Source: Acidobacteriota bacterium
GTDB lineage: Bacteria > Acidobacteriota > UBA890 > WLXD01
Reading direction: 5' to 3'
DNA: 64,000 nt
Assembly: GCA_965205505.1 (NCBI GenBank)
Contig: CBDBHB010000006.1
Location: 160,001-224,000, forward strand
Shown here: positions 1-64,000 of the stretch, one piece after another
Position numbering within the stretch: the first letter of the stretch is position 1
Layout: each line of letters starts with the position of its first letter
Notes under the pieces: generated by a model
What the model saw: only the letters and a program-made list of their open reading frames with translations
Database searches by the model: none
Told to the model about the DNA's origin: nothing
Translations under genes and position numbers: made by a program

Positions 1-82
1 CTGAACCGCTCGGTGCGCCGATGCCCGGAGCTCTCCGATCCGGCCTGCCGACGCGTTCTTTTGTATCGAAGACGCCGATGGA

Positions 83-819
83 ATGCCGATGACCGAGCAG
101 TTGTTCCAACTCGACGCCTACGTGCGTCAGTTCGACGCCGTCGTGCAGAGCATCGATGCGGAGCACCGCGCCGTGGTTCTGAACCGCACGGCATTCTACG
201 CCGGGGGAGGCGGGCAGCCGTGCGACCTCGGCTCGCTACAGTTCGGCGGTCACGCAGTCGAGGTGACGAAAGTTCGCCGCGCCGGCGCGGGCATCGTGCA
301 CACCCTGGGCGGTCCGATGCCACCGGTGGGCGAAATGGTGGAAGGCGTGATCGACTGGAGCCGGCGGCACGCGCTCATGCGAACCCACACCGCGCTGCAT
401 ATTCTGTGTGGTGTGGTGTGGTGTGGCGAGACTACGGCGCCCAGGTCACCGGCGGCGGCATGCGTCCGTTACACGGACGCCTGGACTTCGAGTTCGAGGC
501 ATTGAGCGCGGAGCTGGCTTGCGAGATCGAAGAAAAGCTCAACGTGGAGGTTGATGCGGCGCGCGATATCAGGGTGGCGATTCTGCCTCGTGCCGAGGCC
601 TTCTAAATCCCCGATTTGATTCGCACCAAGGTGAATCTGCTGCCCGAGAGCCTAACGGAGGTTCGCATCGTGGAGATCGTCGGGCTCGACTTGCAGTCCG
701 ATGGCGGTACCCACGTGGGCAACACCCGAGAGGTGGGTCGCATACGGATTGCCGGGCACAGGAACAAGGGTCGCATCAACAAGCGCATCGAGATCGAGTT
801 AGCATCTCGGAGGCCATGA
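83..819 (+). pseudogene. AlaX-type alanyl-tRNA editing protein, disrupted by a 5-bp duplication (~406-426) and an in-frame TAA (604-606)
   Basis: Motifs FYAGGGGQP, HTALH and DGGTHV are spread over three ORF fragments. Removing one TGTGG unit restores ILCGVVWRDYGAQ. Confidence 0.85.
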
Positions 820-1853
820 GCAAGATCGTCGAGTTCGACCTACAGATCCAGCAGTCGCGCGAGCTGTCGCTGAAGGAGTTCTTGCGCAATGGCCCCCGCG
901 ATAACCTCGCCTACTGGGCCGACCTCAACGGCTCCTCGGAGGATGAGCTGGTTGCCATCGCCAAGCCCTTCGCGATGCCGGATCGAGTGCTCCGCCGATG
1001 GCAGAATCCGGATTCGTCGCGGCAGATAACCGAGGACGCCGACTCGATTGCGCTGGTGCTCGAGTACTGGAACCCCGGGAGCGGGGCCATCGATGACCCG
1101 GATGCGACGCTGGGGACAAACGCGCAGTCGAGGCCGGCACTATCGCCTGGCGAGACCCCCGCTTCGCGACCAGTCGCTAAGCTGAGCTTCTTCCTGAGCG
1201 AGCGTTTCTTCGTGAGCTACTCGCCCGAGCCGGTTCGGTGTCTCGCCAAGGTCAATCGCATTTACGACCGTAACGTGCGCTTCGCGCAGTCGATCGGATT
1301 CCTGTTGTTTCTCGTGTTCGACCAGGTAGTGCAGGACTACGTCGGCATGCTGCAGCCGCTGGAGAACGAGTCGGAGGCGATCGACAATCGTATCTTCGAG
1401 GAATCGACTGAGACGATCAACGAGGACATTCTGCGGCTCAAACGCCGCACGCTCCGCTACAAGCGCGTCGTCAGTGCGGTGCGCGATCTGTTGATGCACG
1501 TCTCCGCGCGCAAGATTCCGGTGATTACCGAGGCGGGCCGTGGCTCCCTGGTGCAGGTGTACCACCATGCGCAGGTGCTGGTGACCTCCATCGAGGGCCT
1601 GCGCGAGATGATCAACAGCTCGCTCGACTCCTATCGCTCGCTGCAGGGACAGAAGCTCAACGAGACGATGAAGGTCCTGACCCTCTTCGCGTCGATCATC
1701 ATGCCGATGACACTGATTGCCGGTATCTACGGCATGAACTTCCAGAACATGCCGGAGCTCGCCTGGCCGCTGGGCTATTTCATGGCGCTCGGCGTCATGG
1801 CGATGACCGGCCTCGGCCTGCTGCTGTTCTTTCGCGCCAGGGGATGGTTCTGA
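816..1853 (+). CDS. corA: CorA-family Mg2+/divalent cation transporter
   Basis: YGMNF signature, MPEL loop and two C-terminal TM helices. Confidence 0.9.
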   Translation: MSKIVEFDLQIQQSRELSLKEFLRNGPRDNLAYWADLNGSSEDELVAIAKPFAMPDRVLRRWQNPDSSRQITEDADSIALVLEYWNPGSGAIDDPDATLGTNAQSRPALSPGETPASRPVAKLSFFLSERFFVSYSPEPVRCLAKVNRIYDRNVRFAQSIGFLLFLVFDQVVQDYVGMLQPLENESEAIDNRIFEESTETINEDILRLKRRTLRYKRVVSAVRDLLMHVSARKIPVITEAGRGSLVQVYHHAQVLVTSIEGLREMINSSLDSYRSLQGQKLNETMKVLTLFASIIMPMTLIAGIYGMNFQNMPELAWPLGYFMALGVMAMTGLGLLLFFRARGWF

Positions 1854-1883
1854 CGGCGACGCCAACGACCTGGCAACTCGCGG

Positions 1884-3527
1884 TCACCGGCGGAGCGGCG
1901 GGGTCGTCCAGGGCGGCTGCCGGTGCAGTGTGGCCTGCTCGTACGAGTAGGCGAGCTCGATGAGTCGTGCTTCGTTCCACGCCGTCGACAGGAAAGTGAT
2001 GCCGGCCGGCAGGCCGGGCCCTCCGTAGGGTCGCGAGTCGGATGTGTCGGGTTGGCGACGCGTGAAGCCCATGGGCACGGTGATGGCGGGGAAGCCGGTG
2101 TGCGGTGACAGATCCTGGCTGTTGTCGCCGCCCGGGCTCTGCAGATCGCCAATGAGCCTCGGCGGGTTGCTCCAGGTCGGGTACACCAGCGCGTCGAGAC
2201 CGTCTGCCTCCATCACCCGACGCACGCCGTCGGCGAGCCGCCTCCCATTGGCCCGCGCCGTGTGGCAAGCCTCATCATCATCGGGATTGCGCGGCGCGTT
2301 CAGCGATTCCTCCAGGCCGTTTCTCACCGACCCGTGGAACTTCTGCGACTCGATGATCTCGGCCAACGTGGCGTACGGTGCAGCCTCGCCGAGCGACGCG
2401 AGGTAGGCCTCGAGGTCGTAGCGGAATCGGTCACACCAGCGCTCACCACGGGGAATGGTGTCGAGCTCGACGATCTCCACGTCGACCGTCTCGGCTCCGA
2501 GGCCGCGCATGTCCTCGAGCGCACGCTCGAACACCTCCTGAATCTCGGCGTCGGTGGTGTCGGTTTCCGACAGCTGCCTCACAACGCCGAGCCGCGCTCC
2601 TGCAAGCGCACCATCCCGCAAGTAGTCAAGGTAGCTTGCGGTCCGTCTGGGCGTGCCATCGGTGCGATTGTCCCGACTTCCGGCAGTCACCTCGTCGGCC
2701 GGGTCGTACCCGGCGATGACGTCGAACACGGCCACCGCGTCGGCTAGACTGCGGGCGAGCGGCCCACCGATGTCATGGTCGAGATCCAGTGGCACGATGC
2801 CATCGCGGCTGGTCAGGCCCATGGTCGAGCGGATCCCCGCCAGCAGGTTGTGCGACGAGGGTCCACGAATCGAGTTGCCGGTATCGGTTCCGAGCCCCAC
2901 CACGCCGAAGCTCGCCGCCACCGCCGCCGCGGTGCCGCCGCTGCTCCCGGCAGGGACACGATTCAGCGCGTAGGGGTTGCGCGTGTAGCCGGGGATGATG
3001 CTGCCCACGGTCTGGTACGGAGAGAAGGCCCACTCTGCCATATGGGACTTGGCCAGGACGATGGCGCCGGCCTGGCGTATTCGCTGCACCTGGAAGGCGT
3101 CGTCCGGAGGTAAGGAGCCCGCGAGCGCTGCTGACCCGGCGCTTGTTTGCATGTCTGCGGTATCGTAGTTGTCCTTGACGATCATCGGGATGCCGTGAAG
3201 CGGTCCGACGAGTCCCTCGGATGCGAGCGCGGCGTCGAGCTCGTCGGCGCGCTCCAGCGCCTCGGGGTTCAGCGTAACGATGGCGTTGAGCGCCGGTCCC
3301 TGCTTGTCGTAGGCGTCGATCCGCGCCAGATAGGCCTCGACCAGCTGCCGTGAGGTTAGCTCCCCCGCCTGCATCGCCGCGTGAATCCGCTCGATCGTCG
3401 CCTCCACGACTTGCCCTGACCCGGGGCCTGGGACCTCGTCGGCCGGTGTGCATGCCGCGACGGCGACCAGGGCGCTGCACAACAGGGTGATCATGGTGAT
3501 CAGATGTGTCCGGTGATGTATCCGCAT
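1884..3527 (-). CDS. Amidase-signature family hydrolase, probable lipoprotein
   Basis: LHGIPMIVKDN, GSSGGT and GTDTGNSIRGP motifs; N-terminal VAAC lipobox-like signal. Confidence 0.9.
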   Translation of the reverse strand: MRIHHRTHLITMITLLCSALVAVAACTPADEVPGPGSGQVVEATIERIHAAMQAGELTSRQLVEAYLARIDAYDKQGPALNAIVTLNPEALERADELDAALASEGLVGPLHGIPMIVKDNYDTADMQTSAGSAALAGSLPPDDAFQVQRIRQAGAIVLAKSHMAEWAFSPYQTVGSIIPGYTRNPYALNRVPAGSSGGTAAAVAASFGVVGLGTDTGNSIRGPSSHNLLAGIRSTMGLTSRDGIVPLDLDHDIGGPLARSLADAVAVFDVIAGYDPADEVTAGSRDNRTDGTPRRTASYLDYLRDGALAGARLGVVRQLSETDTTDAEIQEVFERALEDMRGLGAETVDVEIVELDTIPRGERWCDRFRYDLEAYLASLGEAAPYATLAEIIESQKFHGSVRNGLEESLNAPRNPDDDEACHTARANGRRLADGVRRVMEADGLDALVYPTWSNPPRLIGDLQSPGGDNSQDLSPHTGFPAITVPMGFTRRQPDTSDSRPYGGPGLPAGITFLSTAWNEARLIELAYSYEQATLHRQPPWTTPPLRR

Positions 3528-3628
3528 GGCTTAGAACCCTCCGTTCGGTTTAGCGTACGGCCGGAGTGCGAGAGAATCGAGTCGCCCGACGCCCTGCCAC
3601 GGACAACTCTCGACCGGAATCGTCAACC

Positions 3629-5353
3629 ATGAAACAAGAAGCGGATGCAGCCGGAAGCAGAGCTCGTCACCTCGGGGGCGCGGTTCTGACGCTGCCCGCC
3701 CTGGTCACGCTCTTCGCATGTGCCGAGGCCAACCCACACTTCGATGTTCTCATCCGCGGCGGGGCCGTGTTCGACGGCACGGGTGGCCTGTCGCAACGGG
3801 CAGACATCGGAATCCGGGGCGAGCTGGTGGCAGCCATCGGAGACTTGTCGGGTGCGTCCGGTGACTCGGAGATCGACGCGACCGGCCTGGCCGTGGCGCC
3901 CGGGTTCATCGACATGCACTCGCACTCCGATCGGACGCTGCTGGTGGATGGACGCGCGCTGTCGAAGGTCAAGCAGGGGGTCACGACGGAGCTCCTCGGC
4001 GAATCTGGCTCCCCCGCGCCCGTATTCCCCCAGGCTGCCACCGCGGTGCTGGGCACGTCGGGCGAGCCTGGACTCGCCGACGGATCCGCCGGCGAAGCAT
4101 GGACGACTTTCGCGGAGTACTTCACCCTGCTCGAGCAGCGGGACATTAGCGTCAACGTGCTGTCGACGGTGGGCTCGGGAAAGCTACGGGCAGGGGTGGT
4201 CGGGCTCGACGACGTGCCGGCCACGCCCGAGCAACTCGAGGAGATGAAGGGGCACGTCGAGCGGGCCATGCGCGATGGCGCCTTCGGGCTATCGAGCGGC
4301 CTGATCTACATCCCGAATCGGTACGCGTCGACTGACGAGTTAATCGAGCTCGCCAAGGTCGCCGCGGCGCACGGGGGCTTCTATACGAGCCACCTGCGCG
4401 ACGAGGCCGATGAGCTGGTGGCCGGGGTCGAGGAAGCGGTGCGCATCGGACGGGAGGCCGGTCTGCCGGTGCACATTCTGCACTTCAAGTACTCGGGTAC
4501 CCGCAGCAAGCAACACCACGAGCGCTCACCGTTTCCAGCCGCCGTGCAGGTCGTCGAGGCGGCGCGCGACGAGGGACTAGAGGTCTACGCCGACGTCTAT
4601 CCGTACGTCGCGAGCTCCTCGACGCTCAACCTCAGGATTCCCGATTGGGCTCGCGAGGGCGGAGCCGCGGCGCTCACGGCGCGTCTTCGTGATTCGACCC
4701 TTCGTGCCCGCATCCTCCAGGAGGTCGCCGACCACCTGGCCAAGGGAATTCCGGGGGGACACCCGAGACCGTACTGCTTTCCCGCACACCCTACGAAGGG
4801 CACCGCTCCTACCAGGGGATGACGATTGCCGAGATCGCCGTGCAGATGGGCGCGGATCCCGCCGACACGATTCTGGAGCTGGTGGAGCGCTCGGGCGCCA
4901 GGGCCGGCGCTATCTTCTTCGGCATTCGAGAGGAAGACCTGGAGCACGCGCTAACGTTGCCGTGGACCAGCATCGGCAGCGACGGATCGGCGCTGGCGCC
5001 GGTCGGCGAGCTGGCACAATCGCACCCGCACCCCCGCTCCTACGGCACCTTCCCACGGGTGCTGGCGCGCTACGTGCGCGAGCGCGGCGTGCTGACCCTA
5101 ACCGAAGCGATCCACAAGATGACCGGACTGCCGGCCGCACAGCTGGGTTTGGCGGACCGCGGCACCCGTGTGCTCTCCGTTCTCCAGCACGATCTCGCCG
5201 TTTACCAGCAAGTGGGCAACGCCCTCGGCAAGCTGGTGCGGCGCCTCGAATGTGGCCAGATCGCGGATCGTCTGCGGGTCGAACACCACAACGTCGGCCT
5301 TGTTGCCGACCATCAGCGTGCCGTTGCCGGGGCAGGTGATCCGGCGGAGGTGA
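3629..5353 (+). pseudogene. N-acyl-D-amino-acid deacylase (D-aminoacylase), frameshifted at a G-run (4753-4758) and with an inverted C-terminal segment
   Basis: [11 protein letters not shown] and HPRSYGTFPRVL motifs. The C-terminal GNKADVVVFDP...VNGEIV segment lies on the minus strand at 5166-5317. Confidence 0.85.
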
Positions 5354-5492
5354 GCGCGATGGGTGGGGGTGTGCGTGAGTACAGCGTCACCGCTTGGTGC
5401 TAGATCGGCGGGGTTGCTGGCGCGTCTCAGGCGTAGGTTGGCGAGCGGTGGGTTTGGCGATGCTGTTCTCACGCACACCCCCCCATCGCGCT
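5353..5492. repeat. Long imperfect inverted repeat; MITE-like element, possibly inserted in a terminator hairpin
   Basis: AGCGCGATGG..GGGGGTGTGCGTGAGTACAGCGTCACC on the left pairs with GGCGATGCTGTTCTCACGCACACCCCC..CCATCGCGCT on the right. Confidence 0.65.
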
Positions 5493-5495
5493 AGC

Positions 5496-5626
5496 AACAT
5501 TGTCAAGTTAAGCTGATTCTTGCCCGCTTGGGCGCCTCGCCCAGACCGCAAACGCTCGATTATCAGGCGTTTTCTGTCTTACGGGTCAGGCGTTTCTCGC
5601 CGATTTCGAGTTAACTTGACAGTACC
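5496..5626 (+). mobile_element. 131-bp MITE-like element, copy 1
   Basis: Ends (AACAT)TGTCAAGTTAA and TTAACTTGACAGTACC; interior closely similar to 13875-14005. Confidence 0.8.
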
Positions 5627-5638
5627 CGACCGCTGGGT

Positions 5639-5663
5639 TTGACAAACCAACCTACTAGTAGGT
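5639..5663 (+). promoter_or_regulatory. -35 TTGACA plus palindromic TetR operator 1 (ACCTACTAGTAGGT)
   Basis: Perfect 14-bp palindrome at 5650-5663 directly upstream of the TetR gene; recurs at 6307 and 8064. Confidence 0.75.
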
Positions 5664-5709
5664 GATCTACTCCTCGATCGCGGATTGAGACGAGCCCACG
5701 GAGCCGGCA

Positions 5710-6273
5710 ATGGACCGCAAGGAACAGATCATCGAAGTTGGACTAGAGCTGCTGCAAAAACGCGGCTACGCCTCGTTCAGCTACGCGGATCTGTCTGAGC
5801 GTCTGGGTATTACCAAGGCCAGCATCCACCACCACTTCCGGAGCAAGGAGGCACTCGGTGTGGCGCTGTCGGAGCGCTACTTCCAGCTAGTACGTCAGAC
5901 GCTCGGGGAGGCCGACGAGCACGACGACCCGTGGGAGCGTTTCGAGGCATACGAACGCGTCGTCTTCGGTGCCTTTGGCTCCGGCGACCGTATCTGCGCC
6001 GCTGGCGCGGTGCAGTCAGACTACAACGTCATCCCAGAGAGCATGCGCGCACACTGGTGCGAGCTGATCCAGTACGTGATCGACTGGATCGCGCAGGTGT
6101 TAGAGGAAGGCAGGCGCAGGGGTTTGATGCAGTTTTCAGGGACTCCCGAAACCCAGGCGATGATGATCTTCTCCACCATGCAGGGGGCACTGCAGTACGG
6201 GCGCGCTCATGGTCGAGAGGAGCTGGAAGCGATTGTTCGACAGGTGAAGAACAACCTCCGCCCCGCGGCATGA
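5710..6273 (+). CDS. TetR/AcrR family transcriptional regulator (NemR-like)
   Basis: N-terminal HTH GYASFSYADLSERLGITKASIHHHFRSKE. Confidence 0.9.
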   Translation: MDRKEQIIEVGLELLQKRGYASFSYADLSERLGITKASIHHHFRSKEALGVALSERYFQLVRQTLGEADEHDDPWERFEAYERVVFGAFGSGDRICAAGAVQSDYNVIPESMRAHWCELIQYVIDWIAQVLEEGRRRGLMQFSGTPETQAMMIFSTMQGALQYGRAHGREELEAIVRQVKNNLRPAA

Positions 6274-6306
6274 AGGTGACCGCGAGTTTTTTTGTTCGCT
6301 GGATCT

Positions 6307-6320
6307 ACCTACTAGTAGAT
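6307..6320. promoter_or_regulatory. TetR operator 2 (ACCTACTAGTAGAT)
   Basis: 13/14 match to the palindrome; upstream of the OYE gene. Confidence 0.7.
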
Positions 6321-6417
6321 AGCTCATGAAATCTCGTCAACTACAGAAACCCATGGCGGCACCCCGACTGATTTGCCGCCCGCCCACCCGAAAGGCCAAG
6401 GCCGAAAGGAGCCACCC

Positions 6418-7549
6418 ATGACCCCCACTCCACAAGCACTTCTCAGCCCGTTCGAGATGCGTGACCTCCACATCGACAACCGCGTCGTTCTCGCTCCCCT
6501 TACACGGGCCCGCGCCGGTGACTCACGTCTGGCGAACGCCCTCATGGCCGAGTACTACGCGCAGCGAGCCGGAGCCGGCCTCCTCATCACCGAGGCCACC
6601 ACCATTTCTTCGCAGGCCAATGGCTGGATCGGCAGCCCGGGCATCTACACCGACGAGCAGGGCGATGCCTGGAGACAGGTAGTCACTGCGGTCCACGAGG
6701 AGGGCAGCCGGATCTTCGTCCAGTTGTGGCACACAGGGCGTGCCTCTCACAGCGACTTCCTGAGCGGCGAACTCCCTGTCGCCCCCTCGGCCATTCCGAT
6801 CACGGGCGAGGGGGTCCGCACGCCGCTCGGCAAGAAACCGCACCAAACGCCCCGCGCTCTGGAGACGAGCGAGCTCCCGGGAATCGTCGCCGACTATGTC
6901 GCTGCTGCCAAGCGTGCTCGCAGCGCAGGCTTCGACGGGGTGGAGATCCATGCGGCCAACGGCTACCTGCTCGATCAGTTCCTGCAATCCAGGACCAATA
7001 GGCGTAGCGACGACTACGGTGGCAGCATCGAGAACCGCTTCCGCCTGCTGCGCGAGATCGTCCAGGGTGTATCGGGTGTACTCCCTGCAGCGCGCATAGG
7101 GGTGCGGATCTCGCCAAACGGTGTGGTCAACGACATGGGCTCCCCCGACTTCCGCGACACGTTCACCTACGTCGCAAAGCAGCTGGACGAGTACAGTCTG
7201 GCGTATCTCCACGTCATGGACGGCCTCGACTTCGGCTCCCACCAGCATGGGGAGCCGATGACACTCGATGAGTTCCGTTCCGTGTTCCGTGTTCCGCGGT
7301 CCGCTGATGGGGAACTGCGGCTACGACGCCGAGAGTGCCGAGGTGGCCGTCGTCCGTGGCGCTGCGGATCTGATCTCCATCGGCCGCCCGTTCCTCGCCA
7401 ACCCCGACCTAGTGGAGCGCTTCCGCAACGGCTGGCCGCTCGCTCCCGTCCCTGATCCCGCAACCTGGTACTCCGGCGAGCCGACACCCGTCGGCTACAC
7501 GGACTATCCCAACTACGCGCCTGCGGCGCGCACCGAGAGGGCAGCATGA
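6418..7549 (+). pseudogene. nemA: Old yellow enzyme / N-ethylmaleimide reductase-like flavoprotein, frameshifted by a 7-bp duplication (7278-7296)
   Basis: APLTRAR, QLWHTGR and EIHAANGYLLDQFL motifs. The C-terminus (GRPFLANPDLVERF..GYTDYP) is in another frame. Confidence 0.85.
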
Positions 7550-7920
7550 GCACCGCACCTGCAAGAGTCAGTGAGCACGACGCCATCGCCGAGGCCGTTC
7601 AGCCCTACATCGATGGCGCCAAGTCCGGCAGAGGTGACGACATGAGACCAGCCTTCCACCAGGAGGCGACGATCTTCGGCTATGCCGGTGACGAGCTGTT
7701 CGGCGGTCCCATCGAGCAGCTCTTTACATGGGTTGACCAGAACGACCCATCGCCCGATCTGCAGGCACGGATCGCGAGCATCGATCTGGCTGACACGGTC
7801 GCCACCATGCGGCTCGAGCTCGGCAACCTAGGCGGTCACCGATACACCGACCTCTTCACACTGCTGCGAGTCGACGGGCACTGGAAGATCATGAACAAGG
7901 TCTTCCATCTTCACGCCTGA
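7546..7920 (+). CDS. SnoaL/NTF2-like (lumazine-binding-2 type) protein
   Basis: AFHQEA and YTDLFTLLRVDGHWKIMNKVF pattern. Confidence 0.8.
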   Translation: MSTAPARVSEHDAIAEAVQPYIDGAKSGRGDDMRPAFHQEATIFGYAGDELFGGPIEQLFTWVDQNDPSPDLQARIASIDLADTVATMRLELGNLGGHRYTDLFTLLRVDGHWKIMNKVFHLHA

Positions 7921-7983
7921 AGGAGGCAAGCACCGTGAATCGATCCATGGGAGCGGGTCGAAGGGTACACGCGCGCGGCAAGG

Positions 7984-8080
7984 AGCGATTGTTCGACAGG
8001 TCAAGGACAAGTCTCCGCCGCGCGGCACGGAGGTGTCCGCGAGTTTTTTTGTTCAACCTCGTCACCTACTAGTAGGTAGC
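7984..8080 (+). promoter_or_regulatory. Diverged duplicate of the tetR 3' end plus promoter, containing operator 3 (8064-8077)
   Basis: Colinear with 6228-6323: AGCGATTGTTCGACAGGT...CCGCGAGTTTTTTTGTTC...ACCTACTAGTAG. Confidence 0.8.
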
Positions 8081-8098
8081 GGTCTCCAAGAGGAGCCG

Positions 8099-8799
8099 AT
8101 GTCGTACACATCTCCGAATGAACCGTTGCTCGACCACTCTATTGGTGGATCCTCGATGCTCGAGATCTACAGCGCTCACGGCTGCCCGTTCGCGCACCGG
8201 ACACGCGCCTTGCTGACCTATCTCGGGGTGCCGTTCAAGCTCCACGAAAGATCGACCTGGACGACCGCGACCCGGACTTCCTGAAGATCACGCCTACCGG
8301 CCGGGTACCGCTGCTGGTTGATGGCGACTTCACCTTGTACGAGTCGCAGATCATCAACGAGTACCTCGCCGACCTTCACGACTGGGACTGCGCGTTCGCG
8401 GCCGACCCGCGTCTCCGCGCCCGTCAGCGGCTGGCCATAAAGCAGTGGGACGCCAAGATCCTGAAGGCCTTCTACGCGTCGCTGCGCGACCCGGCGTGGC
8501 TCGATGTGGAGCGGCGCGAAGAGGTCGGAAGGGAGCTGGACGAGCTCGCCCGGACGATCGAGCAGATGGACCATGAGGTGGAAAGCCTGCTCGCGTTCCA
8601 CGTTGCCACGCACTGGGCCCGCATGGTCTGGCTGCGGTCATTCACCGGCCTGCCCGAGTTGGTGGATGAACGGCCGCAGCTGCGGGAGTGGCTCGACCGC
8701 ACCGCTCGTATCCCGGCGCTGCTCGAGACGCTGCCCGACCGAGAAGCGACGGTGCGCCGGTACGAGGACCGCTATGTGGGCCGGCAAGCCGCCGCGTAA
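8099..8799 (+). pseudogene. Glutathione S-transferase (CPF motif), frameshift near 8247-8250
   Basis: YSAHGCPFAHR in one frame; IDLDDRDPDFLKITPTGRVPLL..LYESQIINEYL in the next. Confidence 0.8.
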
Positions 8800-8901
8800 G
8801 GAGACAAGCAGACGCAGAGAATCCATGACCAACCGATCGAATGCACTAGAGCGTGATCGGAAACCAGTTGTCCGGGGATTCGGACAAGGAGGAAAACGGA
8901 A

Positions 8902-9936
8902 ATGAGAGCAGCAGTGATTCGCGAATTCGGCGATTTCGATGTCCTCAGAGTTGAGGAAGTGCCTACACCCGAGCCACAAGCGGGCGAGGTGCTGATCAAG
9001 ATCCTGGCCACCGGGCTGAACCGCCTGGAACATTACATCCGCGAGGGCTCGATCGTGCCCGAGCTGGGGTGGCCGCATATCCTCGGCGCCGACGCTGCAG
9101 GCGAAGTAGCGGCCGTAGGGGAAGGCGTGACCGGCTTCGCCGTCGGTGAGCGGGTCATCCCGCAGCCGGGATTCCCAACGGCTCCAGTCGACTACGAGAC
9201 CCGTCCTGGTGCTGCAACGGCCAGCTTCAACCTGCCGGGCCTGCACCGACCGGGCACCTATGCCCAGTACATCTCTGTGCCGGCTCGCTTCGTGGTCAAG
9301 GACACCACGGGCCTGTCACCTGAGGAAGCCGCTACGCTGCCGATGGTGCTGTCGACCGGCGTCCGCGCCGTAAGGGGTGTCGGTGAAGTGAAGGCCGGCG
9401 ACAAGGTGCTGGTGCACAGCGGTGCGTCGGGAACGGGTTCGATGTAGATCCAGGTCGCCAAGACTCTGGGGGCCGAGGTCGCCACCACGGTTCGGAGCGC
9501 CGAGAAGGCCGAGTTCGCAAAGAGCATCGGGGCGGACCTTGTGATCAACACGCGCGAGGAGGACTTCGTGGCCAAGGTTCAGGAGTGGAGTGGTGGCCCT
9601 GGCGCCGACGTCGTGATCGACAACCTCGGGGGCGATGTGCTGCCGAAGAGCATCGAGGCGGTCAAGCCGCTCGGCGTGGTCGTGGTCTTCGGTTTCGCGG
9701 CAGGCCCGGAGGCGACCTTCGACGTGCGCAGCCTCTTCTTTGCCCAGAAGCAGCTCCGCGGCGTGATGGCCAGTGATATCGAGGATCTCGAATGGGGCCT
9801 CGAGCAGGTGAAGGCCGGCAAGATCAAGCCGCTGCTGGATACCGTCCTGCCCCTGAGCCAGGCGGGCGCTGCTCACACCCTCCTGGCCGAGGGCCAGGTG
9901 AAAGGCAACATCGTACTGACGCCGTGGGCTGCGTTG
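8902..9936 (+). pseudogene. MDR-family (zinc-independent quinone oxidoreductase-like) dehydrogenase with an in-frame TAG at 9445-9447; stop codon lost at the repeat element
   Basis: PHILGADAAG, VLVHSGASGTGSM*IQVAK and GNIVL; the frame then runs into element copy 2. Confidence 0.8.
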
Positions 9937-10067
9937 GATACTGTCAAGTTTAACTCGAAACGGCCAGAAACGCCTGATCGATCAACCCCAAGTCCCTTGT
10001 GCTGCGGGCGTTTCACGTCCGGCCAAGAGGCCTCATCTGCCCATAATCGAGTTAACTTGACAGTACC
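9937..10067 (-). mobile_element. 131-bp MITE-like element, copy 2 (inverted, diverged)
   Basis: Ends GATACTGTCAAGTTTAA and TTAACTTGACAGTACC; the reverse complement aligns with copies 1 and 3. Confidence 0.75.
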
Positions 10068-10077
10068 GCGCGAAGGG

Positions 10078-10111
10078 TTGACTTGCGAACTTAGATATCT
10101 TGTTATACAAG
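10078..10111 (+). promoter_or_regulatory. Putative padR promoter/operator
   Basis: TTGACT at 10078 and inverted repeat CTTGT-TAT-ACAAG at 10099-10111. Confidence 0.45.
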
Positions 10112-10252
10112 TCATCATGCATGGCAATACTACCCTGCTAAACCTCGGGTCCGGCGGGTCGGAGGTGGGAGGTTCGACGTGATGTCTTGCAGATTCAGTC
10201 GGGAGCGTTCGACGGTCCGTCTCAACGCGGTACCGAGGGAGGTCGCGCACCA

Positions 10253-10594
10253 GTGAAACTATCGAACTGGAGGTCGCAGCTCCGCAAAGGTGCCGCCGAG
10301 CTCGCGGTGCTCGCTGCGCTCTCGCGGAAGCCACTGTACGGCTTGGGGATCCTCGAAGCGGTTGCAGCGAAAGCCGGCCTGGAGATCTCCGACGGCACCA
10401 TCTACCCGTTGCTGAATCGGTTGCAGAAGGGTGGATTGGTGAGCTCGCAATGGATCGAGGGCGAAGCCAGCCATCCCCGCAAGTACTACGAGCTGACCGA
10501 GGACGGCCGGTCGCTCCTGCGGGAGATGCGGCGTGAATGGCGCGCGTTCGCCTCGGGAATGGACGAACTTCTCAGGGACATGAACGACCGATGA
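10253..10594 (+). CDS. PadR family transcriptional regulator
   Basis: QLRKG, YG, GTIYPLLNRL and RKYYELT motifs; GTG start after GGAGG. Confidence 0.9.
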   Translation: MKLSNWRSQLRKGAAELAVLAALSRKPLYGLGILEAVAAKAGLEISDGTIYPLLNRLQKGGLVSSQWIEGEASHPRKYYELTEDGRSLLREMRREWRAFASGMDELLRDMNDR

Positions 10595-11229
10595 ACGAAC
10601 AACCTGTCAGCTACAAAAAGAAACTCGATTCGTACCTTTCCGCGCTCGAGACGGAGCTCATGCCCCTACCTGCCTCGGATCGCGTGGAAATCCTCGCCGA
10701 GACACGCAGTCATTTTCTGGAGCGACTCCGACCGTCGGACGACATTGCGACGTTCGACCGGGTTGCCGCGCAGTTGGGGAGACCTGCCGAGTACGCGCGC
10801 CGCTTCCGCGACAACTACGAGATCAACCTGGCATTGGCCAGCGGCTCGGTGCTGTTGATGCTCCGCAAGGCGGCGTCCCTGGTGGGCCGCGGCGTGGTGG
10901 CCTTCTTCGGCTTTCTGAGCTTCGCGGTCCTCGCGGGGTTGAGCGTCACGTTCGTCGTGCTGGCGGCGCTCAAACCGCTGTTTCCAGACAACATCGGGCT
11001 GTGGACCTTTGCCGACGAGTTTCATCTGAACTTCTCGTATATCGAGCCGGGTCCGCGCGACATCGAGCTGCTGGGCTGGTGGTTCATCCCTGTCACGCTG
11101 CTGCTAGCGCTGCTGATGTACGTGGCTCTGCGAACGCTATTGCCGCGGTTCTTGCGCTTCCTACGGCCAGAATCGGGTCCAAGAGACGGAGAGCTCTCAC
11201 TCCCGATCCAGGAGAAAGCCGATGGATAG
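10591..11229 (+). CDS. HAAS/DUF1700-like membrane protein
   Basis: YL..L...L..LP..DR.EIL.E and LG.P..YA pattern, followed by TM helices; directly follows padR. Confidence 0.75.
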   Translation: MNEQPVSYKKKLDSYLSALETELMPLPASDRVEILAETRSHFLERLRPSDDIATFDRVAAQLGRPAEYARRFRDNYEINLALASGSVLLMLRKAASLVGRGVVAFFGFLSFAVLAGLSVTFVVLAALKPLFPDNIGLWTFADEFHLNFSYIEPGPRDIELLGWWFIPVTLLLALLMYVALRTLLPRFLRFLRPESGPRDGELSLPIQEKADG

Positions 11230-13774
11230 TCTCTGGCAGGATTTTCGCTACGCGACCCGCATGCTGACGAAGAACCCGGGATTCACGACCATCGCGGTGC
11301 TGGTGCTCGCGCTCGGAATCGGCGCCAACGCGGCCACCTTCATGCTGACCAACTCGCTGCTGCTGCGGCCGATCCACGCGGACAACGCGAACGAGCTCGT
11401 GGCGCTTTACAGCAAGCACACGACGCGGCCCAACTCCTATCGGCCGTTTTCGTATCCGAACTTCGAGGACATCCGCGAGCTCAACACCACGTTCACGAGC
11501 GTCATGGCCCAGGATATGACGCTGGTCGGCTTGGCCGATGGCGACGTGACGCGCCGTGTCTTCGCCCAGTTCGCCTCCCACGACTACTTCAAGACCTTCG
11601 GCGTGAACGCCTTTCGCGGCCGTTTTTTCGCTCCGGCCGAAGAGGTGCCCGGCAGTGGCACTCCCGTGGTCGTCGTGAGCTACCAGTATTGGATCAAGGC
11701 CGGCTCGGATCCGGAACTGGTAGGCAAGACGCCGACGGTGAACGGTCAGGCGCTCACCATCGTCGGCATCGCCCCGCGCTACTTCACCGGGCGCATTGCG
11801 ATCATGTCGCCGGGGCTCTACCTGCCTTTCGGCATGCACCACTTGCTAACGAGCGACATGTTCACCGAGAGTGATCGCTTGCTCGGCGACCGCGACAATC
11901 ACCGGCTGTTCCTGGTCGGGCGCCTGCAGCCGGGCCTGACGATCGAGGAAGCCGACGCGCAGCTGGGCACGCTTGCGGCGCATATGGAAGAGACATTCCC
12001 GGCGATCAATGAGGACCAGACGATAGTCGTCGGGCCGCTCGCCCGGCTCTCGATCAGCACCTCACCGCCTGACGAGGTCCAGCTAACGCTCCTGGCGGTC
12101 GTGCTGCTGGCAATGACCGGCATCGTCCTGCTCATCGCCTGCGTCAACCTGGCCAACATGCTGCTCGCCCGTGGCGCGGCGCGGCGCAGGGAGTTCGCCA
12201 TCCGCGCCGCGATCGGCGGCGGGCGTGGGCGGATCATGCGTCAACTGCTGACCGAGGGGCTGGTTCTGTCGGCTCTCGGCGGGACTGCCGGCCTCGTGGT
12301 GGCGTACTGGGTCAACAGCCTGCTCGGCACCTCGATCAACCAGCTCATGGTGATGAACGGCCTGGCGATGGACCTCGTCCTGCGCTCGGCTCCCGACGCG
12401 CGCATCCTGCTGGCGACGGCCGCCTTCTGCATGCTCGGCACCCTGCTGTTCGGGTTCGGCCCGGCCTGGAAACAGTCGCGACCGGACGTCATGCAGGACC
12501 TCAAGAAGCAAACCGGGGAGGCGACTGGCAACGGCAAGCGGCGGGGCCTATTTGCGCCGCGCAACCTGCTGGTAGTCACCCAGCTGGCGCTGTCGATGGT
12601 TCTGCTGACCTCCGCCGGCTTGTTCATCCGTGGCTCCCTCGAAGCAGCGGCGGTCGATCCGGGGTTCAGCCGCGACAACGGGATTCTCGTCGAGGTCGAT
12701 CCCAGCCTCGTGGGCTATGACGATGCGCGCAGCAAGGAACTGTACCGAGCCCTCCACGAGCGCTTCACCAGCATTCCGGGGATCGAGTCGGCGAGTGTGG
12801 CGGCAACGGTGCCCTTCGGCACGGTCTCCTCGGGCCAACGCGTGCGACGGGCCGAGGATCTGCCGGGGTCTGATAGCGACGGTATCGACGAGATCGAGAC
12901 GGTCGGGGCAACCTCGAACATCATTGGCGCTGACTATTTCGATGCGCTCGGCGTGCCGGTCACACGCGGGCGCAGCTTCACGCGCAAGGAGACCGAGTCC
13001 GATAGTGGGCCGAAGGTGGCCGTCGTCGATGAGCTGCTGGCGGCGCGGCTGTGGCCTGACGAGAATCCCATCGGTCGTCAGATCGGCTTCGGCCGCGAGC
13101 GCAGTGCCCGCGGCGACGACTTGGAGGTGGTCGGGGTGGTGGCGACAATGCGCGATGATCTCTTTCCCGCCGAGCCCAGGCCACACGTCTATGTCCCGTT
13201 CGGCCAGGACTTCCAGGCAGGCATGAACATCCACCTGCGCACGTCGGCAACGGACGCCGAATCGCTTGCCCTGATGCTGCAGGCGGTGCGACGCGAGATC
13301 CGGGCCGTCGACGATCAGCTACCGATCATGAACCTCAAGACGCTGAAGGGACACATTCGTGAGAGCGCCAGCCTGTGGCTGGTCCGACTCGGGGCCAGCA
13401 TCTTCAGCACCTTCGGCGTCCTCGCCCTGTTCCTGGCCGTCGTCGGTGTCTACGGGGTCAAGGCCTACACGGTGGCGCAACGAACGCGCGAGATCGGCAT
13501 CCGCAAGGCGCTCGGCGCAACATCAGGAGACACCCTGTGGCTGATCGTGCGCGAGGGCTTGATCCTGACAGCCGCGGGCCTAGTGCTCGGAATCGTTCTG
13601 GCCGCCGGCGTGGCTCGACTCCTGAGCAGCATGCTGTACGAGGTGAGCGCCCTCGACCCGCTGGCCTTTCTCGTGGCCCCCGCGATCCTGGCGGCCGCGT
13701 CGCTGGTTGCCATCTACCTGCCGGCAAGGCGAGCGGCAGGCGTTGCCCCGATCAGGGCGCTGCGGCACGAATGA
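11222..13774 (+). CDS. Duplicated MacB/FtsX ABC permease (ADOP family)
   Basis: WQDFRYA.RML.KNPGFT, LLIACVNLANMLLARG, REIGIRKALGA and PIRALRHE; no adjacent ATPase gene. Confidence 0.9.
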   Translation: MDSLWQDFRYATRMLTKNPGFTTIAVLVLALGIGANAATFMLTNSLLLRPIHADNANELVALYSKHTTRPNSYRPFSYPNFEDIRELNTTFTSVMAQDMTLVGLADGDVTRRVFAQFASHDYFKTFGVNAFRGRFFAPAEEVPGSGTPVVVVSYQYWIKAGSDPELVGKTPTVNGQALTIVGIAPRYFTGRIAIMSPGLYLPFGMHHLLTSDMFTESDRLLGDRDNHRLFLVGRLQPGLTIEEADAQLGTLAAHMEETFPAINEDQTIVVGPLARLSISTSPPDEVQLTLLAVVLLAMTGIVLLIACVNLANMLLARGAARRREFAIRAAIGGGRGRIMRQLLTEGLVLSALGGTAGLVVAYWVNSLLGTSINQLMVMNGLAMDLVLRSAPDARILLATAAFCMLGTLLFGFGPAWKQSRPDVMQDLKKQTGEATGNGKRRGLFAPRNLLVVTQLALSMVLLTSAGLFIRGSLEAAAVDPGFSRDNGILVEVDPSLVGYDDARSKELYRALHERFTSIPGIESASVAATVPFGTVSSGQRVRRAEDLPGSDSDGIDEIETVGATSNIIGADYFDALGVPVTRGRSFTRKETESDSGPKVAVVDELLAARLWPDENPIGRQIGFGRERSARGDDLEVVGVVATMRDDLFPAEPRPHVYVPFGQDFQAGMNIHLRTSATDAESLALMLQAVRREIRAVDDQLPIMNLKTLKGHIRESASLWLVRLGASIFSTFGVLALFLAVVGVYGVKAYTVAQRTREIGIRKALGATSGDTLWLIVREGLILTAAGLVLGIVLAAGVARLLSSMLYEVSALDPLAFLVAPAILAAASLVAIYLPARRAAGVAPIRALRHE

Positions 13775-13874
13775 GACCGAACTTGGCGCCGAGCCACGCC
13801 GGGTTTTTGGTCTCGTCCTTCGGAGCACAGTACGGATGGTACTCAGGTGGCCAGCCTCGACGAGGTCGAGAGGA

Positions 13875-14005
13875 GGTACTGTCAAGTTAAGCTGATTATT
13901 GCCCGCTTAGGCGCCTCGCCCAGACCGCAAAGGCCCGAATACCAGGGGTGTCCTGTCGTACGGGTCACGCGTTTCTTGCCGATTTCGAGTTAACTTGACA
14001 GTACC
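13875..14005 (+). mobile_element. 131-bp MITE-like element, copy 3
   Basis: Perfect 16-bp terminal inverted repeats GGTACTGTCAAGTTAA / TTAACTTGACAGTACC. Confidence 0.85.
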
Positions 14006-14146
14006 CTTTCAGTTGCTCGCCCACACGTCCGCATGCCGTTGTGATAGCGGTGGCGCCGACAGCGACACCGGTGCGAGCGGCCCAGCGCTGTCGTCCACGA
14101 ACCGGGGCGGGTACAGTGCGATGAGCCTGTTTCGGTCCCCTGAATC

Positions 14147-15757
14147 ATGAGGCCCATGCGTAAACCAACCGCCGTTGTCGCCGCTATCGTGGTCGTCGTC
14201 AGCCTGTCGCCCCTTTCCAGCGCTGTTTCAATCGCTGCCGACGATGCGATGCAGGCGCGGATCCTGGCCGAGGGAATGGACCGCTCGGAGATCATGCGTA
14301 CGCTGCATTTCCTCACCGATCGGTACGGTCCGCGGCTGACCGGGTCGCCGAATCTACGTCTCGCCGGCGAGTGGGCCGTGCGGCAGATGGTGTCGTGGGG
14401 ACTGACCAACGGTCACCTGGAACCGTTCGATTTCGGACGCCCCGGGTGGGCGACGGAACGGCACTCCGTGTTCCTCGTATCGCCGGTCCAGGACACCCTC
14501 GTGGCCGAGGTGCTGGCGTGGACGCCGAGCACCAAAGGCACCGTGCGGACCAGCGTGGTTCACATGGAGCCGGCCGCCGCGGAACAGCCGACCGCCGAGG
14601 AGCTCGATGAGCACCTGGCCGGGTACGCTCAACAGGTTCGCGGGCGCATCGTGCTGGTTGGGGCTCCGGCGGCCCTCGGGGTGGAGTTCGACCCGGCGCT
14701 CAAGCGTCGTGCCGACGACGAGGTCCAGCGCAGGGTGGACCCCACCATCCCGCCCGAGGAGCGGCGGGGCTTGCCGCGTCGCGAGCCACCTGAGCGTCCC
14801 GAAGGCGCTTTGTCGACACGCGAGGTCAGTGCACGGATCGACGAGTTTCTGGTCGAGAACGGCGCCGCGGTGCGTATCAACGACGCAGGTCGCCGGCACG
14901 GCCAGATCCGCGCTTTCAGCAATCGCACCTATGACGCCGACAAGGCAGTGCCGACTCTGGTGATGCGTAACGAGGACTACGGCCGCATCGTGCGCCTGGT
15001 CGCCGACGGCGACGAGGTGCAGCTCGAGGTGCAGATCATCAACCGCTGGTATCCCGAGGGCGCGACGTCATACAACGCGGTTGCCGAGATCCGTGGAACC
15101 GAGATGCCGGATGAAGTGGTGATGCTCGGCGGCCACCTCGATTCGTGGCACTCGGCCACGGGCGCTACCGACAACGCTACGGGCTGCTCCATCATGCTGG
15201 AAGCGGCGCGGATTCTAGCGGCGCTCGACGTCGAGCCGCGACGCACGATACGAGTGGCCTTGTGGGGCGGCGAGGAACAGGGGCTGCTGGGCTCACAGGC
15301 CTACGTGGCGCAGCATTTCGGTTCCTTCGAGGAGCCCAAGCCCGGTTACGACAAGTTCGGCGGCTACTTGAACATCGATTCTGGCACCGGGCGGCCGCGC
15401 GGCGCCTCGGTGTTCGGCCCACCGGAGACCGGCGACATCCTGCGTGCGATCCTGGCGCCGCTCGCGGAGCTGGGAGTGGCGGGTGGGATCGATACCGCCA
15501 GCCGACGGCGCGGCGGCACCGACTCCACGTCGTTCAATGCTGCTGGGCTGCCCGGCATAGGTTTTTTCCAGGATCCGATCGAGTACGGTAGCCACACGTG
15601 GCACACCAACCTCGATACCTACGAGCGAGTCGTCGAAGACGACGTCAAGGCGGCGGCCGTTGTGATCGCCTCGACGGTCTACGAGCTGGCTATGCGCGAC
15701 GAGCTACTGCCGCGCTTCAGCGCGGAAGAGATGCCAGCGCCGGCGCCACCGCGTTAG
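14147..15757 (+). CDS. Exported M28-family peptidase (carboxypeptidase Q-like)
   Basis: GPRLTGS, GGHLDSW, GATDNA and GEEQGLLGS; signal peptide. Confidence 0.9.
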
Positions 15758-16066
15758 ACAATTCCCCCGGGAGTTCGGGGCGCAGGACAGCAATTCCCTG
15801 CCCGGCGACTCGGCGTGCACCCCCTGCAAAACGCGATTGCGGCCCACATCGCCTCAAAGACAGAAAGAAAAGACGCGGATAGTAAGCTGGATCTCCGAGA
15901 GAAAAATAACGCAAATCGTTAACCCATAGTAGTTTGACGGTTATTTCGTTTGTTTGACTCTTGTCTTAATCAGCGGACAAGTTCCATAGTGTTTTGCGTA
16001 TTGTTACCTATGTCTAATGGTAGTGGCGTTGTGGAGATATAGGAATTCGCAAATCGAGAGACAAAA

Positions 16067-16808
16067 ATAGTACACAAGAAGATCAACCACTCGGTTCCGA
16101 AGCCAGCCTACGTTTCTTTCAGGACGTTCTCGAACTTCCTGCGTCGATTCAAGGCCACTGACACGGGGCTTCCAGCCCAGATAGACCGTTCCGTTCTCGG
16201 TGGCATGTCGGGCTCCAATCAGAGCGCACTGCTCGGGGCGCTAGAGTTTCTTCGCCTGACAGACGCTTAACGGACATGTCACAGGGTGGCTGAAAGATCT
16301 CGTCGAAGCCGTCGACGACGAGAACGAGTGGAGAAAGTGCCTCGCACGTGTTTTCAACGAGGCCTACTCGCCGATTCTCGGGTCCGTTGACCTTGGTTCG
16401 GCCACTGGCAACATGGTGCGGGCTGCTTTTAAGGAGAACGGCGGGGTCGACGGCCATACGGCCACAAAGGCAATCGGGTTCTGTTTGAAACTCGCGAAAG
16501 AGTCCGCCATCACGGTCTCGCCGCACATCAAAGTGAGCCTACCGGGCCAGCCCAAGGTTACGCGGAAGAAGTCGAAGAAGACCTCACGCAAACCTCCTAG
16601 CAACAGCGACGAGGGAAAAGGGGCGAGCGATTCAAAGAAGCTCGTTCCACCGACACCCGAGGGACTTACATCAATCGTTGTCGCATATCCGGGAATCGGC
16701 GAGGGGATCGTCCAATTGCCCGCCGATTTCACTGAGGCGCACGTCGACTATGTTTCGGCGGTCTTGAAAGGCTACGTCACGCTCCGCGATGGCGGCGATG
16801 GGAATTGA
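16067..16808 (+). pseudogene. DUF5343-like protein, frameshifted near 16268, in a lower-GC segment
   Basis: Hand translation PAYVSFRTFSNFL..PAQIDRSVLGGMSGSNQSALLGALEFL continues, after a +1 shift, into ORF 16413-16808. Confidence 0.55.
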
Positions 16809-17059
16809 TGGCGATGGGCCGGACGCGAACCCGTTCAGTACAGACGGCAATAAGCTCGACAGTTGCTAGCCGGGGGGCCGATACCCTCCAGCCGGCTGGG
16901 GTCCAATCCCTGTCGGGGCGGGTTTCCAACGCCCGCGCGTCCGGCCATCGTTCGCCCTTTGAATCGATCTCACCCGTCCGTTCAATTGGACGGGAACTGA
17001 TCGACCAGCAGAATCCAAAGAATGCCACCGGCTCGCGGATAATGCCAGCTTGTCGAAGC

Positions 17060-19180
17060 TCAGTGAAATTCTCGCGGAATCGTCTCGTCCCAGGTCTTCT
17101 CACGCAGCAGCTCGCCGTTCTCGAAGAGCCTGCGCGTGTAGACGTAGTAGAAGTTCTCGAGGTCGGTGTGGAAATCGAGGACCGCCTCGAAGAGTAGCTC
17201 GCGATCGTCGACGAGGATCGTCCTCGAGTACTTGGTACGCACGGAAGTGTCGGCCGGATCGTGCTTGTTCGTCGAGTGGGTGATCTTCTGCGACGTATGG
17301 GCCTGCGCCCAGGGATACTGAGTTCCGCCGCTGTTCGTCGCCACCAGCGTCGCCTTTCCGGTCTCCTCGTCGTAGACGAGGCCCTCGACCTCCGCGTACC
17401 CGGATGTCGTCGGCTCGCCCTCGGCGGCGGCTAGGCGGCCGTAGCCTGGCAGCCGCGGTCCGCGCGCTGCCGGAGGCAGGAACTCAGGCGCCGGGCGATC
17501 CTCGTACGGGATCACCGGCAGAACCATGTGTGTAGCGCTCTCGCCGCCGAGACGAAGTGAAGTGGTCATCGCGTACGGCGTCGGCCAGAACATCGGCCAC
17601 TGGGAGTTGGTAACGGCGACGCGAATCCGGTGCCCGGGCTGGAAGACCCACGAGGTGAAGTGGAGCTCGATCTCGAACGCGTACTCGCGACCGGGCTCGA
17701 GCGCCTCCGGGGTTTGCGAGGAGTCTCGATGCGCGCCGTTGAACCCGGCGCCGGCGACCTGGGTCACCGAGCCTTCCGGAGCGATGTCGGACAGCCGCAC
17801 CACCCAACTCGCCAGCGGCGCATCGGCAGAGGCGTTCAGGAAGGCTCGCGGAAATCCGAGGATCTCGACTTCCTCGTCGAGCGGCGCGCTGTCGTAGACC
17901 AGGCTGGCGTCGTCCATCGGTTGCTGGTCAGGCGTGAGGTCACCCCACCACATCACCGGGCCGCCGCCCTCCATGCCGACCGTCGGGTCGTATTCGAGGG
18001 AGTGCGTGCCGGCGCGCGGGGCGCCCTCGCCGAGCGAGTTGTCCGCGCCAAGGAACATGTCGCGGTACTCGGTGCGCTCGAGCGGGAAGCTCTCCTCGAA
18101 GCGCCATTCTCCGGGGATCTCCTCCAACGACACGTCTGGTGGATACCAGTTGCGTACATAGACCGCGAACGCTGGCTCGTCCATGATCCCGGTGTCCTCG
18201 CCCTTGAGCCACTGGTCGTACCAGCGCACCGCCTCGTGGCGCCACTCCATCTGCGGTTTCGGATAGCCACTGTGCGGCAGCGAGTGGGCCCAGGGTCCCA
18301 CCATCGCCTTCACCGGCGCGTCCATATGCTCAAGCATGCGCGGCACGCTGTCGCGATACCCGTCGTACCAGCCCCCGATCACGAACGTGGGGATCTTGAT
18401 CGAGTCATATCGTGTGTTGAGTGAGGCGCGGTCCCAGAACGGCCCGTCCAGCTGCTGCGACTTGTAGATCAGCATCCACGGCCTGGTGTCGAAGCGGTTC
18501 TCGAAGTACGCATCGTCGATGATGTAGTCGGGCCCTGCCGGCACGGTGTTGGCCAGATCCTGGCCGGCCTCGTAGGCGTCGATGTAAGCGATGCCGTCCA
18601 TGTAGTGGACGTCGTCTTCGTACAGATCGTCGGTGGCCTCGATGGCGATGATCGCCTTGAGCGCCGGCGGGTTGCGCATTGCCATGTGGATGGAGTTGAA
18701 GCCGCCCCAAGAGATGCCGAACATGCCGACGTTGCCGTTGGAAAACGGCTGCTTGGAGAGCCAGTCGATGACGACCTCGCCGTCCTCCTGCTCCTGATCG
18801 GTGTACTCGTACTCGATCAGCTTGCCCTCGCTGTTGCCGCTGCCGCGGATGTCGACCCGTGCGACGACGTAGCCGTGCTCGAGGAAGTAGGAGTACATCG
18901 AGTAGTTGCGCGATCGCGATTCGTTCTTTCGATAGGGGAGGTACTCCAGCAGCACCGGGTACGTTGCTTCGGCGTTGGTGTCCTCGGGAACCCAGAGGTC
19001 GGCGGCTAGCCGTACGCCGTCAGGCATTGGGATCCACGCCTCGCGAAACTCGATCCCGTCGTCGGCCAGCGAGCCGTCGAGGTCGGAGCTGCCCGACGAG
19101 CTTGGCGCGCAAGCCGTCGAGACAATGACTACGGAGGCGAGCAGGAGCGGAACGCCTCGGCCGATGACAGGTGCTTTCAC
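17060..19180 (-). CDS. CocE/NonD family serine hydrolase (lipoprotein)
   Basis: DGVRLAAD, YLPYRK, GMFGISWGG nucleophile elbow, GGWYDGY and GPWAH. Confidence 0.9.
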   Translation of the reverse strand: MKAPVIGRGVPLLLASVVIVSTACAPSSSGSSDLDGSLADDGIEFREAWIPMPDGVRLAADLWVPEDTNAEATYPVLLEYLPYRKNESRSRNYSMYSYFLEHGYVVARVDIRGSGNSEGKLIEYEYTDQEQEDGEVVIDWLSKQPFSNGNVGMFGISWGGFNSIHMAMRNPPALKAIIAIEATDDLYEDDVHYMDGIAYIDAYEAGQDLANTVPAGPDYIIDDAYFENRFDTRPWMLIYKSQQLDGPFWDRASLNTRYDSIKIPTFVIGGWYDGYRDSVPRMLEHMDAPVKAMVGPWAHSLPHSGYPKPQMEWRHEAVRWYDQWLKGEDTGIMDEPAFAVYVRNWYPPDVSLEEIPGEWRFEESFPLERTEYRDMFLGADNSLGEGAPRAGTHSLEYDPTVGMEGGGPVMWWGDLTPDQQPMDDASLVYDSAPLDEEVEILGFPRAFLNASADAPLASWVVRLSDIAPEGSVTQVAGAGFNGAHRDSSQTPEALEPGREYAFEIELHFTSWVFQPGHRIRVAVTNSQWPMFWPTPYAMTTSLRLGGESATHMVLPVIPYEDRPAPEFLPPAARGPRLPGYGRLAAAEGEPTTSGYAEVEGLVYDEETGKATLVATNSGGTQYPWAQAHTSQKITHSTNKHDPADTSVRTKYSRTILVDDRELLFEAVLDFHTDLENFYYVYTRRLFENGELLREKTWDETIPREFH

Positions 19181-20493
19181 TGTTGATCTCCCCTGGGACG
19201 CGGCCTTCCGCTATAGCGTTCGTATAGCCGGTCGTGCTTGTTGTCTCTGGGATCGACGGGCAGCCCAGCGATCACGAGGTGTTCGATCTGTGTGGTGGTC
19301 TCGAGCGGATCGCCATCGCTGATGAACAGGTTGGCGAGCTTGCCGACCTCGATGGTTCCCAGCTGGTCGTCGACGCCGAGGATCTCGGCCGGATTAACCG
19401 TGATCGCGCGTAGCGCATCGTGATGCGAGAGTCCGAACGGGACCGCTTGGGCGGCCTCGTACGGGAGCGTTCGCGCAGCCGATGCGTTGAACGTCGAGAT
19501 AGCGAACCTCACCCCCGCCGAGTGCAACTTCGCCGGCGCGGTGAAGGGTGCATCATAAGGGTCGTCGTCGTTCGTCGGCAGCGCTTGCGTCGGACCGAGA
19601 ATCACCGGCACATCTTTCTCCGCAAGCATCTCTGCAACTTTCCAGGCTTCGCTTCCACCAGCGATGATGATCCGCACATCGTTGCGCTCAGCGAAATCAA
19701 CCGCGTCGCCGATGCCGCGTTCGGTATCGACGTTGACCAGCATCGGCATGTCGCCGCCGGTTACCCAGGCGAGCGCCTCGAGTTTCAGGCTGCGTCGCGT
19801 CGGGTCGTCGCCGACGTCGGCCTCGGCGTATCGGCGCGCGTCGGCGAGCAGTGCCTCGAGATCGGCGATTGACTCGTCGTACAGCTCCTTCGCCTCCTGG
19901 TAGGTTCGGTTGATGCGAGTACGGGTGGCGCGGTCGAAGCTACGTGTCTGGACGGTTGGCCATTGCACCGCCATGTATACGCCGCCCTCGATCAACATCT
20001 CTTCAATCGTCCAGCCGTCCAGATGAATCAACGAGCCCTGCCCGGCGATCCCCGGGCCCTGCGGGGCGGCAACCGCATGGGTGAGGCCGTTCGAGCGGCT
20101 CACTGGCAGAATCTCGCTGGCGGGATGCACGGCCGTCGCTCCCCGGAGTTGCGGGTTGTTCTCGCCCAGCTCGCGAAAGTCCGATGTAACCGCCACCGCG
20201 CCGATCTCCGTAAGCCCCAAGCGCGTCACCGCGTCGAACAAGCCAGGAAATACCTGCAGGTCGCTGACGTCGATCACCTGGGCGCCGGAGGGGATCATGG
20301 TGTCGGGGCCGCCGACAGCAGTGATATGGCCATTCCGAATCACTACGATGCCGTTGTCGATGGCGTTCTCGTCCACCATCGTGTGGACGCGGCCGCCGCG
20401 GATCACCAGAGTTTCTTGTTGCGCGGACGCCGCCGAGCCGACTAGCACGAGGGCGGCCGCGGCCAAAGCGGACCTCATTGTTCTCATCTTCAT
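19177..20493 (-). CDS. Amidohydrolase-fold protein lacking the HxH metal motif
   Basis: PGLFDAVT in place of PGxIDxHxH; TVNPAEILG and GTIEVGKLAN. Confidence 0.8.
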   Translation of the reverse strand: MKMRTMRSALAAAALVLVGSAASAQQETLVIRGGRVHTMVDENAIDNGIVVIRNGHITAVGGPDTMIPSGAQVIDVSDLQVFPGLFDAVTRLGLTEIGAVAVTSDFRELGENNPQLRGATAVHPASEILPVSRSNGLTHAVAAPQGPGIAGQGSLIHLDGWTIEEMLIEGGVYMAVQWPTVQTRSFDRATRTRINRTYQEAKELYDESIADLEALLADARRYAEADVGDDPTRRSLKLEALAWVTGGDMPMLVNVDTERGIGDAVDFAERNDVRIIIAGGSEAWKVAEMLAEKDVPVILGPTQALPTNDDDPYDAPFTAPAKLHSAGVRFAISTFNASAARTLPYEAAQAVPFGLSHHDALRAITVNPAEILGVDDQLGTIEVGKLANLFISDGDPLETTTQIEHLVIAGLPVDPRDNKHDRLYERYSGRPRPRGDQQ

Positions 20494-23225
20494 CGCTTCA
20501 ACTCCTCCCGTAGGCTCGGGTCGCCGTCGTGCCGTGGCCGGGGCGCATTGGCCGGTCGCCCGTCCCCCTCCTCGTCGTCACTCGTGACCATCTGGCGCTC
20601 CAACAGCATCTCCTTTTCCTCGGCCAGCGCAGCGCGCAGTTCCATGTCGTGCCGACGATCGAAGTACACGTGGCCGTCGACGATGGTCTGCTCCACGACC
20701 GCATAGTTGCTGAGCGGGTCGCCGCTGTAGATCACCAGGTCGGCGTCCTTGCCGACCTCGATCGAGCCGACGCGGTCATCGATGCGGAGCTGGATCGCCG
20801 GGTTGAGGGTCACCAGCCGTATCGCTTCGTCACGGGTGTTGCCACCCCATTTGATCGTCTTGGCGGCCTCCAGATTGAGATGCCGCATCTCCTCACCGGA
20901 GTCGGAGTTGATCGACACCACCACGCCGCGATCGGTCATCAGCGCGGCGTTGTGCGGTATTGCCTCGTAGGCCTCGACCTTGTACGCCCACCAGTCGGAG
21001 AACGTCGAGGCGCCGGCGCCGTGCTCGGCAATCTCATCGGCCACCCGGTAGCCTTCCAGCACGTGCTGCAAGGTGGCGATGCGGAAACCGAAATCCTCGG
21101 CGGTCCGCAGCAGTTGCAGGATCTCGTCGGCGCGGTACGAGTGCGCGTGTACCAGGCGCGTGCCCTCGAGGATCTCCACTAGCGGCTCCAGCTTGAGGTC
21201 ACGACGGGGCGGGATGATGCCCTCGTCGCCGGCGGCCAGCGCCTGTTCGTAGCGGCGACCTTCGGCCTGGTACGCCTGGGCGTCGAGAAATGCCTGGCGA
21301 ATGACGTCCTGCACGCCCATGCGCGAGTTGGGGTAGCGATCCGGATCGCGATCACGCTTGGTGTTCTCACCCAGAGCGAACTTGATGCCCTCCGGCGCGC
21401 CGGCGAACATCAACCCTTGTGCGTCGGCGCCCCAGCGCAGCTTCACGACGGCATTCTGGCCGCCGATCGGGTTGGCCGAGCCATGCAGGATGTTGGCGCT
21501 GGTAACCCCACCCGCCAGCGCGCGGTAGATCGACACCTGGTCAGGGTTGATCACGTCGCGGATTCCGACCATCGCCGAGACCGAGACGCTGCCTTCGTTG
21601 ATCGATTCGGCAGCGATGTGCGAGTGGGCGTCGACGATGCCGGGAATCACCCACTTGCCGGTAGCGTCGATCACGTGGGCGCCGGTTGGCACGTCGACGT
21701 TGGTGCCGATCGATGCGATGCGTCCGTCGCGGATGAGCACCGAAGCGTTCTCGAGGGTGCCGGCTGCGCTTACCGTCATTATGGTGGCGTTGCGCACCAC
21801 GGTAACGTCGTGCTCGCTCACCGGCCCGCGGTTGCGCACCATCGGCACGGGTTCGTATGTCTCGACGTCGGCGTCGTTCTCTCCGGCATCGGCGACCGAG
21901 TCGTCGACCGGGCCGCTGTCGAAGCGCTGGCCATCGACGATGACCGTGCGGACGCGCGTGACGGCGTCGAACAGATCGCCGTCGGCGAGAGCTATGTTGG
22001 CGATCTTGCCGACCTCGATGCTTCCCAGTCGGTCGTCGACGCCGAAGATCTCGGCGGCGCCCAGGGTCAGGGCGTGTAAGGCAGCGGCCTCTGGCAGGCC
22101 GGCGCGCACCGCCAGCCGAGCGTTGTCGAGCAACTCGTCCGGATGGCTCATGTCGCCCGAGTAGAACGCGAAGCGCACTCCGGCTGCGTGAAGCGCTGCG
22201 GGCGCCGTCGGGGCGCGGTCACGATAGCGCAATACCTGAAGTGACTCCTCGGCATCGGGATCGCCGTCGGGGTCACGCTCAGGCCAATCGAGGTTGATCA
22301 GCACCGGTACGTCGGCCGCCGCCAGCGTCTCTGCCACAGCCCAGGCCTGGCGGCCTCCGTAGAGGATCGGTTGCACGCCGACGGTGCGCGCGATGCGCAG
22401 TGCGCGCTCGATCTCGCGTGCCCAATCGGCAGGTAGCAACACCGGCCAGTCATCGCGGACCGCGGCCCGCAGCGGCTCCAGCGTGCGGTCGTACGCGGGA
22501 CGCTCCATGCCCGCCGGCGAGGATTCGTAGATCGACCAGGCCTGCTCGTAGTGTTGAGCGTCGAGCAACACCTGCTTCACGTAGGCAATGATGCCCATGA
22601 TCGAGCCCGGGTAGCCTTCGAATGTACGACCTTTGTTGAAGCTCACCGGTAGCGCCACCGGCGTGGCCACGACCATGTCGTTGGGGCGTTCTCCGGCGAG
22701 GTCGATGATCGAGGCCTGCCCGGGGAACAGGCCACGTTCCGGCGCCGATACGACGGTGGTGAAGCCGGCGGCGCGCCACGCGGCGACCCGCGTGTCCTCG
22801 GTGTCCAGGTGGTCGGCCGCGCTGATCCAGGTGAACGTGGCAGGGCGATCCTCCGGGCCCCGGGCGTAGTCGTCGTCTGCGGCCTCCGGTCTGCCGCCGT
22901 TGTTGCCGCTGTCTGCCTGATCACGTAGCTCCGCCGGCAGCCCGACGGTGGATAGCGCGTCGATGAGGCCCGGGTAGGCGGTCAAGCCCGAGCCGTCGAT
23001 GCTCCAGGCTCCTACCGGTGCCGAAACTTCGGCGCCGACCGCGGCGATCAAGCCGTCCCGAACGATGATGGTGCCGCGGTCGACCACCGAGCCATCGCCC
23101 ACCACGATGCGCACGTCCGTGATCGCGAAGTGTGGTGGCGGAGCTTGGGCGACCGCGCTGTGGGCGAGAGCGACAGTACCGATGGTGAGTGCCACCGGCA
23201 GGCGCCGGGTGGGCCTGTTGAACAT
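20490..23225 (-). CDS. Two-domain exported amidohydrolase
   Basis: Domain 1 PGLIDALS (degenerate); domain 2 PGIVDAHSH, KFALGEN, HAHSY and NSDS. Confidence 0.85.
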   Translation of the reverse strand: MFNRPTRRLPVALTIGTVALAHSAVAQAPPPHFAITDVRIVVGDGSVVDRGTIIVRDGLIAAVGAEVSAPVGAWSIDGSGLTAYPGLIDALSTVGLPAELRDQADSGNNGGRPEAADDDYARGPEDRPATFTWISAADHLDTEDTRVAAWRAAGFTTVVSAPERGLFPGQASIIDLAGERPNDMVVATPVALPVSFNKGRTFEGYPGSIMGIIAYVKQVLLDAQHYEQAWSIYESSPAGMERPAYDRTLEPLRAAVRDDWPVLLPADWAREIERALRIARTVGVQPILYGGRQAWAVAETLAAADVPVLINLDWPERDPDGDPDAEESLQVLRYRDRAPTAPAALHAAGVRFAFYSGDMSHPDELLDNARLAVRAGLPEAAALHALTLGAAEIFGVDDRLGSIEVGKIANIALADGDLFDAVTRVRTVIVDGQRFDSGPVDDSVADAGENDADVETYEPVPMVRNRGPVSEHDVTVVRNATIMTVSAAGTLENASVLIRDGRIASIGTNVDVPTGAHVIDATGKWVIPGIVDAHSHIAAESINEGSVSVSAMVGIRDVINPDQVSIYRALAGGVTSANILHGSANPIGGQNAVVKLRWGADAQGLMFAGAPEGIKFALGENTKRDRDPDRYPNSRMGVQDVIRQAFLDAQAYQAEGRRYEQALAAGDEGIIPPRRDLKLEPLVEILEGTRLVHAHSYRADEILQLLRTAEDFGFRIATLQHVLEGYRVADEIAEHGAGASTFSDWWAYKVEAYEAIPHNAALMTDRGVVVSINSDSGEEMRHLNLEAAKTIKWGGNTRDEAIRLVTLNPAIQLRIDDRVGSIEVGKDADLVIYSGDPLSNYAVVEQTIVDGHVYFDRRHDMELRAALAEEKEMLLERQMVTSDDEEGDGRPANAPRPRHDGDPSLREELKR

Positions 23226-23494
23226 GGAGGAGCTCCTTCGAGACGAGGTCCAGGAAAAGGCACATAGACTATGTTGCAGGCGAACGCCGATCCACGGAGT
23301 ACCGTGCCATGTGTGCAAGTTCCTCGCTGTCGCGCGTCCCAGGCTCGAAGGCAAGTCGGAGCGTCGTGGCGGACAGGACAGTGCGACACTAGCAGGCAAC
23401 GGCCTCCTAGCCCCCGGACGTATCCATACTGAACGCCGCGCCGGTGGCCTGGTGGCCCACGGGGCGGGCCGTTGATCAAACCAGCGAGGACACC

Positions 23495-24724
23495 GTGAAG
23501 ACTTCCGCGGAACGCCCGAACCGAACCCGTCGGCACTGCGTCGCAGCCCTCGGATTGGCCTTTGCCGTCGCCACAGCGGTCCCCGGTGTTGCTCAGGAGC
23601 GCGCCGCGACGAGCCTCACCATCTACTCACAGGGCCTAGCGCTGGTACGCGCCGAGCTCGACCGGCCGCTACCCGCCGGCAACCACGCCGTTCGCATCGA
23701 CGGCCTGCCGACCAGCGTCGAGCAGGCCAGCCTCATTGTGCTCAACCCCGGCGCTGTCTTGCAGGGTGTGCGCGGCTACCGAACGTACGAGGACGGCAGC
23801 GCGGTGGGCGCTTCGTTGGTAGTCGACATCAAGCTGTCAGAGCCTGTCCAGACGCTGCGCATCGCGTACCTGGCAGGGGGCATTGACTGGTCGGCTTCCT
23901 ACACCATGCAGGTGGCTCCTGACCAGCGGTCGGCTCGCATTGACGGCTACGCCAGCATCAGCAACGGCTCGGGGGGCCGCTTTACCGACGCCGAGGTTCA
24001 ACTGCTGGCTGGCGACGTCAACGTGGCTACACCGCGGCGCCAGATCTATCGGGCAATGGAGGCCGTCGCCGTGGCGGCGGTTTCGGCCGCGCCGGAAGTG
24101 CAGGAGCAGGCATTCGCCGGCTACCACATCTATACGGTCTCCGAGTCCCTGATGATCGAACCAGGGGAGTCGCGCCGCATCCGCCTGATGGGCGACGATG
24201 CCATCGCGGTGGTGAGGGAGCATGTGTTGACCGGGGGAGTCAGCCCGCGCCAGCGACAGCCAGAGCCGCAGCCAGTTGCTGTAGGTGTTCGCTACCGGGT
24301 CGGCAGGGCGATCGAGACCGAGTTCGGTGTCGTTCCGCTGCCGGCCGGAACGGTGCGCATCTACAGCCCCGATCCCGACGGCCGGCTGCAGTTGCTCGGG
24401 TTGTCCCGGATTGGCAATACCCCGTCCGGGCAGGAGCTCCTGCTGTCGGTGGGGCGCGCCTTCGACGTCACCGCGGTGCGATCGCAGACCGGATTCCGCC
24501 GAATCGCCAACAACGAGCGCGAGTCCGACTGGAGCCTGAAGCTGAGCAACGTCTCCGACGAGGAGGTCACCGTGCAGGTGATCGAGCGGATCGGTGGTGA
24601 GTGGCGAATTCTCAGCTCCAGCCATGACCCGCAGATCATGTCGACGGCCGCGGTCCGCTTCGACGTGAGTGTGCCAGCCGGCGGTGAGACGGAACTGCTG
24701 TACAGCGTGTCCGTCCGCAACTAG
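23495..24724 (+). CDS. DUF4139-domain exported protein
   Basis: LTIYS.GLALV, YL.GG..W.ASY, VQLLAGDVN and PLPAG.VRIY. Confidence 0.75.
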   Translation: MKTSAERPNRTRRHCVAALGLAFAVATAVPGVAQERAATSLTIYSQGLALVRAELDRPLPAGNHAVRIDGLPTSVEQASLIVLNPGAVLQGVRGYRTYEDGSAVGASLVVDIKLSEPVQTLRIAYLAGGIDWSASYTMQVAPDQRSARIDGYASISNGSGGRFTDAEVQLLAGDVNVATPRRQIYRAMEAVAVAAVSAAPEVQEQAFAGYHIYTVSESLMIEPGESRRIRLMGDDAIAVVREHVLTGGVSPRQRQPEPQPVAVGVRYRVGRAIETEFGVVPLPAGTVRIYSPDPDGRLQLLGLSRIGNTPSGQELLLSVGRAFDVTAVRSQTGFRRIANNERESDWSLKLSNVSDEEVTVQVIERIGGEWRILSSSHDPQIMSTAAVRFDVSVPAGGETELLYSVSVRN

Positions 24725-24769
24725 TGCTCCTGATCATAAGTACGGTGACGTTTGCAGGACGACCCTCGC

Positions 24770-24797
24770 TTGACAGCACGCGCCGGCGCACGAGAAT
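24770..24797 (+). promoter_or_regulatory. Putative sigma70 promoter
   Basis: TTGACA-N16-GAGAAT upstream of the M20 gene pair. Confidence 0.4.
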
Positions 24798-24860
24798 GAT
24801 CGGGCGACGGGTCCTCGCTCCATTGCGGATCGGTGCCCGCTCGCGTAAGTAGGAGGTCCT

Positions 24861-26507
24861 GTGGATTCCGCATTCCGCTATCGTCTGAAGCACACCCTGG
24901 TCATGTTGTTGTTGGTCGCCTGCGCCCAGGCTCTCACGGTCGCGACCGCGGTTGCGCAGCGTCCGTCGTCCGCGGTGCTCAAGGAGCAGGTGCGCGAGAT
25001 CGTCGGCTCCATGCGTAAGCAGTCGCAGGTCATCGTCGACTCGATCTTCTCGTTCGCCGAGCTCGGGTTTCAGGAACATGAGACGGCCAAGTTGGTCACC
25101 GGTCTCCTACGCGATGAGGGTTTCGATATAGAAACCGGCTGCGCGGGTATGCCGACTTGCTACGTCGCCAGCTGGGGACATGGCAAACTGGTAATCGGCC
25201 TCATGGGCGACATCGACGGGCTGCTCGAGACTTCGCAGAGGCCCGGTGTTGCCTACCATGACCCGCTGATCGAGGGCGGTCCCGGCCACGGCGAGGGACA
25301 CAACAGCGCGGCTGCAGTGGACGTGGTGGCGGCGGTGGCCATCAAGCGGGTCATGGAGGCGCACGGTCTCGAGGGCACCATCAAGGTGATTCCCGGGGTG
25401 GCCGAGGAGCTGGTGGCGTCGCGCACCTACATGGTGAACGACGGGCTGTTCGAGGGGATGGATGTGATGATCTCCCCACATATCGCCAGCACGCTCGCTG
25501 TCGGATACGGTGCCTGGGGCTCCGGCATGGTATCGACGCAGTTCACCTTCCATGGCACCTCGGCGCACGGTGCGGGCTCTCCGTGGGCTGGGCGCAGCGC
25601 GCTCGACGCCGTTGAGCTGATGAATGTCGGCTGGAACTTCCGCCGCGAGCACCTGCGACTGCACCAGCGATCACACTACATAATCCCGCATGGCGGCAAC
25701 CAGCCGAACGTCGTGCCGTCAGAAGCGAGCGTCTGGTACTACTTCCGCGAGCTGGACTACGACCGCATCAAGGAGCTACACGAGCTCGGCAGGACCATGG
25801 CGGAAGCGGCCGCCATGATGACCGGCACCACGGTTACGGAGCGTGTACTGGGCGCGGCGTGGCCGCCCAACGACAGTAAGCCGTTGGCCGAGCTGATGCA
25901 CGAAAACATCCTGGAGGTCGGTCTGCCGGAGTGGTCAGAGGCCGACCAGAACCTGGCTCGAGCCGTGCAGCGAGAGCTGGGGGTACTTGGTGAGCGCGAC
26001 TTCTTCGGCCAGCTTGCCGACGGGTTGCCGACGGAGATCACAAGCGAAGAGGCTATTGCCTTCGAACAGGGAATGGGCGGCGGGTCGGACGACATCGCCG
26101 AGGTGTCGTGGAATGTCCCGACCGTACGCCTGTGGTACCCCGGCAACATCCCCGGGACCATTGCGCACCACTGGTCGTCCTCCATCTCCATGGCGACACC
26201 GATCGCCCACGAGGGCGCCAACTACGCGGCCCGGGTCATCGCCATGACGATGATCGACTTGCTCACCGATCCCGCCAGGGTGGAAGAAGCTTGGACCTAT
26301 TTCCGCGAGGTCACCGCCAAGGACTATCAGTGGAGGTCGCTCATTCCCGAGGGCACGACACCACCTGTTCATATGAATGCCGACAAGATGGCCCGCTACC
26401 GTCCGCAACTTGAAGCGCTGCGCTACGACCCGACCCGGTTCGACACTTACCTCGAACAGCTGGGAATCGAGTACCCCACGGTCCGAGACTCCCAGCAAGA
26501 AGACTAG
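24861..26507 (+). CDS. M20 amidohydrolase (AbgB-like), paralog 1, with signal peptide
   Basis: [27 protein letters not shown] and GGNQPNVVP. Confidence 0.85.
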   Translation: MDSAFRYRLKHTLVMLLLVACAQALTVATAVAQRPSSAVLKEQVREIVGSMRKQSQVIVDSIFSFAELGFQEHETAKLVTGLLRDEGFDIETGCAGMPTCYVASWGHGKLVIGLMGDIDGLLETSQRPGVAYHDPLIEGGPGHGEGHNSAAAVDVVAAVAIKRVMEAHGLEGTIKVIPGVAEELVASRTYMVNDGLFEGMDVMISPHIASTLAVGYGAWGSGMVSTQFTFHGTSAHGAGSPWAGRSALDAVELMNVGWNFRREHLRLHQRSHYIIPHGGNQPNVVPSEASVWYYFRELDYDRIKELHELGRTMAEAAAMMTGTTVTERVLGAAWPPNDSKPLAELMHENILEVGLPEWSEADQNLARAVQRELGVLGERDFFGQLADGLPTEITSEEAIAFEQGMGGGSDDIAEVSWNVPTVRLWYPGNIPGTIAHHWSSSISMATPIAHEGANYAARVIAMTMIDLLTDPARVEEAWTYFREVTAKDYQWRSLIPEGTTPPVHMNADKMARYRPQLEALRYDPTRFDTYLEQLGIEYPTVRDSQQED

Positions 26508-26530
26508 ACATACTGATTCGGAGGAAACCC

Positions 26531-28156
26531 ATGCCCCGTATTCACTCTCCTCGTTCACTTCGGCGCCTTGCTGCCGCCGTCGGCGCGCTGTCGATCGGCT
26601 TCTTGGGCGTCGGCGCCTTGTCGGCTCAGCAGCAGCCTTCCGCCGAAGCGCTGAAGGAAGAGGCGCGCGAGATCGTTGGCTCCATGCGCAAGCAATCGCA
26701 GGTCATGGTCGACTCGATCTTTTCGTTCGCCGAGCTCGGCTTCCAGGAGCACCAGACGGCCGCGTATATCACCGGGACGTTGCGCGACGAGGGATTCGAC
26801 ATCCAGATGGGATGCGCCGGCATGCCCACCTGTTACGTCGCCAGTTGGGGCGAGGGCAAGCCGGTGATCGGCATCATGGGCGATATCGACGGCCTGCCGG
26901 AGACCTCACAGAAGCCCGGCGTCGCGTACCACGATCCGCTGATCGAGGGCGGGCCGGGACACGGGGAGGGTCACAACAGCGCCGGTGCGGTCGACACGAT
27001 CGCCGCCATCGCCATCAAACGGGTGATGGAAGCTCACGGCCTTCAAGGCACGATCAAAGTGATCCCCGGGGTTGCCGAGGAGCTCGTGTCGTCGCGCACC
27101 TATATGGTCAACGACGGGCTCTTCGCCGATATGGACGTCATGCTGTCGACTCACATCAGCGACAACATGAGCGCCCGCTGGGGGATCTCCGGCTCGGGGC
27201 TGGTATCGACGCAGTTCACCTTCCACGGCACGTCGGCGCACGGCGCCGGCTCTCCGTGGGCAGGGCGCAGCGCCCTCGACGCGGTGGAGCTGATGAACGT
27301 CGGCTGGAACTTCCGCCGCGAGCATCTGCGTCTGCACCAACGGTCACACTACATGATCCCACACGGTGGCAATCAGCCGAACGTCGTGCCGTCGGAGGCG
27401 AGCGTCTGGTACTACTTCCGCGAGCTCGACTATGACCGCATCAGGGAGCTCCACGAGCTCGGCCAGACGATGGCGGAAGCGGCCGCTATGATGACCAGCA
27501 CCTCGGTCACCGAGCGCGTCTTCGGAGCGGCCTGGCCCTCCAACATGAGCAAGCCGCTCGCCGAGCTCATGCATGCCAACATCCTGGAGGTGGGGCTGCC
27601 CGAGTGGAGTGAAGCGGACCAGCAGCTCGCCCGCGCGTTGCAGCGTGAGCTCGGAAGCGACGAGATCGAGGGGTTGCCCACCGAGCTGAGTAGTACGGAG
27701 CTGGAGGAATCGGATCAGGGCATGGGGGGTGGCTCGGATGACATCGCCGAGGTTTCGTGGAACCTGCCCACGATTCGATTGCGCTATCCCGGCAACATTC
27801 CCGGGCGCACCGGACACCACTGGTCGTCGGGCATCGCCATGGCGACACCGATCGCCCACAAGGGCGCCAACTACGCTTCCCGTGTGATCGCCATGACGGC
27901 GATCGACCTTTTCGTCAACCCTGAGAAGGTCGAAGAAGCGTGGAAGTATCACCGCGAGGTGACTATCAAGGATCGTCAGTGGGAGTCACTCGTCCCCGAG
28001 GGGACCGCGCCGCCGATCTTTCTCAACGCCGAGAAGATGGAACGCTACCGTTCGCGGCTCGACGAGCTGCGCTACGACCCGGCACGCTTCGACACCTATC
28101 TCGAACAGCTCGGCATCGACTATCCGACGGTGCGTGAAGCCGACGAGCGCGAATGA
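26531..28156 (+). CDS. M20 amidohydrolase (AbgB-like), paralog 2
   Basis: Same motifs as paralog 1; tandem duplicate. Confidence 0.85.
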
Positions 28157-29154
28157 GCGTCGACCTGCGGCATCGCAGCTTCGTCAAGCTGCTCGACTTC
28201 AGCCCCGAGGAGATCGGCTATCTGCTCGATCTGTCGGCCGAGCTCAAGGCGGCGAAGCAGGCGCACACCGAGCGGCCTTCGCTGGTCGGCAAGAACATCG
28301 CGCTGATCTTCGAGAAGTCCTCGACGCGGACCCGCTGTGCCTTCGAGGTGGCGGCGTACGATCAGGGAGCCCATACCACCTACCTGGGGCCGAGCGGCTC
28401 CCAGATCGGTCACAAGGAGACGATGAAGGACACCGCCCGGGTGCTCGGTCGCATGTATGACGGCATTGAGTACCGCGGCTTCAAGCAGGCGACCTGCGAA
28501 GAGCTCGCCGAGCATGCCGGCGTGCCAGTTTGGAACGGGCTGACTGACGAGTTTCATCCCACGCAGATGCTCGGCGACGTGCTCACCATGACCGAGCACA
28601 GCGACAAGCCCCGCAACGAGATCGCGTACTGTTACCTGGGCGATGCGCGCAACAACATGGGCAACTCGCTGCTCGTGGTCGGCGCAAAGCTGGGCATGGA
28701 TGTGCGCATCGCCGCGCCAGAGAGCCTTTGGCCCGATGGGGGGCTGCGGTCCACCTGCGAGGCCATCGCCTCAGAGACCGGCGCGCGGCTGACCTTCACC
28801 GAAAGTGTTGCCGACGGCGTGGCGGGGGTCGATTTCGTCCATACCGACGTCTGGGTGTCGATGGGCGAGCCGGACGAGGTTTGGCAGCAGCGCATCGAGC
28901 TGCTGCGCCCCTACCAAGTCAACGGTGAGGTGATGCGTTTGACTGGCAACCCCGACGCCCGCCTCATGCATTGCTTGCCGGCGTTCCATAATCGCGGCAC
29001 CAAGGTCGGCGAGGAGGTCTTTCAGAAGTTCGGCCTCGACGGCATCGAGGTTACCGACGAGGTCTTCGAATCGCCGGCCGCGGTCGTCTTCCCCCAGGCT
29101 GAGAACCGCATGCACACCATCAAGGCGGTGATGGTGGCGACGCTGGGCGGTTGA
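28153..29154 (+). CDS. argF: Ornithine carbamoyltransferase
   Basis: [20 protein letters not shown] and HCLP. Confidence 0.95.
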
Positions 29155-29214
29155 TCCCGGATGGCGCCGTCGTCTGAACAGACACGGGTACCACAACGAA
29201 CAAGGAGAGCTCGG

Positions 29215-29518
29215 ATGGCTGCCTACATGATCGGATTCGGGCGTATCGATGACCCGGAGCGCTTCGGCAAGTACCTGGAGGCAGTCCCGGCAACGGTGAT
29301 GAGCTTCGGAGGGGAGGTCCTCGGAATCGAGGATCCGGCCGAGGTGCTCGAGGGCACCGCGCCCTACCCGCGGGTCGTGTTGTTGCGCTTCCCGTCGAAG
29401 GAGGACGCGCGGGCGTGGAAGAGCTCGCCGGAGTACCAGGACATCGTGGAGCACCGGCTCGCTTCATCCGGAGCACGTGCTTTATCTCGTGGACGAGTTC
29501 GTGATGCCGACCGACTGA
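29215..29518 (+). pseudogene. DUF1330 protein with a probable +1 frameshift near 29469
   Basis: MAAYMI, VLEG, RVVLLRFPS and SPEYQ; the natural-looking end EHVLYLVDE is in another frame. Confidence 0.65.
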
Positions 29519-29522
29519 GCTC

Positions 29523-29550
29523 CTAGCAGGCCTGCTAGCACCCCTGCTAG
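29523..29550. repeat. CTAG-terminated repeat remnants
   Basis: Perfect palindrome CTAGCAGGCCTGCTAG followed by CACCCCTGCTAG. Confidence 0.6.
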
Positions 29551-29948
29551 ACGTCGAGAGTCCGCAGCGGCCGCACTTGCTGGATGCGCTCGAAGTCGGC
29601 ATCGTCGTGTAGCAGAATGCCATCGGCGTCGAGCACCTGCTGCGCGATGAAGCAGTCGACGGCCGAGCGGGGGGTGACGCCGGCCCTGCGGCAGTCGAAG
29701 TAGATCCGCGCCGCGTCGCGGTGCGTGTCCCATCCGCGACGCGCGGTGAGCGTGCGCTGGGTCGAAACGTAGAGGTCGAGCAGCTGCCACTCGGTTTCGT
29801 CGGACGCTCCCTGCAGCAACTCCTGACAGCAAACCTCAGGGATCCAGTATGGAGTGCCGCGGGACTCCATCTGTTGCATAGCGAGAACGGCGGGGCGTTG
29901 GTCATTCATAACGTAGGCGATCAACACTGATGTGTCGATGACGATCAC
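29547..29948 (-). CDS. vapC: VapC/PIN-domain ribonuclease toxin with no adjacent antitoxin
   Basis: IDTSVLI, QELLQG, DCFIA and HDDADF acidic PIN residues. Confidence 0.85.
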   Translation of the reverse strand: MIVIDTSVLIAYVMNDQRPAVLAMQQMESRGTPYWIPEVCCQELLQGASDETEWQLLDLYVSTQRTLTARRGWDTHRDAARIYFDCRRAGVTPRSAVDCFIAQQVLDADGILLHDDADFERIQQVRPLRTLDV

Positions 29949-30055
29949 GGCCTGCTAGATGAGATGAGAAGGCCAACCTCCTGAACGCAGTAGCCTGACG
30001 GCTCTGCAAACGTTTCTTCAAACGTAACGGGCTCGAAGCCCAAGGAGGTTGGCCG

Positions 30056-31102
30056 ATGAGGAGTGTAACGATTGGACTGGACGTAAGCGACCGGTACAGC
30101 CGTATGTGCGTGCTCGACAGTAAGGGCAGGGTGATGGAGGAAGGGCGGGTGAGGACGAGCCCGGAGGGGCTGGCGAGGCGGTTCGGGTGCGAGGAGCCCG
30201 CTCGAGTAGTGCTGGAGGTTGGAACGCACTCGCCGTGGATGAGTGAGCAGTTGAAGCAACTGGGTCATGAGGTGCTGGTGGCTAACCCGAGGCGGCTGAA
30301 GCTGATCTATGGCGAGCACGACAAGACCGACCGGTTGGATGCCGAGCACCTGGCACGAGTGGGCAGAATGGACCCAAAGCTGCTTAAGACGGTGCAGCAT
30401 CGAGGCAGACAAGCGCGAGCGGATCTAGCCGTGATTCGGAGCCGAGATGCTCTGGTAAAGAGCTGCACGCAGTTGGTGAGCCATGTGCGTGGTGCGGTCA
30501 AGTCGGCCGGTTGTCGTATTCCCAGGTGCTCGACGCCGGCGTTCGCGCGCACCGCGCCAGAGCACATACCGGAGCGGCTCAAGGGAGCGCTCGAGCCGGT
30601 GCTTGAAACGATCGCCATGCTGACGGGCAACATCCAGCAATACGAGCGTCAGATCGTGCAGCTGTGCCAGGGGCGATACCCGGAGACACAGCAGCTCCAG
30701 CAAGTGGCCGGGGTCGGAGCTCTGACCGCACTGGCGTATGTGCTGACGCTCGAGGAGCCGGAGCGGTTCAATACCTCCAGAGCCGTGGGCCCGTACCTGG
30801 GACTGAGACCGAAGAAACGGCAGTCGGGGGACAAGGACCCTGCGCTACGAATAACCAAGGCGGGCGACAAAATGCTCCGACGCCTGTTGGTGGGCTCGGC
30901 GCATTACATCCTGGGCCCCTTCGGGCCCGATACTGAGCTCAGACGCTGGGGGCTCAAGCTGGCCGGACGCGGTGGTCCTCATGGCAACAAAAAGGCAGCA
31001 GTTGCTGTCGCCCGTAAGCTCGCCGTTGTGCTGCACCGACTGTGGCTGAGTGGAGACGAGTACGAACCGTTGCGCGCACCTGTAGAGGTTTCAGCAGCAT
31101 GA
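30056..31102 (+). CDS. IS110-family recombinase/transposase
   Basis: RuvC-like DEDD residues (GLD, LE, KTDRLD), GVG HhH, RQSG serine loop and AVARKL. Confidence 0.95.
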   Translation: MRSVTIGLDVSDRYSRMCVLDSKGRVMEEGRVRTSPEGLARRFGCEEPARVVLEVGTHSPWMSEQLKQLGHEVLVANPRRLKLIYGEHDKTDRLDAEHLARVGRMDPKLLKTVQHRGRQARADLAVIRSRDALVKSCTQLVSHVRGAVKSAGCRIPRCSTPAFARTAPEHIPERLKGALEPVLETIAMLTGNIQQYERQIVQLCQGRYPETQQLQQVAGVGALTALAYVLTLEEPERFNTSRAVGPYLGLRPKKRQSGDKDPALRITKAGDKMLRRLLVGSAHYILGPFGPDTELRRWGLKLAGRGGPHGNKKAAVAVARKLAVVLHRLWLSGDEYEPLRAPVEVSAA

Positions 31103-31345
31103 ACTAACCCGCAACCAGGAGGTCGGTAGGGCGACGCGACCCAACGGTTATCGATCTGACCGCCCGGTCCGGGCGACTGCGAAGGTCACTACGAGCTTCG
31201 AGCTCGGCAGCTAGATTGCAGCGCCTCGAATCGGGACGGACCCCAGAATGCACCGGACGACCTGAATCCTCGTCCACCAGAGTGCGAATAGGAGCATGGC
31301 GTGCAGATCGATTCTTCGCTGGCCACCACATTGCCCTTGACCGAA
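31103..31345 (+). ncRNA. Predicted bridge/seek RNA of the IS110 element
   Basis: Stem GGCGACTGCGA/TTGCAGCGCC encloses AGGTCACTA, hairpin CGAGC-TTCGA-GCTCG and GCTAG, which match the flanks. A second loop resembles the element ends. Confidence 0.7.
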
Positions 31346-31357
31346 CTAGGCCTTCTC

Positions 31358-32758
31358 TTAGAAGTGGCCTAACGCCTGGCGCAGCGCGGTGTCGATTCGC
31401 TCGTCGTCGCCTGCGAGCAACGTGCGCACGTCGAGGACGAGGCGATCGGCGACCACGCGGCCTACCAGGGCGGGCTCGGTGCCCAGCAAGCGGCGCACCA
31501 ACTGGTCGGGGGTTAGCGGCGTAGCAACGGCAATTCCCCACGATGGCAGCGTGGCGTCCGGGGCTGCTCCGCCGCCGACGCGCGATTCGAGCTGCAATAC
31601 CTCGGTGTTGACGCCGTCGATCGCGTCGACCAGCGCCGCCAGGGACTCGGCGCGCGCCTGTAACCGTGAGGGTTCCTGGCGAAGCATCGCCAAGGTCGGT
31701 ATGGCGTCGGATCGGCCCGCCAAGTAGTCGATCAGCGTTGCCTCGAGGGCCAGGAATGTCACCTTGTCGAGTCGTAGCGCCCGGTACAATGGGTTCGCGC
31801 GGGCACGCTCGACAGCTTCAGGCCGACCGGCAATGAGGCCCGCTTGCGGACCACCGAGCAGCTTGTCGCCTGAGAAAGTCACCAGATCGACGCCGGTGGC
31901 GAGGCGCTGACCGACGGTCGGATCGCCGACTCCGACCACCCCGAGGTCGACGAGGTTGCCGCTCCCGAGATCCTCCACCACCGGCACGCCAGTCTCGCGT
32001 CCCAAAGCGACCAACTGCTCGAGCGGCACGCTCTCGGTAAAGCCTACGACACGATAGTTACTCGGATGCACAGCCAACAGCAGCCCGGTCTCGGAGCCAA
32101 TTGCCTGGCGGAAATCCTCGATACGCGTACGGTTCGTGGTGCCCACTTCGCGCAGACGGCAAAAACCCTTCTCCATTACCTCCGGGATGCGAAACGAGCC
32201 GCCGATCTCGACCAACTGGCCACGCGATACCACCACCTCGCGCCCCTGAGCGAAGGTGTTGAGGACGAGCAGTACGGCGGCGGCGTTGTTGTTCACCACC
32301 GCCACGTCTACACCAGGCAGCAAGCGCTCGAGCAAGCTGGCCACGGGGCGATCGCGCCCGCCGCGCGAACCGCCCGACAGGTCGTACTCGAGGTTCAGGT
32401 AGGCGGTTGCCAGGTCTGCGACGCGGGCGGCGGCAGCTGCGCTCCAGGGCGATCGACCCAGGTTGGTGTGCACGACGACGCCGGTACCATTCACCACCCG
32501 CCGCAAGCGCGTTCGCAGCATTGCTGCGCCCGTTTGCATCACGTCGTCGGCGACCGAGCCGAGCAGCACACCGAGCTCACCGCCGTCGAGGTCGCCGGCC
32601 AAGATCTCGTTTCTCAGGCGATCGAGCAACGCGGCCGCGACCTGGCGGGCGAATCCCCGGCTCCAACCCTCTGCGGCAATACGACGTCGTACCTCCTCGT
32701 CCTCCAGAACCGCGTTCATGCTCGGCAGACGACGAAGCAGCGCTTCAATTGGGCTCAT
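31358..32758 (-). CDS. selA: L-seryl-tRNA(Sec) selenium transferase
   Basis: VVHTNLGR, NLEYDL, VEIGGSFRIP, EVGTTNRT, HPSNY, DLGSG and FSGDKLLGGPQAG. Confidence 0.95.
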   Translation of the reverse strand: MSPIEALLRRLPSMNAVLEDEEVRRRIAAEGWSRGFARQVAAALLDRLRNEILAGDLDGGELGVLLGSVADDVMQTGAAMLRTRLRRVVNGTGVVVHTNLGRSPWSAAAAARVADLATAYLNLEYDLSGGSRGGRDRPVASLLERLLPGVDVAVVNNNAAAVLLVLNTFAQGREVVVSRGQLVEIGGSFRIPEVMEKGFCRLREVGTTNRTRIEDFRQAIGSETGLLLAVHPSNYRVVGFTESVPLEQLVALGRETGVPVVEDLGSGNLVDLGVVGVGDPTVGQRLATGVDLVTFSGDKLLGGPQAGLIAGRPEAVERARANPLYRALRLDKVTFLALEATLIDYLAGRSDAIPTLAMLRQEPSRLQARAESLAALVDAIDGVNTEVLQLESRVGGGAAPDATLPSWGIAVATPLTPDQLVRRLLGTEPALVGRVVADRLVLDVRTLLAGDDERIDTALRQALGHF

Positions 32759-32920
32759 TGGATCCGTTCGAACTACGCTTGGAGCTCGCAGGCCCGGCAC
32801 CGTGCCGGGGAAACTCAAGTTCAGCTCGCTGCAGTCCATCTACAAATCTGCCCGCGGGCTGGTAGCATCGTAGCGTGCAGCGTCGGCACGATGGGATTGA
32901 ATCCCGGCTCAGGGTGACGA

Positions 32921-33295
32921 ATGTCGGAGGAAATCAGAAAACTGCTCCTCGAAAGCCTCGATGAAGAGAGCCTGCGGCTGCTCTTCCCGGATCGCTTCAG
33001 CGAGCCTACCCGAATCAGCCTCATGTACGCGCCGCTGCAAGGCGAGGAGGCGGAGCGCGAGCGCGAGTTGACCGCGCAAGCAGCCGAGTTCGAAGTCACT
33101 ACCGACGTGCGCGACGTGGACGATGAGCCTCGTCACCGGGCCACCTTCACTCTCGATCAGATCGAGCCGTTGTTTCAGCTCTTTCAGCTGATCGGCGAGG
33201 ACCCTTCAAGAGAGACCTACGCGCAGTTCAACGGGCGCCGACTGCCGATGACGATGGAGCTCTGGCTACCGCTTCTATGGGCAATGCGCTTCTAG
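32921..33295 (+). CDS. Hypothetical protein
   Basis: Plausible ORF divergent from selA; C-terminal NGRRLP..ELWLPL; no family recognised. Confidence 0.6.
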   Translation: MSEEIRKLLLESLDEESLRLLFPDRFSEPTRISLMYAPLQGEEAERERELTAQAAEFEVTTDVRDVDDEPRHRATFTLDQIEPLFQLFQLIGEDPSRETYAQFNGRRLPMTMELWLPLLWAMRF

Positions 33296-33371
33296 CAGGG
33301 TGCTGAGCAGTGGTGCAACTCCCGTTCCTCGCGGCCCGCGGCCGGCGCGACCGGTATCACACCACCGCAGT

Positions 33372-33400
33372 TTGACAGCCCACCGGGCAACGGATAGAAA
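33372..33400 (+). promoter_or_regulatory. Putative sigma70 promoter of the nuo operon
   Basis: TTGACA-N17-TAGAAA. Confidence 0.55.
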
Positions 33401-33454
33401 TGACCTCGCCCGCGCATCGGCGGGCGCAGCGACACAACCCCGGATCAGGGCTGT

Positions 33455-33811
33455 ATGGTCGTCTACCTTCCGATAGCGATTTTTCTGGCGGTCGCGATCG
33501 TCTTCGCGGTGCTCCCGCTCATCGTGGGTCGCTTCGTGCGGCCGACTCCGCCCGCAAGCGAGGGGAAGCTGGCTCCCTACGAATGCGGCGTCGAGCCCAT
33601 CCGTGACGCTCACAAACGCTTCCCGATCCGCTTCTACATCGTGGCGATGCTTTTCCTCGTCTTCGACGTCGAAACCGTGTTCATGTTCCCGTGGGCCATA
33701 CGATATCGGGCCTTGGCGTTGTTCGGGTTCATCGAAATGCTCATCTTCTTGGCGATCTTGATCCTGGGCTACGTTTACGCCTGGAAACGCGGGGCACTCG
33801 AATGGGTCTAG
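33455..33811 (+). CDS. nuoA: NADH-quinone oxidoreductase subunit A
   Basis: YECG, FLVFDVE and GALEW. Confidence 0.95.
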
Positions 33812-34281
33812 TCGAGCATAAGCTCCCGGACAACGTCCTGACCACGACCGTCGATAGCATCATCAACTGGGGTCGCAAGTCGGCGATCTGGCCGCTTACC
33901 TTCGGCCTCGCGTGCTGCGCCATCGAAATGATCGTCACGACTTGCTCGCGTTTCGACATGGCACGTTTCGGCGCGGAGGTATTCCGCGCCACACCGCGCC
34001 AAGCCGATCTCATGATCGTCGCCGGCACGGTGACATTGAAGATGGCTCCTGTCATCAAGCGACTCTACGATCAGATGCCAGACCCGAAATGGGTGATGTC
34101 GATGGGATCGTGTGCTACTTGCGGCGGGCCCTATCCGACCTACAGCGTGCTCCAGGGGGTCGATCGAATTGTTCCGGTCGATGTGTACGTGCCCGGTTGC
34201 CCGCCGCGTCCGGAAGCCCTGCTCTACGGCCTATTGCGGCTGCAGGACAAGATCGACGAAATGAAGGTGGTGCGGAAGTAG
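33802..34281 (+). CDS. nuoB: NADH-quinone oxidoreductase subunit B
   Basis: GLACCAIEM and VPGCPPRPE. Confidence 0.95.
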
Positions 34282-34312
34282 ACCGCAACCAGCCGACCCG
34301 AGACCTGACTCG

Positions 34313-35140
34313 ATGGCAGACGAACCGCTCGACACCGACAAGACTGATGAGCCGCAGGCTCAGCCGGTCGAAGGCGAGTCCACTGAGGCTCAGTCAGCGG
34401 GGTCGGAAAAGGCGGTCGAGGCAGTCGAGCCACAGCCTGCGTCGGCAGAGGCAGACACGGCAGAGCCGGAACCCGAGCCCGAGCCCGAGCCACATCCGGT
34501 GGTGGCAGCGCTCACGGCTCGCTTCGGCGAAAAGATCACCGACGAGGGCGCCGACAAGCTCGGGACGCCGATCGCGCGCGTCGACGCCGGCGACCTCACC
34601 GAGGTATTGAACTGGCTGCGCGACGACGAGGCGATGGACTTCAACTACCTGTCGAGCGTCACGGCGATCGACTGGACCGATCGCGTTCCCCGCTTCGACG
34701 TGGTGTTCCATGTCTACTCCCTACCGAAGAATCACCGGCTGACCGTGAAGACCGGCTGCGCGGACGGCGAGGGGGTGCCTAGCGCGGTCGACGTGTGGCC
34801 GGCGGCCAATTGGTTGGAGCGCGAGACATACGACCTTTACGGCATCGAGTTTCTCGGCCACCCGGACCTACGCCGCATCTTCATGCCAGAGGACTGGGAG
34901 GGCTTCCCTCTACGCAAGGATTATCCCCTCGAAGGACCCAACCTCGAACTGCTGACCCGTCAGCAAGCGGCGTTTCGTGGGGGTCGCTTCGACCGCATCC
35001 GGGGCGAGTACGAGATCAACGAGCAGGAGCGCGAGATGGCTGGTCCCGGCGTTGTCGGGGCCCTGTGGACACCGCAGCCCGACGAGCCCCCCGACCCCGA
35101 GCCTGACGCAGCGCCAGGCGACGAACCCGGGTCACACTGA
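34313..35140 (+). CDS. nuoC: NADH-quinone oxidoreductase subunit C with acidic/Pro-rich terminal extensions
   Basis: WLERETYDLYG, GHPDLRRI and PLRKDYP. Confidence 0.9.
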   Translation: MADEPLDTDKTDEPQAQPVEGESTEAQSAGSEKAVEAVEPQPASAEADTAEPEPEPEPEPHPVVAALTARFGEKITDEGADKLGTPIARVDAGDLTEVLNWLRDDEAMDFNYLSSVTAIDWTDRVPRFDVVFHVYSLPKNHRLTVKTGCADGEGVPSAVDVWPAANWLERETYDLYGIEFLGHPDLRRIFMPEDWEGFPLRKDYPLEGPNLELLTRQQAAFRGGRFDRIRGEYEINEQEREMAGPGVVGALWTPQPDEPPDPEPDAAPGDEPGSH

Positions 35141-35143
35141 GCC

Positions 35144-36244
35144 ATGCTGGAAACGAAGGAGTTCGAGCTCAACATGGGTCCCCAGCACCCGTCTACGCAC
35201 GGCGTGTTGCGACTGGTGCTGTATCTCGATGGGGAGACCATCGTCGACATCGAGACCGTCATGGGGTACCTGCATCGCGGTACCGAGAAGCTCTGCGAGA
35301 CACGCAACTACTACCAGAACGTGCCGTTCACCGACCGCACCGACTACCTGGCGGCGCCCTACAACAACCTGGGGTACGTCGAAACCGTCGAGCGCCTCGG
35401 GGGCTGGGAGGTATCGGAGCGCGCCCTCTACGCCCGTCTCGCAATTGTCGAGCTAAGTCGCATCGCCAGCCATCTCTTCTGGCTGGCGACCCACGCGCTC
35501 GATATTGGCGCGCAAACGATGCTCTTCTGGTGTACGCGCGAGCGCGAGGTGATTCTCGATTTCTTCGAGGCTGCGCTGGGAGACCGCCTGACCACTTCGG
35601 CGTTTCGCCCCGGCGGGCTGCGCCGCGACCTCCCCGAAGGTTGGACCGATGCGGTGCTCAACTTCTGCAGCAGCTTTCCGCAGCGCATCGAGGAATACGA
35701 AACGTTGCTGAGCGCCAACCGGATTTGGCTCGAGCGCACCGTCGGCGTCGGGGTAATCAGCGGCGAAGACGCCGCTGCGCTCGGACTCTCGGGGCCAATG
35801 ATTCGTGGCTCCGGAGTCGACTACGATATCCGCAAAGCACTGCCCTACGGCGGCTACGACCAGGTGGACTTTGATGTGCCGGTGTTCCCCGACGGGGACT
35901 CTTACGCGCGCTATCTCGTGCGCATGGAAGAGATGCGGCAGTCGGTGCGCATAGTCCAGCAAGCGCTCGCGAAGTTGCCCGAAGGGCCGATCACCGCGAA
36001 GGTGCCCAAGTCGATGCGGATCAAGGATTCGGTAGAGGCGTACCACATCGTCGAGAGCCCGCGTGGCGAGCTCGGCTACTACATCATCGGTGGCAACGGC
36101 GACACGCCCTACAAGTGCAAGATCCGGGCACCCAGCTTCTGCAACCTGCAGGCGATTGCTCCTCTGAGCAAGGGCCACCTGATCGCCGATGTCGTCACCA
36201 TCATCGGAAGCGTCGATATCGTGCTCGGAGACGTCGACCGATGA
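35144..36244 (+). CDS. nuoD: NADH-quinone oxidoreductase subunit D
   Basis: NMGPQHPSTHGVLR, GYLHRG and DIVLGDVDR. Confidence 0.95.
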   Translation: MLETKEFELNMGPQHPSTHGVLRLVLYLDGETIVDIETVMGYLHRGTEKLCETRNYYQNVPFTDRTDYLAAPYNNLGYVETVERLGGWEVSERALYARLAIVELSRIASHLFWLATHALDIGAQTMLFWCTREREVILDFFEAALGDRLTTSAFRPGGLRRDLPEGWTDAVLNFCSSFPQRIEEYETLLSANRIWLERTVGVGVISGEDAAALGLSGPMIRGSGVDYDIRKALPYGGYDQVDFDVPVFPDGDSYARYLVRMEEMRQSVRIVQQALAKLPEGPITAKVPKSMRIKDSVEAYHIVESPRGELGYYIIGGNGDTPYKCKIRAPSFCNLQAIAPLSKGHLIADVVTIIGSVDIVLGDVDR

Positions 36245-37275
36245 GCGACTTCGTGATCGTCAACGTGCTCATCCCGCTCTTCCAGATCGGTGTCTTGCTG
36301 GGGATCCTCGGCCTGGCAACGGGCTACATCGTTCTTGCCGAGCGCAAGATTCTGGCCTTTATCCAGAGTCGCCTGGGGCCGATGCGGGTGGGGCCCCACG
36401 GACTCTTGCAGCCCATCGCCGACGTAGTCAAGTTGCTGCTCAAGGAAGACTTGATCCCCAGCGGGGTAAACAAGGCGATATTCCTGATCTCGCCGATCAT
36501 CGTGGTGGTCGCGGCCTTCACTACCTTGGCACTGGTGCCGTTCGGCGAAGGGATCACGCTTTTCGGATACCACATCCCGGGCGTGATCGCCGACGTCAAT
36601 GTCGGCATCCTGCTAGTTTTCGGGATCAGCGGCCTGGCCACTTACGGCGTCATCCTCGGCGGTTGGTCGAGCAACTCGAAGTACCCACTGCTGGGAGCGC
36701 TACGCGCCGCCGCACAGATGGTGTCGTACGAGATAGCGCTGACCTTTGCCGTGATATCGGGGTTAATGGTCGCCGGTACGCTGTCGATGGTGGGCATCGT
36801 TGAAGCACAGCGCGACATGGGGGTCTGGTTCGTGTTCGTGCAGCCGCTGGCCTGGGGAATCTTCACGATCGCCATGGTGGCCGAGACCAACCGAGCCCCG
36901 TTCGACATGGCGGAGGCCGATTCGGAGCTCGTCGCCGGGTTCTTCACCGAGTACTCCGGAATGCGTTGGGCGCTTTTCTTCCTTGGCGAGTACACGGCGA
37001 TGCTGGTGATGGCAGCGGCCAACGTGACGCTCTTCTGGGGCGGCTGGCTGCGACCGTTCCCGAGTGTCGAGGCGCTCGCCTTCCTCGATCTGGTCCCCAG
37101 CGGTGCCTGGTTCATTCTCAAGGTCGCCACGTTCCTGTTCGTCTACATCTGGATCCGCGGCACCTTCCCACGCTACCGCTACGATCAGCTGATGCGGCTG
37201 AACTGGAAGTCCCTTATCCCGCTGGCAATCGCAAATCTGCTCGTAACCGGGCTTGTCATACTTCTGGTAGGCTGA
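36241..37275 (+). CDS. nuoH: NADH-quinone oxidoreductase subunit H
   Basis: ERK..Q.RLGP, AETNRAPFD and PRYRYDQLM. Confidence 0.95.
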   Translation: MSDFVIVNVLIPLFQIGVLLGILGLATGYIVLAERKILAFIQSRLGPMRVGPHGLLQPIADVVKLLLKEDLIPSGVNKAIFLISPIIVVVAAFTTLALVPFGEGITLFGYHIPGVIADVNVGILLVFGISGLATYGVILGGWSSNSKYPLLGALRAAAQMVSYEIALTFAVISGLMVAGTLSMVGIVEAQRDMGVWFVFVQPLAWGIFTIAMVAETNRAPFDMAEADSELVAGFFTEYSGMRWALFFLGEYTAMLVMAAANVTLFWGGWLRPFPSVEALAFLDLVPSGAWFILKVATFLFVYIWIRGTFPRYRYDQLMRLNWKSLIPLAIANLLVTGLVILLVG

Positions 37276-37763
37276 TGCCCGCTCACGATTCGTCACAGGC
37301 GGCAACCATGTCCTCGGCACCCAAGAAGAGCCTCCTGAGTAGCTTCCTGCTGGTGGAACTGCTCAAGGGAATGTGGCTCACGCTCAAGTACACGTTCCGC
37401 CCCAAGGTCACGGTGCAGTATCCGCTGGAGCGCGAGTCGGTCCATCCGAATTACCGCGGCATCCTGCGTGTCGACGAGTCCACCTGCATCGCCTGCTATC
37501 TGTGCGAGAAGATTTGCCCGGACAACTGCATCGTGCTCGACGGTGAGCGCGGCTACGTCAAGGGCAAGGGTGGTAAGTACGCCACCTTCTTCTACATCGA
37601 CCACGGGCGCTGTCTGTTCTGCGGCCTGTGCGAAGAGATTTGCCCGGTCGATTCGATCTACCACAGCAACGAGTTCGAGGCCGCGGTCTACAACCGCGCG
37701 GACTCGATTCACGATCTTCGCATCCTCGACAGCGGCCACCACATCGTGCACTACGAGCGTTAG
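37275..37763 (+). CDS. nuoI: NADH-quinone oxidoreductase subunit I
   Basis: Two CxxCxxCxxxCP motifs and TVQYP (alternative start at 37308). Confidence 0.95.
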   Translation: MPAHDSSQAATMSSAPKKSLLSSFLLVELLKGMWLTLKYTFRPKVTVQYPLERESVHPNYRGILRVDESTCIACYLCEKICPDNCIVLDGERGYVKGKGGKYATFFYIDHGRCLFCGLCEEICPVDSIYHSNEFEAAVYNRADSIHDLRILDSGHHIVHYER

Positions 37764-37771
37764 CCTGCCGT

Positions 37772-38287
37772 ATGGAAAGCATCGCCTTCTATATCATCGC
37801 CTCGATCGTGATCGTGAGCGCCCTGCTCATGGTCATGAGCCGCCAGTTGGTGCACTCCATCGTCTACATGGTGGTGTCGTTCATAGGCGTAGGCGCGCTG
37901 TTCATTCTGTTGCAGGCGGAGTTCGTGGCCGCGGTACAGATCTTGGTTTATGCCGGCGGCATCGTGGTGCTGTTCTTGTTCGTGGTCATGCTGGTGAACC
38001 TCAACGAGGTCAACGAGGGTGAGTATCTGCACCGGCAGTGGATGCCAGCCGGAGCGATGTTGTTGGTCTTGGTAGTGCAGATCGGCTACTTGCTCTGGGG
38101 CGGTGCCGGCGCGCTTACGGTAGCGCCCGAGCAGGCCGAGACCATTCTACGCGCCGTCGAACAGGGCAACACCGAGACGATCGGGATGACGCTCTACACC
38201 GACTATCTGTTGCCCTTCGAGATCGCATCGATGTTGCTGCTGGTGGCGATGATCGGCGCAATCTACTTGGCTCAGAAGCGAGTCTGA
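37772..38287 (+). CDS. nuoJ: NADH-quinone oxidoreductase subunit J
   Basis: QILVYAGGIVVLFLFVVML and PFEIAS. Confidence 0.95.
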   Translation: MESIAFYIIASIVIVSALLMVMSRQLVHSIVYMVVSFIGVGALFILLQAEFVAAVQILVYAGGIVVLFLFVVMLVNLNEVNEGEYLHRQWMPAGAMLLVLVVQIGYLLWGGAGALTVAPEQAETILRAVEQGNTETIGMTLYTDYLLPFEIASMLLLVAMIGAIYLAQKRV

Positions 38288-38288
38288 C

Positions 38289-38597
38289 GTGGGTACGCTG
38301 GGGCTAGGCCACTACTTGCTGCTGTCGGCGGTGCTGTTCGGCATCGGCGTGATCGGCGTACTCGCACGCCGCAACGTCATCATGGTGTTGATGTGCCTCG
38401 AGCTGATCTTCAATGCCGCCAACATCAACCTGGTGGCCGTGGCCCGCTACCGACCGGATCTCGCCGGGCAGATCTTCACGATCTTCACGATCACCGTCGC
38501 CGCCGCCGAGGCGGCGATCGGGCTGGGCCTGGTGATCGCGATGTTCCGCAACGCGCAGACGGTGAACGTCGACGACGTACACCTGCTGGAGGGATAG
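38289..38597 (+). CDS. nuoK: NADH-quinone oxidoreductase subunit K
   Basis: RRN, ELIFNAAN and VAAAEAAIGL. Confidence 0.95.
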   Translation: MGTLGLGHYLLLSAVLFGIGVIGVLARRNVIMVLMCLELIFNAANINLVAVARYRPDLAGQIFTIFTITVAAAEAAIGLGLVIAMFRNAQTVNVDDVHLLEG

Positions 38598-38604
38598 CGG
38601 CGCC

Positions 38605-40824
38605 GTGATCGAGTACTTCTGGCTCATCCCGCTTCTGCCACTTGCCGGCATGCTCGTTAACGGGCTGCTGGGGTCGCGTTTCATCCGCTCCGAGATAATC
38701 ACCGGCAGCCTTGCCAGCGTGTGCATGCTGCTGGCGTTCATCATCGGCGCCGGCTCGTTCCTCGGCCTCGCCGGTATGGAGCCCGCAGACCGCCACGTGG
38801 AGGTGGTCCTGTACGACTGGATAGACGCCTCGTGGGGCCACATGCACGACAACGACGCCGGGGTCGACGCGGCCCGGTTCGTGGTGCCCTTCGGTTTCCA
38901 GTTCGACCCGCTGTCGGCCCTCATGGTGCTGGTGATCACCGGGGTCGGCTTCTTGATCCATATCTACGCCATCGGATACATGGCGCATGATCCGCCCGAC
39001 CCGGGGTTCTACAGGTTCTTCACCTACCTGAACCTGTTCGCCGCCTTCATGCTGGTGCTCGTGCTGGGCAACTCCTACGCCATGATGTTCATCGGTTGGG
39101 AGGGCGTCGGGCTGTGCTCCTACTTGCTGATCGGCTACTACTACACCAAGAAGTCGGCCGGCGACGCTGCCAAGAAGGCGTTCGTGGTGAACCGCGTCGG
39201 CGATGCCGCTTTCCTGCTCGGCATGTTCACCATCTTCTTCACCTTCGGCACGCTCGACTACGACGACGTCTTCGAGCTCGCCTCCGCCAACTACGAGGTC
39301 GGGGCCGGGGTGATCACCTTCATCACCCTGATGCTGTTCATCGGCGCCACCGGCAAGAGCGCACAAATCCCACTGTTTACGTGGCTGCCTGACGCCATGG
39401 AGGGCCCGACACCGGTGTCGGCCCTGATCCACGCCGCGACGATGGTGACCGCGGGCGTTTACATGGTGGTGCGCTCCAACGTGCTGTTCTCGATGTCGCC
39501 AACGGTCATGACCATCGTGGCGGTCATCGGCGCGCTCACAGCACTATTTGCGGCCTCCATCGCAATGGTCCAGAACGACATCAAACGCGTGCTCGCCTAT
39601 TCCACGATCAGTCAGCTCGGGTACATGTTCCTGGCTTGCGGCGTCGGGGCGTACGCGGTCGGTGTGTTCCACCTGATGACGCACGCCTTCTTCAAGGCGC
39701 TGCTGTTCCTCGCGGCGGGCTCGGTGATGCATGCCCTGAGTGGCGAGCTCGACATGTGGAAGATGGGCAATGTCCGCAAGTACATGCCGGTAACCCACAA
39801 GACGTTCCTGGTAGGTACTCTGGCCATCGCCGGTATCCCGGGGTTGGCGGGCTTCTTCTCCAAGGACGAGGTGTTGTGGTACGCCTGGACCGGTCCCAAC
39901 GGCTCCCCCTGGCTCTGGGCCGTGGGGACGCTGGTCGCCGGCATGACCGCGTTCTACATGATGCGCATGCTGCTGGTGACGTTCTACGGGGAGTCGCGCA
40001 TGGACGAGCACGTCGAGGCGCACGCCCACGAGAGCTCGCGCCTGATCACCGTGCCGCTGGTAGCCCTGGCGGTACTAGCGGTCGTCGGTGGCTACGTGGG
40101 AATCCCTGCCAACCTGCAGGTCGGCCCGCTCGGAGCCTTGCACGACAGCATCGATATCGGGCGCTGGCTCGAGCCGATCACCGGTGGCCACGGCGAAGCC
40201 GATCACGGTGACTCTGCCGAAGTAGCCGAACACGCGGCGGCGATGGCGAATGCCGAGACACAAGTACTCGGAACGCTCGACGGCGACGGCCGCATCGTTG
40301 CCGCCAGTGCGGTGCTGGCCACCGAGGCATCGGCCGCCCAGGTGGCTGCGGAGGACGCGGAGGATCACACGAGGCTCGAGTGGATCTTGATGCTGACCTC
40401 TGTGGCGGTGGCGCTGGCGGGCATGGGGATTGCCTACCGGACGTACGGAGCCGGCGTGAGCCAGGAGCCGCTAGCTCGCTTCTCCGGGATCCACCGAACG
40501 CTGTGGAACAAGTACTGGGTCGACGAGCTCTATGACGCGCTGTTCGTCAACCGCACGAAGGACCTCGGGACCGGCCTGTGGGTGCTCGACGACGCAGTTG
40601 TCGACGGCATCGTCAACGGTGTCGCCGAGTCTACGAAACAGGCTGCAACTGCGGCGACCGAGTTCGACGATCGCGTCGTCGACGGCGCGGTCAACGGAGT
40701 CGGAAACACGTTCTGGGCAGGTTCGTGGATCTTCCGCACCCTGCAAACCGGTTACGTACAGAACTACGCGCTGGTCATCGCCCTCGGGCTGTTCGTGCTG
40801 GTCAGCGTCTACATGTTCTTGTAG
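38605..40824 (+). CDS. nuoL: NADH-quinone oxidoreductase subunit L
   Basis: KSAQIPL..WLPDAMEGPTPVSALIHAATMV and HAFFKALLF. Confidence 0.95.
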   Translation: MIEYFWLIPLLPLAGMLVNGLLGSRFIRSEIITGSLASVCMLLAFIIGAGSFLGLAGMEPADRHVEVVLYDWIDASWGHMHDNDAGVDAARFVVPFGFQFDPLSALMVLVITGVGFLIHIYAIGYMAHDPPDPGFYRFFTYLNLFAAFMLVLVLGNSYAMMFIGWEGVGLCSYLLIGYYYTKKSAGDAAKKAFVVNRVGDAAFLLGMFTIFFTFGTLDYDDVFELASANYEVGAGVITFITLMLFIGATGKSAQIPLFTWLPDAMEGPTPVSALIHAATMVTAGVYMVVRSNVLFSMSPTVMTIVAVIGALTALFAASIAMVQNDIKRVLAYSTISQLGYMFLACGVGAYAVGVFHLMTHAFFKALLFLAAGSVMHALSGELDMWKMGNVRKYMPVTHKTFLVGTLAIAGIPGLAGFFSKDEVLWYAWTGPNGSPWLWAVGTLVAGMTAFYMMRMLLVTFYGESRMDEHVEAHAHESSRLITVPLVALAVLAVVGGYVGIPANLQVGPLGALHDSIDIGRWLEPITGGHGEADHGDSAEVAEHAAAMANAETQVLGTLDGDGRIVAASAVLATEASAAQVAAEDAEDHTRLEWILMLTSVAVALAGMGIAYRTYGAGVSQEPLARFSGIHRTLWNKYWVDELYDALFVNRTKDLGTGLWVLDDAVVDGIVNGVAESTKQAATAATEFDDRVVDGAVNGVGNTFWAGSWIFRTLQTGYVQNYALVIALGLFVLVSVYMFL

Positions 40825-40838
40825 AGAACGAGGCACCA

Positions 40839-42452
40839 ATGAGCGGAAATCTCCTCACCCTGGTCGTCTTCCTGCCGGCGGTGGGCGCGCTCGCGATCGC
40901 GCTCCTGCTTGGTAAGGAACGCGACAACGCCATCAAGTGGACCGCGAACATCGTCCTGTTCGTCGATTTCCTGCTCTCGTTGCTACTACTACAGGGCTTC
41001 GATTTCGGGACCGCCGAGTTGCAGCACGTAACGCGGTTGCCGTGGATCCCTTCGATCGGTGTGGAGTACTTCACCGGCATCGATGGCATCTCCCTGTGCC
41101 TCATTCTGCTGACGACGCTGCTCGGCTCGATCGCTTGCCTGTCATCGTGGAACTACATCGAGACGCGGAACAAGGAATATTACGCCTACTTGCTGGTCCT
41201 GCAGAGCGGCATGCTGGGCGTGTTCATCGCCTTCGACTTCTTCCTCTTCTATATCTTCTGGGAAGTCATGCTGGTGCCGATGTACTTCCTCATCGGTATC
41301 TGGGGCGACAAGAACCGTCTGTACGCGGCCATCAAGTTTTTCCTGTACACGTTGGCCGGCTCGGTGCTGATGCTGGTCGGTATCCTGGCGCTGTACTTCT
41401 ACAACCACAGCGTCACCGGTGAGTGGACCACCAACATCCTGGCCTACTACCAGCTGTCGGTACCCGCTGACATGCAGTGGTGGGTATTCCTGGGCTTCTT
41501 CCTCGCCTTCGCGATCAAGGTGCCGATGTGGCCCTTCCACACCTGGCTCCCCGACGCCCACGTGCAGGCCCCCACCGCCGCTTCGGTGATCCTGGCGGCC
41601 GTGCTGCTGAAGATGGGCGCCTACGGATTCGTACGCCTGTCGCTGCCGATCATGCCGCAGGCATCGGTGCAGTTCGCGCCGATGATCGCCGTGCTGTCGA
41701 TCATCGCGATCATCTACGGTGCCCTGGTGGCGCTGATGCAAAAGGACTGGAAGAGCCTGGTGGCGTATTCGTCGGTCTCGCACATGGGCTTCATCACGTT
41801 GGGGATCTTCGCCCTCAACCCGATCGGCGTGCAGGGCAGCGTTCTGCAGATGCTCAATCACGGAGTCTCCACCGGTGGGCTGTTCCTGATCGTGGGCTTG
41901 ATGTACGAACGCACGCACACACGAGAGATCGCCGCGTTCTCGGGGCTGGCCAAGGTCATGCCGGTGTTCACGGTGCTGTTCGCCATCATCGCGCTGTCGT
42001 CGATGGGCCTTCCGGGGCTCAACGGCTTCGTCGGCGAGTTCTTGATTCTGATCGGCGCGTTCGAGTGGAACCCGGTTTATGTCTATTGGTCGGTCTGGGG
42101 CATCGTGCTCGCCGCGGCCTACCTGCTGTGGCTCTTCCAACGAGTCATGTTCGGCGAAGTCAAAGACGACAAGATCGCCAACCTCAGCGACCTCAGCATG
42201 CGCGAGGTGGCCACGCTGGTGCCGCTAGTCGTCCTCGCGGTGTGGATGGGGCTGTACCCGACGCCGGTACTCAACACGCTCGAGCCGCCGGTCAACGCCA
42301 TCGTCGAGCGTGTACGACCCGGCTACTTCGAGGGCAGTGGGATTCCGACGCCCGCCTTGCCCAGCCTCGAGGCGCTGCGCATCGCCGACGGAATCGACGA
42401 CCTGGCGCGGATCGACGAGCCCGTTGCTCAGGCGGCGACCGAGGAACGCTAG
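40839..42452 (+). CDS. nuoM: NADH-quinone oxidoreductase subunit M
   Basis: FWEVML, HTWLPDAHVQAPT and AYSSVSHMG. Confidence 0.95.
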   Translation: MSGNLLTLVVFLPAVGALAIALLLGKERDNAIKWTANIVLFVDFLLSLLLLQGFDFGTAELQHVTRLPWIPSIGVEYFTGIDGISLCLILLTTLLGSIACLSSWNYIETRNKEYYAYLLVLQSGMLGVFIAFDFFLFYIFWEVMLVPMYFLIGIWGDKNRLYAAIKFFLYTLAGSVLMLVGILALYFYNHSVTGEWTTNILAYYQLSVPADMQWWVFLGFFLAFAIKVPMWPFHTWLPDAHVQAPTAASVILAAVLLKMGAYGFVRLSLPIMPQASVQFAPMIAVLSIIAIIYGALVALMQKDWKSLVAYSSVSHMGFITLGIFALNPIGVQGSVLQMLNHGVSTGGLFLIVGLMYERTHTREIAAFSGLAKVMPVFTVLFAIIALSSMGLPGLNGFVGEFLILIGAFEWNPVYVYWSVWGIVLAAAYLLWLFQRVMFGEVKDDKIANLSDLSMREVATLVPLVVLAVWMGLYPTPVLNTLEPPVNAIVERVRPGYFEGSGIPTPALPSLEALRIADGIDDLARIDEPVAQAATEER

Positions 42453-42455
42453 GGC

Positions 42456-43928
42456 ATGAACAGCTTCCCGATTTCGACCTCCGACCTGGCGTCGCTGAAC
42501 GCCGAGATAACCCTGACGATCGGATCGCTCGTCGTGTTGGTGTGGGGTGCCTGCGCGGCTCGAACACGGTCTACTGGGCGGATGTTCGCGTGGGTGACGC
42601 TGCTCACGGTGCTCGGCGCTCTCGCCGGGGTTGTCTTCGGGATATCGCCGCAGATCGAGCGGGGCGTTACCGCGGCGTTCTCCGGTCAGCTAGCCGTCGA
42701 CGCCTTCGGGAGCTTCTTCGCGGTGCTTTTTCTTGTAACCGCGGCCCTCACCATTGCCGCCTCGGCCCGATTCTTGGAAGACGAGGACGCACACCTTCCC
42801 GAGTACTACTTCTTCATGCTCGTAGCGCTCGTCGGCATGATGATCATGGCACGCGGCGCCGACCTGATCAGCATCTTTGTGGGGCTCGAGCTGCAGGCGT
42901 TGTCGGTCTACGTGCTGGTTGGCTACCTCAAGAAAGATAAGCGCTCGAACGAGGGAGGCCTGAAGTACTTCATCCTTGGCGGCCTGTCCTCGGGCATTTT
43001 CATCTATGCGCTCTCGCTGATCTACGCCGTCGTCGGGACGACGAGCCTCGCGGCAATCGGCGCCTCCGTGGCAAACGGCAACCTGGCAGGCGATCCGATC
43101 CTGCTGCTGGGCCTGATCCTGTTGATCGTCTCGCTGGGCTTCAAAGTCGCCGCGGTTCCTTTCCACCTGTGGGCGCCAGACGCTTACACGGGCGCCGCTA
43201 CCCCGGTCACCCTGTTTATCTCGGTAGCCTCCAAAGCGGCGGCGTTCGCCATGATGATCCGTATCCTGTTCGTGGCTTTTTCGCCAATGACAGCGTCGTG
43301 GACATCGTTGCTGGCACTGTTGGCCGCCGTCACGATGACGTTTGGCAACGTCGCCGCGTTATCGCAGAACAACGTCAAGCGGATGTTTGCCTACTCGAGC
43401 GTCGCCCACGCGGGATACGCGCTGGTCGGGGTGGCGGCGGGCACTTCGTACGGCATCGCCGCCACGATGTACTACCTCTTCGCCTACACGTTCATGAACG
43501 TGGGGGCCTGGTCGATGGTGATCATGCTGCGCCGCAACGGGCTCGCCGGCGAGAGCGTTGACGACCTCAACGGGCTGGTGCACCGGTCGGGTACCGCAAC
43601 TGCGGCCATGCTGATCTTCCTGCTGTCGTTGGGAGGGATTCCGCCGACGATCGGCTTCCTCGGCAAGTGGTACGTGTTCGGTGCCGCCATCGACGCCGGC
43701 TATGGCTGGCTGGCGGTTGTCGGTGCGATCAACGCCGCCATCTCGCTCTTCTACTACCTGCGGATCGCCAAGGCGATGCTCATGAGCGAGGCCGACGCCG
43801 AGGTAACGCTTGCCCGGTCGATTCCGTTGCAGATGGCGCTCGGTGTCTGTGCCTCGATCACCGTGGCGGGCATCATCTGGGCCACGCCGATGGTGAACTG
43901 GGTACAGCGCGCCGCCCTTCAATTCTGA
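42456..43928 (+). CDS. nuoN: NADH-quinone oxidoreductase subunit N
   Basis: EGGLKYF, FKVAAVPFHLWAPD and AYSSVAHAGY. Confidence 0.95.
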   Translation: MNSFPISTSDLASLNAEITLTIGSLVVLVWGACAARTRSTGRMFAWVTLLTVLGALAGVVFGISPQIERGVTAAFSGQLAVDAFGSFFAVLFLVTAALTIAASARFLEDEDAHLPEYYFFMLVALVGMMIMARGADLISIFVGLELQALSVYVLVGYLKKDKRSNEGGLKYFILGGLSSGIFIYALSLIYAVVGTTSLAAIGASVANGNLAGDPILLLGLILLIVSLGFKVAAVPFHLWAPDAYTGAATPVTLFISVASKAAAFAMMIRILFVAFSPMTASWTSLLALLAAVTMTFGNVAALSQNNVKRMFAYSSVAHAGYALVGVAAGTSYGIAATMYYLFAYTFMNVGAWSMVIMLRRNGLAGESVDDLNGLVHRSGTATAAMLIFLLSLGGIPPTIGFLGKWYVFGAAIDAGYGWLAVVGAINAAISLFYYLRIAKAMLMSEADAEVTLARSIPLQMALGVCASITVAGIIWATPMVNWVQRAALQF

Positions 43929-43948
43929 ACCTCCTGGCCTGATTCGAG

Positions 43949-44224
43949 ATGGCCACCGCGCCGGAGCCGCAGCGAGACGACGCGAGCGGCTGGGCTCGAC
44001 AGCTCACCTTGGTGGGGCACGTCGGGGCGATGTTCCCGGTGGCGATCGGCCTCGGGTTCATGGGCGGCTACTGGCTCGACGGCCGTCTCGGCACGGCGCC
44101 GTGGCTGGCTCTACTGGGCTTCGGCCTCGGAGTCGTCGCCGCGATCCGCAATCTGCTGCGCTCGGTCGCCGCTCTCGAGGCGAGCGAGCGAAGCGAAGCG
44201 AGCGACGGGTCGGACGACATCTGA
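43949..44224 (+). CDS. atpZ: AtpZ/AtpI family (ATPase gene 1) membrane protein
   Basis: G..GGYWLD.RLGT.PW pattern; upstream of the F0 genes. Confidence 0.8.
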   Translation: MATAPEPQRDDASGWARQLTLVGHVGAMFPVAIGLGFMGGYWLDGRLGTAPWLALLGFGLGVVAAIRNLLRSVAALEASERSEASDGSDDI

Positions 44225-44279
44225 TCAGCGCGGGGCGATACGTCGGCCGCGGACGTCCCGCTCGCCGCAGCTGAGGACG

Positions 44280-44410
44280 CTAGTGGTCTGTAACAGAGGT
44301 TCGTTGCATATTATGGTGCGCGCGACTGAGTCGAATCCAAGGAGGCTCGACGACGGCGATGCTGAGAGTATCGCAGAGGAGGGCCGACGCCGGAGGTGGC
44401 CAGTCCCGCG
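44280..44410 (+). mobile_element. Left part of a CTAG-target MITE
   Basis: CTAGTGGTCTGTAACAGAGGTTCGTTGCATATT resembles the ends of 46053-46330; no nearby right end. Confidence 0.7.
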
Positions 44411-44574
44411 GCCGCCCGGAGGGCTGCTGGGTCGAGATGGGGCCAGATGTAGGACGGCCTGACGCAGGCGATGTCCTGGCAGGCCGCTGGCTACGCCGGT
44501 CAGCTTGGATTCGTCGGCCGGCCCCGGCACCATTGCGCCGACACGCACGCACCGTTTCAACAGCCGGAGGCTGC

Positions 44575-46056
44575 ATGATCGCCCTGACCCCGGCTCGGCT
44601 TATCGACGTTGACGAGCTGGACGATCGCGGGCTGCAGCGTACCGCCGACGCCCTCGAGCTTGGCGACGACCGGCTGGTGACCGATCGCCACCGCTACCGG
44701 TATCAAGCACCCGACGGGCTCCCCGATCGGAGCGCGCGCACGCTGCATGTGGACGACTTTTCCTTGATCGCCCACGTGTGCGATATCAGCGGCATCGACT
44801 ACTACCCGAGCAGGGCATTCGTGCGTCAACGTGACGGCGATCTCGTCGCCGGGACGTTCTCGCCGATCGACGGGTACGCCGACTATCTGGATCAACAGCT
44901 CGGGTTGGGTCAGTCGCAGTACGTACGCGCGGCTCCAGCACCTGGTGCACCGGCCTACGCGGCGTTCGAGGCACTTCTCGGCGACGACGGCGCGCAGCAG
45001 CGGATCGCTACCGCAGCTCGAGAGGCACACGACAACTTCTGGATCCATCCATATATGGGGTTGGAGGCAGCCTGGGAGCTCGGAAGGCGGCTCGCCGAGC
45101 GCACTGAGCGCCGGGTCCGCGTGCTAGGGCCGCCGCCGCGCCTCACCGAGCTCGCTAACAACAAGGTGTGGTTCAGATCGGCCGTCGAGCGGGTCCTCGG
45201 GCGGGAGTGGACGCTCGACTCATACACTGGGACGTGCACCAGGGAGATCACCGAAGACCTGGCAAGGGTGGCGGCTGACGCACCTCGCGTGGCCATCAAG
45301 CTCGCCGATAGCGCCTCCGGCATGGGTACCGAGATCGTCGAGGGGGCAGATGTCCGGAATCGATCACAGGAGTCGCTCGAGGCGTTCGTCGCCGACTGGC
45401 TCGCCAGCCACGGCTGGCAGGCGGAGTCGCCACCTGTCTCGGTGGAGCCATGGCGAACGGATGTTGTCGGATCGCCCAGCATCCAACTTTGGATACCCCC
45501 ACTCGACGGCGGACCGCCGCTGTTGGAGGGAATCTTCGATCAACGTTTCTACCCCACACAAGAACAGGTGTTTCAAGGCAGCGTGCCCAGCCAGTTGCCG
45601 CACACCTTACAGCGACGCATCGGTGCCGCGGGTCTGCTCCTGGGACGGCTATTTCAGCTCCTTAACTACGTGGGGCGCTGTTCGTTCGACACCATCCTGT
45701 GCGGCTCGAACGTCTCGAATGCCACCATCAAGTTCACTGAGTGCAATGGGCGGTGGGGCGGGACCAGCACCCCCATGAGCCTGATGAATCGACTGTTCGG
45801 CGACTATCGCCGTCAGCCCTACGTAGCCGGCGTGTTGCACTACGATCGACTCAAGGGCATCGGCGTCGACGAGTTCGTACGACAGCTCGCGGATGTACTG
45901 TTCGATGCTCGTACGGGTAGCGGATGGGGCATCGTGTTGAACGTGGGATGCCTGCGGCCGGCCGGCAAGCTCGATGTGATCAGCCTCGGTGAGTCGCCGG
46001 CGATTGCGGAACGGCGGCAGGGCGAGTTCCTCGACATCGTGGCATCGCGCTTCTAG
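44575..46056 (+). CDS. ATP-grasp-like ligase (pre-ATP-grasp/PGM1-related), uncharacterised
   Basis: NNK, AIKL..SASG.G, SPSIQ, GRCSFD and ECNGRWGG (ExNxR); RBS GGAGG. Confidence 0.65.
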   Translation: MIALTPARLIDVDELDDRGLQRTADALELGDDRLVTDRHRYRYQAPDGLPDRSARTLHVDDFSLIAHVCDISGIDYYPSRAFVRQRDGDLVAGTFSPIDGYADYLDQQLGLGQSQYVRAAPAPGAPAYAAFEALLGDDGAQQRIATAAREAHDNFWIHPYMGLEAAWELGRRLAERTERRVRVLGPPPRLTELANNKVWFRSAVERVLGREWTLDSYTGTCTREITEDLARVAADAPRVAIKLADSASGMGTEIVEGADVRNRSQESLEAFVADWLASHGWQAESPPVSVEPWRTDVVGSPSIQLWIPPLDGGPPLLEGIFDQRFYPTQEQVFQGSVPSQLPHTLQRRIGAAGLLLGRLFQLLNYVGRCSFDTILCGSNVSNATIKFTECNGRWGGTSTPMSLMNRLFGDYRRQPYVAGVLHYDRLKGIGVDEFVRQLADVLFDARTGSGWGIVLNVGCLRPAGKLDVISLGESPAIAERRQGEFLDIVASRF

Positions 46057-46330
46057 TGGCCTGTAACAGATGATCGTTGCGTATCGTGGTGGCGAAATGG
46101 GTCCGGATGCCAGGCGCGACGACGAGACGATGTTTGCCCATCTTGGAGGAGGAGCAACGCCGCAGACGGGCCGATTTCGCCGCCATCCTGCGGACAGATG
46201 GGCAGTTGCGGGCGATATCGGCGTTGCGCCTCGTCGACGATGCCCAATGCATCGCCTTCCTCCCCGCGCCTTGATCTCACCCGCAAATCCCATCTGCGAT
46301 ATGCAACGATCATCTGTTACAGGCCACTAG
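46053..46330. mobile_element. Complete ~270-bp MITE bounded by CTAG
   Basis: Terminal inverted repeats CTAGTGGCCTGTAACAGATGATCGTTGC / GCAACGATCATCTGTTACAGGCCACTAG. Confidence 0.9.
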
Positions 46331-46339
46331 TGTCCTGAC

Positions 46340-46750
46340 ATGCTGATGCGCAGGCCACCCGCAACGGATGAAACGGACGCTCTGATTCGACGTCTGAGGC
46401 GCAACTCGATCAACGCTCTTGTCGCCCTCGCGATCGTTGTCGGGGCCATCACTTGGTCGCTCGCTCAAATCGCTGGGCTGCTCCTGTCTGGAGTCCTCAT
46501 TTTGTTGAATTTCAAGGGGTTAGTGGCCCTGACGGATGGCATCCTGGGGACCGATCGGGAAGCGCCCGGGGCACTCCAGGCGGCGCTACTGCTTGGCCGG
46601 TATGTGTTGCTGGGTATTGGACTCTATGCTATCGTCCAGCTACCAGGCGTGGGGCCGATTCCGGTCGCCCTGGGGCTCTCGATTCTGGTTATCGCGGTTC
46701 TTCTGGAAGCGATTTTCTACCTCTCCACCGGCGCTGATCGCCGCTCCTAA
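46340..46750 (+). CDS. atpI: ATP synthase protein I
   Basis: Four-TM protein with LLNF and RY motifs directly before atpB. Confidence 0.75.
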   Translation: MLMRRPPATDETDALIRRLRRNSINALVALAIVVGAITWSLAQIAGLLLSGVLILLNFKGLVALTDGILGTDREAPGALQAALLLGRYVLLGIGLYAIVQLPGVGPIPVALGLSILVIAVLLEAIFYLSTGADRRS

Positions 46751-46767
46751 CTCACCCAAATACGGTC

Positions 46768-47463
46768 ATGGAGCACGAGGTCTCTGCCCTTTACAACTGG
46801 CTGCACGGCGGTCTTGACGCCGCCTTCGGCGCCGGGTTCATCACCGATCAGACCGTCATGGCGTGGTTCGTCGTGACGCTGTCGCTGGTGACCCTACCCT
46901 TGCTGGCGCGGCGCTTCTCGATGTACAAGCCGAGCCCAGCACAGCAGATGCTCGAGATCGGCGTAGGGTCGATCAATACTATGTGCGACGCCTTCATCGG
47001 CGAGAACAGCCGCAAGTACGCCAGGGTGATGGGGCCCATCGCGCTGTTTATCCTGCTATCGAACTTAGTGGGTTTCGTCCCTGGGTTTCAGCCACCTACC
47101 GCGGATCTCAACACCACAGCGGCGCTCGGCATCTGCTCATTCCTCATCTACAACTTCGTCGGCATCCGAGCACAGGGAACACGCTACTTGCAGCAGTTCA
47201 TCGGCGATCCGGTATGGCTGTCGCCCTTGATGATCCCCATCGAGATCCTTAGTCATCTGTCGCGACCCATCTCTCTATCGATCCGACTTTTTGGAAACAT
47301 GTTTGCCGAGCACACCCTCGCCGGTGTTTTCTTCTTCCTGCTACCAATTGGCCTGCCGGTAATCTTCGCGCCGCTAGGCGTATTCGTGTCGTTCATGCAG
47401 ACGTTCGTCTTCGTGATGCTGTCGATGCTCTACATCGCCGGCTCGCTGGAGCACGGCCACTAG
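46768..47463 (+). CDS. atpB: F0 ATP synthase subunit a
   Basis: PPTADLN, RPISLSIRLFGNM and Q.FVF..L. Confidence 0.95.
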   Translation: MEHEVSALYNWLHGGLDAAFGAGFITDQTVMAWFVVTLSLVTLPLLARRFSMYKPSPAQQMLEIGVGSINTMCDAFIGENSRKYARVMGPIALFILLSNLVGFVPGFQPPTADLNTTAALGICSFLIYNFVGIRAQGTRYLQQFIGDPVWLSPLMIPIEILSHLSRPISLSIRLFGNMFAEHTLAGVFFFLLPIGLPVIFAPLGVFVSFMQTFVFVMLSMLYIAGSLEHGH

Positions 47464-47512
47464 GCCGCAAGGGCTCGTCCGGCCCCAGCCCCCTCTGGAA
47501 AGGAGCATTCCG

Positions 47513-47842
47513 ATGTACAAGCGGCTCGCCTTCGTCGCGGCCAGCGCGTTCGCGCTACTCACCCCGAACCTCGCAATGGCGCAGGAAACCGCCAACAACT
47601 ACGACGTCGGCAGCTCGGTCGCGCTCGCAGCGGGCTTGGGTATGGCGATCGCCGCGGCTGGTTGCGGTATCGCCCAGAGCCGCGCCATCGCCGCCGCTCT
47701 CGAAGGCATTGCAAGAAACCCGAGCGCCGCGGGCCCCATCAGAGCTTCGATGATTTTCGGTCTCGTGCTCATCGAGTCACTGGCGATCTACGCGCTGTTG
47801 ATCGCCATCTTGTTGATCTTTCAGTTCGCACCGACCATGTAG
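47513..47842 (+). CDS. atpE: F0 ATP synthase subunit c
   Basis: IARNP loop and LIESLAIY. Confidence 0.95.
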   Translation: MYKRLAFVAASAFALLTPNLAMAQETANNYDVGSSVALAAGLGMAIAAAGCGIAQSRAIAAALEGIARNPSAAGPIRASMIFGLVLIESLAIYALLIAILLIFQFAPTM

Positions 47843-47883
47843 GACGGCGGCGTTTACCGCTGGCCGCCGTCACCGGCCGGTAG

Positions 47884-47920
47884 CCGTCGCAGGAATGTAC
47901 CTGCGGCGGCTCGCCTCTTG
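47884..47920 (+). terminator. Hairpin after atpE, possible terminator
   Basis: CCGTCGCAGG-AATGTA-CCTGCGGCGG stem; weak U-tract. Confidence 0.4.
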
Positions 47921-47942
47921 TTAGGCCATGATGCGCCCCTTG

Positions 47943-47966
47943 AGCACCCTGCTAGTGGCCTGTAAC
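47943..47966. repeat. Back-to-back repeat termini sharing CTAG; unoccupied IS110 target
   Basis: AGCACCCTG-CTAG-TGGCCTGTAAC. Confidence 0.7.
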
Positions 47967-48069
47967 CAGGCGACTAGGCTACGCCGGCCGCGGCAGCACC
48001 GCGTGCGCTGCTAAGATTACGCCGCGTTTCTGAACTCCTGGCGCGGCCCGCGGCCTCCTTGCGAACATC

Positions 48070-48564
48070 ATGTCCGACAACCACGGCTACGAGATCGACT
48101 ACGAGCACATCGACGTTGCTCGCTTGATGGAACAGGTGCGAGCCCGCGCAGCCGCGCGAGCCGGGAACGAGCCCACCCCCTCGATAGTCGATTCGCCGGA
48201 TCTACTGCGGCGGTTACGGGAAAACCTCGATCTCGACGACGAGCAACCCTACGAGCTGCAGCGAACACTACGACTGGCGGGCGATTGGAACATTGCTCCG
48301 GACGACCTGCGAGTGTCGCATGACGGCCCGATCGGTACGCTGATCAGTACCGTCCGCAGGCTGGCGCACCCCCTCGTGAAGGTGCTCGTCAACCTCGACG
48401 CGCCGCTACACAAGCAGTTCAAGATCAACCTCGGAATGGCGCACGCCATTCATGAGTTAACGCTCGAAAACGCCGCATTGCACTGCCGGGTGCAGGAGCT
48501 CTCGGAACGTATCGATGAGCTCGCGGAGCGCAGCAACGACGTGTCTACCGGCAGGTCTTGCTGA
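48070..48564 (+). CDS. Hypothetical protein with a C-terminal coiled coil, leading the GT cluster
   Basis: IDV..LM..VR N-terminus, SH.G.IG motif and heptad C-terminus. Confidence 0.65.
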   Translation: MSDNHGYEIDYEHIDVARLMEQVRARAAARAGNEPTPSIVDSPDLLRRLRENLDLDDEQPYELQRTLRLAGDWNIAPDDLRVSHDGPIGTLISTVRRLAHPLVKVLVNLDAPLHKQFKINLGMAHAIHELTLENAALHCRVQELSERIDELAERSNDVSTGRSC

Positions 48565-48568
48565 ACAA

Positions 48569-49789
48569 TTGCGCCTCGCTATTGTTGTCCAGCGATACGG
48601 CGCGGAGATCTCAGGAGGCGCTGAGCTTCACGCTCGGCTAGTTGCCCAGCGGCTCGCTCGGAGCCACGACTTGGTGGTCGTAACCACCTGCGCGTCGGAC
48701 TACGTAACCTGGCGCAATCACTATCCGCGCGGCCTCTCGAGCATCGATGGCATCCCTGTCTACAGATTTCCGGTGCGGCGTCCTCGCGACCCACAGCGCT
48801 TCGGGCAGCTACAGGAGAGGGTCTTTCATCGTCAGCACGATGAGCGCACGGCGCACGCGTGGATGGATGCCCAAGGTCCATATACGCCCAGGATGCTTCG
48901 ATGGATCAAGCACCATCGCAACACGTTCGACTACTTCATTTGTTTCTCTTATCGGTATTGGACTACGTGGCGCGCAATGCAGGCGGTCGAGGGTAAGGGC
49001 GTGCTTGTCCCTACCGCCGAACCGGACCCCGCCATCGAGCTGCCTCTGTACCACGCCGTATTTCGGTCGGCGCGGGCGATCATGTACAACTCCCACGAGG
49101 AACGCGCCATGATCCACCGCCACTCTGGGAACGAGTCGGTGCCAGGCGTGGTGGTTGGGGTCGGGATCGTCGAGGCTCCACCTGTCGACGCTACGCGCTT
49201 CCGCGCCACGCGTGGGGTGGACGGACCGTTTCTGCTTTACGTCGGCCGCATCGACCACAACAAGGGTTGCACACAGCTGTTCGACTTTTACCTGCGGGCC
49301 TACGATCGCCTCCAAGAGGAAGGTGTGCGTCCTCCGCGGCTCGTGCTCGCCGGAAGCGCCATGATGCCGATACCGGAGCACCCGGCGATTATTCACCTCG
49401 GCCGCGTTTCCGAGCAAGAGAAGTACGATGCCCTCGCGGCCTCGACGGCGCTGGTGATGCCGTCGTTCTACGAGAGCCTCTCGATGGTCCTGTTAGAAGC
49501 GTGGGCCCTGTCGCGTCCGGTGGTGGTAAACGCCCACTGTGACGTGATCCGAGGTCAGACACGACGCAGCAACGGCGGACTGTGGTATCGGAATAGCGCC
49601 GAGTTCGCTGAATGCGTGCAACTGCTAGCCGAGGATCCGCCCCTCGGAATCAGCCTCGGAGAGCGCGGGCACGCTTACTACGCGGCGAATTACACTTGGC
49701 CGACGATCGACGACAAGTACGAGACCATGCTGGCCCGGCTCCATGCGGATGACTCGGCCCGGCGCGGTCCGCGGCAAAGTACGAGCTGA
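48569..49789 (+). CDS. GT4 glycosyltransferase (type A)
   Basis: VVQRYG..GGAE, YVGRID and PSFYESLSMVLLEAW. Confidence 0.9.
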   Translation: MRLAIVVQRYGAEISGGAELHARLVAQRLARSHDLVVVTTCASDYVTWRNHYPRGLSSIDGIPVYRFPVRRPRDPQRFGQLQERVFHRQHDERTAHAWMDAQGPYTPRMLRWIKHHRNTFDYFICFSYRYWTTWRAMQAVEGKGVLVPTAEPDPAIELPLYHAVFRSARAIMYNSHEERAMIHRHSGNESVPGVVVGVGIVEAPPVDATRFRATRGVDGPFLLYVGRIDHNKGCTQLFDFYLRAYDRLQEEGVRPPRLVLAGSAMMPIPEHPAIIHLGRVSEQEKYDALAASTALVMPSFYESLSMVLLEAWALSRPVVVNAHCDVIRGQTRRSNGGLWYRNSAEFAECVQLLAEDPPLGISLGERGHAYYAANYTWPTIDDKYETMLARLHADDSARRGPRQSTS

Positions 49790-49817
49790 CGTGGGCGGAT
49801 CATCCAATACAGCCAGC

Positions 49818-50897
49818 ATGAAGCCCCGAGGCATTCATCAGCTCTCGATCTCCGCAGCGCGCGGCGACGCCATCGGCAACGACATGCACCAGATTCGCTC
49901 AGCGCTTCGAGCCGCCGGACACGAGTCAGAGATCTTCGTCGAGTTGCTCGACTCCAGTATGGGCTCCGACGTGCATCCCTACCTCGAGTACCGCGACATC
50001 GCGTCGCCCGACAACGTCATGCTGCTGCACTACTCGATGGCCTCTCCTGTATCGAGAATGGTGGCTGGGCTCGACGACCGCCTCGTGTTGATCTACCACA
50101 ACATCACGCCACCCGAGTGGTTCGCACCATACTCGTTAGGACTCGCGCACAACTGCGCTGCCGGTCGACTCCAGCTCGCCAAGCTACGCGGCCGCACTAC
50201 CCTCGCTCTTGGCGTGTCCGAGTACAATCGCCGGGAGCTTGAGGAGCTCGGCTTCGAGCGCACGGCAGTGGTCCCGCTCCTGCTCGACTTGGCGGCCCTC
50301 GATGGGGCAGCGAGCGAGATCGTACTCGACCGTTACGACGACGATTATCCGACCTGGCTGGCTGTTGGGCGCGTGGCGCCGAACAAATGTGTCGAGGAAA
50401 TTGTACGAGCGTTCACGTATTTCCAGCGCTACGTCGACAATCGGGCCCGGCTGCTGATCGTTGGGGAGCACCGCCACGTTCTTCCCTACTACTACGCCGT
50501 GCAGCGGTTTGCCAGGGAGATCGACTCAAAGAATATTCGCTTCGTCGGTCATGTCTCGGACGCTGAGCTCAACGCCTATTACCGGGTAGCCGATGTTCTG
50601 GTGTGCCTGTCGGAGCACGAGGGATTCTGTGTGCCGTTGTTCGAGGCTACCCAAAGCGGCCTGCCAGTGATCGCGTTGGCGGCGGCAGGCATCCCCTACT
50701 CCACCGGCGGCGGCATGCTGATGGTGGAGGACACGGACCCGGCGCTCGTCGCCGAGACCGTAGCGTGCGTGCTGGAGGACGAGAATCTGCGAGCGAAATT
50801 GCTGTCGCGACAACGCCGCGTGCTCGACGAGATCGCCGCGGAATGCGTCGTGCGGTCGCTTTTCAGCCACCTGCGAGACATCGGTGTCGAGGCATGA
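49818..50897 (+). CDS. GT4 glycosyltransferase (type B)
   Basis: GDAIGN, YHNITP, GRVAPNK and SEHEGFCVPLFEA. Confidence 0.9.
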   Translation: MKPRGIHQLSISAARGDAIGNDMHQIRSALRAAGHESEIFVELLDSSMGSDVHPYLEYRDIASPDNVMLLHYSMASPVSRMVAGLDDRLVLIYHNITPPEWFAPYSLGLAHNCAAGRLQLAKLRGRTTLALGVSEYNRRELEELGFERTAVVPLLLDLAALDGAASEIVLDRYDDDYPTWLAVGRVAPNKCVEEIVRAFTYFQRYVDNRARLLIVGEHRHVLPYYYAVQRFAREIDSKNIRFVGHVSDAELNAYYRVADVLVCLSEHEGFCVPLFEATQSGLPVIALAAAGIPYSTGGGMLMVEDTDPALVAETVACVLEDENLRAKLLSRQRRVLDEIAAECVVRSLFSHLRDIGVEA

Positions 50898-50925
50898 CGG
50901 CGATGTGCCCGGGCAGAGTCGCCCG

Positions 50926-52005
50926 ATGAAGCCCGCAGCGATTCACCAGCTCTCGGTCTCCGCAACGTACGGTGATGCGATCGGCAACGAGGCTCTGCAG
51001 ATCCGCGATGCTCTTCGCGCGGCTGGACATGAGTCAGAGATATTTGTGGAGATCGTCGGTCCCCGCATGAACTTCGACGTACGACCGTACCGCGAGTATC
51101 GCGAGGTCGCGGCAGCAGACAACGTTGTATTGCTGCACTACTCGATGGGGTCCGCGGTCTCGCGGATGGCACGAGAGATCTCCGACCACCTTGTGCTCAT
51201 CTACCACAACATCACCCCGGCTGAATGGTTCGTGCCCTATCACTTGGGTATCGCGCACGCCTGCGCCGCCGGGCGTCTTCAGCTGGCCGCCTTACGCGAG
51301 CGAACGGCGCTGGCGCTGGGAGACTCCGAGTACAACCGCCGGGAGCTCGAGGAGCTGGGTTTCGATCCCACCGGCGTCTTGCCATTGTTGCTCGACCTCG
51401 ACAGCCTCGACGCGCATGCAGATCGCATGGTGCTCGAGCGGCACGAAGAAGATCGCACGACCTGGCTGTTCGTTGGACGCATCGTCCCCAACAAGCGCTT
51501 CGAAGACCTCATCCGCGCGTTCGTCTACTACCGACGCTACATCGACCACCGCGCTCAGCTGATCATGGTTGGCGATTACGGGCCGTTCGGCTACTACTAC
51601 TACGCGTTGCAGAGGTTCATGGAAGAGAATACCGGCAGCGACGTTCAATTCGTAGGCCACGTGCCCGAGGAGGAGCTTCGCGCCTACTACCGGATCGCTG
51701 ACATCTTCGTTTGTCTTTCGGAGCATGAGGGCTTCTGTGCGCCGTTGTTCGAGGCCATGCACTGTGAGATACCCGTGGTTGCATTCTCGGCGGCCGCGAT
51801 TCCCTACTCGACTGGTGGCGGCGTTCTCCTACTAGAGGACAAGGATCCCGCCATCGTGGGCGAGACAGTTGCCTGCATTCTGAGCGACGCCGGCCTGCGC
51901 CGGCGTCTGCTGGCGAGGCAACGACGGGTGCTCGAGCAGGTCGATCCAGCGCGTGTGCTCGAGACCTTGTTCGCACATCTGAACGGGATCGGGATCGAGG
52001 TATGA
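50926..52005 (+). CDS. GT4 glycosyltransferase (type B'), tandem paralog
   Basis: Same length and motifs as the previous gene. Confidence 0.9.
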   Translation: MKPAAIHQLSVSATYGDAIGNEALQIRDALRAAGHESEIFVEIVGPRMNFDVRPYREYREVAAADNVVLLHYSMGSAVSRMAREISDHLVLIYHNITPAEWFVPYHLGIAHACAAGRLQLAALRERTALALGDSEYNRRELEELGFDPTGVLPLLLDLDSLDAHADRMVLERHEEDRTTWLFVGRIVPNKRFEDLIRAFVYYRRYIDHRAQLIMVGDYGPFGYYYYALQRFMEENTGSDVQFVGHVPEEELRAYYRIADIFVCLSEHEGFCAPLFEAMHCEIPVVAFSAAAIPYSTGGGVLLLEDKDPAIVGETVACILSDAGLRRRLLARQRRVLEQVDPARVLETLFAHLNGIGIEV

Positions 52006-53129
52006 CTGCCAGGCGCATCCGTGTTGATCAGCTGCTACCGGCGGCGCACGTGCGCGACGCCACCGGCGACTCCGCGCTGCATCTCGCAGCGGGCCTTGAG
52101 CGTGCCGGGTTCGAGGCCGGAATCTATGCGCTGACCATCGACCGCGAGCTGGCCGGACGCGTGAAGCCACTGCGCGCGTTCGAGCCACCCGGAAGCACCG
52201 ACGTGACGATCCTCCACTATGCGCTGGCCTCGCCGCTCGACAACACCTTGCTGAATTGCGCCGGCAAGCGGGTGATCGTCTACCACAACCTCACACCGCC
52301 GGAGATGCTGCTTCCCCTGTGTCCGGAGGTTGCGCGCCTCACCAAGATAGGTCGCGATCAACTTGTCGAGCTAGCGCGGTCGGAAGGCGTCGACCTGGCG
52401 ATCGGCGTGTCCGAGTACAACACCGAGGACCTCCGCAGAGTGGGCTTCTCGAGGACGACGACGTTGCCCCTGCCGATCGACCTCCAACGCTATGACGTGG
52501 CGTCGAAGCCGGTCTTCGCCGAGCAGCTCGCCTGGCCCGGTGAGGTCTTCATGACCGTTGGGCGACTGTCGCCCAACAAGCGCCTCGAAGACTTCCTGCG
52601 AATCGCCGCCTACTACAACCACTACGTGCATCACTCGTCGCATTTCTACATCGTCGGCGGCGGGAAGGGCATGGAGGCCTATACGACGGCGCTGATGAAT
52701 CTGTTCTACGAGCTTGATCTGACCAACCGCGTCGTGTTTCTCGGGCGCGTGTCCCATCGGGATCTCGTAACACTGTACCGCGCCGCCGACGCCTACCTTT
52801 GCACGAGTGTCCACGAGGGCTTCTGCGCGCCATTGATCGAGGCCATGCACTTCGGCGTCCCGATTCTGGCGCGCCACGCAGCAGCGATACCGGAGACCCT
52901 CGGGGACGCTGGGGTGACCTACAGCGATGATGACCCGGCGCGGGTCGCCGAGGCACTGTGGATCTTGTGTCATGACCAGCCGATGCGAGCGCGCCTCCGG
53001 AACAACGCGCGCCGAAGGATCGCGCATTTCGCGCCCGGTACCGTGATCCCACGATGGATCTCCGCGCTTGCCGAGCTCGCCGGCGTACCGACCGACGCCG
53101 TCCCCGATGCCTCGGTGGGATCGTCGTGA
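52002..53129 (+). CDS. GT4 glycosyltransferase (type B'')
   Basis: YHNLTP, GRLSPNK and SVHEGFCAPLIEAM. Confidence 0.9.
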   Translation: MTARRIRVDQLLPAAHVRDATGDSALHLAAGLERAGFEAGIYALTIDRELAGRVKPLRAFEPPGSTDVTILHYALASPLDNTLLNCAGKRVIVYHNLTPPEMLLPLCPEVARLTKIGRDQLVELARSEGVDLAIGVSEYNTEDLRRVGFSRTTTLPLPIDLQRYDVASKPVFAEQLAWPGEVFMTVGRLSPNKRLEDFLRIAAYYNHYVHHSSHFYIVGGGKGMEAYTTALMNLFYELDLTNRVVFLGRVSHRDLVTLYRAADAYLCTSVHEGFCAPLIEAMHFGVPILARHAAAIPETLGDAGVTYSDDDPARVAEALWILCHDQPMRARLRNNARRRIAHFAPGTVIPRWISALAELAGVPTDAVPDASVGSS

Positions 53130-54298
53130 AGCTGACCATGGTCGTGCAACGTTACGGCGTCGATGTGGTCGGCGGCGCCGAGCGCCTCTGTCGCGGGGTG
53201 GCAGAGGGGCTCGCGGAGCTGCACGACGTTCAGGTACTCACATCGTGCGCAATTTCCTACCGCACCTGGGCCAACCACTATCCAGCCGGCAGGGAGATGC
53301 TCAACGGCGTGCGGTTGCACCGCTTCCGCACCGAGCGCGAGCGCCAGATGCCGCACTTCAACAACCTGTCAGACAAGCTCTTCTCCGGCCCGTCCACCCC
53401 AGCCGACGAGATCGCATGGATCGACGCACAGGGACCGTTCGCGCCGACGCTCGTCGACTACCTACACGCCGGCAACGGCGACGCCGATGTCCTGCTGTTT
53501 TTCACCTACCTCTACTATCCGACCGTGCATGGCATCCACGTTGCCCCTGAGCGCAGCGTTCTCGTGCCCACCGCCCACGACGAGGCGCCCTTCTACCTCG
53601 ACACCTATGAGGCGGTGTTCAGGCTCCCGGCGGGGTTGGTATTCAACACCGAGGCCGAGGCCGAGCTGGTCAGACGACGCTTCCCAGATGCTCGGCAGCC
53701 GTCACGCGTTATCGGCGTCGGGGTCGAGGATCTGGATTTGCTCGAGGCTGCCGGCGCGGCTGTTGAGCCATCGCCGGGCGCGGCGACGTTGCTGTATGCC
53801 GGACGAATCGAAGAGGGCAAGGGGGTAGGTGAGCTCATCGCGTACGTGCGTCGCTACCGCTGCGATACCGGGCAGTCACCGACGTTGTGGCTGATGGGTG
53901 AAGTGGCTATGGAGTTGCCGGAAGAGTCGTGGATCAAGGCTCTTGGCTTCGTATCGCACGAGGAGAAACGTCGCCGGCTCGCTGAGGCGACGGTGCTGGT
54001 AGCCCCGTCAGCACTCGAAAGTTTCGGCATCGTGCTGCTGGAGGCGAACGCGGCCGGCACCCCGGTGCTGGCAAATGCGGCCAGCGGTGCCTACGTCGAA
54101 CATTGCCAGCGGGGTGGCGGTGGCCTTTGGTACCAGAACTTTGGAGAATTTCGCGAAGCTCTCGATCTGTTGCTGCGAGATACGGCGCTGGCCTCGTCGT
54201 TGGCGCGGCACGGGGGACAATACGCCCGCGACCGCTACTCCTGGAAAGCAATCGCGGCGAAGTACGAACGCTTCTTGACGGAGCTGCTGGGCCGTTGA
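53126..54298 (+). CDS. GT4 glycosyltransferase (type A')
   Basis: VVQRYG..GGAE, LVPTAHDE and ESFGIVLLEA. Confidence 0.9.
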   Translation: MKLTMVVQRYGVDVVGGAERLCRGVAEGLAELHDVQVLTSCAISYRTWANHYPAGREMLNGVRLHRFRTERERQMPHFNNLSDKLFSGPSTPADEIAWIDAQGPFAPTLVDYLHAGNGDADVLLFFTYLYYPTVHGIHVAPERSVLVPTAHDEAPFYLDTYEAVFRLPAGLVFNTEAEAELVRRRFPDARQPSRVIGVGVEDLDLLEAAGAAVEPSPGAATLLYAGRIEEGKGVGELIAYVRRYRCDTGQSPTLWLMGEVAMELPEESWIKALGFVSHEEKRRRLAEATVLVAPSALESFGIVLLEANAAGTPVLANAASGAYVEHCQRGGGGLWYQNFGEFREALDLLLRDTALASSLARHGGQYARDRYSWKAIAAKYERFLTELLGR

Positions 54299-54308
54299 GC
54301 CTCGTAGA

Positions 54309-54725
54309 TCAGCGGCGCTCCAGCCATCGATCCAGCGTGGCCACGTCGTCGGCGCGTGGTGCCCACAGCAACATGAGCACCATCAGCGCCCGCGGCACCA
54401 CGTGGGTATGGAAAGCGTAGAGCGGCTCCGCCAGCAGGTGGCCGAAGGTCACGACCACGAGCACGCCAGCGAGCGTTAACAGCGCCAGCCGGACCCGGAG
54501 GCCGATGAGCAGCATCGCCCCGGCGACAAGCTCGACGAGGGGAATCGTGACGCCGACGATCCAGAGCGACCAGCTAGGCAGAAACGAATCAGCATACCCG
54601 CTTATGAAGAACTGACGAGCGTGCTCGATGGGCCCGAGGTCAAAGACCTTCCAGACGCCGGCCATGAAGAAGATCAATCCGAGCAGCACCCTGACGAAGA
54701 GCAGCGCCCAGGCACGATCGGGCAT
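54309..54725 (-). CDS. DoxX family membrane protein
   Basis: RVLLG.IF..AG.WK and EL..G..LLIG. Confidence 0.8.
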   Translation of the reverse strand: MPDRAWALLFVRVLLGLIFFMAGVWKVFDLGPIEHARQFFISGYADSFLPSWSLWIVGVTIPLVELVAGAMLLIGLRVRLALLTLAGVLVVVTFGHLLAEPLYAFHTHVVPRALMVLMLLWAPRADDVATLDRWLERR

Positions 54726-54831
54726 CACCAATCCGGCAGCTTCCGGCGCTGCCAGTGCACGCCGAGAAATACGGCGCGGTCCCCGTGGGCCGCGCCCCTC
54801 AAAGTGAACGGTGTCGCGCCAGATTCGACCG

Positions 54832-55950
54832 TCAGCTTCCGGCCTGTTGGCGACGAATGCGCTCCTTGACGCGATCGATTGCCTCCGTCGTCTTGGTCTG
54901 TGCCGAGATTGCAACGGAGTCCTCGAGAGCCAAGAGCGCGTCCTCGAAGCTACCTACCTTCTCGTACATGAAGCCGAGATCGTACAGACAGTCGGCGCGG
55001 GTCGTACTGCCACCCTCGAGATACCTGAGGGCACTCGTATAGGAGGAGATCGACTGCGCGTCGTTCCCCGCGGCCCCGTATGCCTGCCCCAAGTTGTAGT
55101 GCGCGTTGCCGTTCGAGCTGCGAGCCTGAACAACCTGAGTCAGCTGTGCGATGGCATCGCTATAGCGGCTCGCTCCGAGATAGGCACGCCCCATCATGTT
55201 GCGAATCTGCATGTTCTGCGGATCGCTCTGCACAGCCTGCTCGAGGTAGCGCACGGCCTGGGACCAATCGGCTTCGTTCAAATAGAGGCGCCCGAGGTTC
55301 GTGATGGCGCTGACGTTACTGCGATCCAGCGTGAGCGTCTTCTCGAACCACGTACGCGCCTGGCCCACATCGCCGGCTTCCATGTGCGCACGGCCGAGCT
55401 TGCTGGCAACGTCGGCGTCGGTGTTACGAGTTGCGGCGGCGTCACTCAGATGCCGGACCGCATTGCGCCAGTCTCCTTTGAAATAGTAGGCCTGCCCAAG
55501 CGTTTTCGCGTGAACGGCTCGCTGGCCTGCGCTTGTGGCGTACTTGCCAGCCTCGTTCTCGGCCGCGATCGCGCGATCGTAGTCACCGGAGTTTCCGCGC
55601 GCGACGTATACCTGCGCCAGGCTGTTGTTGGCTGACCAGCGTTCTGAATCTTCGGAGATCAGCTCGAGCGCCGTCTGCAGCTCGGAAATCGCCTCGTCGC
55701 GCTGACCGCGCTGCCCGAGACAGACGCCGAGGACCATGTGCAGCCAACCCCAGCGGTCATACGCTTCGCCGCCAGCGCGGAGCGCGTTCTGCATGTTGTC
55801 GATGCAGCCTCGGAAGTCGTCGCTCTGGAAAGCCTGCTGTCCGGCCCGCCAAAGCGCATCCGGATCCTGCGCCAGCGCCGGAGACGGCCACGCCAGCGCA
55901 GCCATGATCATCAATATGGGTAGAGCTTGCGAGAATCTTCGAGTGTTCAT
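54832..55950 (-). CDS. Exported tetratricopeptide-repeat protein
   Basis: Multiple TPR-like units (e.g. AHYNLGQAY); signal peptide. Confidence 0.85.
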   Translation of the reverse strand: MNTRRFSQALPILMIMAALAWPSPALAQDPDALWRAGQQAFQSDDFRGCIDNMQNALRAGGEAYDRWGWLHMVLGVCLGQRGQRDEAISELQTALELISEDSERWSANNSLAQVYVARGNSGDYDRAIAAENEAGKYATSAGQRAVHAKTLGQAYYFKGDWRNAVRHLSDAAATRNTDADVASKLGRAHMEAGDVGQARTWFEKTLTLDRSNVSAITNLGRLYLNEADWSQAVRYLEQAVQSDPQNMQIRNMMGRAYLGASRYSDAIAQLTQVVQARSSNGNAHYNLGQAYGAAGNDAQSISSYTSALRYLEGGSTTRADCLYDLGFMYEKVGSFEDALLALEDSVAISAQTKTTEAIDRVKERIRRQQAGS

Positions 55951-56042
55951 GGGTCACCTGCTACGGATCGGGCTCCTCGCTACCAGGGTCTCATTGTAGC
56001 GGGGAGCCCGTGTATCTAGCCAGGAATAGCCGCTTGGCGCGG

Positions 56043-56774
56043 CTACTGGAGCTGGAACTGCACCGTAACCGTCAGCAGAATCTCTACCGGACGGCCGTTA
56101 TAGAAGGTTGGTGTGTACTGCCACTCCGACACCGCTTTGACCGCGGACTCATCGAGTCCGAGTCCCAGTCCGCGCAGGATGTTTACATTCGTTACGGCCC
56201 CTTCGCGGTTGATCGTCGCCTCGAGGATGACCACGCCGGCGAGCCGAGCACGACGCGCCAGCTCGGGGTACTCAGGTGCGATGTAGTTGATACGCTCAGG
56301 GGCCTGAATGTCGCCTCCAACGCGCATCGGTCCTTGGTCGATGACCGGCGGACCGCCCACGGGCCCGCCCACCATGAAGTCCGTGTCGACGCGCTCTTCC
56401 TCCATCTCGATGTATTCGACCTCGGCCTCGACGATCGGCTCTGGATCATCGGGGGTCGGGTCGGGGATCGGCACACGCGCGGTCCTCTTCTTGACGATTT
56501 TCTTCTCGGGCTGCTGCTTGGGCGGCTCGGGCGGCTTGTAGCGCTTGATCACCACCGCTTCCCGCGCCTGCTCATTCGCCTCGCTCCCGCCGAACTCCGG
56601 GAAGACCACTACGAACAACAGGAAATGGATCAGGAACGCACCGATCCAAGCAGCCTTCATGGGTTGCGACGAATCCTCCTTGATCGACGCTTCAAGAGCC
56701 ATCGACTGCAGCGGGCTTTCGTCGGATGGTACGGGTGCCTTGGCTCCTTCAGCGGTCTTGCCTTCGTCGACCAT
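56043..56774 (-). CDS. tonB: TonB family energy transducer
   Basis: TM anchor, Pro-rich linker, PEYPELARRAR..G.V and WQYTP. Confidence 0.9.
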   Translation of the reverse strand: MVDEGKTAEGAKAPVPSDESPLQSMALEASIKEDSSQPMKAAWIGAFLIHFLLFVVVFPEFGGSEANEQAREAVVIKRYKPPEPPKQQPEKKIVKKRTARVPIPDPTPDDPEPIVEAEVEYIEMEEERVDTDFMVGGPVGGPPVIDQGPMRVGGDIQAPERINYIAPEYPELARRARLAGVVILEATINREGAVTNVNILRGLGLGLDESAVKAVSEWQYTPTFYNGRPVEILLTVTVQFQLQ

Positions 56775-56788
56775 CGTCTTCCCCCCGC

Positions 56789-57223
56789 TCAGCGAATGTT
56801 GCCCCACGAGGCTTTTTCGGCCGCGGTGGGAATCGAGATGTTCTTGACCTGTGCCTGCTTGAGCTCGTCGAAGGCATGCACCATGCACTTGTACGGAGCC
56901 TCAGGATCCGGATCGATGATGACGAACTTGTTCGGATTCCTGGCCAGCTTGGGCTCGATATAGATCTGGATGTCGCTCAAGCTCATCTGCTCCCGATCGA
57001 CTTCGTAGACGCAGTCGGCGCCGGCTGGGATCACGTGAATGTGGATCGCCTCCTCCTGACTCGAATCAGGAGGCGTGTCCTGGTTCTTCGGCAGCTGAAA
57101 CTCCAGGCCCCGCGTTACCGAGAATACCGACGTGATCATGAAAAACACGATCAGCAAGAAGGCGATATCAGCCATCGAGGCGGTCGGGATTTCGACGTCG
57201 CTTCCCTTTTTCTTGAGCTTCAT
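56789..57223 (-). CDS. exbD: ExbD/TolR family protein
   Basis: SMADIAFLLIVFFM. Confidence 0.9.
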   Translation of the reverse strand: MKLKKKGSDVEIPTASMADIAFLLIVFFMITSVFSVTRGLEFQLPKNQDTPPDSSQEEAIHIHVIPAGADCVYEVDREQMSLSDIQIYIEPKLARNPNKFVIIDPDPEAPYKCMVHAFDELKQAQVKNISIPTAAEKASWGNIR

Positions 57224-57235
57224 GACCTCCCCCTT

Positions 57236-57655
57236 TTATTCGACGCCTTCTTGCTGCGTCAGCATGGCGATGTTGCGGACAGATGCCTGCCGTAGCTGCT
57301 CCATCACCTGGTCGACGAACTGATACTGCGCATCGCCGTCGGCCTTGATGATGAACCACATGAGTGAGTTTTTCTCGATCACGAAAGCGGCCGCCGGCAG
57401 CACGTCGCTCATGTTGATCACGTGGCTCTGCTCGGTGCCGTCTGAGAAGTGCACTACGCCATCTCGCTCGACCGCAACCACAGCCGCGTCCTTCGGAACC
57501 TCGACTCTTTCGAGACTCGTCGGAAGGGCCACCGCGGTGCGATCGACCGTAATGCTGGTCGTGATCATGAAGAACACGATGAGCAGGAAAGCGATATCTG
57601 CCATCGATGCAGTCGGAATCAGGGAATCCGGCCGTTTCGACTGTTTTATTCGCAT
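57236..57655 (-). CDS. exbD: ExbD/TolR family protein
   Basis: SMADIAFLLIVFFM and IKAD. Confidence 0.9.
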   Translation of the reverse strand: MRIKQSKRPDSLIPTASMADIAFLLIVFFMITTSITVDRTAVALPTSLERVEVPKDAAVVAVERDGVVHFSDGTEQSHVINMSDVLPAAAFVIEKNSLMWFIIKADGDAQYQFVDQVMEQLRQASVRNIAMLTQQEGVE

Positions 57656-57710
57656 AGGGTCACCTTGGCTCCGTCGCGCCTGAGGGGAAGCGCTATGTCC
57701 GAGTCGGAGC

Positions 57711-58346
57711 TTACTCCGAGTCCATCTCGGCGTAGGTCTCGAGCAGGACGTTTGCTGCCGTCTCCATCTCGAGCACGAACTTGCCGACCACACCCGTGAA
57801 GTAGTTGAACGCGATCAGCACGGGCACCGCAACCACGAGACCGCCGGCGGTCGTGATCAACGCCTCGGAAATACCCTTGGCGACCAGACCCGGGTTCGAC
57901 AGACCGGCACGCGCCAACGCGTCGAATGAGTTAATCATACCCGACACCGTACCCAGGAAGCCAACGAGCGGTGCGGTGTTGGCCACGGTGGCCAGCACGC
58001 CGAGACCACGCTCGAGCCGATGCAGCTCGTGGGCCGAGGCCGACTCGATAGTACGCTCGATCTCCTCCTGGGGACGACCGTGCTTGATCAGGCCCGCCTT
58101 CATGATGTTCGCGATGGGGCCCTGATACTCCTCGCATACCGTGATCGCTTCCTTCACGTTGCGTCGCTTTAGGAGTGCGGTACGGATTCTGCCGATGAAT
58201 TCCTGCGTGTTCACGCGGGCCTTCCACATAGCGTAGAAACGCTCGATGACGAACACCAAGCCAACCAGCGAGAACATGAGCAGCACGTGCATGAACGGGC
58301 CGCCCTGGTTGTATAGGCGGAACAGATTTCCCGCAGTGAAACTCAC
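57711..58346 (-). CDS. exbB: MotA/TolQ/ExbB proton channel
   Basis: APLVGFLGTVSGM and GISEALITTAGGL. Confidence 0.9.
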   Translation of the reverse strand: MSFTAGNLFRLYNQGGPFMHVLLMFSLVGLVFVIERFYAMWKARVNTQEFIGRIRTALLKRRNVKEAITVCEEYQGPIANIMKAGLIKHGRPQEEIERTIESASAHELHRLERGLGVLATVANTAPLVGFLGTVSGMINSFDALARAGLSNPGLVAKGISEALITTAGGLVVAVPVLIAFNYFTGVVGKFVLEMETAANVLLETYAEMDSE

Positions 58347-58650
58347 GTCAGCTTCCTCCCGTTGAGATACTTCAACAGCCCGCGACAAGAGCGCGTGGCG
58401 AGCTAGGCTGTGGCGATTCGCCCCGAGGGCTCGCAGTGCCGCCTCGGCGCCTCCTCCACTGGGTCTACGTAGGTTTGGCCCGATGCTTTTAGCACGTAGC
58501 GGAAAACACTGTCAACAACGAGCCCTCCTGCCAGAGACATCTGGCCAAGCGCAATCTCCGGTTTCTCACCCGATTTCGAGCGGGTCGGCCGTTAGAATCG
58601 ACCCGGCCCTGACTCCGTTGGAGGGCCACAGCCACCGCTCGGGTCAGCCC

Positions 58651-59913
58651 TCATTCGGCAAAGTACCCTGGACGCGACCTGACCTGTCTCGTCTTCTCTG
58701 ACCCGCGCGCCGCGAGGAGAACCTCGACACTCCGCCATTCGCCAGAGCCGCCGGCAGACTGCGGCTCGTAGGTGAGACGGTGCTGCTGGCGCAGGTCATC
58801 GGCGATGGTGTCGTAAACCTTCCGCGGATCGCCCAGAGTGCTCAGGTGCGACACTCGTCCGCCAGTCGCGACAGCCATCTTCTCGAGCACCCAGCGCTCG
58901 AAGAAGTAGCGCGCGCCGACGCCAACGCCGACTGGATAGATGGCGACCTCGGCGCGTTGCGCGGCGCGGATGGCATCGGCAAGCTCGGCGGTGCTGTTGG
59001 CATCGTGCCCATCGGTGAGTATCAGCAGGGCACGCCTCCCCGTGTGTCCATCGAACGCTTGCGACGCCGTGACGATGGAATCGTAGAGGCGCGTGTAGCG
59101 GCCGGCGGTGACCAGATCAAGCGACGCGGACAGTCGATCGACATCGTCGGTGAACTCCTGCAGCACCAACGGCACATCCGCAAACGACATCACGAACGCC
59201 TTGTCGTGCTGCTGCTGCATGAGTCGGTCGACGAACCCGCCGGCCGTCTCGAGGGCGTATCCCAGGCGCTCAATCATGCTGCCGCTACAGTCGATCAGCA
59301 GCCCGATCGAAAGCGGTAGATTGCTGCTATGCTCGACCGCGAGGATCAGCTGGTCGACACCCTCTTCGGTGATCAGAAAATCGCTCGAGTCCAACGGACG
59401 ATCGGGCAGATGCTTCTTGTTCACGTGCACGTACATCTCGACGCGCTCCACCCGGCTGGTGAACCCGCTCGTCCGGTCGACGTCAGGTGGCGCCGCGGTA
59501 TCGACGACATCCTCGACGATCTCTCCCGCCGACCCGTAGGCGCGCGCAACGATGCGATGTGGGACCAACTCCCGCGTCCGCCAAACCAGCTCATACGGTA
59601 CGGTGGCATCGGAGAACAGCAACTTGCCGTCGACCTCGAACTCGACGAACAGCACGGCCTCGGGTCGATCGACATCAACTTCTGCGCGGAGCTCGACCCG
59701 ACCCAGAACTTGCTCGCCGGATGCTGGAGCCGTGAGGCGAACGGCGAAGTCAGGTAGCAGCAAGGAGCGACCATGCGACCCATCCTGGATCGTCGCGCCC
59801 ACCGACACAGCGGCGCGAACAGGGTAAGCGCTCAGCGCCGCCAACGATATGTCCCCGGTGACCGCGAGGACCACGTAGGCCCACGCGAATCTCGATGGAC
59901 CAGCGTATCGCAA
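58651..59913 (-). CDS. Ig-like plus VWA domain protein (start uncertain)
   Basis: MIDAS DCSGSM, T.LYD, LTDG.D and RSRPGY terminus. Confidence 0.85.
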   Translation of the reverse strand: MRYAGPSRFAWAYVVLAVTGDISLAALSAYPVRAAVSVGATIQDGSHGRSLLLPDFAVRLTAPASGEQVLGRVELRAEVDVDRPEAVLFVEFEVDGKLLFSDATVPYELVWRTRELVPHRIVARAYGSAGEIVEDVVDTAAPPDVDRTSGFTSRVERVEMYVHVNKKHLPDRPLDSSDFLITEEGVDQLILAVEHSSNLPLSIGLLIDCSGSMIERLGYALETAGGFVDRLMQQQHDKAFVMSFADVPLVLQEFTDDVDRLSASLDLVTAGRYTRLYDSIVTASQAFDGHTGRRALLILTDGHDANSTAELADAIRAAQRAEVAIYPVGVGVGARYFFERWVLEKMAVATGGRVSHLSTLGDPRKVYDTIADDLRQQHRLTYEPQSAGGSGEWRSVEVLLAARGSEKTRQVRSRPGYFAE

Positions 59914-59975
59914 GATCGAATTCGCCTCCCATCCCTACGAACGACGCCGTGGGCAACGCGGCGCCCGGTAACTGG

Positions 59976-61127
59976 TCAGCGGATGCCGGTCTCTCGCTGG
60001 ACCGCCGCGCTAACGCGCTCGGCGTCCTCGAGGCGACCCAGCGCCCGATAGGCTCGCGCCAGGAGGTAACGCGGCTCCGCGTAGTCGTGCTTGAGTACAA
60101 TAGCGCGCTCGAACGACACGATAGACCCCGCGACGTCGCCTGACTGATACCTCGCCAGGCCCAGGTGATAGTGCACATACGGGTTGTTGCGTTGGACCTT
60201 GATGGCGCGCTCGTACCACTGCGTCGCAAGTTCGAACTCACCACGCCGCAGGTACAGGTTGCCCAGGTTGTGGCTTGCGGCCGCGATCGTATCGTCGGAC
60301 GCGAGCGCAGCCATGTACGCGCCCTCGGCTTGCGGATCGTCGCCGAGTCGGCTCAAGGCAACACCGCGGTTGTTCTCGGCACGTGCGAACCCGGGCATCA
60401 CCTGAACCGACATCTCAAAATCGCGCAGTGCCTGCGCCCAGGGAACCTCGTGGTCGGCTGTTTGGGCGACGCTAATCGTCTCGTAGCCACGGTTGTTGTA
60501 GAAGTGCGCCAGAGCTTCGAGATCGTCGATCACCCGGAAGGTGCGGTGGTTCGAGATCTCGCCGGTAAAATCGACCAGGGACCAGCCGCGATCAGTGTGC
60601 ACCGTGGCGGCGATGTGTCCGGTGTCGACGATCAGCTCGTCTTCCCGCAGCAAGGCATTGACGCGATCGGAGGCGTCAACATAATAGGCTGTGAGGCCGA
60701 CGGCGCGTGCGAGCCCCACGTACAGGGACGTCATCGACAGGCAGTTGCCGTGACCGTTGGCGAAGGTCTCCGGCGCCACCGTCGTGGTCACCCGTTCGTA
60801 GGTCAGGCCGAACTGGGCTCGATTGGTAATCGCCCGTACCAGCGCGTCGGCACGCAGGGAGGCGCTCGTCGTCCCCTCGACGTACTTCCTGGCTCGGGCG
60901 ACCATCTCCGGCGTCGGTTGGAAGGGCACGAGAATGTCATGTATCCGGTCGCTGCCGACGCGCGATGCAACCGCCCCCTTAAGCTCGTGCGGGGCGTAGG
61001 CAAAACGTCTGCTGTTGCCGCAGCCGGCCAGCAACAGCATCGCCACGACCGCGCCAACCGCGAAAGTTGCGCGGCGCACTGAGAGCAGTCGTCCGGCGAC
61101 GCGTAGGGCCATACGCCTGTCGAGCAT
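59976..61127 (-). CDS. Lipoprotein with a transglutaminase-like domain and TPRs
   Basis: LLAGC lipobox; GNCLS, GH and VDF (Cys-His-Asp); TPRs. Confidence 0.75.
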   Translation of the reverse strand: MLDRRMALRVAGRLLSVRRATFAVGAVVAMLLLAGCGNSRRFAYAPHELKGAVASRVGSDRIHDILVPFQPTPEMVARARKYVEGTTSASLRADALVRAITNRAQFGLTYERVTTTVAPETFANGHGNCLSMTSLYVGLARAVGLTAYYVDASDRVNALLREDELIVDTGHIAATVHTDRGWSLVDFTGEISNHRTFRVIDDLEALAHFYNNRGYETISVAQTADHEVPWAQALRDFEMSVQVMPGFARAENNRGVALSRLGDDPQAEGAYMAALASDDTIAAASHNLGNLYLRRGEFELATQWYERAIKVQRNNPYVHYHLGLARYQSGDVAGSIVSFERAIVLKHDYAEPRYLLARAYRALGRLEDAERVSAAVQRETGIR

Positions 61128-61216
61128 CGAAAGACTCTCCGGGGCTGCGCCACCACAGCGGCTTATGAGTAAGAGTACCGTGCCGAGGCCTCTCGGCGCC
61201 ACGGCGACGGGTTGTC

Positions 61217-61248
61217 GGTAGTGGCTCAGTTCAAACTGAGCCACTACC
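61217..61248. mobile_element. 32-bp IS scar: two abutting terminal inverted repeats with an 8-bp target duplication
   Basis: GGTAGTGGCTCAGTT-CA-AACTGAGCCACTACC flanked by GGGTTGTC at 61209-61216 and 61249-61256. Confidence 0.8.
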
Positions 61249-61330
61249 GGGTTGTCTCCAAGGTCCGGGGTACCTCGGATCCACGAAGAACCCAGACATG
61301 ATCCCATAGCCGGAGGGCGACATGACGGGG

Positions 61331-63316
61331 CTACTGGGATTCGCCGTCTTCGTTGGCCGGCTCGAGGTGGAACGGCGTCTGGACGATCCTCTCGACACCG
61401 CTCACCAGGTCCCTGACGATCACTTCGATTCGATAGTCGCGACCCGGCTCCAGGCGATTCACCTGGGCGAGCGGAATCTGCTGGCCGAGAACGTGGAAGT
61501 CGAGCACCTGAGGCGGGATTGTCGCCAGCGATCGGGTTCCTTCGAGGCCAGCAAGAAGGCGATACTGCACCTCGAGTCTCGGCTTGCCGGGCGCTCCCGG
61601 ATCGGAGCTCCACCCACTCGCCAGCAGAATCACGTCGACGATGTCGTCGCGACCGAAGTTACGGTCCAGGTCATCCTGCACCACCATACGGCCCAACCGC
61701 AATCCTTGGTAGATCGTGCGGGGGTCAATGGCCGTCTCGTCGGAGATGTGCGGAGGCCGCGCCATCAAGGGACGCGTGAGCGTCAGCTCGTCGACATCGA
61801 AGCTAGGCACCGTGAAACTCTCGTCGCGCGTCACGGCGTTGCCGCTGGTCTCGTCAAGAATTCCCCATGCCAGCCGGTATTCGCCGGGATAGAGGCTCAC
61901 ACCCAGCGACAGTGTCGGACTCTCCCGGTCGTCGCCCTCGGATTCGCCCAGACGATAAGGGATGACGAACCGGTGAATCGTGTCCTCGTTCCCGGGCTCT
62001 CCTTGGAGCACGGCGCCAAACAGCTTCAGGTGGGCATTGGGTTCTTTTGGCTCATCGGCATCCTCATCGTCAACGTCCTGATCATCAGCATCGTCTTCAT
62101 CGGCGACGTCTTGTTCATCGCCCGATTCATCGGGCTCAGCTTCCGAGACGAGCTCGTCCGCAATTGCGTCGGTCAGGAGATCGTCGCCCGTTTCCGAATC
62201 TACAGCTTCGTCGGTCGGTGTCTCGTTGTCGCTCCCGTCCGTCTCTTCCGCGTCGGCCTGGCCGTTCGCGTCGGTTTCGTCGTCCGGCTCGGTCCCGTCG
62301 TCCGCGTCAGCCTCGTCGTCCGGCTCGATCTCGTCGCTCGCGTCGGTCTCGTCATCCGGCTCGGTCTCGTCGGTCTCGTCTTCCTCTGGAATGACGAATG
62401 CCATCGATTCCTTTCCGATCTTGAACGACAGCACCGTATAGGTAGCATCCGAAGCTGGGAAGTAGTGGAAGCGATGCCGCAGTTTGAGCTCGTCGCGACT
62501 GATGCCACTGAAGACGAGCTGCATCCACACCTGCACTTCGGGCGAGACTCTGACCGGGGGAGGGCCGTCATCTTCGTCGTCGCTTTCCGCGGCGCCGTCG
62601 CCTTCCGTAGCGCCCTCGCCCTCTGCGGCGCCGTCGATCGCGGCAGACAGCTCATCATCCGTCTCTTCGCCGGCGTCATCTGGAAGATCATCGTCCTCGT
62701 CGGATTCCGCGTCGGGGTCGGCAATCGCCTCGTCGTACCCTCCCACGGACCGAGCCAGCTGCATGCGCAGCTCCGACTCAAGGCTGGCCAAAAACATCCG
62801 ATTATCGAGATCGACCACGGAAGACAGCAGGTACCCGTCGTCGACACGCTCGAACCCAACAACGCCGTCCTTCAGCAAAATGCCGTCGTTCAGCGGCTCC
62901 CGGTCGTACAACCACATGAGCTGCGGCTCGCCCTCGGTCGGCAGAGCGCGCATCTCCTGGGAATCCGGTAGCCCGAACACGATCATGACTCGCCCGCGGT
63001 CGGTGCTGTAGCCAGGGACGGCGCCCTCGGCGAACAGACGAGCGGCGCGCTCGGCGCGGCGCTCGAATATGCGCCGTACCTCGTTGGCTTCGGTGCCGGG
63101 GGTCGGGTCGCGTTCTTCCCAGAACACATTTGCGAACTCTTGCCGCTCAGCGTCGGTACGAAGGCCGGCCCAGGCAAGCAGCTCAGACTCCGACATCAGC
63201 ACCCCGATGAGATCATCGTAGGTTGCGAGCGGCGCGATCCGCTCCTGTGCGGCGGCGTGTGTAACAATCAGCAGCACTGCCAGGAGCGCGATCCAGAGAT
63301 ACTGCGGCCTGCTCAT
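61331..63316 (-). CDS. GWxTD-domain protein with acidic low-complexity inserts
   Basis: FW..RDPTPGT..NE and G(Y)STDRGRV.I.FG.PD. Confidence 0.85.
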   Translation of the reverse strand: MSRPQYLWIALLAVLLIVTHAAAQERIAPLATYDDLIGVLMSESELLAWAGLRTDAERQEFANVFWEERDPTPGTEANEVRRIFERRAERAARLFAEGAVPGYSTDRGRVMIVFGLPDSQEMRALPTEGEPQLMWLYDREPLNDGILLKDGVVGFERVDDGYLLSSVVDLDNRMFLASLESELRMQLARSVGGYDEAIADPDAESDEDDDLPDDAGEETDDELSAAIDGAAEGEGATEGDGAAESDDEDDGPPPVRVSPEVQVWMQLVFSGISRDELKLRHRFHYFPASDATYTVLSFKIGKESMAFVIPEEDETDETEPDDETDASDEIEPDDEADADDGTEPDDETDANGQADAEETDGSDNETPTDEAVDSETGDDLLTDAIADELVSEAEPDESGDEQDVADEDDADDQDVDDEDADEPKEPNAHLKLFGAVLQGEPGNEDTIHRFVIPYRLGESEGDDRESPTLSLGVSLYPGEYRLAWGILDETSGNAVTRDESFTVPSFDVDELTLTRPLMARPPHISDETAIDPRTIYQGLRLGRMVVQDDLDRNFGRDDIVDVILLASGWSSDPGAPGKPRLEVQYRLLAGLEGTRSLATIPPQVLDFHVLGQQIPLAQVNRLEPGRDYRIEVIVRDLVSGVERIVQTPFHLEPANEDGESQ

Positions 63317-63603
63317 CGGCTCGGGGGGGCTTCGGAAGGGCGATAAGATCACACCGAGCTGCGCCTCGGCGCGGCAGACCCCGAGTATAGTCCATACCCC
63401 TCGACCCGTAGACGGTTGCTGGCCGCGCCGGTTTCTAACAATGGCAAGAGCTTCCCTTCACGTGCTCCAGAATGGCGCTCTGCAGATGCGGCGAGAGCCG
63501 CAAAGCGCAGGCCGGCATAGGGTGGAGATGGCGAACCTGGATAACGACGGCGAGATCGCGCAGCCCCCAACGGACGACCCTTGTTTCGCGCCCTGAGTCG
63601 GCC

Positions 63604-64000
63604 ATGAGGCTTTCGGCGAGCACGCTTGTGGCGCTGATCGCGCTGGGCTCACCTCTAGGCGGAACTGGCATCCAGTTGCCGCTGCCGGTGGTGTTTTCCG
63701 ACGCTACGGCGGAGGTCGAGCTGCGCTTTCGCCACCACAACGGCGGGTTCGGTGAGCGCTACATGGTCGAGACCATGGGCTCAGGGCTGGCAGCGGCCGA
63801 TCTCGATGCCGATGGCTGGCTTGACGTGTACCTTGCGCAGGGCGCGCTTACCCCGGGCGGAGAATCGCCGCCGGTGGGTGGCAACATGCTGCTGAGGGGC
63901 CACCCGTCCGGCCGGTTCATCACTACGCCCCCGTCGACCGGCGTCGAAAGCGAGGCCTGGTCACTGGGCGTGGCTGCGGCCGACTACGACGACGATGGAT
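63604..64000 (+). CDS. CRTAC1/ASPIC-UnbV FG-GAP repeat protein (truncated by window end)
   Basis: Hand translation FSDAT..L.F.H..ETMGSG.AAADLDADGWLDVY and ADYDDDG. Confidence 0.8.
   Translation, partial: MRLSASTLVALIALGSPLGGTGIQLPLPVVFSDATAEVELRFRHHNGGFGERYMVETMGSGLAAADLDADGWLDVYLAQGALTPGGESPPVGGNMLLRGHPSGRFITTPPSTGVESEAWSLGVAAADYDDDG

Follow-up and report, generated by a model that had tools for sequence, protein, structure and literature searches.

A probable RNA-guided IS1111-group insertion sequence whose target is the end of a resident MITE-like repeat in an Acidobacteriota genome

In a 64,000-nucleotide stretch of the genome of an Acidobacteriota bacterium (hereafter the window), positions 29959-31364 are very probably a potentially active IS1111-group element that couples a DEDD recombinase to a two-loop guide RNA (seekRNA or bridge RNA) encoded in its 3′ non-coding region. 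The basis for this reading is the anatomy of the element, its copy number and site specificity, the conservation of the RNA fold, and the covariation of guide strands with flanks and with element ends. The element and its main landmarks are as follows (coordinates are those of the window):

29955-29958, + strand: left target half CTAG, whose last two bases, AG, are the crossover core, found also at the right end of the element
29959-31364, + strand: insertion sequence, IS1111 group (IS110 family), 1406 bp
29964-29974, + strand: left subterminal inverted repeat ATGAGAAGGCC, preceded by a 7-bp extension, AGATGAG (29957-29963)
30056-31102, + strand: transposase/recombinase gene, 348 aa, with a DEDD RuvC-like N-terminal domain, a PF02371 C-terminal domain and the motif GLRPKKRQSG
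31337-31342, + strand: TTGACC, an outward-facing −35-like hexamer (CTTGAC precedes the right repeat in most homologous non-coding regions)
31349-31359, + strand: right subterminal inverted repeat GGCCTTCTC(T)T, followed by a 3-bp extension, AGA (31360-31362), and the core AG (31363-31364)
31365-31370, + strand: right target half TGGCCT, as seen in the flank logo of 27 copies

The flanks of the element are CCTGCTAG (29951-29958) and TGGCCT (31365-31370), and AG closes both the left flank (29957-29958) and the element itself (31363-31364); excision of 29959-31364 therefore yields CCTGCTAGTGGCCT, and the original prediction that removing this segment, with the AG core at both junctions, restores the target is correct to the base. 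Because the AG core is ambiguous, 29957-31362, as drawn by the IS1111 convention, is as valid a description as 29959-31364. If the left end is taken to include the core, it carries a 7-bp extension, AGATGAG, against a 3-bp AGA on the right, the asymmetry expected of IS1111 elements; most homologues show this 7/3-bp pattern, and a few instead have 6 or 8 bp on the left. AG serves as the core in the present element, CT in IS621. The two subterminal repeats, ATGAGAAGGCC (29964-29974) and GGCCTTCTCAT (31349-31359), match at 10 of 11 positions in the window copy, in line with the ∼11-13 bp usual for the group; position 31358 is A in 21 of the 27 copies, making the 11-bp repeat perfect, and T in the remaining six, the window copy included. 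An ATGAGRAGGCC repeat with an AGATGGG-type extension is likewise present in 18 homologous loci. Non-coding sequence extends over 97 bp upstream of tnp (29959-30055) versus 262 bp downstream of it (31103-31364), again as in IS1111.

The open reading frame matches PF01548 (64.3 bits, cutoff 29; 1.4e-17), PF02371 (62.4 bits, cutoff 21.3; 5.4e-17) and the NCBIfam model NF033542, “IS110 family RNA-guided transposase” (202.8 bits, cutoff 140). The pairing of a DEDD RuvC-like domain with a PF02371 domain is that of the IS110 family, and both the length (348 aa, within 330-350 aa) and the motif GLRPKKRQSG (GL-P----S(t)G) are those of the IS1111 group. Residues D9, E54, D92, D95 and G258 are invariant in 16 homologues. 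With its frame open and these residues kept, the window element is presumably intact and potentially active. The closest annotated plasmid-borne IS110-family genes in a plasmid collection are at most 36% identical, and no named close relative was found among them.

A BLAST search against the genome returned 33 matches, 27 of them full-length at 98.6-100% identity. The full-length copies share a single orientation at a CTAG/TGGCCT-type site (the slash marks the insertion point), and the flanks read AG/TG.CCT in 27 of 27. In the left-flank logo, C is found at −4 in 25 copies, T at −3 in 26, and A at −2 and G at −1 in all 27; CTAG is exact in 25 copies (26 when the additional ATGAG of one copy is assigned to the insertion sequence), and position −5 is variable and not selected (10 G, 9 T, 7 A, 1 C). 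On the right, T at +1, G at +2, C at +4 and +5 and T at +6 are present in all 27 copies and +3 is G in 26 and A in 1, TGGCCT being exact in 26. Conservation falls off past +6, where complementarity to the guide also stops. Only the 2-bp core is common to flank and element end, that is, insertion is specific for site and orientation and leaves no target duplication, as is typical of IS1111, and none of the 27 full-length copies lies at an unrelated site.

A resident MITE-like family of ∼279 bp has terminal inverted repeats (∼34 bp) whose outer end is CTAGTGGCCT, as do related repeats, and the element therefore accumulates beside them: of 143 MITE-like repeat ends located, 13 carry the insertion sequence, and 109 perfect target sites are unoccupied. 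A search for an autonomous partner of the MITE-like family found no inverted pair of repeat ends 0.7-6 kb apart. The window copy itself is inserted outside the MITE-like repeats, with selA, whose 3′ end it adjoins, on one side and a PIN gene on the other. The claim that the guides are programmed against resident repeat termini is thus borne out for the family and does not extend to the window copy, which is at no canonical MITE end. Similarly, where the prediction spoke of an intact RNA-guided recombinase aimed at the terminus of a miniature repeat, the IS110 type and the repeat-end target stand, and “intact” becomes presumptive for a copy that lies outside any miniature repeat.

An intact 348-aa frame is found in 10 of the 27 full-length copies, and 17 are frameshifted. 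A single 4-bp deletion in tnp is common to 12 of the 27, at different loci, and the spread of these defective copies fits mobilization in trans. The segment 31172-31225 is invariant in 27 of 27 copies; 58 other columns vary. Word depth in two DNA-type sequencing runs is 174-187 within the element versus 5-8 in its flanks. Two metatranscriptome runs yielded contigs over 30139-31370 and 30648-31357, which as contigs are uninformative on transcription, strand and ends. An apparent 13-kb inverted duplication in the genome has the element at its bounds, and recombination between copies may have reshaped the chromosome in this way.

The segment that is invariant among the copies coincides with the target-binding loop of the putative guide RNA:

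31172-31182, + strand: 5′ strand of the outer stem, GGCGACTGCGA (helix 1: 9 pairs, 6 with compensatory changes, 97.2% of cells paired)
31183-31191, + strand: 5′ guide AGGUCACUA, which can pair with T-AG-TGGCCT of the top strand, a single G-U falling opposite +3
31192-31206, + strand: inner hairpin (helix 2: 4 pairs, 3 with compensatory changes), variable in length and sequence among homologues
31210-31214, + strand: 3′ guide GCUAG, equal to the top strand (G)CT-AG and able to pair with the bottom strand, ending in the core just before the stem
31215-31225, + strand: 3′ strand of the outer stem, AUUGCAGCGCC, pairing with 31172-31182 (31216-31225 paired in the fold)

Each element of the loop as first proposed was recovered: AGGTCACTA (31183-31191), which matches the target over a longer run than any other part of the non-coding region, is complementary to TAGTGGCCT apart from one G-U, GCTAG at 31210-31214 is identical to the left target half, and both the outer stem and the inner hairpin (31192-31206) appear in the minimum-energy fold of 31160-31240. 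This fold has an energy of −42.2 kcal/mol (z −3.27), equalled by 0 of 200 shuffles; the whole 262-nt region folds only marginally better than its shuffles (z −1.68, 13 of 200). The guides 31183-31191 and 31210-31214 overlap at TAG, so ordered that the complement of the top strand lies 5′ and the overlap falls at the insertion point, as in seekRNAs. The main guide has a G-U against the abundant site and matches perfectly only the rare TGACCT (2 free sites, 1 occupied), and the left guide is short (4-5 nt). In an Rfam scan of 29500-31800, no family matched at E values up to 1. It should be noted that the 9-nt match at 31183-31191, taken from the window alone, is not beyond chance (232 of 2000 shuffles of the non-coding region had, on one strand or the other, an equal or better run over the core); its significance comes from the other copies and from homologues.

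Homologues were taken from a search of a genome collection, a protein scan of genome contigs having given one locus (43% identity). We examined 29 loci, left out 11 in which subterminal repeats were not located on both sides and collapsed 3 same-genome duplicates; locus L065 was scanned and dropped, and none of the conclusions draws on it. The comparison covers 16 distinct elements, 43-57% identical to the window protein at the amino-acid level. These elements have one RNA scaffold in common, GGYGACTGCG-guide-hairpin-guide-AT(T/G)GCAGCRCC … ATGCACC-hairpin-AGAGTGCG-AT(A/G)GAAG, and the 5′ guide position covaries with the right flank across the 16. In a test anchored on the scaffold, the 5′ strand scores a mean of 7.84 against cognate and 4.12 against non-cognate targets, and 0 of 20,000 permutations reach the observed sum; for the 3′ strand in a fixed register, the means are 4.25 and 0.60, and again 0 of 20,000 permutations reach the observed total. 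The covariation of guides with flanks that the original prediction had proposed to look for is therefore present in both strands, the natural reprogramming that characterizes seekRNAs. Scores for the 3′ strand are poor in three elements (0 in L074, 1 in L066 and L072), and the 5′ strand of L069 is matched by 8 of 15 non-cognate targets. Before this, the guides had been sought in a free register with core pairing as a condition. The ranks were mixed, as some of the guides leave the core unpaired and duplicates from the same genome raised the scores of non-cognate pairs, and the test anchored on the scaffold took its place. Across the 16 elements, the stems comprise 17 pairs with 95.2% of cells paired, 10 of the pairs showing compensatory changes; 0 of 500 shuffles reached any of these measures, and slid controls were 25-46% paired.

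Besides the target loop, the same alignment points to a probable second module and to a stem that may close the whole:

31150-31158, + strand: 5′ strand of a candidate closing stem, ATCGATCTG, pairing with 31304-31312 and bracketing a two-loop RNA of ∼163 nt (11 of 500 shuffles as good)
31241-31247, + strand: candidate 5′ donor guide CCCCAGA, facing the first bases of the left end, AG-ATGAG; a weak match in the window element
31248-31286, + strand: donor-module stem-loop AUGCAC ... GUGCG, enclosing a hairpin at 31255-31275 (helix 3: 4 pairs, 100% of cells paired, 1 compensatory change)
31288-31294, + strand: putative 3′ donor guide AUAGGAG, similar to (A/T)TAGA-AG, the right end together with the core, except for a G opposite A

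In 14 of 16 elements the 3′ donor guide reproduces the right end plus core exactly; the window element agrees at 6 of 7 positions (G opposite A). The third base of this guide, A or G, follows the right extension in all 16 elements, and in L074 the core AA is matched by the guide AUAGAAA, so that this strand covaries at two positions. Covariation of the 5′ donor guide is partial, with CUCA/TGAG in L069, CCUUA/TAAGG in L062, CCCC/GGGG in L067 and UCCA/TGGA in L079, and with C opposite A in the window element and L076. The closing stem around the ∼163-nt two-loop RNA is suggestive: it is present in 16 of 16 elements, individually weak, with at most 11 of 500 shuffles matching it in just four. Donor guides flanking a conserved GCAC/GUGC stem-loop, with a closing stem around ∼163 nt, would form a layout that the consulted sections of PMC11187229 do not describe for IS1111 RNAs.

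Together these features suggest how the element would choose its site. The target loop would be held between the stems at 31172-31182 and 31215-31225, with the 5′ strand (31183-31191) pairing with the top strand T-AG-TGGCCT and the 3′ strand (31210-31214) with the bottom strand (G)CT-AG, and the two would jointly specify the 10-bp site CTAG/TGGCCT and the orientation of insertion. The donor module (31241-31294) would supply guides that resemble the element's own joined ends (…TAGA-AG-ATGAG…), and strands would be exchanged at the common AG core, hence without a target duplication. By analogy with the family, the region would act as a recombinase-bound RNA, and the element would pass through a circular intermediate and may be active at present. 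In such a circle GAAGAT would span the end-to-end junction, 18 nt downstream of TTGACC, and may complete a junction promoter of the kind described for the family (PMC11187229); no promoter-like site was found in the linear element.

Could the recombinase protein alone read CTAGTGGCCT, the downstream region serving instead in end recognition or as a promoter or terminator? The target resemblance would then be a coincidence, or would reflect the similarity of the target (AGGCCA on the bottom strand) to the subterminal repeat (AAGGCCA). The chance-level match in the window and the very short left guide agree with this, as does the fact that GAAGGTCA (31181-31188), the stretch with the guide, also pairs with the subterminal repeats. 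However, in 16 elements with different targets, both strands of the loop change with their own flanks on a fixed scaffold while the subterminal repeats stay nearly unchanged, and the IS1111 members treated in PMC11187229 are described there as requiring the RNA for transposition, so that we consider a protein-only mechanism very improbable. We regard as extremely improbable that the conserved fold works in transposition at the DNA level, whether as a single strand or as a binding site for protein, rather than as a transcript. Compensatory changes reveal a folded single strand, be it RNA or DNA, and RNA libraries that contain the element may contain DNA; but the homologous region of four IS1111 members and one IS110 member gives RNA that copurifies with the transposase, according to PMC11187229, and the G-U pairs of the stems lie on the tnp strand and would be C-A mismatches on the opposite one.

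A further rival view is that the family spread in the past and is now a fossil in this genome, its present members, including the window copy, being immobile. The 17 frameshifted copies point this way, four genomes of the same genus yielded no copy of the element, and no circle junctions were seen in the contigs of four runs (X1, X3, X16, X17). Against this, the copies are 98.6-100% identical, 10 retain the full frame and all retain the guide region, 109 perfect sites are still free, and the missing junction says little, since contigs drop rare forms; we therefore think immobility unlikely. The same-genus genomes also offered no clean empty site, the 3′ end of selA being located in 4 of 4 with a different neighborhood. 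A more elaborate version of the preferred reading, that of an RNA-guided IS1111-group element, casts it as a dedicated parasite of MITE ends that inserts exactly between the terminal repeat and the adjoining CTAG, with defective copies spreading in trans, a chromosome perhaps reshaped, and 16 reprogrammed guide sets on one scaffold; we hold this as a doubtful, though conceivable, extension.

The kind of element is already known, and the present one is a well-preserved ordinary example of a class that uses its own small RNA for site choice. Such RNAs were described in 2024 as seekRNA and bridge RNA (Siddiquee et al., PMC11187229; Durrant et al., PMC11208160), the published IS1111 seekRNA lying downstream of tnp, with the complement of the top strand 5′ of that of the bottom strand and an overlap at the insertion point (PMC11187229). 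As described there, ISEc11, ISPa11, ISKpn4 and ISPst6 share with our element a 330-350 aa DEDD transposase, subterminal inverted repeats extended by 7 bp on the left and 3 bp on the right, a long non-coding region downstream of tnp with the same guide order and overlap, and orientation-specific insertion without target duplication. The target CTAG/TGGCCT sets our element apart, as does the probable second module matching the donor ends, visible here by covariation and not described for those elements in the consulted sections of PMC11187229. Such a module recalls the bridge RNA of IS621 and the IS110 group, in which the target and the donor ends are matched by separate loops, both of which read the two strands about a shared dinucleotide core; unlike those described in PMC11208160, the RNA here lies 3′ of the gene rather than 5′, the guide order is reversed and the subterminal repeats are long. 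According to the same source, 93.0% of IS1111 elements have a predicted bridge RNA at their right end.

Parasitism of one mobile repeat by another, as first proposed, agrees with the target 10-mer being the end of the miniature repeat, and the theme is itself known: IS4321 and IS5075 (Partridge and Hall, 2003, as cited in PMC11208160) are IS1111-group elements with a site in another transposon's terminal inverted repeat. Theirs are the repeats of Tn21-family transposons on plasmids, whereas the site here joins CTAG to the outermost bases of the adjacent repeat, a chromosomal MITE-like one of ∼279 bp. ISPpu9, ISPpu10 and ISPa11, whose targets are REP sequences (PMC12288879, PMC11187229), are similar in landing on an abundant short chromosomal repeat and in having a small RNA gene downstream of tnp, as these sources describe them; here the repeat is MITE-like, with ∼34-bp terminal inverted repeats and no REP palindrome.

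For the organism, the reading explains a 27-copy genome repeat and its placement beside miniature repeats, and flags the altered 3′ end of selA and the apparent large duplication as products of an insertion sequence. Our understanding of how such elements work is unchanged. The bridge-recombinase field gains a subfamily in which the AG core is fixed, the natural target is short, at 10 bp, and the guide tolerates a G-U at 26 of 27 sites, along with sixteen naturally reprogrammed relatives on one scaffold that could guide the choice of orthologues or the design of scaffolds.

The element is 1406 bp long (29959-31364), with a single long ORF (30056-31102, plus strand; 348 aa) that matches PF01548 (DEDD_Tnp_IS110), PF02371 and the NCBIfam model NF033542 'IS110 family RNA-guided transposase' (score, 202.8 bits; cutoff, 140). 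D9, E54, D92 and D95 are invariant across 16 homologues, and the protein contains GLRPKKRQSG. The subterminal inverted repeats span 11 bp (ATGAGAAGGCC/GGCCTTCTCAT) and match perfectly in 21 of the 27 genomic copies, but not in the window copy, which has a T at 31358; they are flanked by extensions of 7 bp on the left and 3 bp on the right (counting the ambiguous AG core with the left end), and the non-coding stretch is 262 nt downstream of tnp versus 97 nt upstream. These are IS1111-group features listed by Siddiquee et al. (PMC11187229). On re-reading the sequence, the predicted target flanks, AG core, guides, stems and hairpin proved exact to the base:

29951-29958, left flank with target half, CCTGCTAG, with AG at its end, as at the element end
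31365-31370, right target half, TGGCCT
31172-31182 with 31216-31225, outer stem
31183-31191, 5' guide, AGGTCACTA
31192-31206, inner hairpin of the target loop
31210-31214, 3' guide, GCTAG

A hairpin resembling the inner one, GGGCTCGAAGCCC, lies at 30028-30042, immediately 5' of the ribosome-binding site; on the minus strand it is the sole terminator-like site in our scan.

Taken alone, the guide match in the window is not beyond chance: when the non-coding region was shuffled 2000 times, 232 shuffles gave an equally good core-covering run. Locally, 31160-31240 folds strongly (z = -3.27; 0/200 shuffles); the non-coding region as a whole does not (z = -1.68).

Comparative evidence is decisive for the guide match. 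Searching 401 genomes of the phylum (E ≤ 1e-50) gave homologues in 22, this genome counted, and none in four same-genus genomes. Among 29 loci examined, the ATGAGRAGGCC repeat is present on both sides in 18, as it is in the window; 11 were dropped, for the most part because they had diverged or ran into a contig end, and one of these, which comes from an unpublished genome, was not used. Once three duplicates within genomes had been merged, 16 distinct elements remained, with differing flanks and proteins 43-57% identical to that of the window copy. Every one of them has the scaffold GGYGACTGCG, followed by a variable strand, a variable hairpin, a second variable strand that ends in the core, and AT(T/G)GCAGCRCC. 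When strands are anchored on this scaffold, the 3' strand matches its own left flank in fixed register with a mean of 4.25 (non-cognate, 0.60), and the 5' strand its own right flank with a mean of 7.84 (non-cognate, 4.12); for neither does any of 20,000 permutations reach the observed sum, although this test overstates independence, the elements being relatives whose targets nevertheless differ widely. Both loop strands thus track their own flanks, as the original prediction of an RNA-guided recombinase had it. Weak rows occur on the 3' strand at loci L074, L066 and L072, and on the 5' strand at L069, L079 and L078. Compensatory changes support the stems: across the 17 pairs, pairing holds in 95.2% of cells and both sides have changed in 10 of the pairs, levels that 0/500 shuffles reach on any measure, with slid controls at 25-46% paired. 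The closest homologue outside this genome (G011:C1:3908161-3911885, loci L041 and L033; 62-68% aa identity, same order) is in two parts ∼2.7 kb apart, as if another insertion interrupts it.

A second conserved module, a putative donor module, lies downstream (31241-31294 in the window), reading CCCAnC-ATGCACC-hairpin-AGAGTGCG-N-AT(A/G)GAAG. Its final heptamer is identical to the right end and core taken together in 14 of the 16 elements; at its third base it has A or G in keeping with the right extension (AGA or GGA) in every element, and the single element with an AA core has ATAGAAA. The window heptamer, AUAGGAG (31288-31294), faces (A/T)TAGA-AG with one G opposite A. A candidate 5' donor guide shows partial covariation only and fits poorly in the window. 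Pairing of 31150-31158 with 31304-31312 (9 bp) could close an RNA of ∼163 nt; similar closing stems, individually weak, exist in homologues.

Within the genome, 33 BLAST matches include 27 full-length copies (98.6-100% identity), of which 10 keep the 348-aa frame open. The same 4-bp deletion (30321-30324, within the transposase gene) recurs in twelve of the 27, at different loci, and a 1-bp deletion (30465) in five. Copies that are defective have therefore increased in number, in keeping with mobilization in trans, presumably the route taken. A further, internally deleted copy (G000:C8:891218-892373) retains element positions 1-698 and 1061-1406 with 116 bp between them, so that both ends and the entire RNA region are kept and the middle of the gene is gone.

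None of the 27 copies lies at an unrelated site: all have one orientation and AG|TG flanks, and CTAG|TGGCCT is conserved, coinciding exactly with the span of the two proposed guides.

Flanking-base conservation among the 27 full-length copies
Left: -5, variable; -4, C 25; -3, T 26; -2, A 27; -1, G 27
Right: +1, T 27; +2, G 27; +3, G 26; +4, C 27; +5, C 27; +6, T 27; conservation falls from +7

Of the two copies that deviate at -4, one carries an additional ATGAG on the left, and its true flank is GGCTAG. The guide region (31172-31225) is unchanged in all 27. The copy at G000:C9:68585-69991 occupies CTAG|TGACCT, a site that the guide matches with perfect complementarity; this 10-mer is otherwise present in just 2 free copies, versus 109 of the G-U site.

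The string CTAGTGGCCT occurs uninterrupted 109 times in the genome, against ∼13 expected from base composition (GC content 0.643; our arithmetic), and 60 of these continue as CTAGTGGCCTGTAACAG. We counted 143 repeat ends (24-nt string, ≤4 mismatches), preceded by CTAG in 106 and by the element's right end in 13. Inverted pairs 150-650 bp apart number 38, most commonly at 250-300 bp, and a MITE-like example in the window, at 46053-46331 (∼279 bp), has ∼34-bp terminal inverted repeats with CTAG before each. No pair lies 0.7-6 kb apart in the genome, and therefore no autonomous partner was seen. Further copies adjoin variant repeat ends (TGGCCTGAGTCAG…, or TGGCCTGTAACAG followed by other sequence). 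The proposed aim at resident repeat termini is right for the family, but the window copy is one of a few that adjoin unique DNA (here the selA 3' end, on its right). The target 10-mer also stands in tandem (CTAGTGGCCTCTAGTGGCCT) at G000:C8:5177-5196 and G000:C9:2703763-2703782, in each case at the end of a MITE opposite the one that carries the element; because these loci share flanks, they may be one duplicated segment.

In the window, the element sits between a PIN-domain gene (29547-29948, minus strand) and selA (31358-32839, minus strand), whose frame stops at a TAA within the element's right end (31358-31372), gaining a single residue (…GHF); were the element absent, the stop would be the TAG of the target, and in the closest same-genus genome selA stops eight bases sooner, at CTAG|CGCC. 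An inverted copy, 99.69% identical, of window 29954-43104 makes up the initial 13,159 bases of the contig (G000:C6:1-13159), spanning the element, 5 bp of left flank and 11.7 kb of right flank including selA. Because the left neighbor there is that of relatives (GGGTTCGGCTTCTAG), it may be the window that has the derived arrangement; alternatively, the duplication may have arisen as an artifact of assembly. A contig from another sample (run X3) crosses the window's left flank at 29958, reading CTAG and then TGTCCTGAGTCAGAAATCCGTTGCATA, a variant repeat end, with no element, a hint of flank exchange among the copies.

By analogy with tested IS1111 and IS110 systems (PMC11187229; PMC11208160), the recombinase would bind the element's putative RNA, the target loop would read both strands of CTAG|TGGCCT, the donor module would read the joined element ends, and exchange would occur at the AG core. 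The conserved, outward-facing TTGACC (31337-31342) may form a junction promoter with GAAGAT across the joined ends, of the kind that PMC11187229 describes for the IS1111 family; no promoter-like site was found in the linear element. The contigs of four runs showed no circle junction, and depth inside the element, ∼25-35x that of the flanks in two DNA-type runs, is in line with copy number.

IS1111 members aimed at the terminal repeats of other transposons, at REP sequences or at attC sites are already known. That IS1111 elements choose their targets by RNA guidance was demonstrated in 2024 (PMC11187229), and PMC11208160 predicts bridge RNAs in the right ends of 93.0% of IS1111 elements. The kind of element is therefore already known, and the natural evidence here is unusually clean; its importance is modest, as an added case of known RNA-guided targeting by IS1111 elements.
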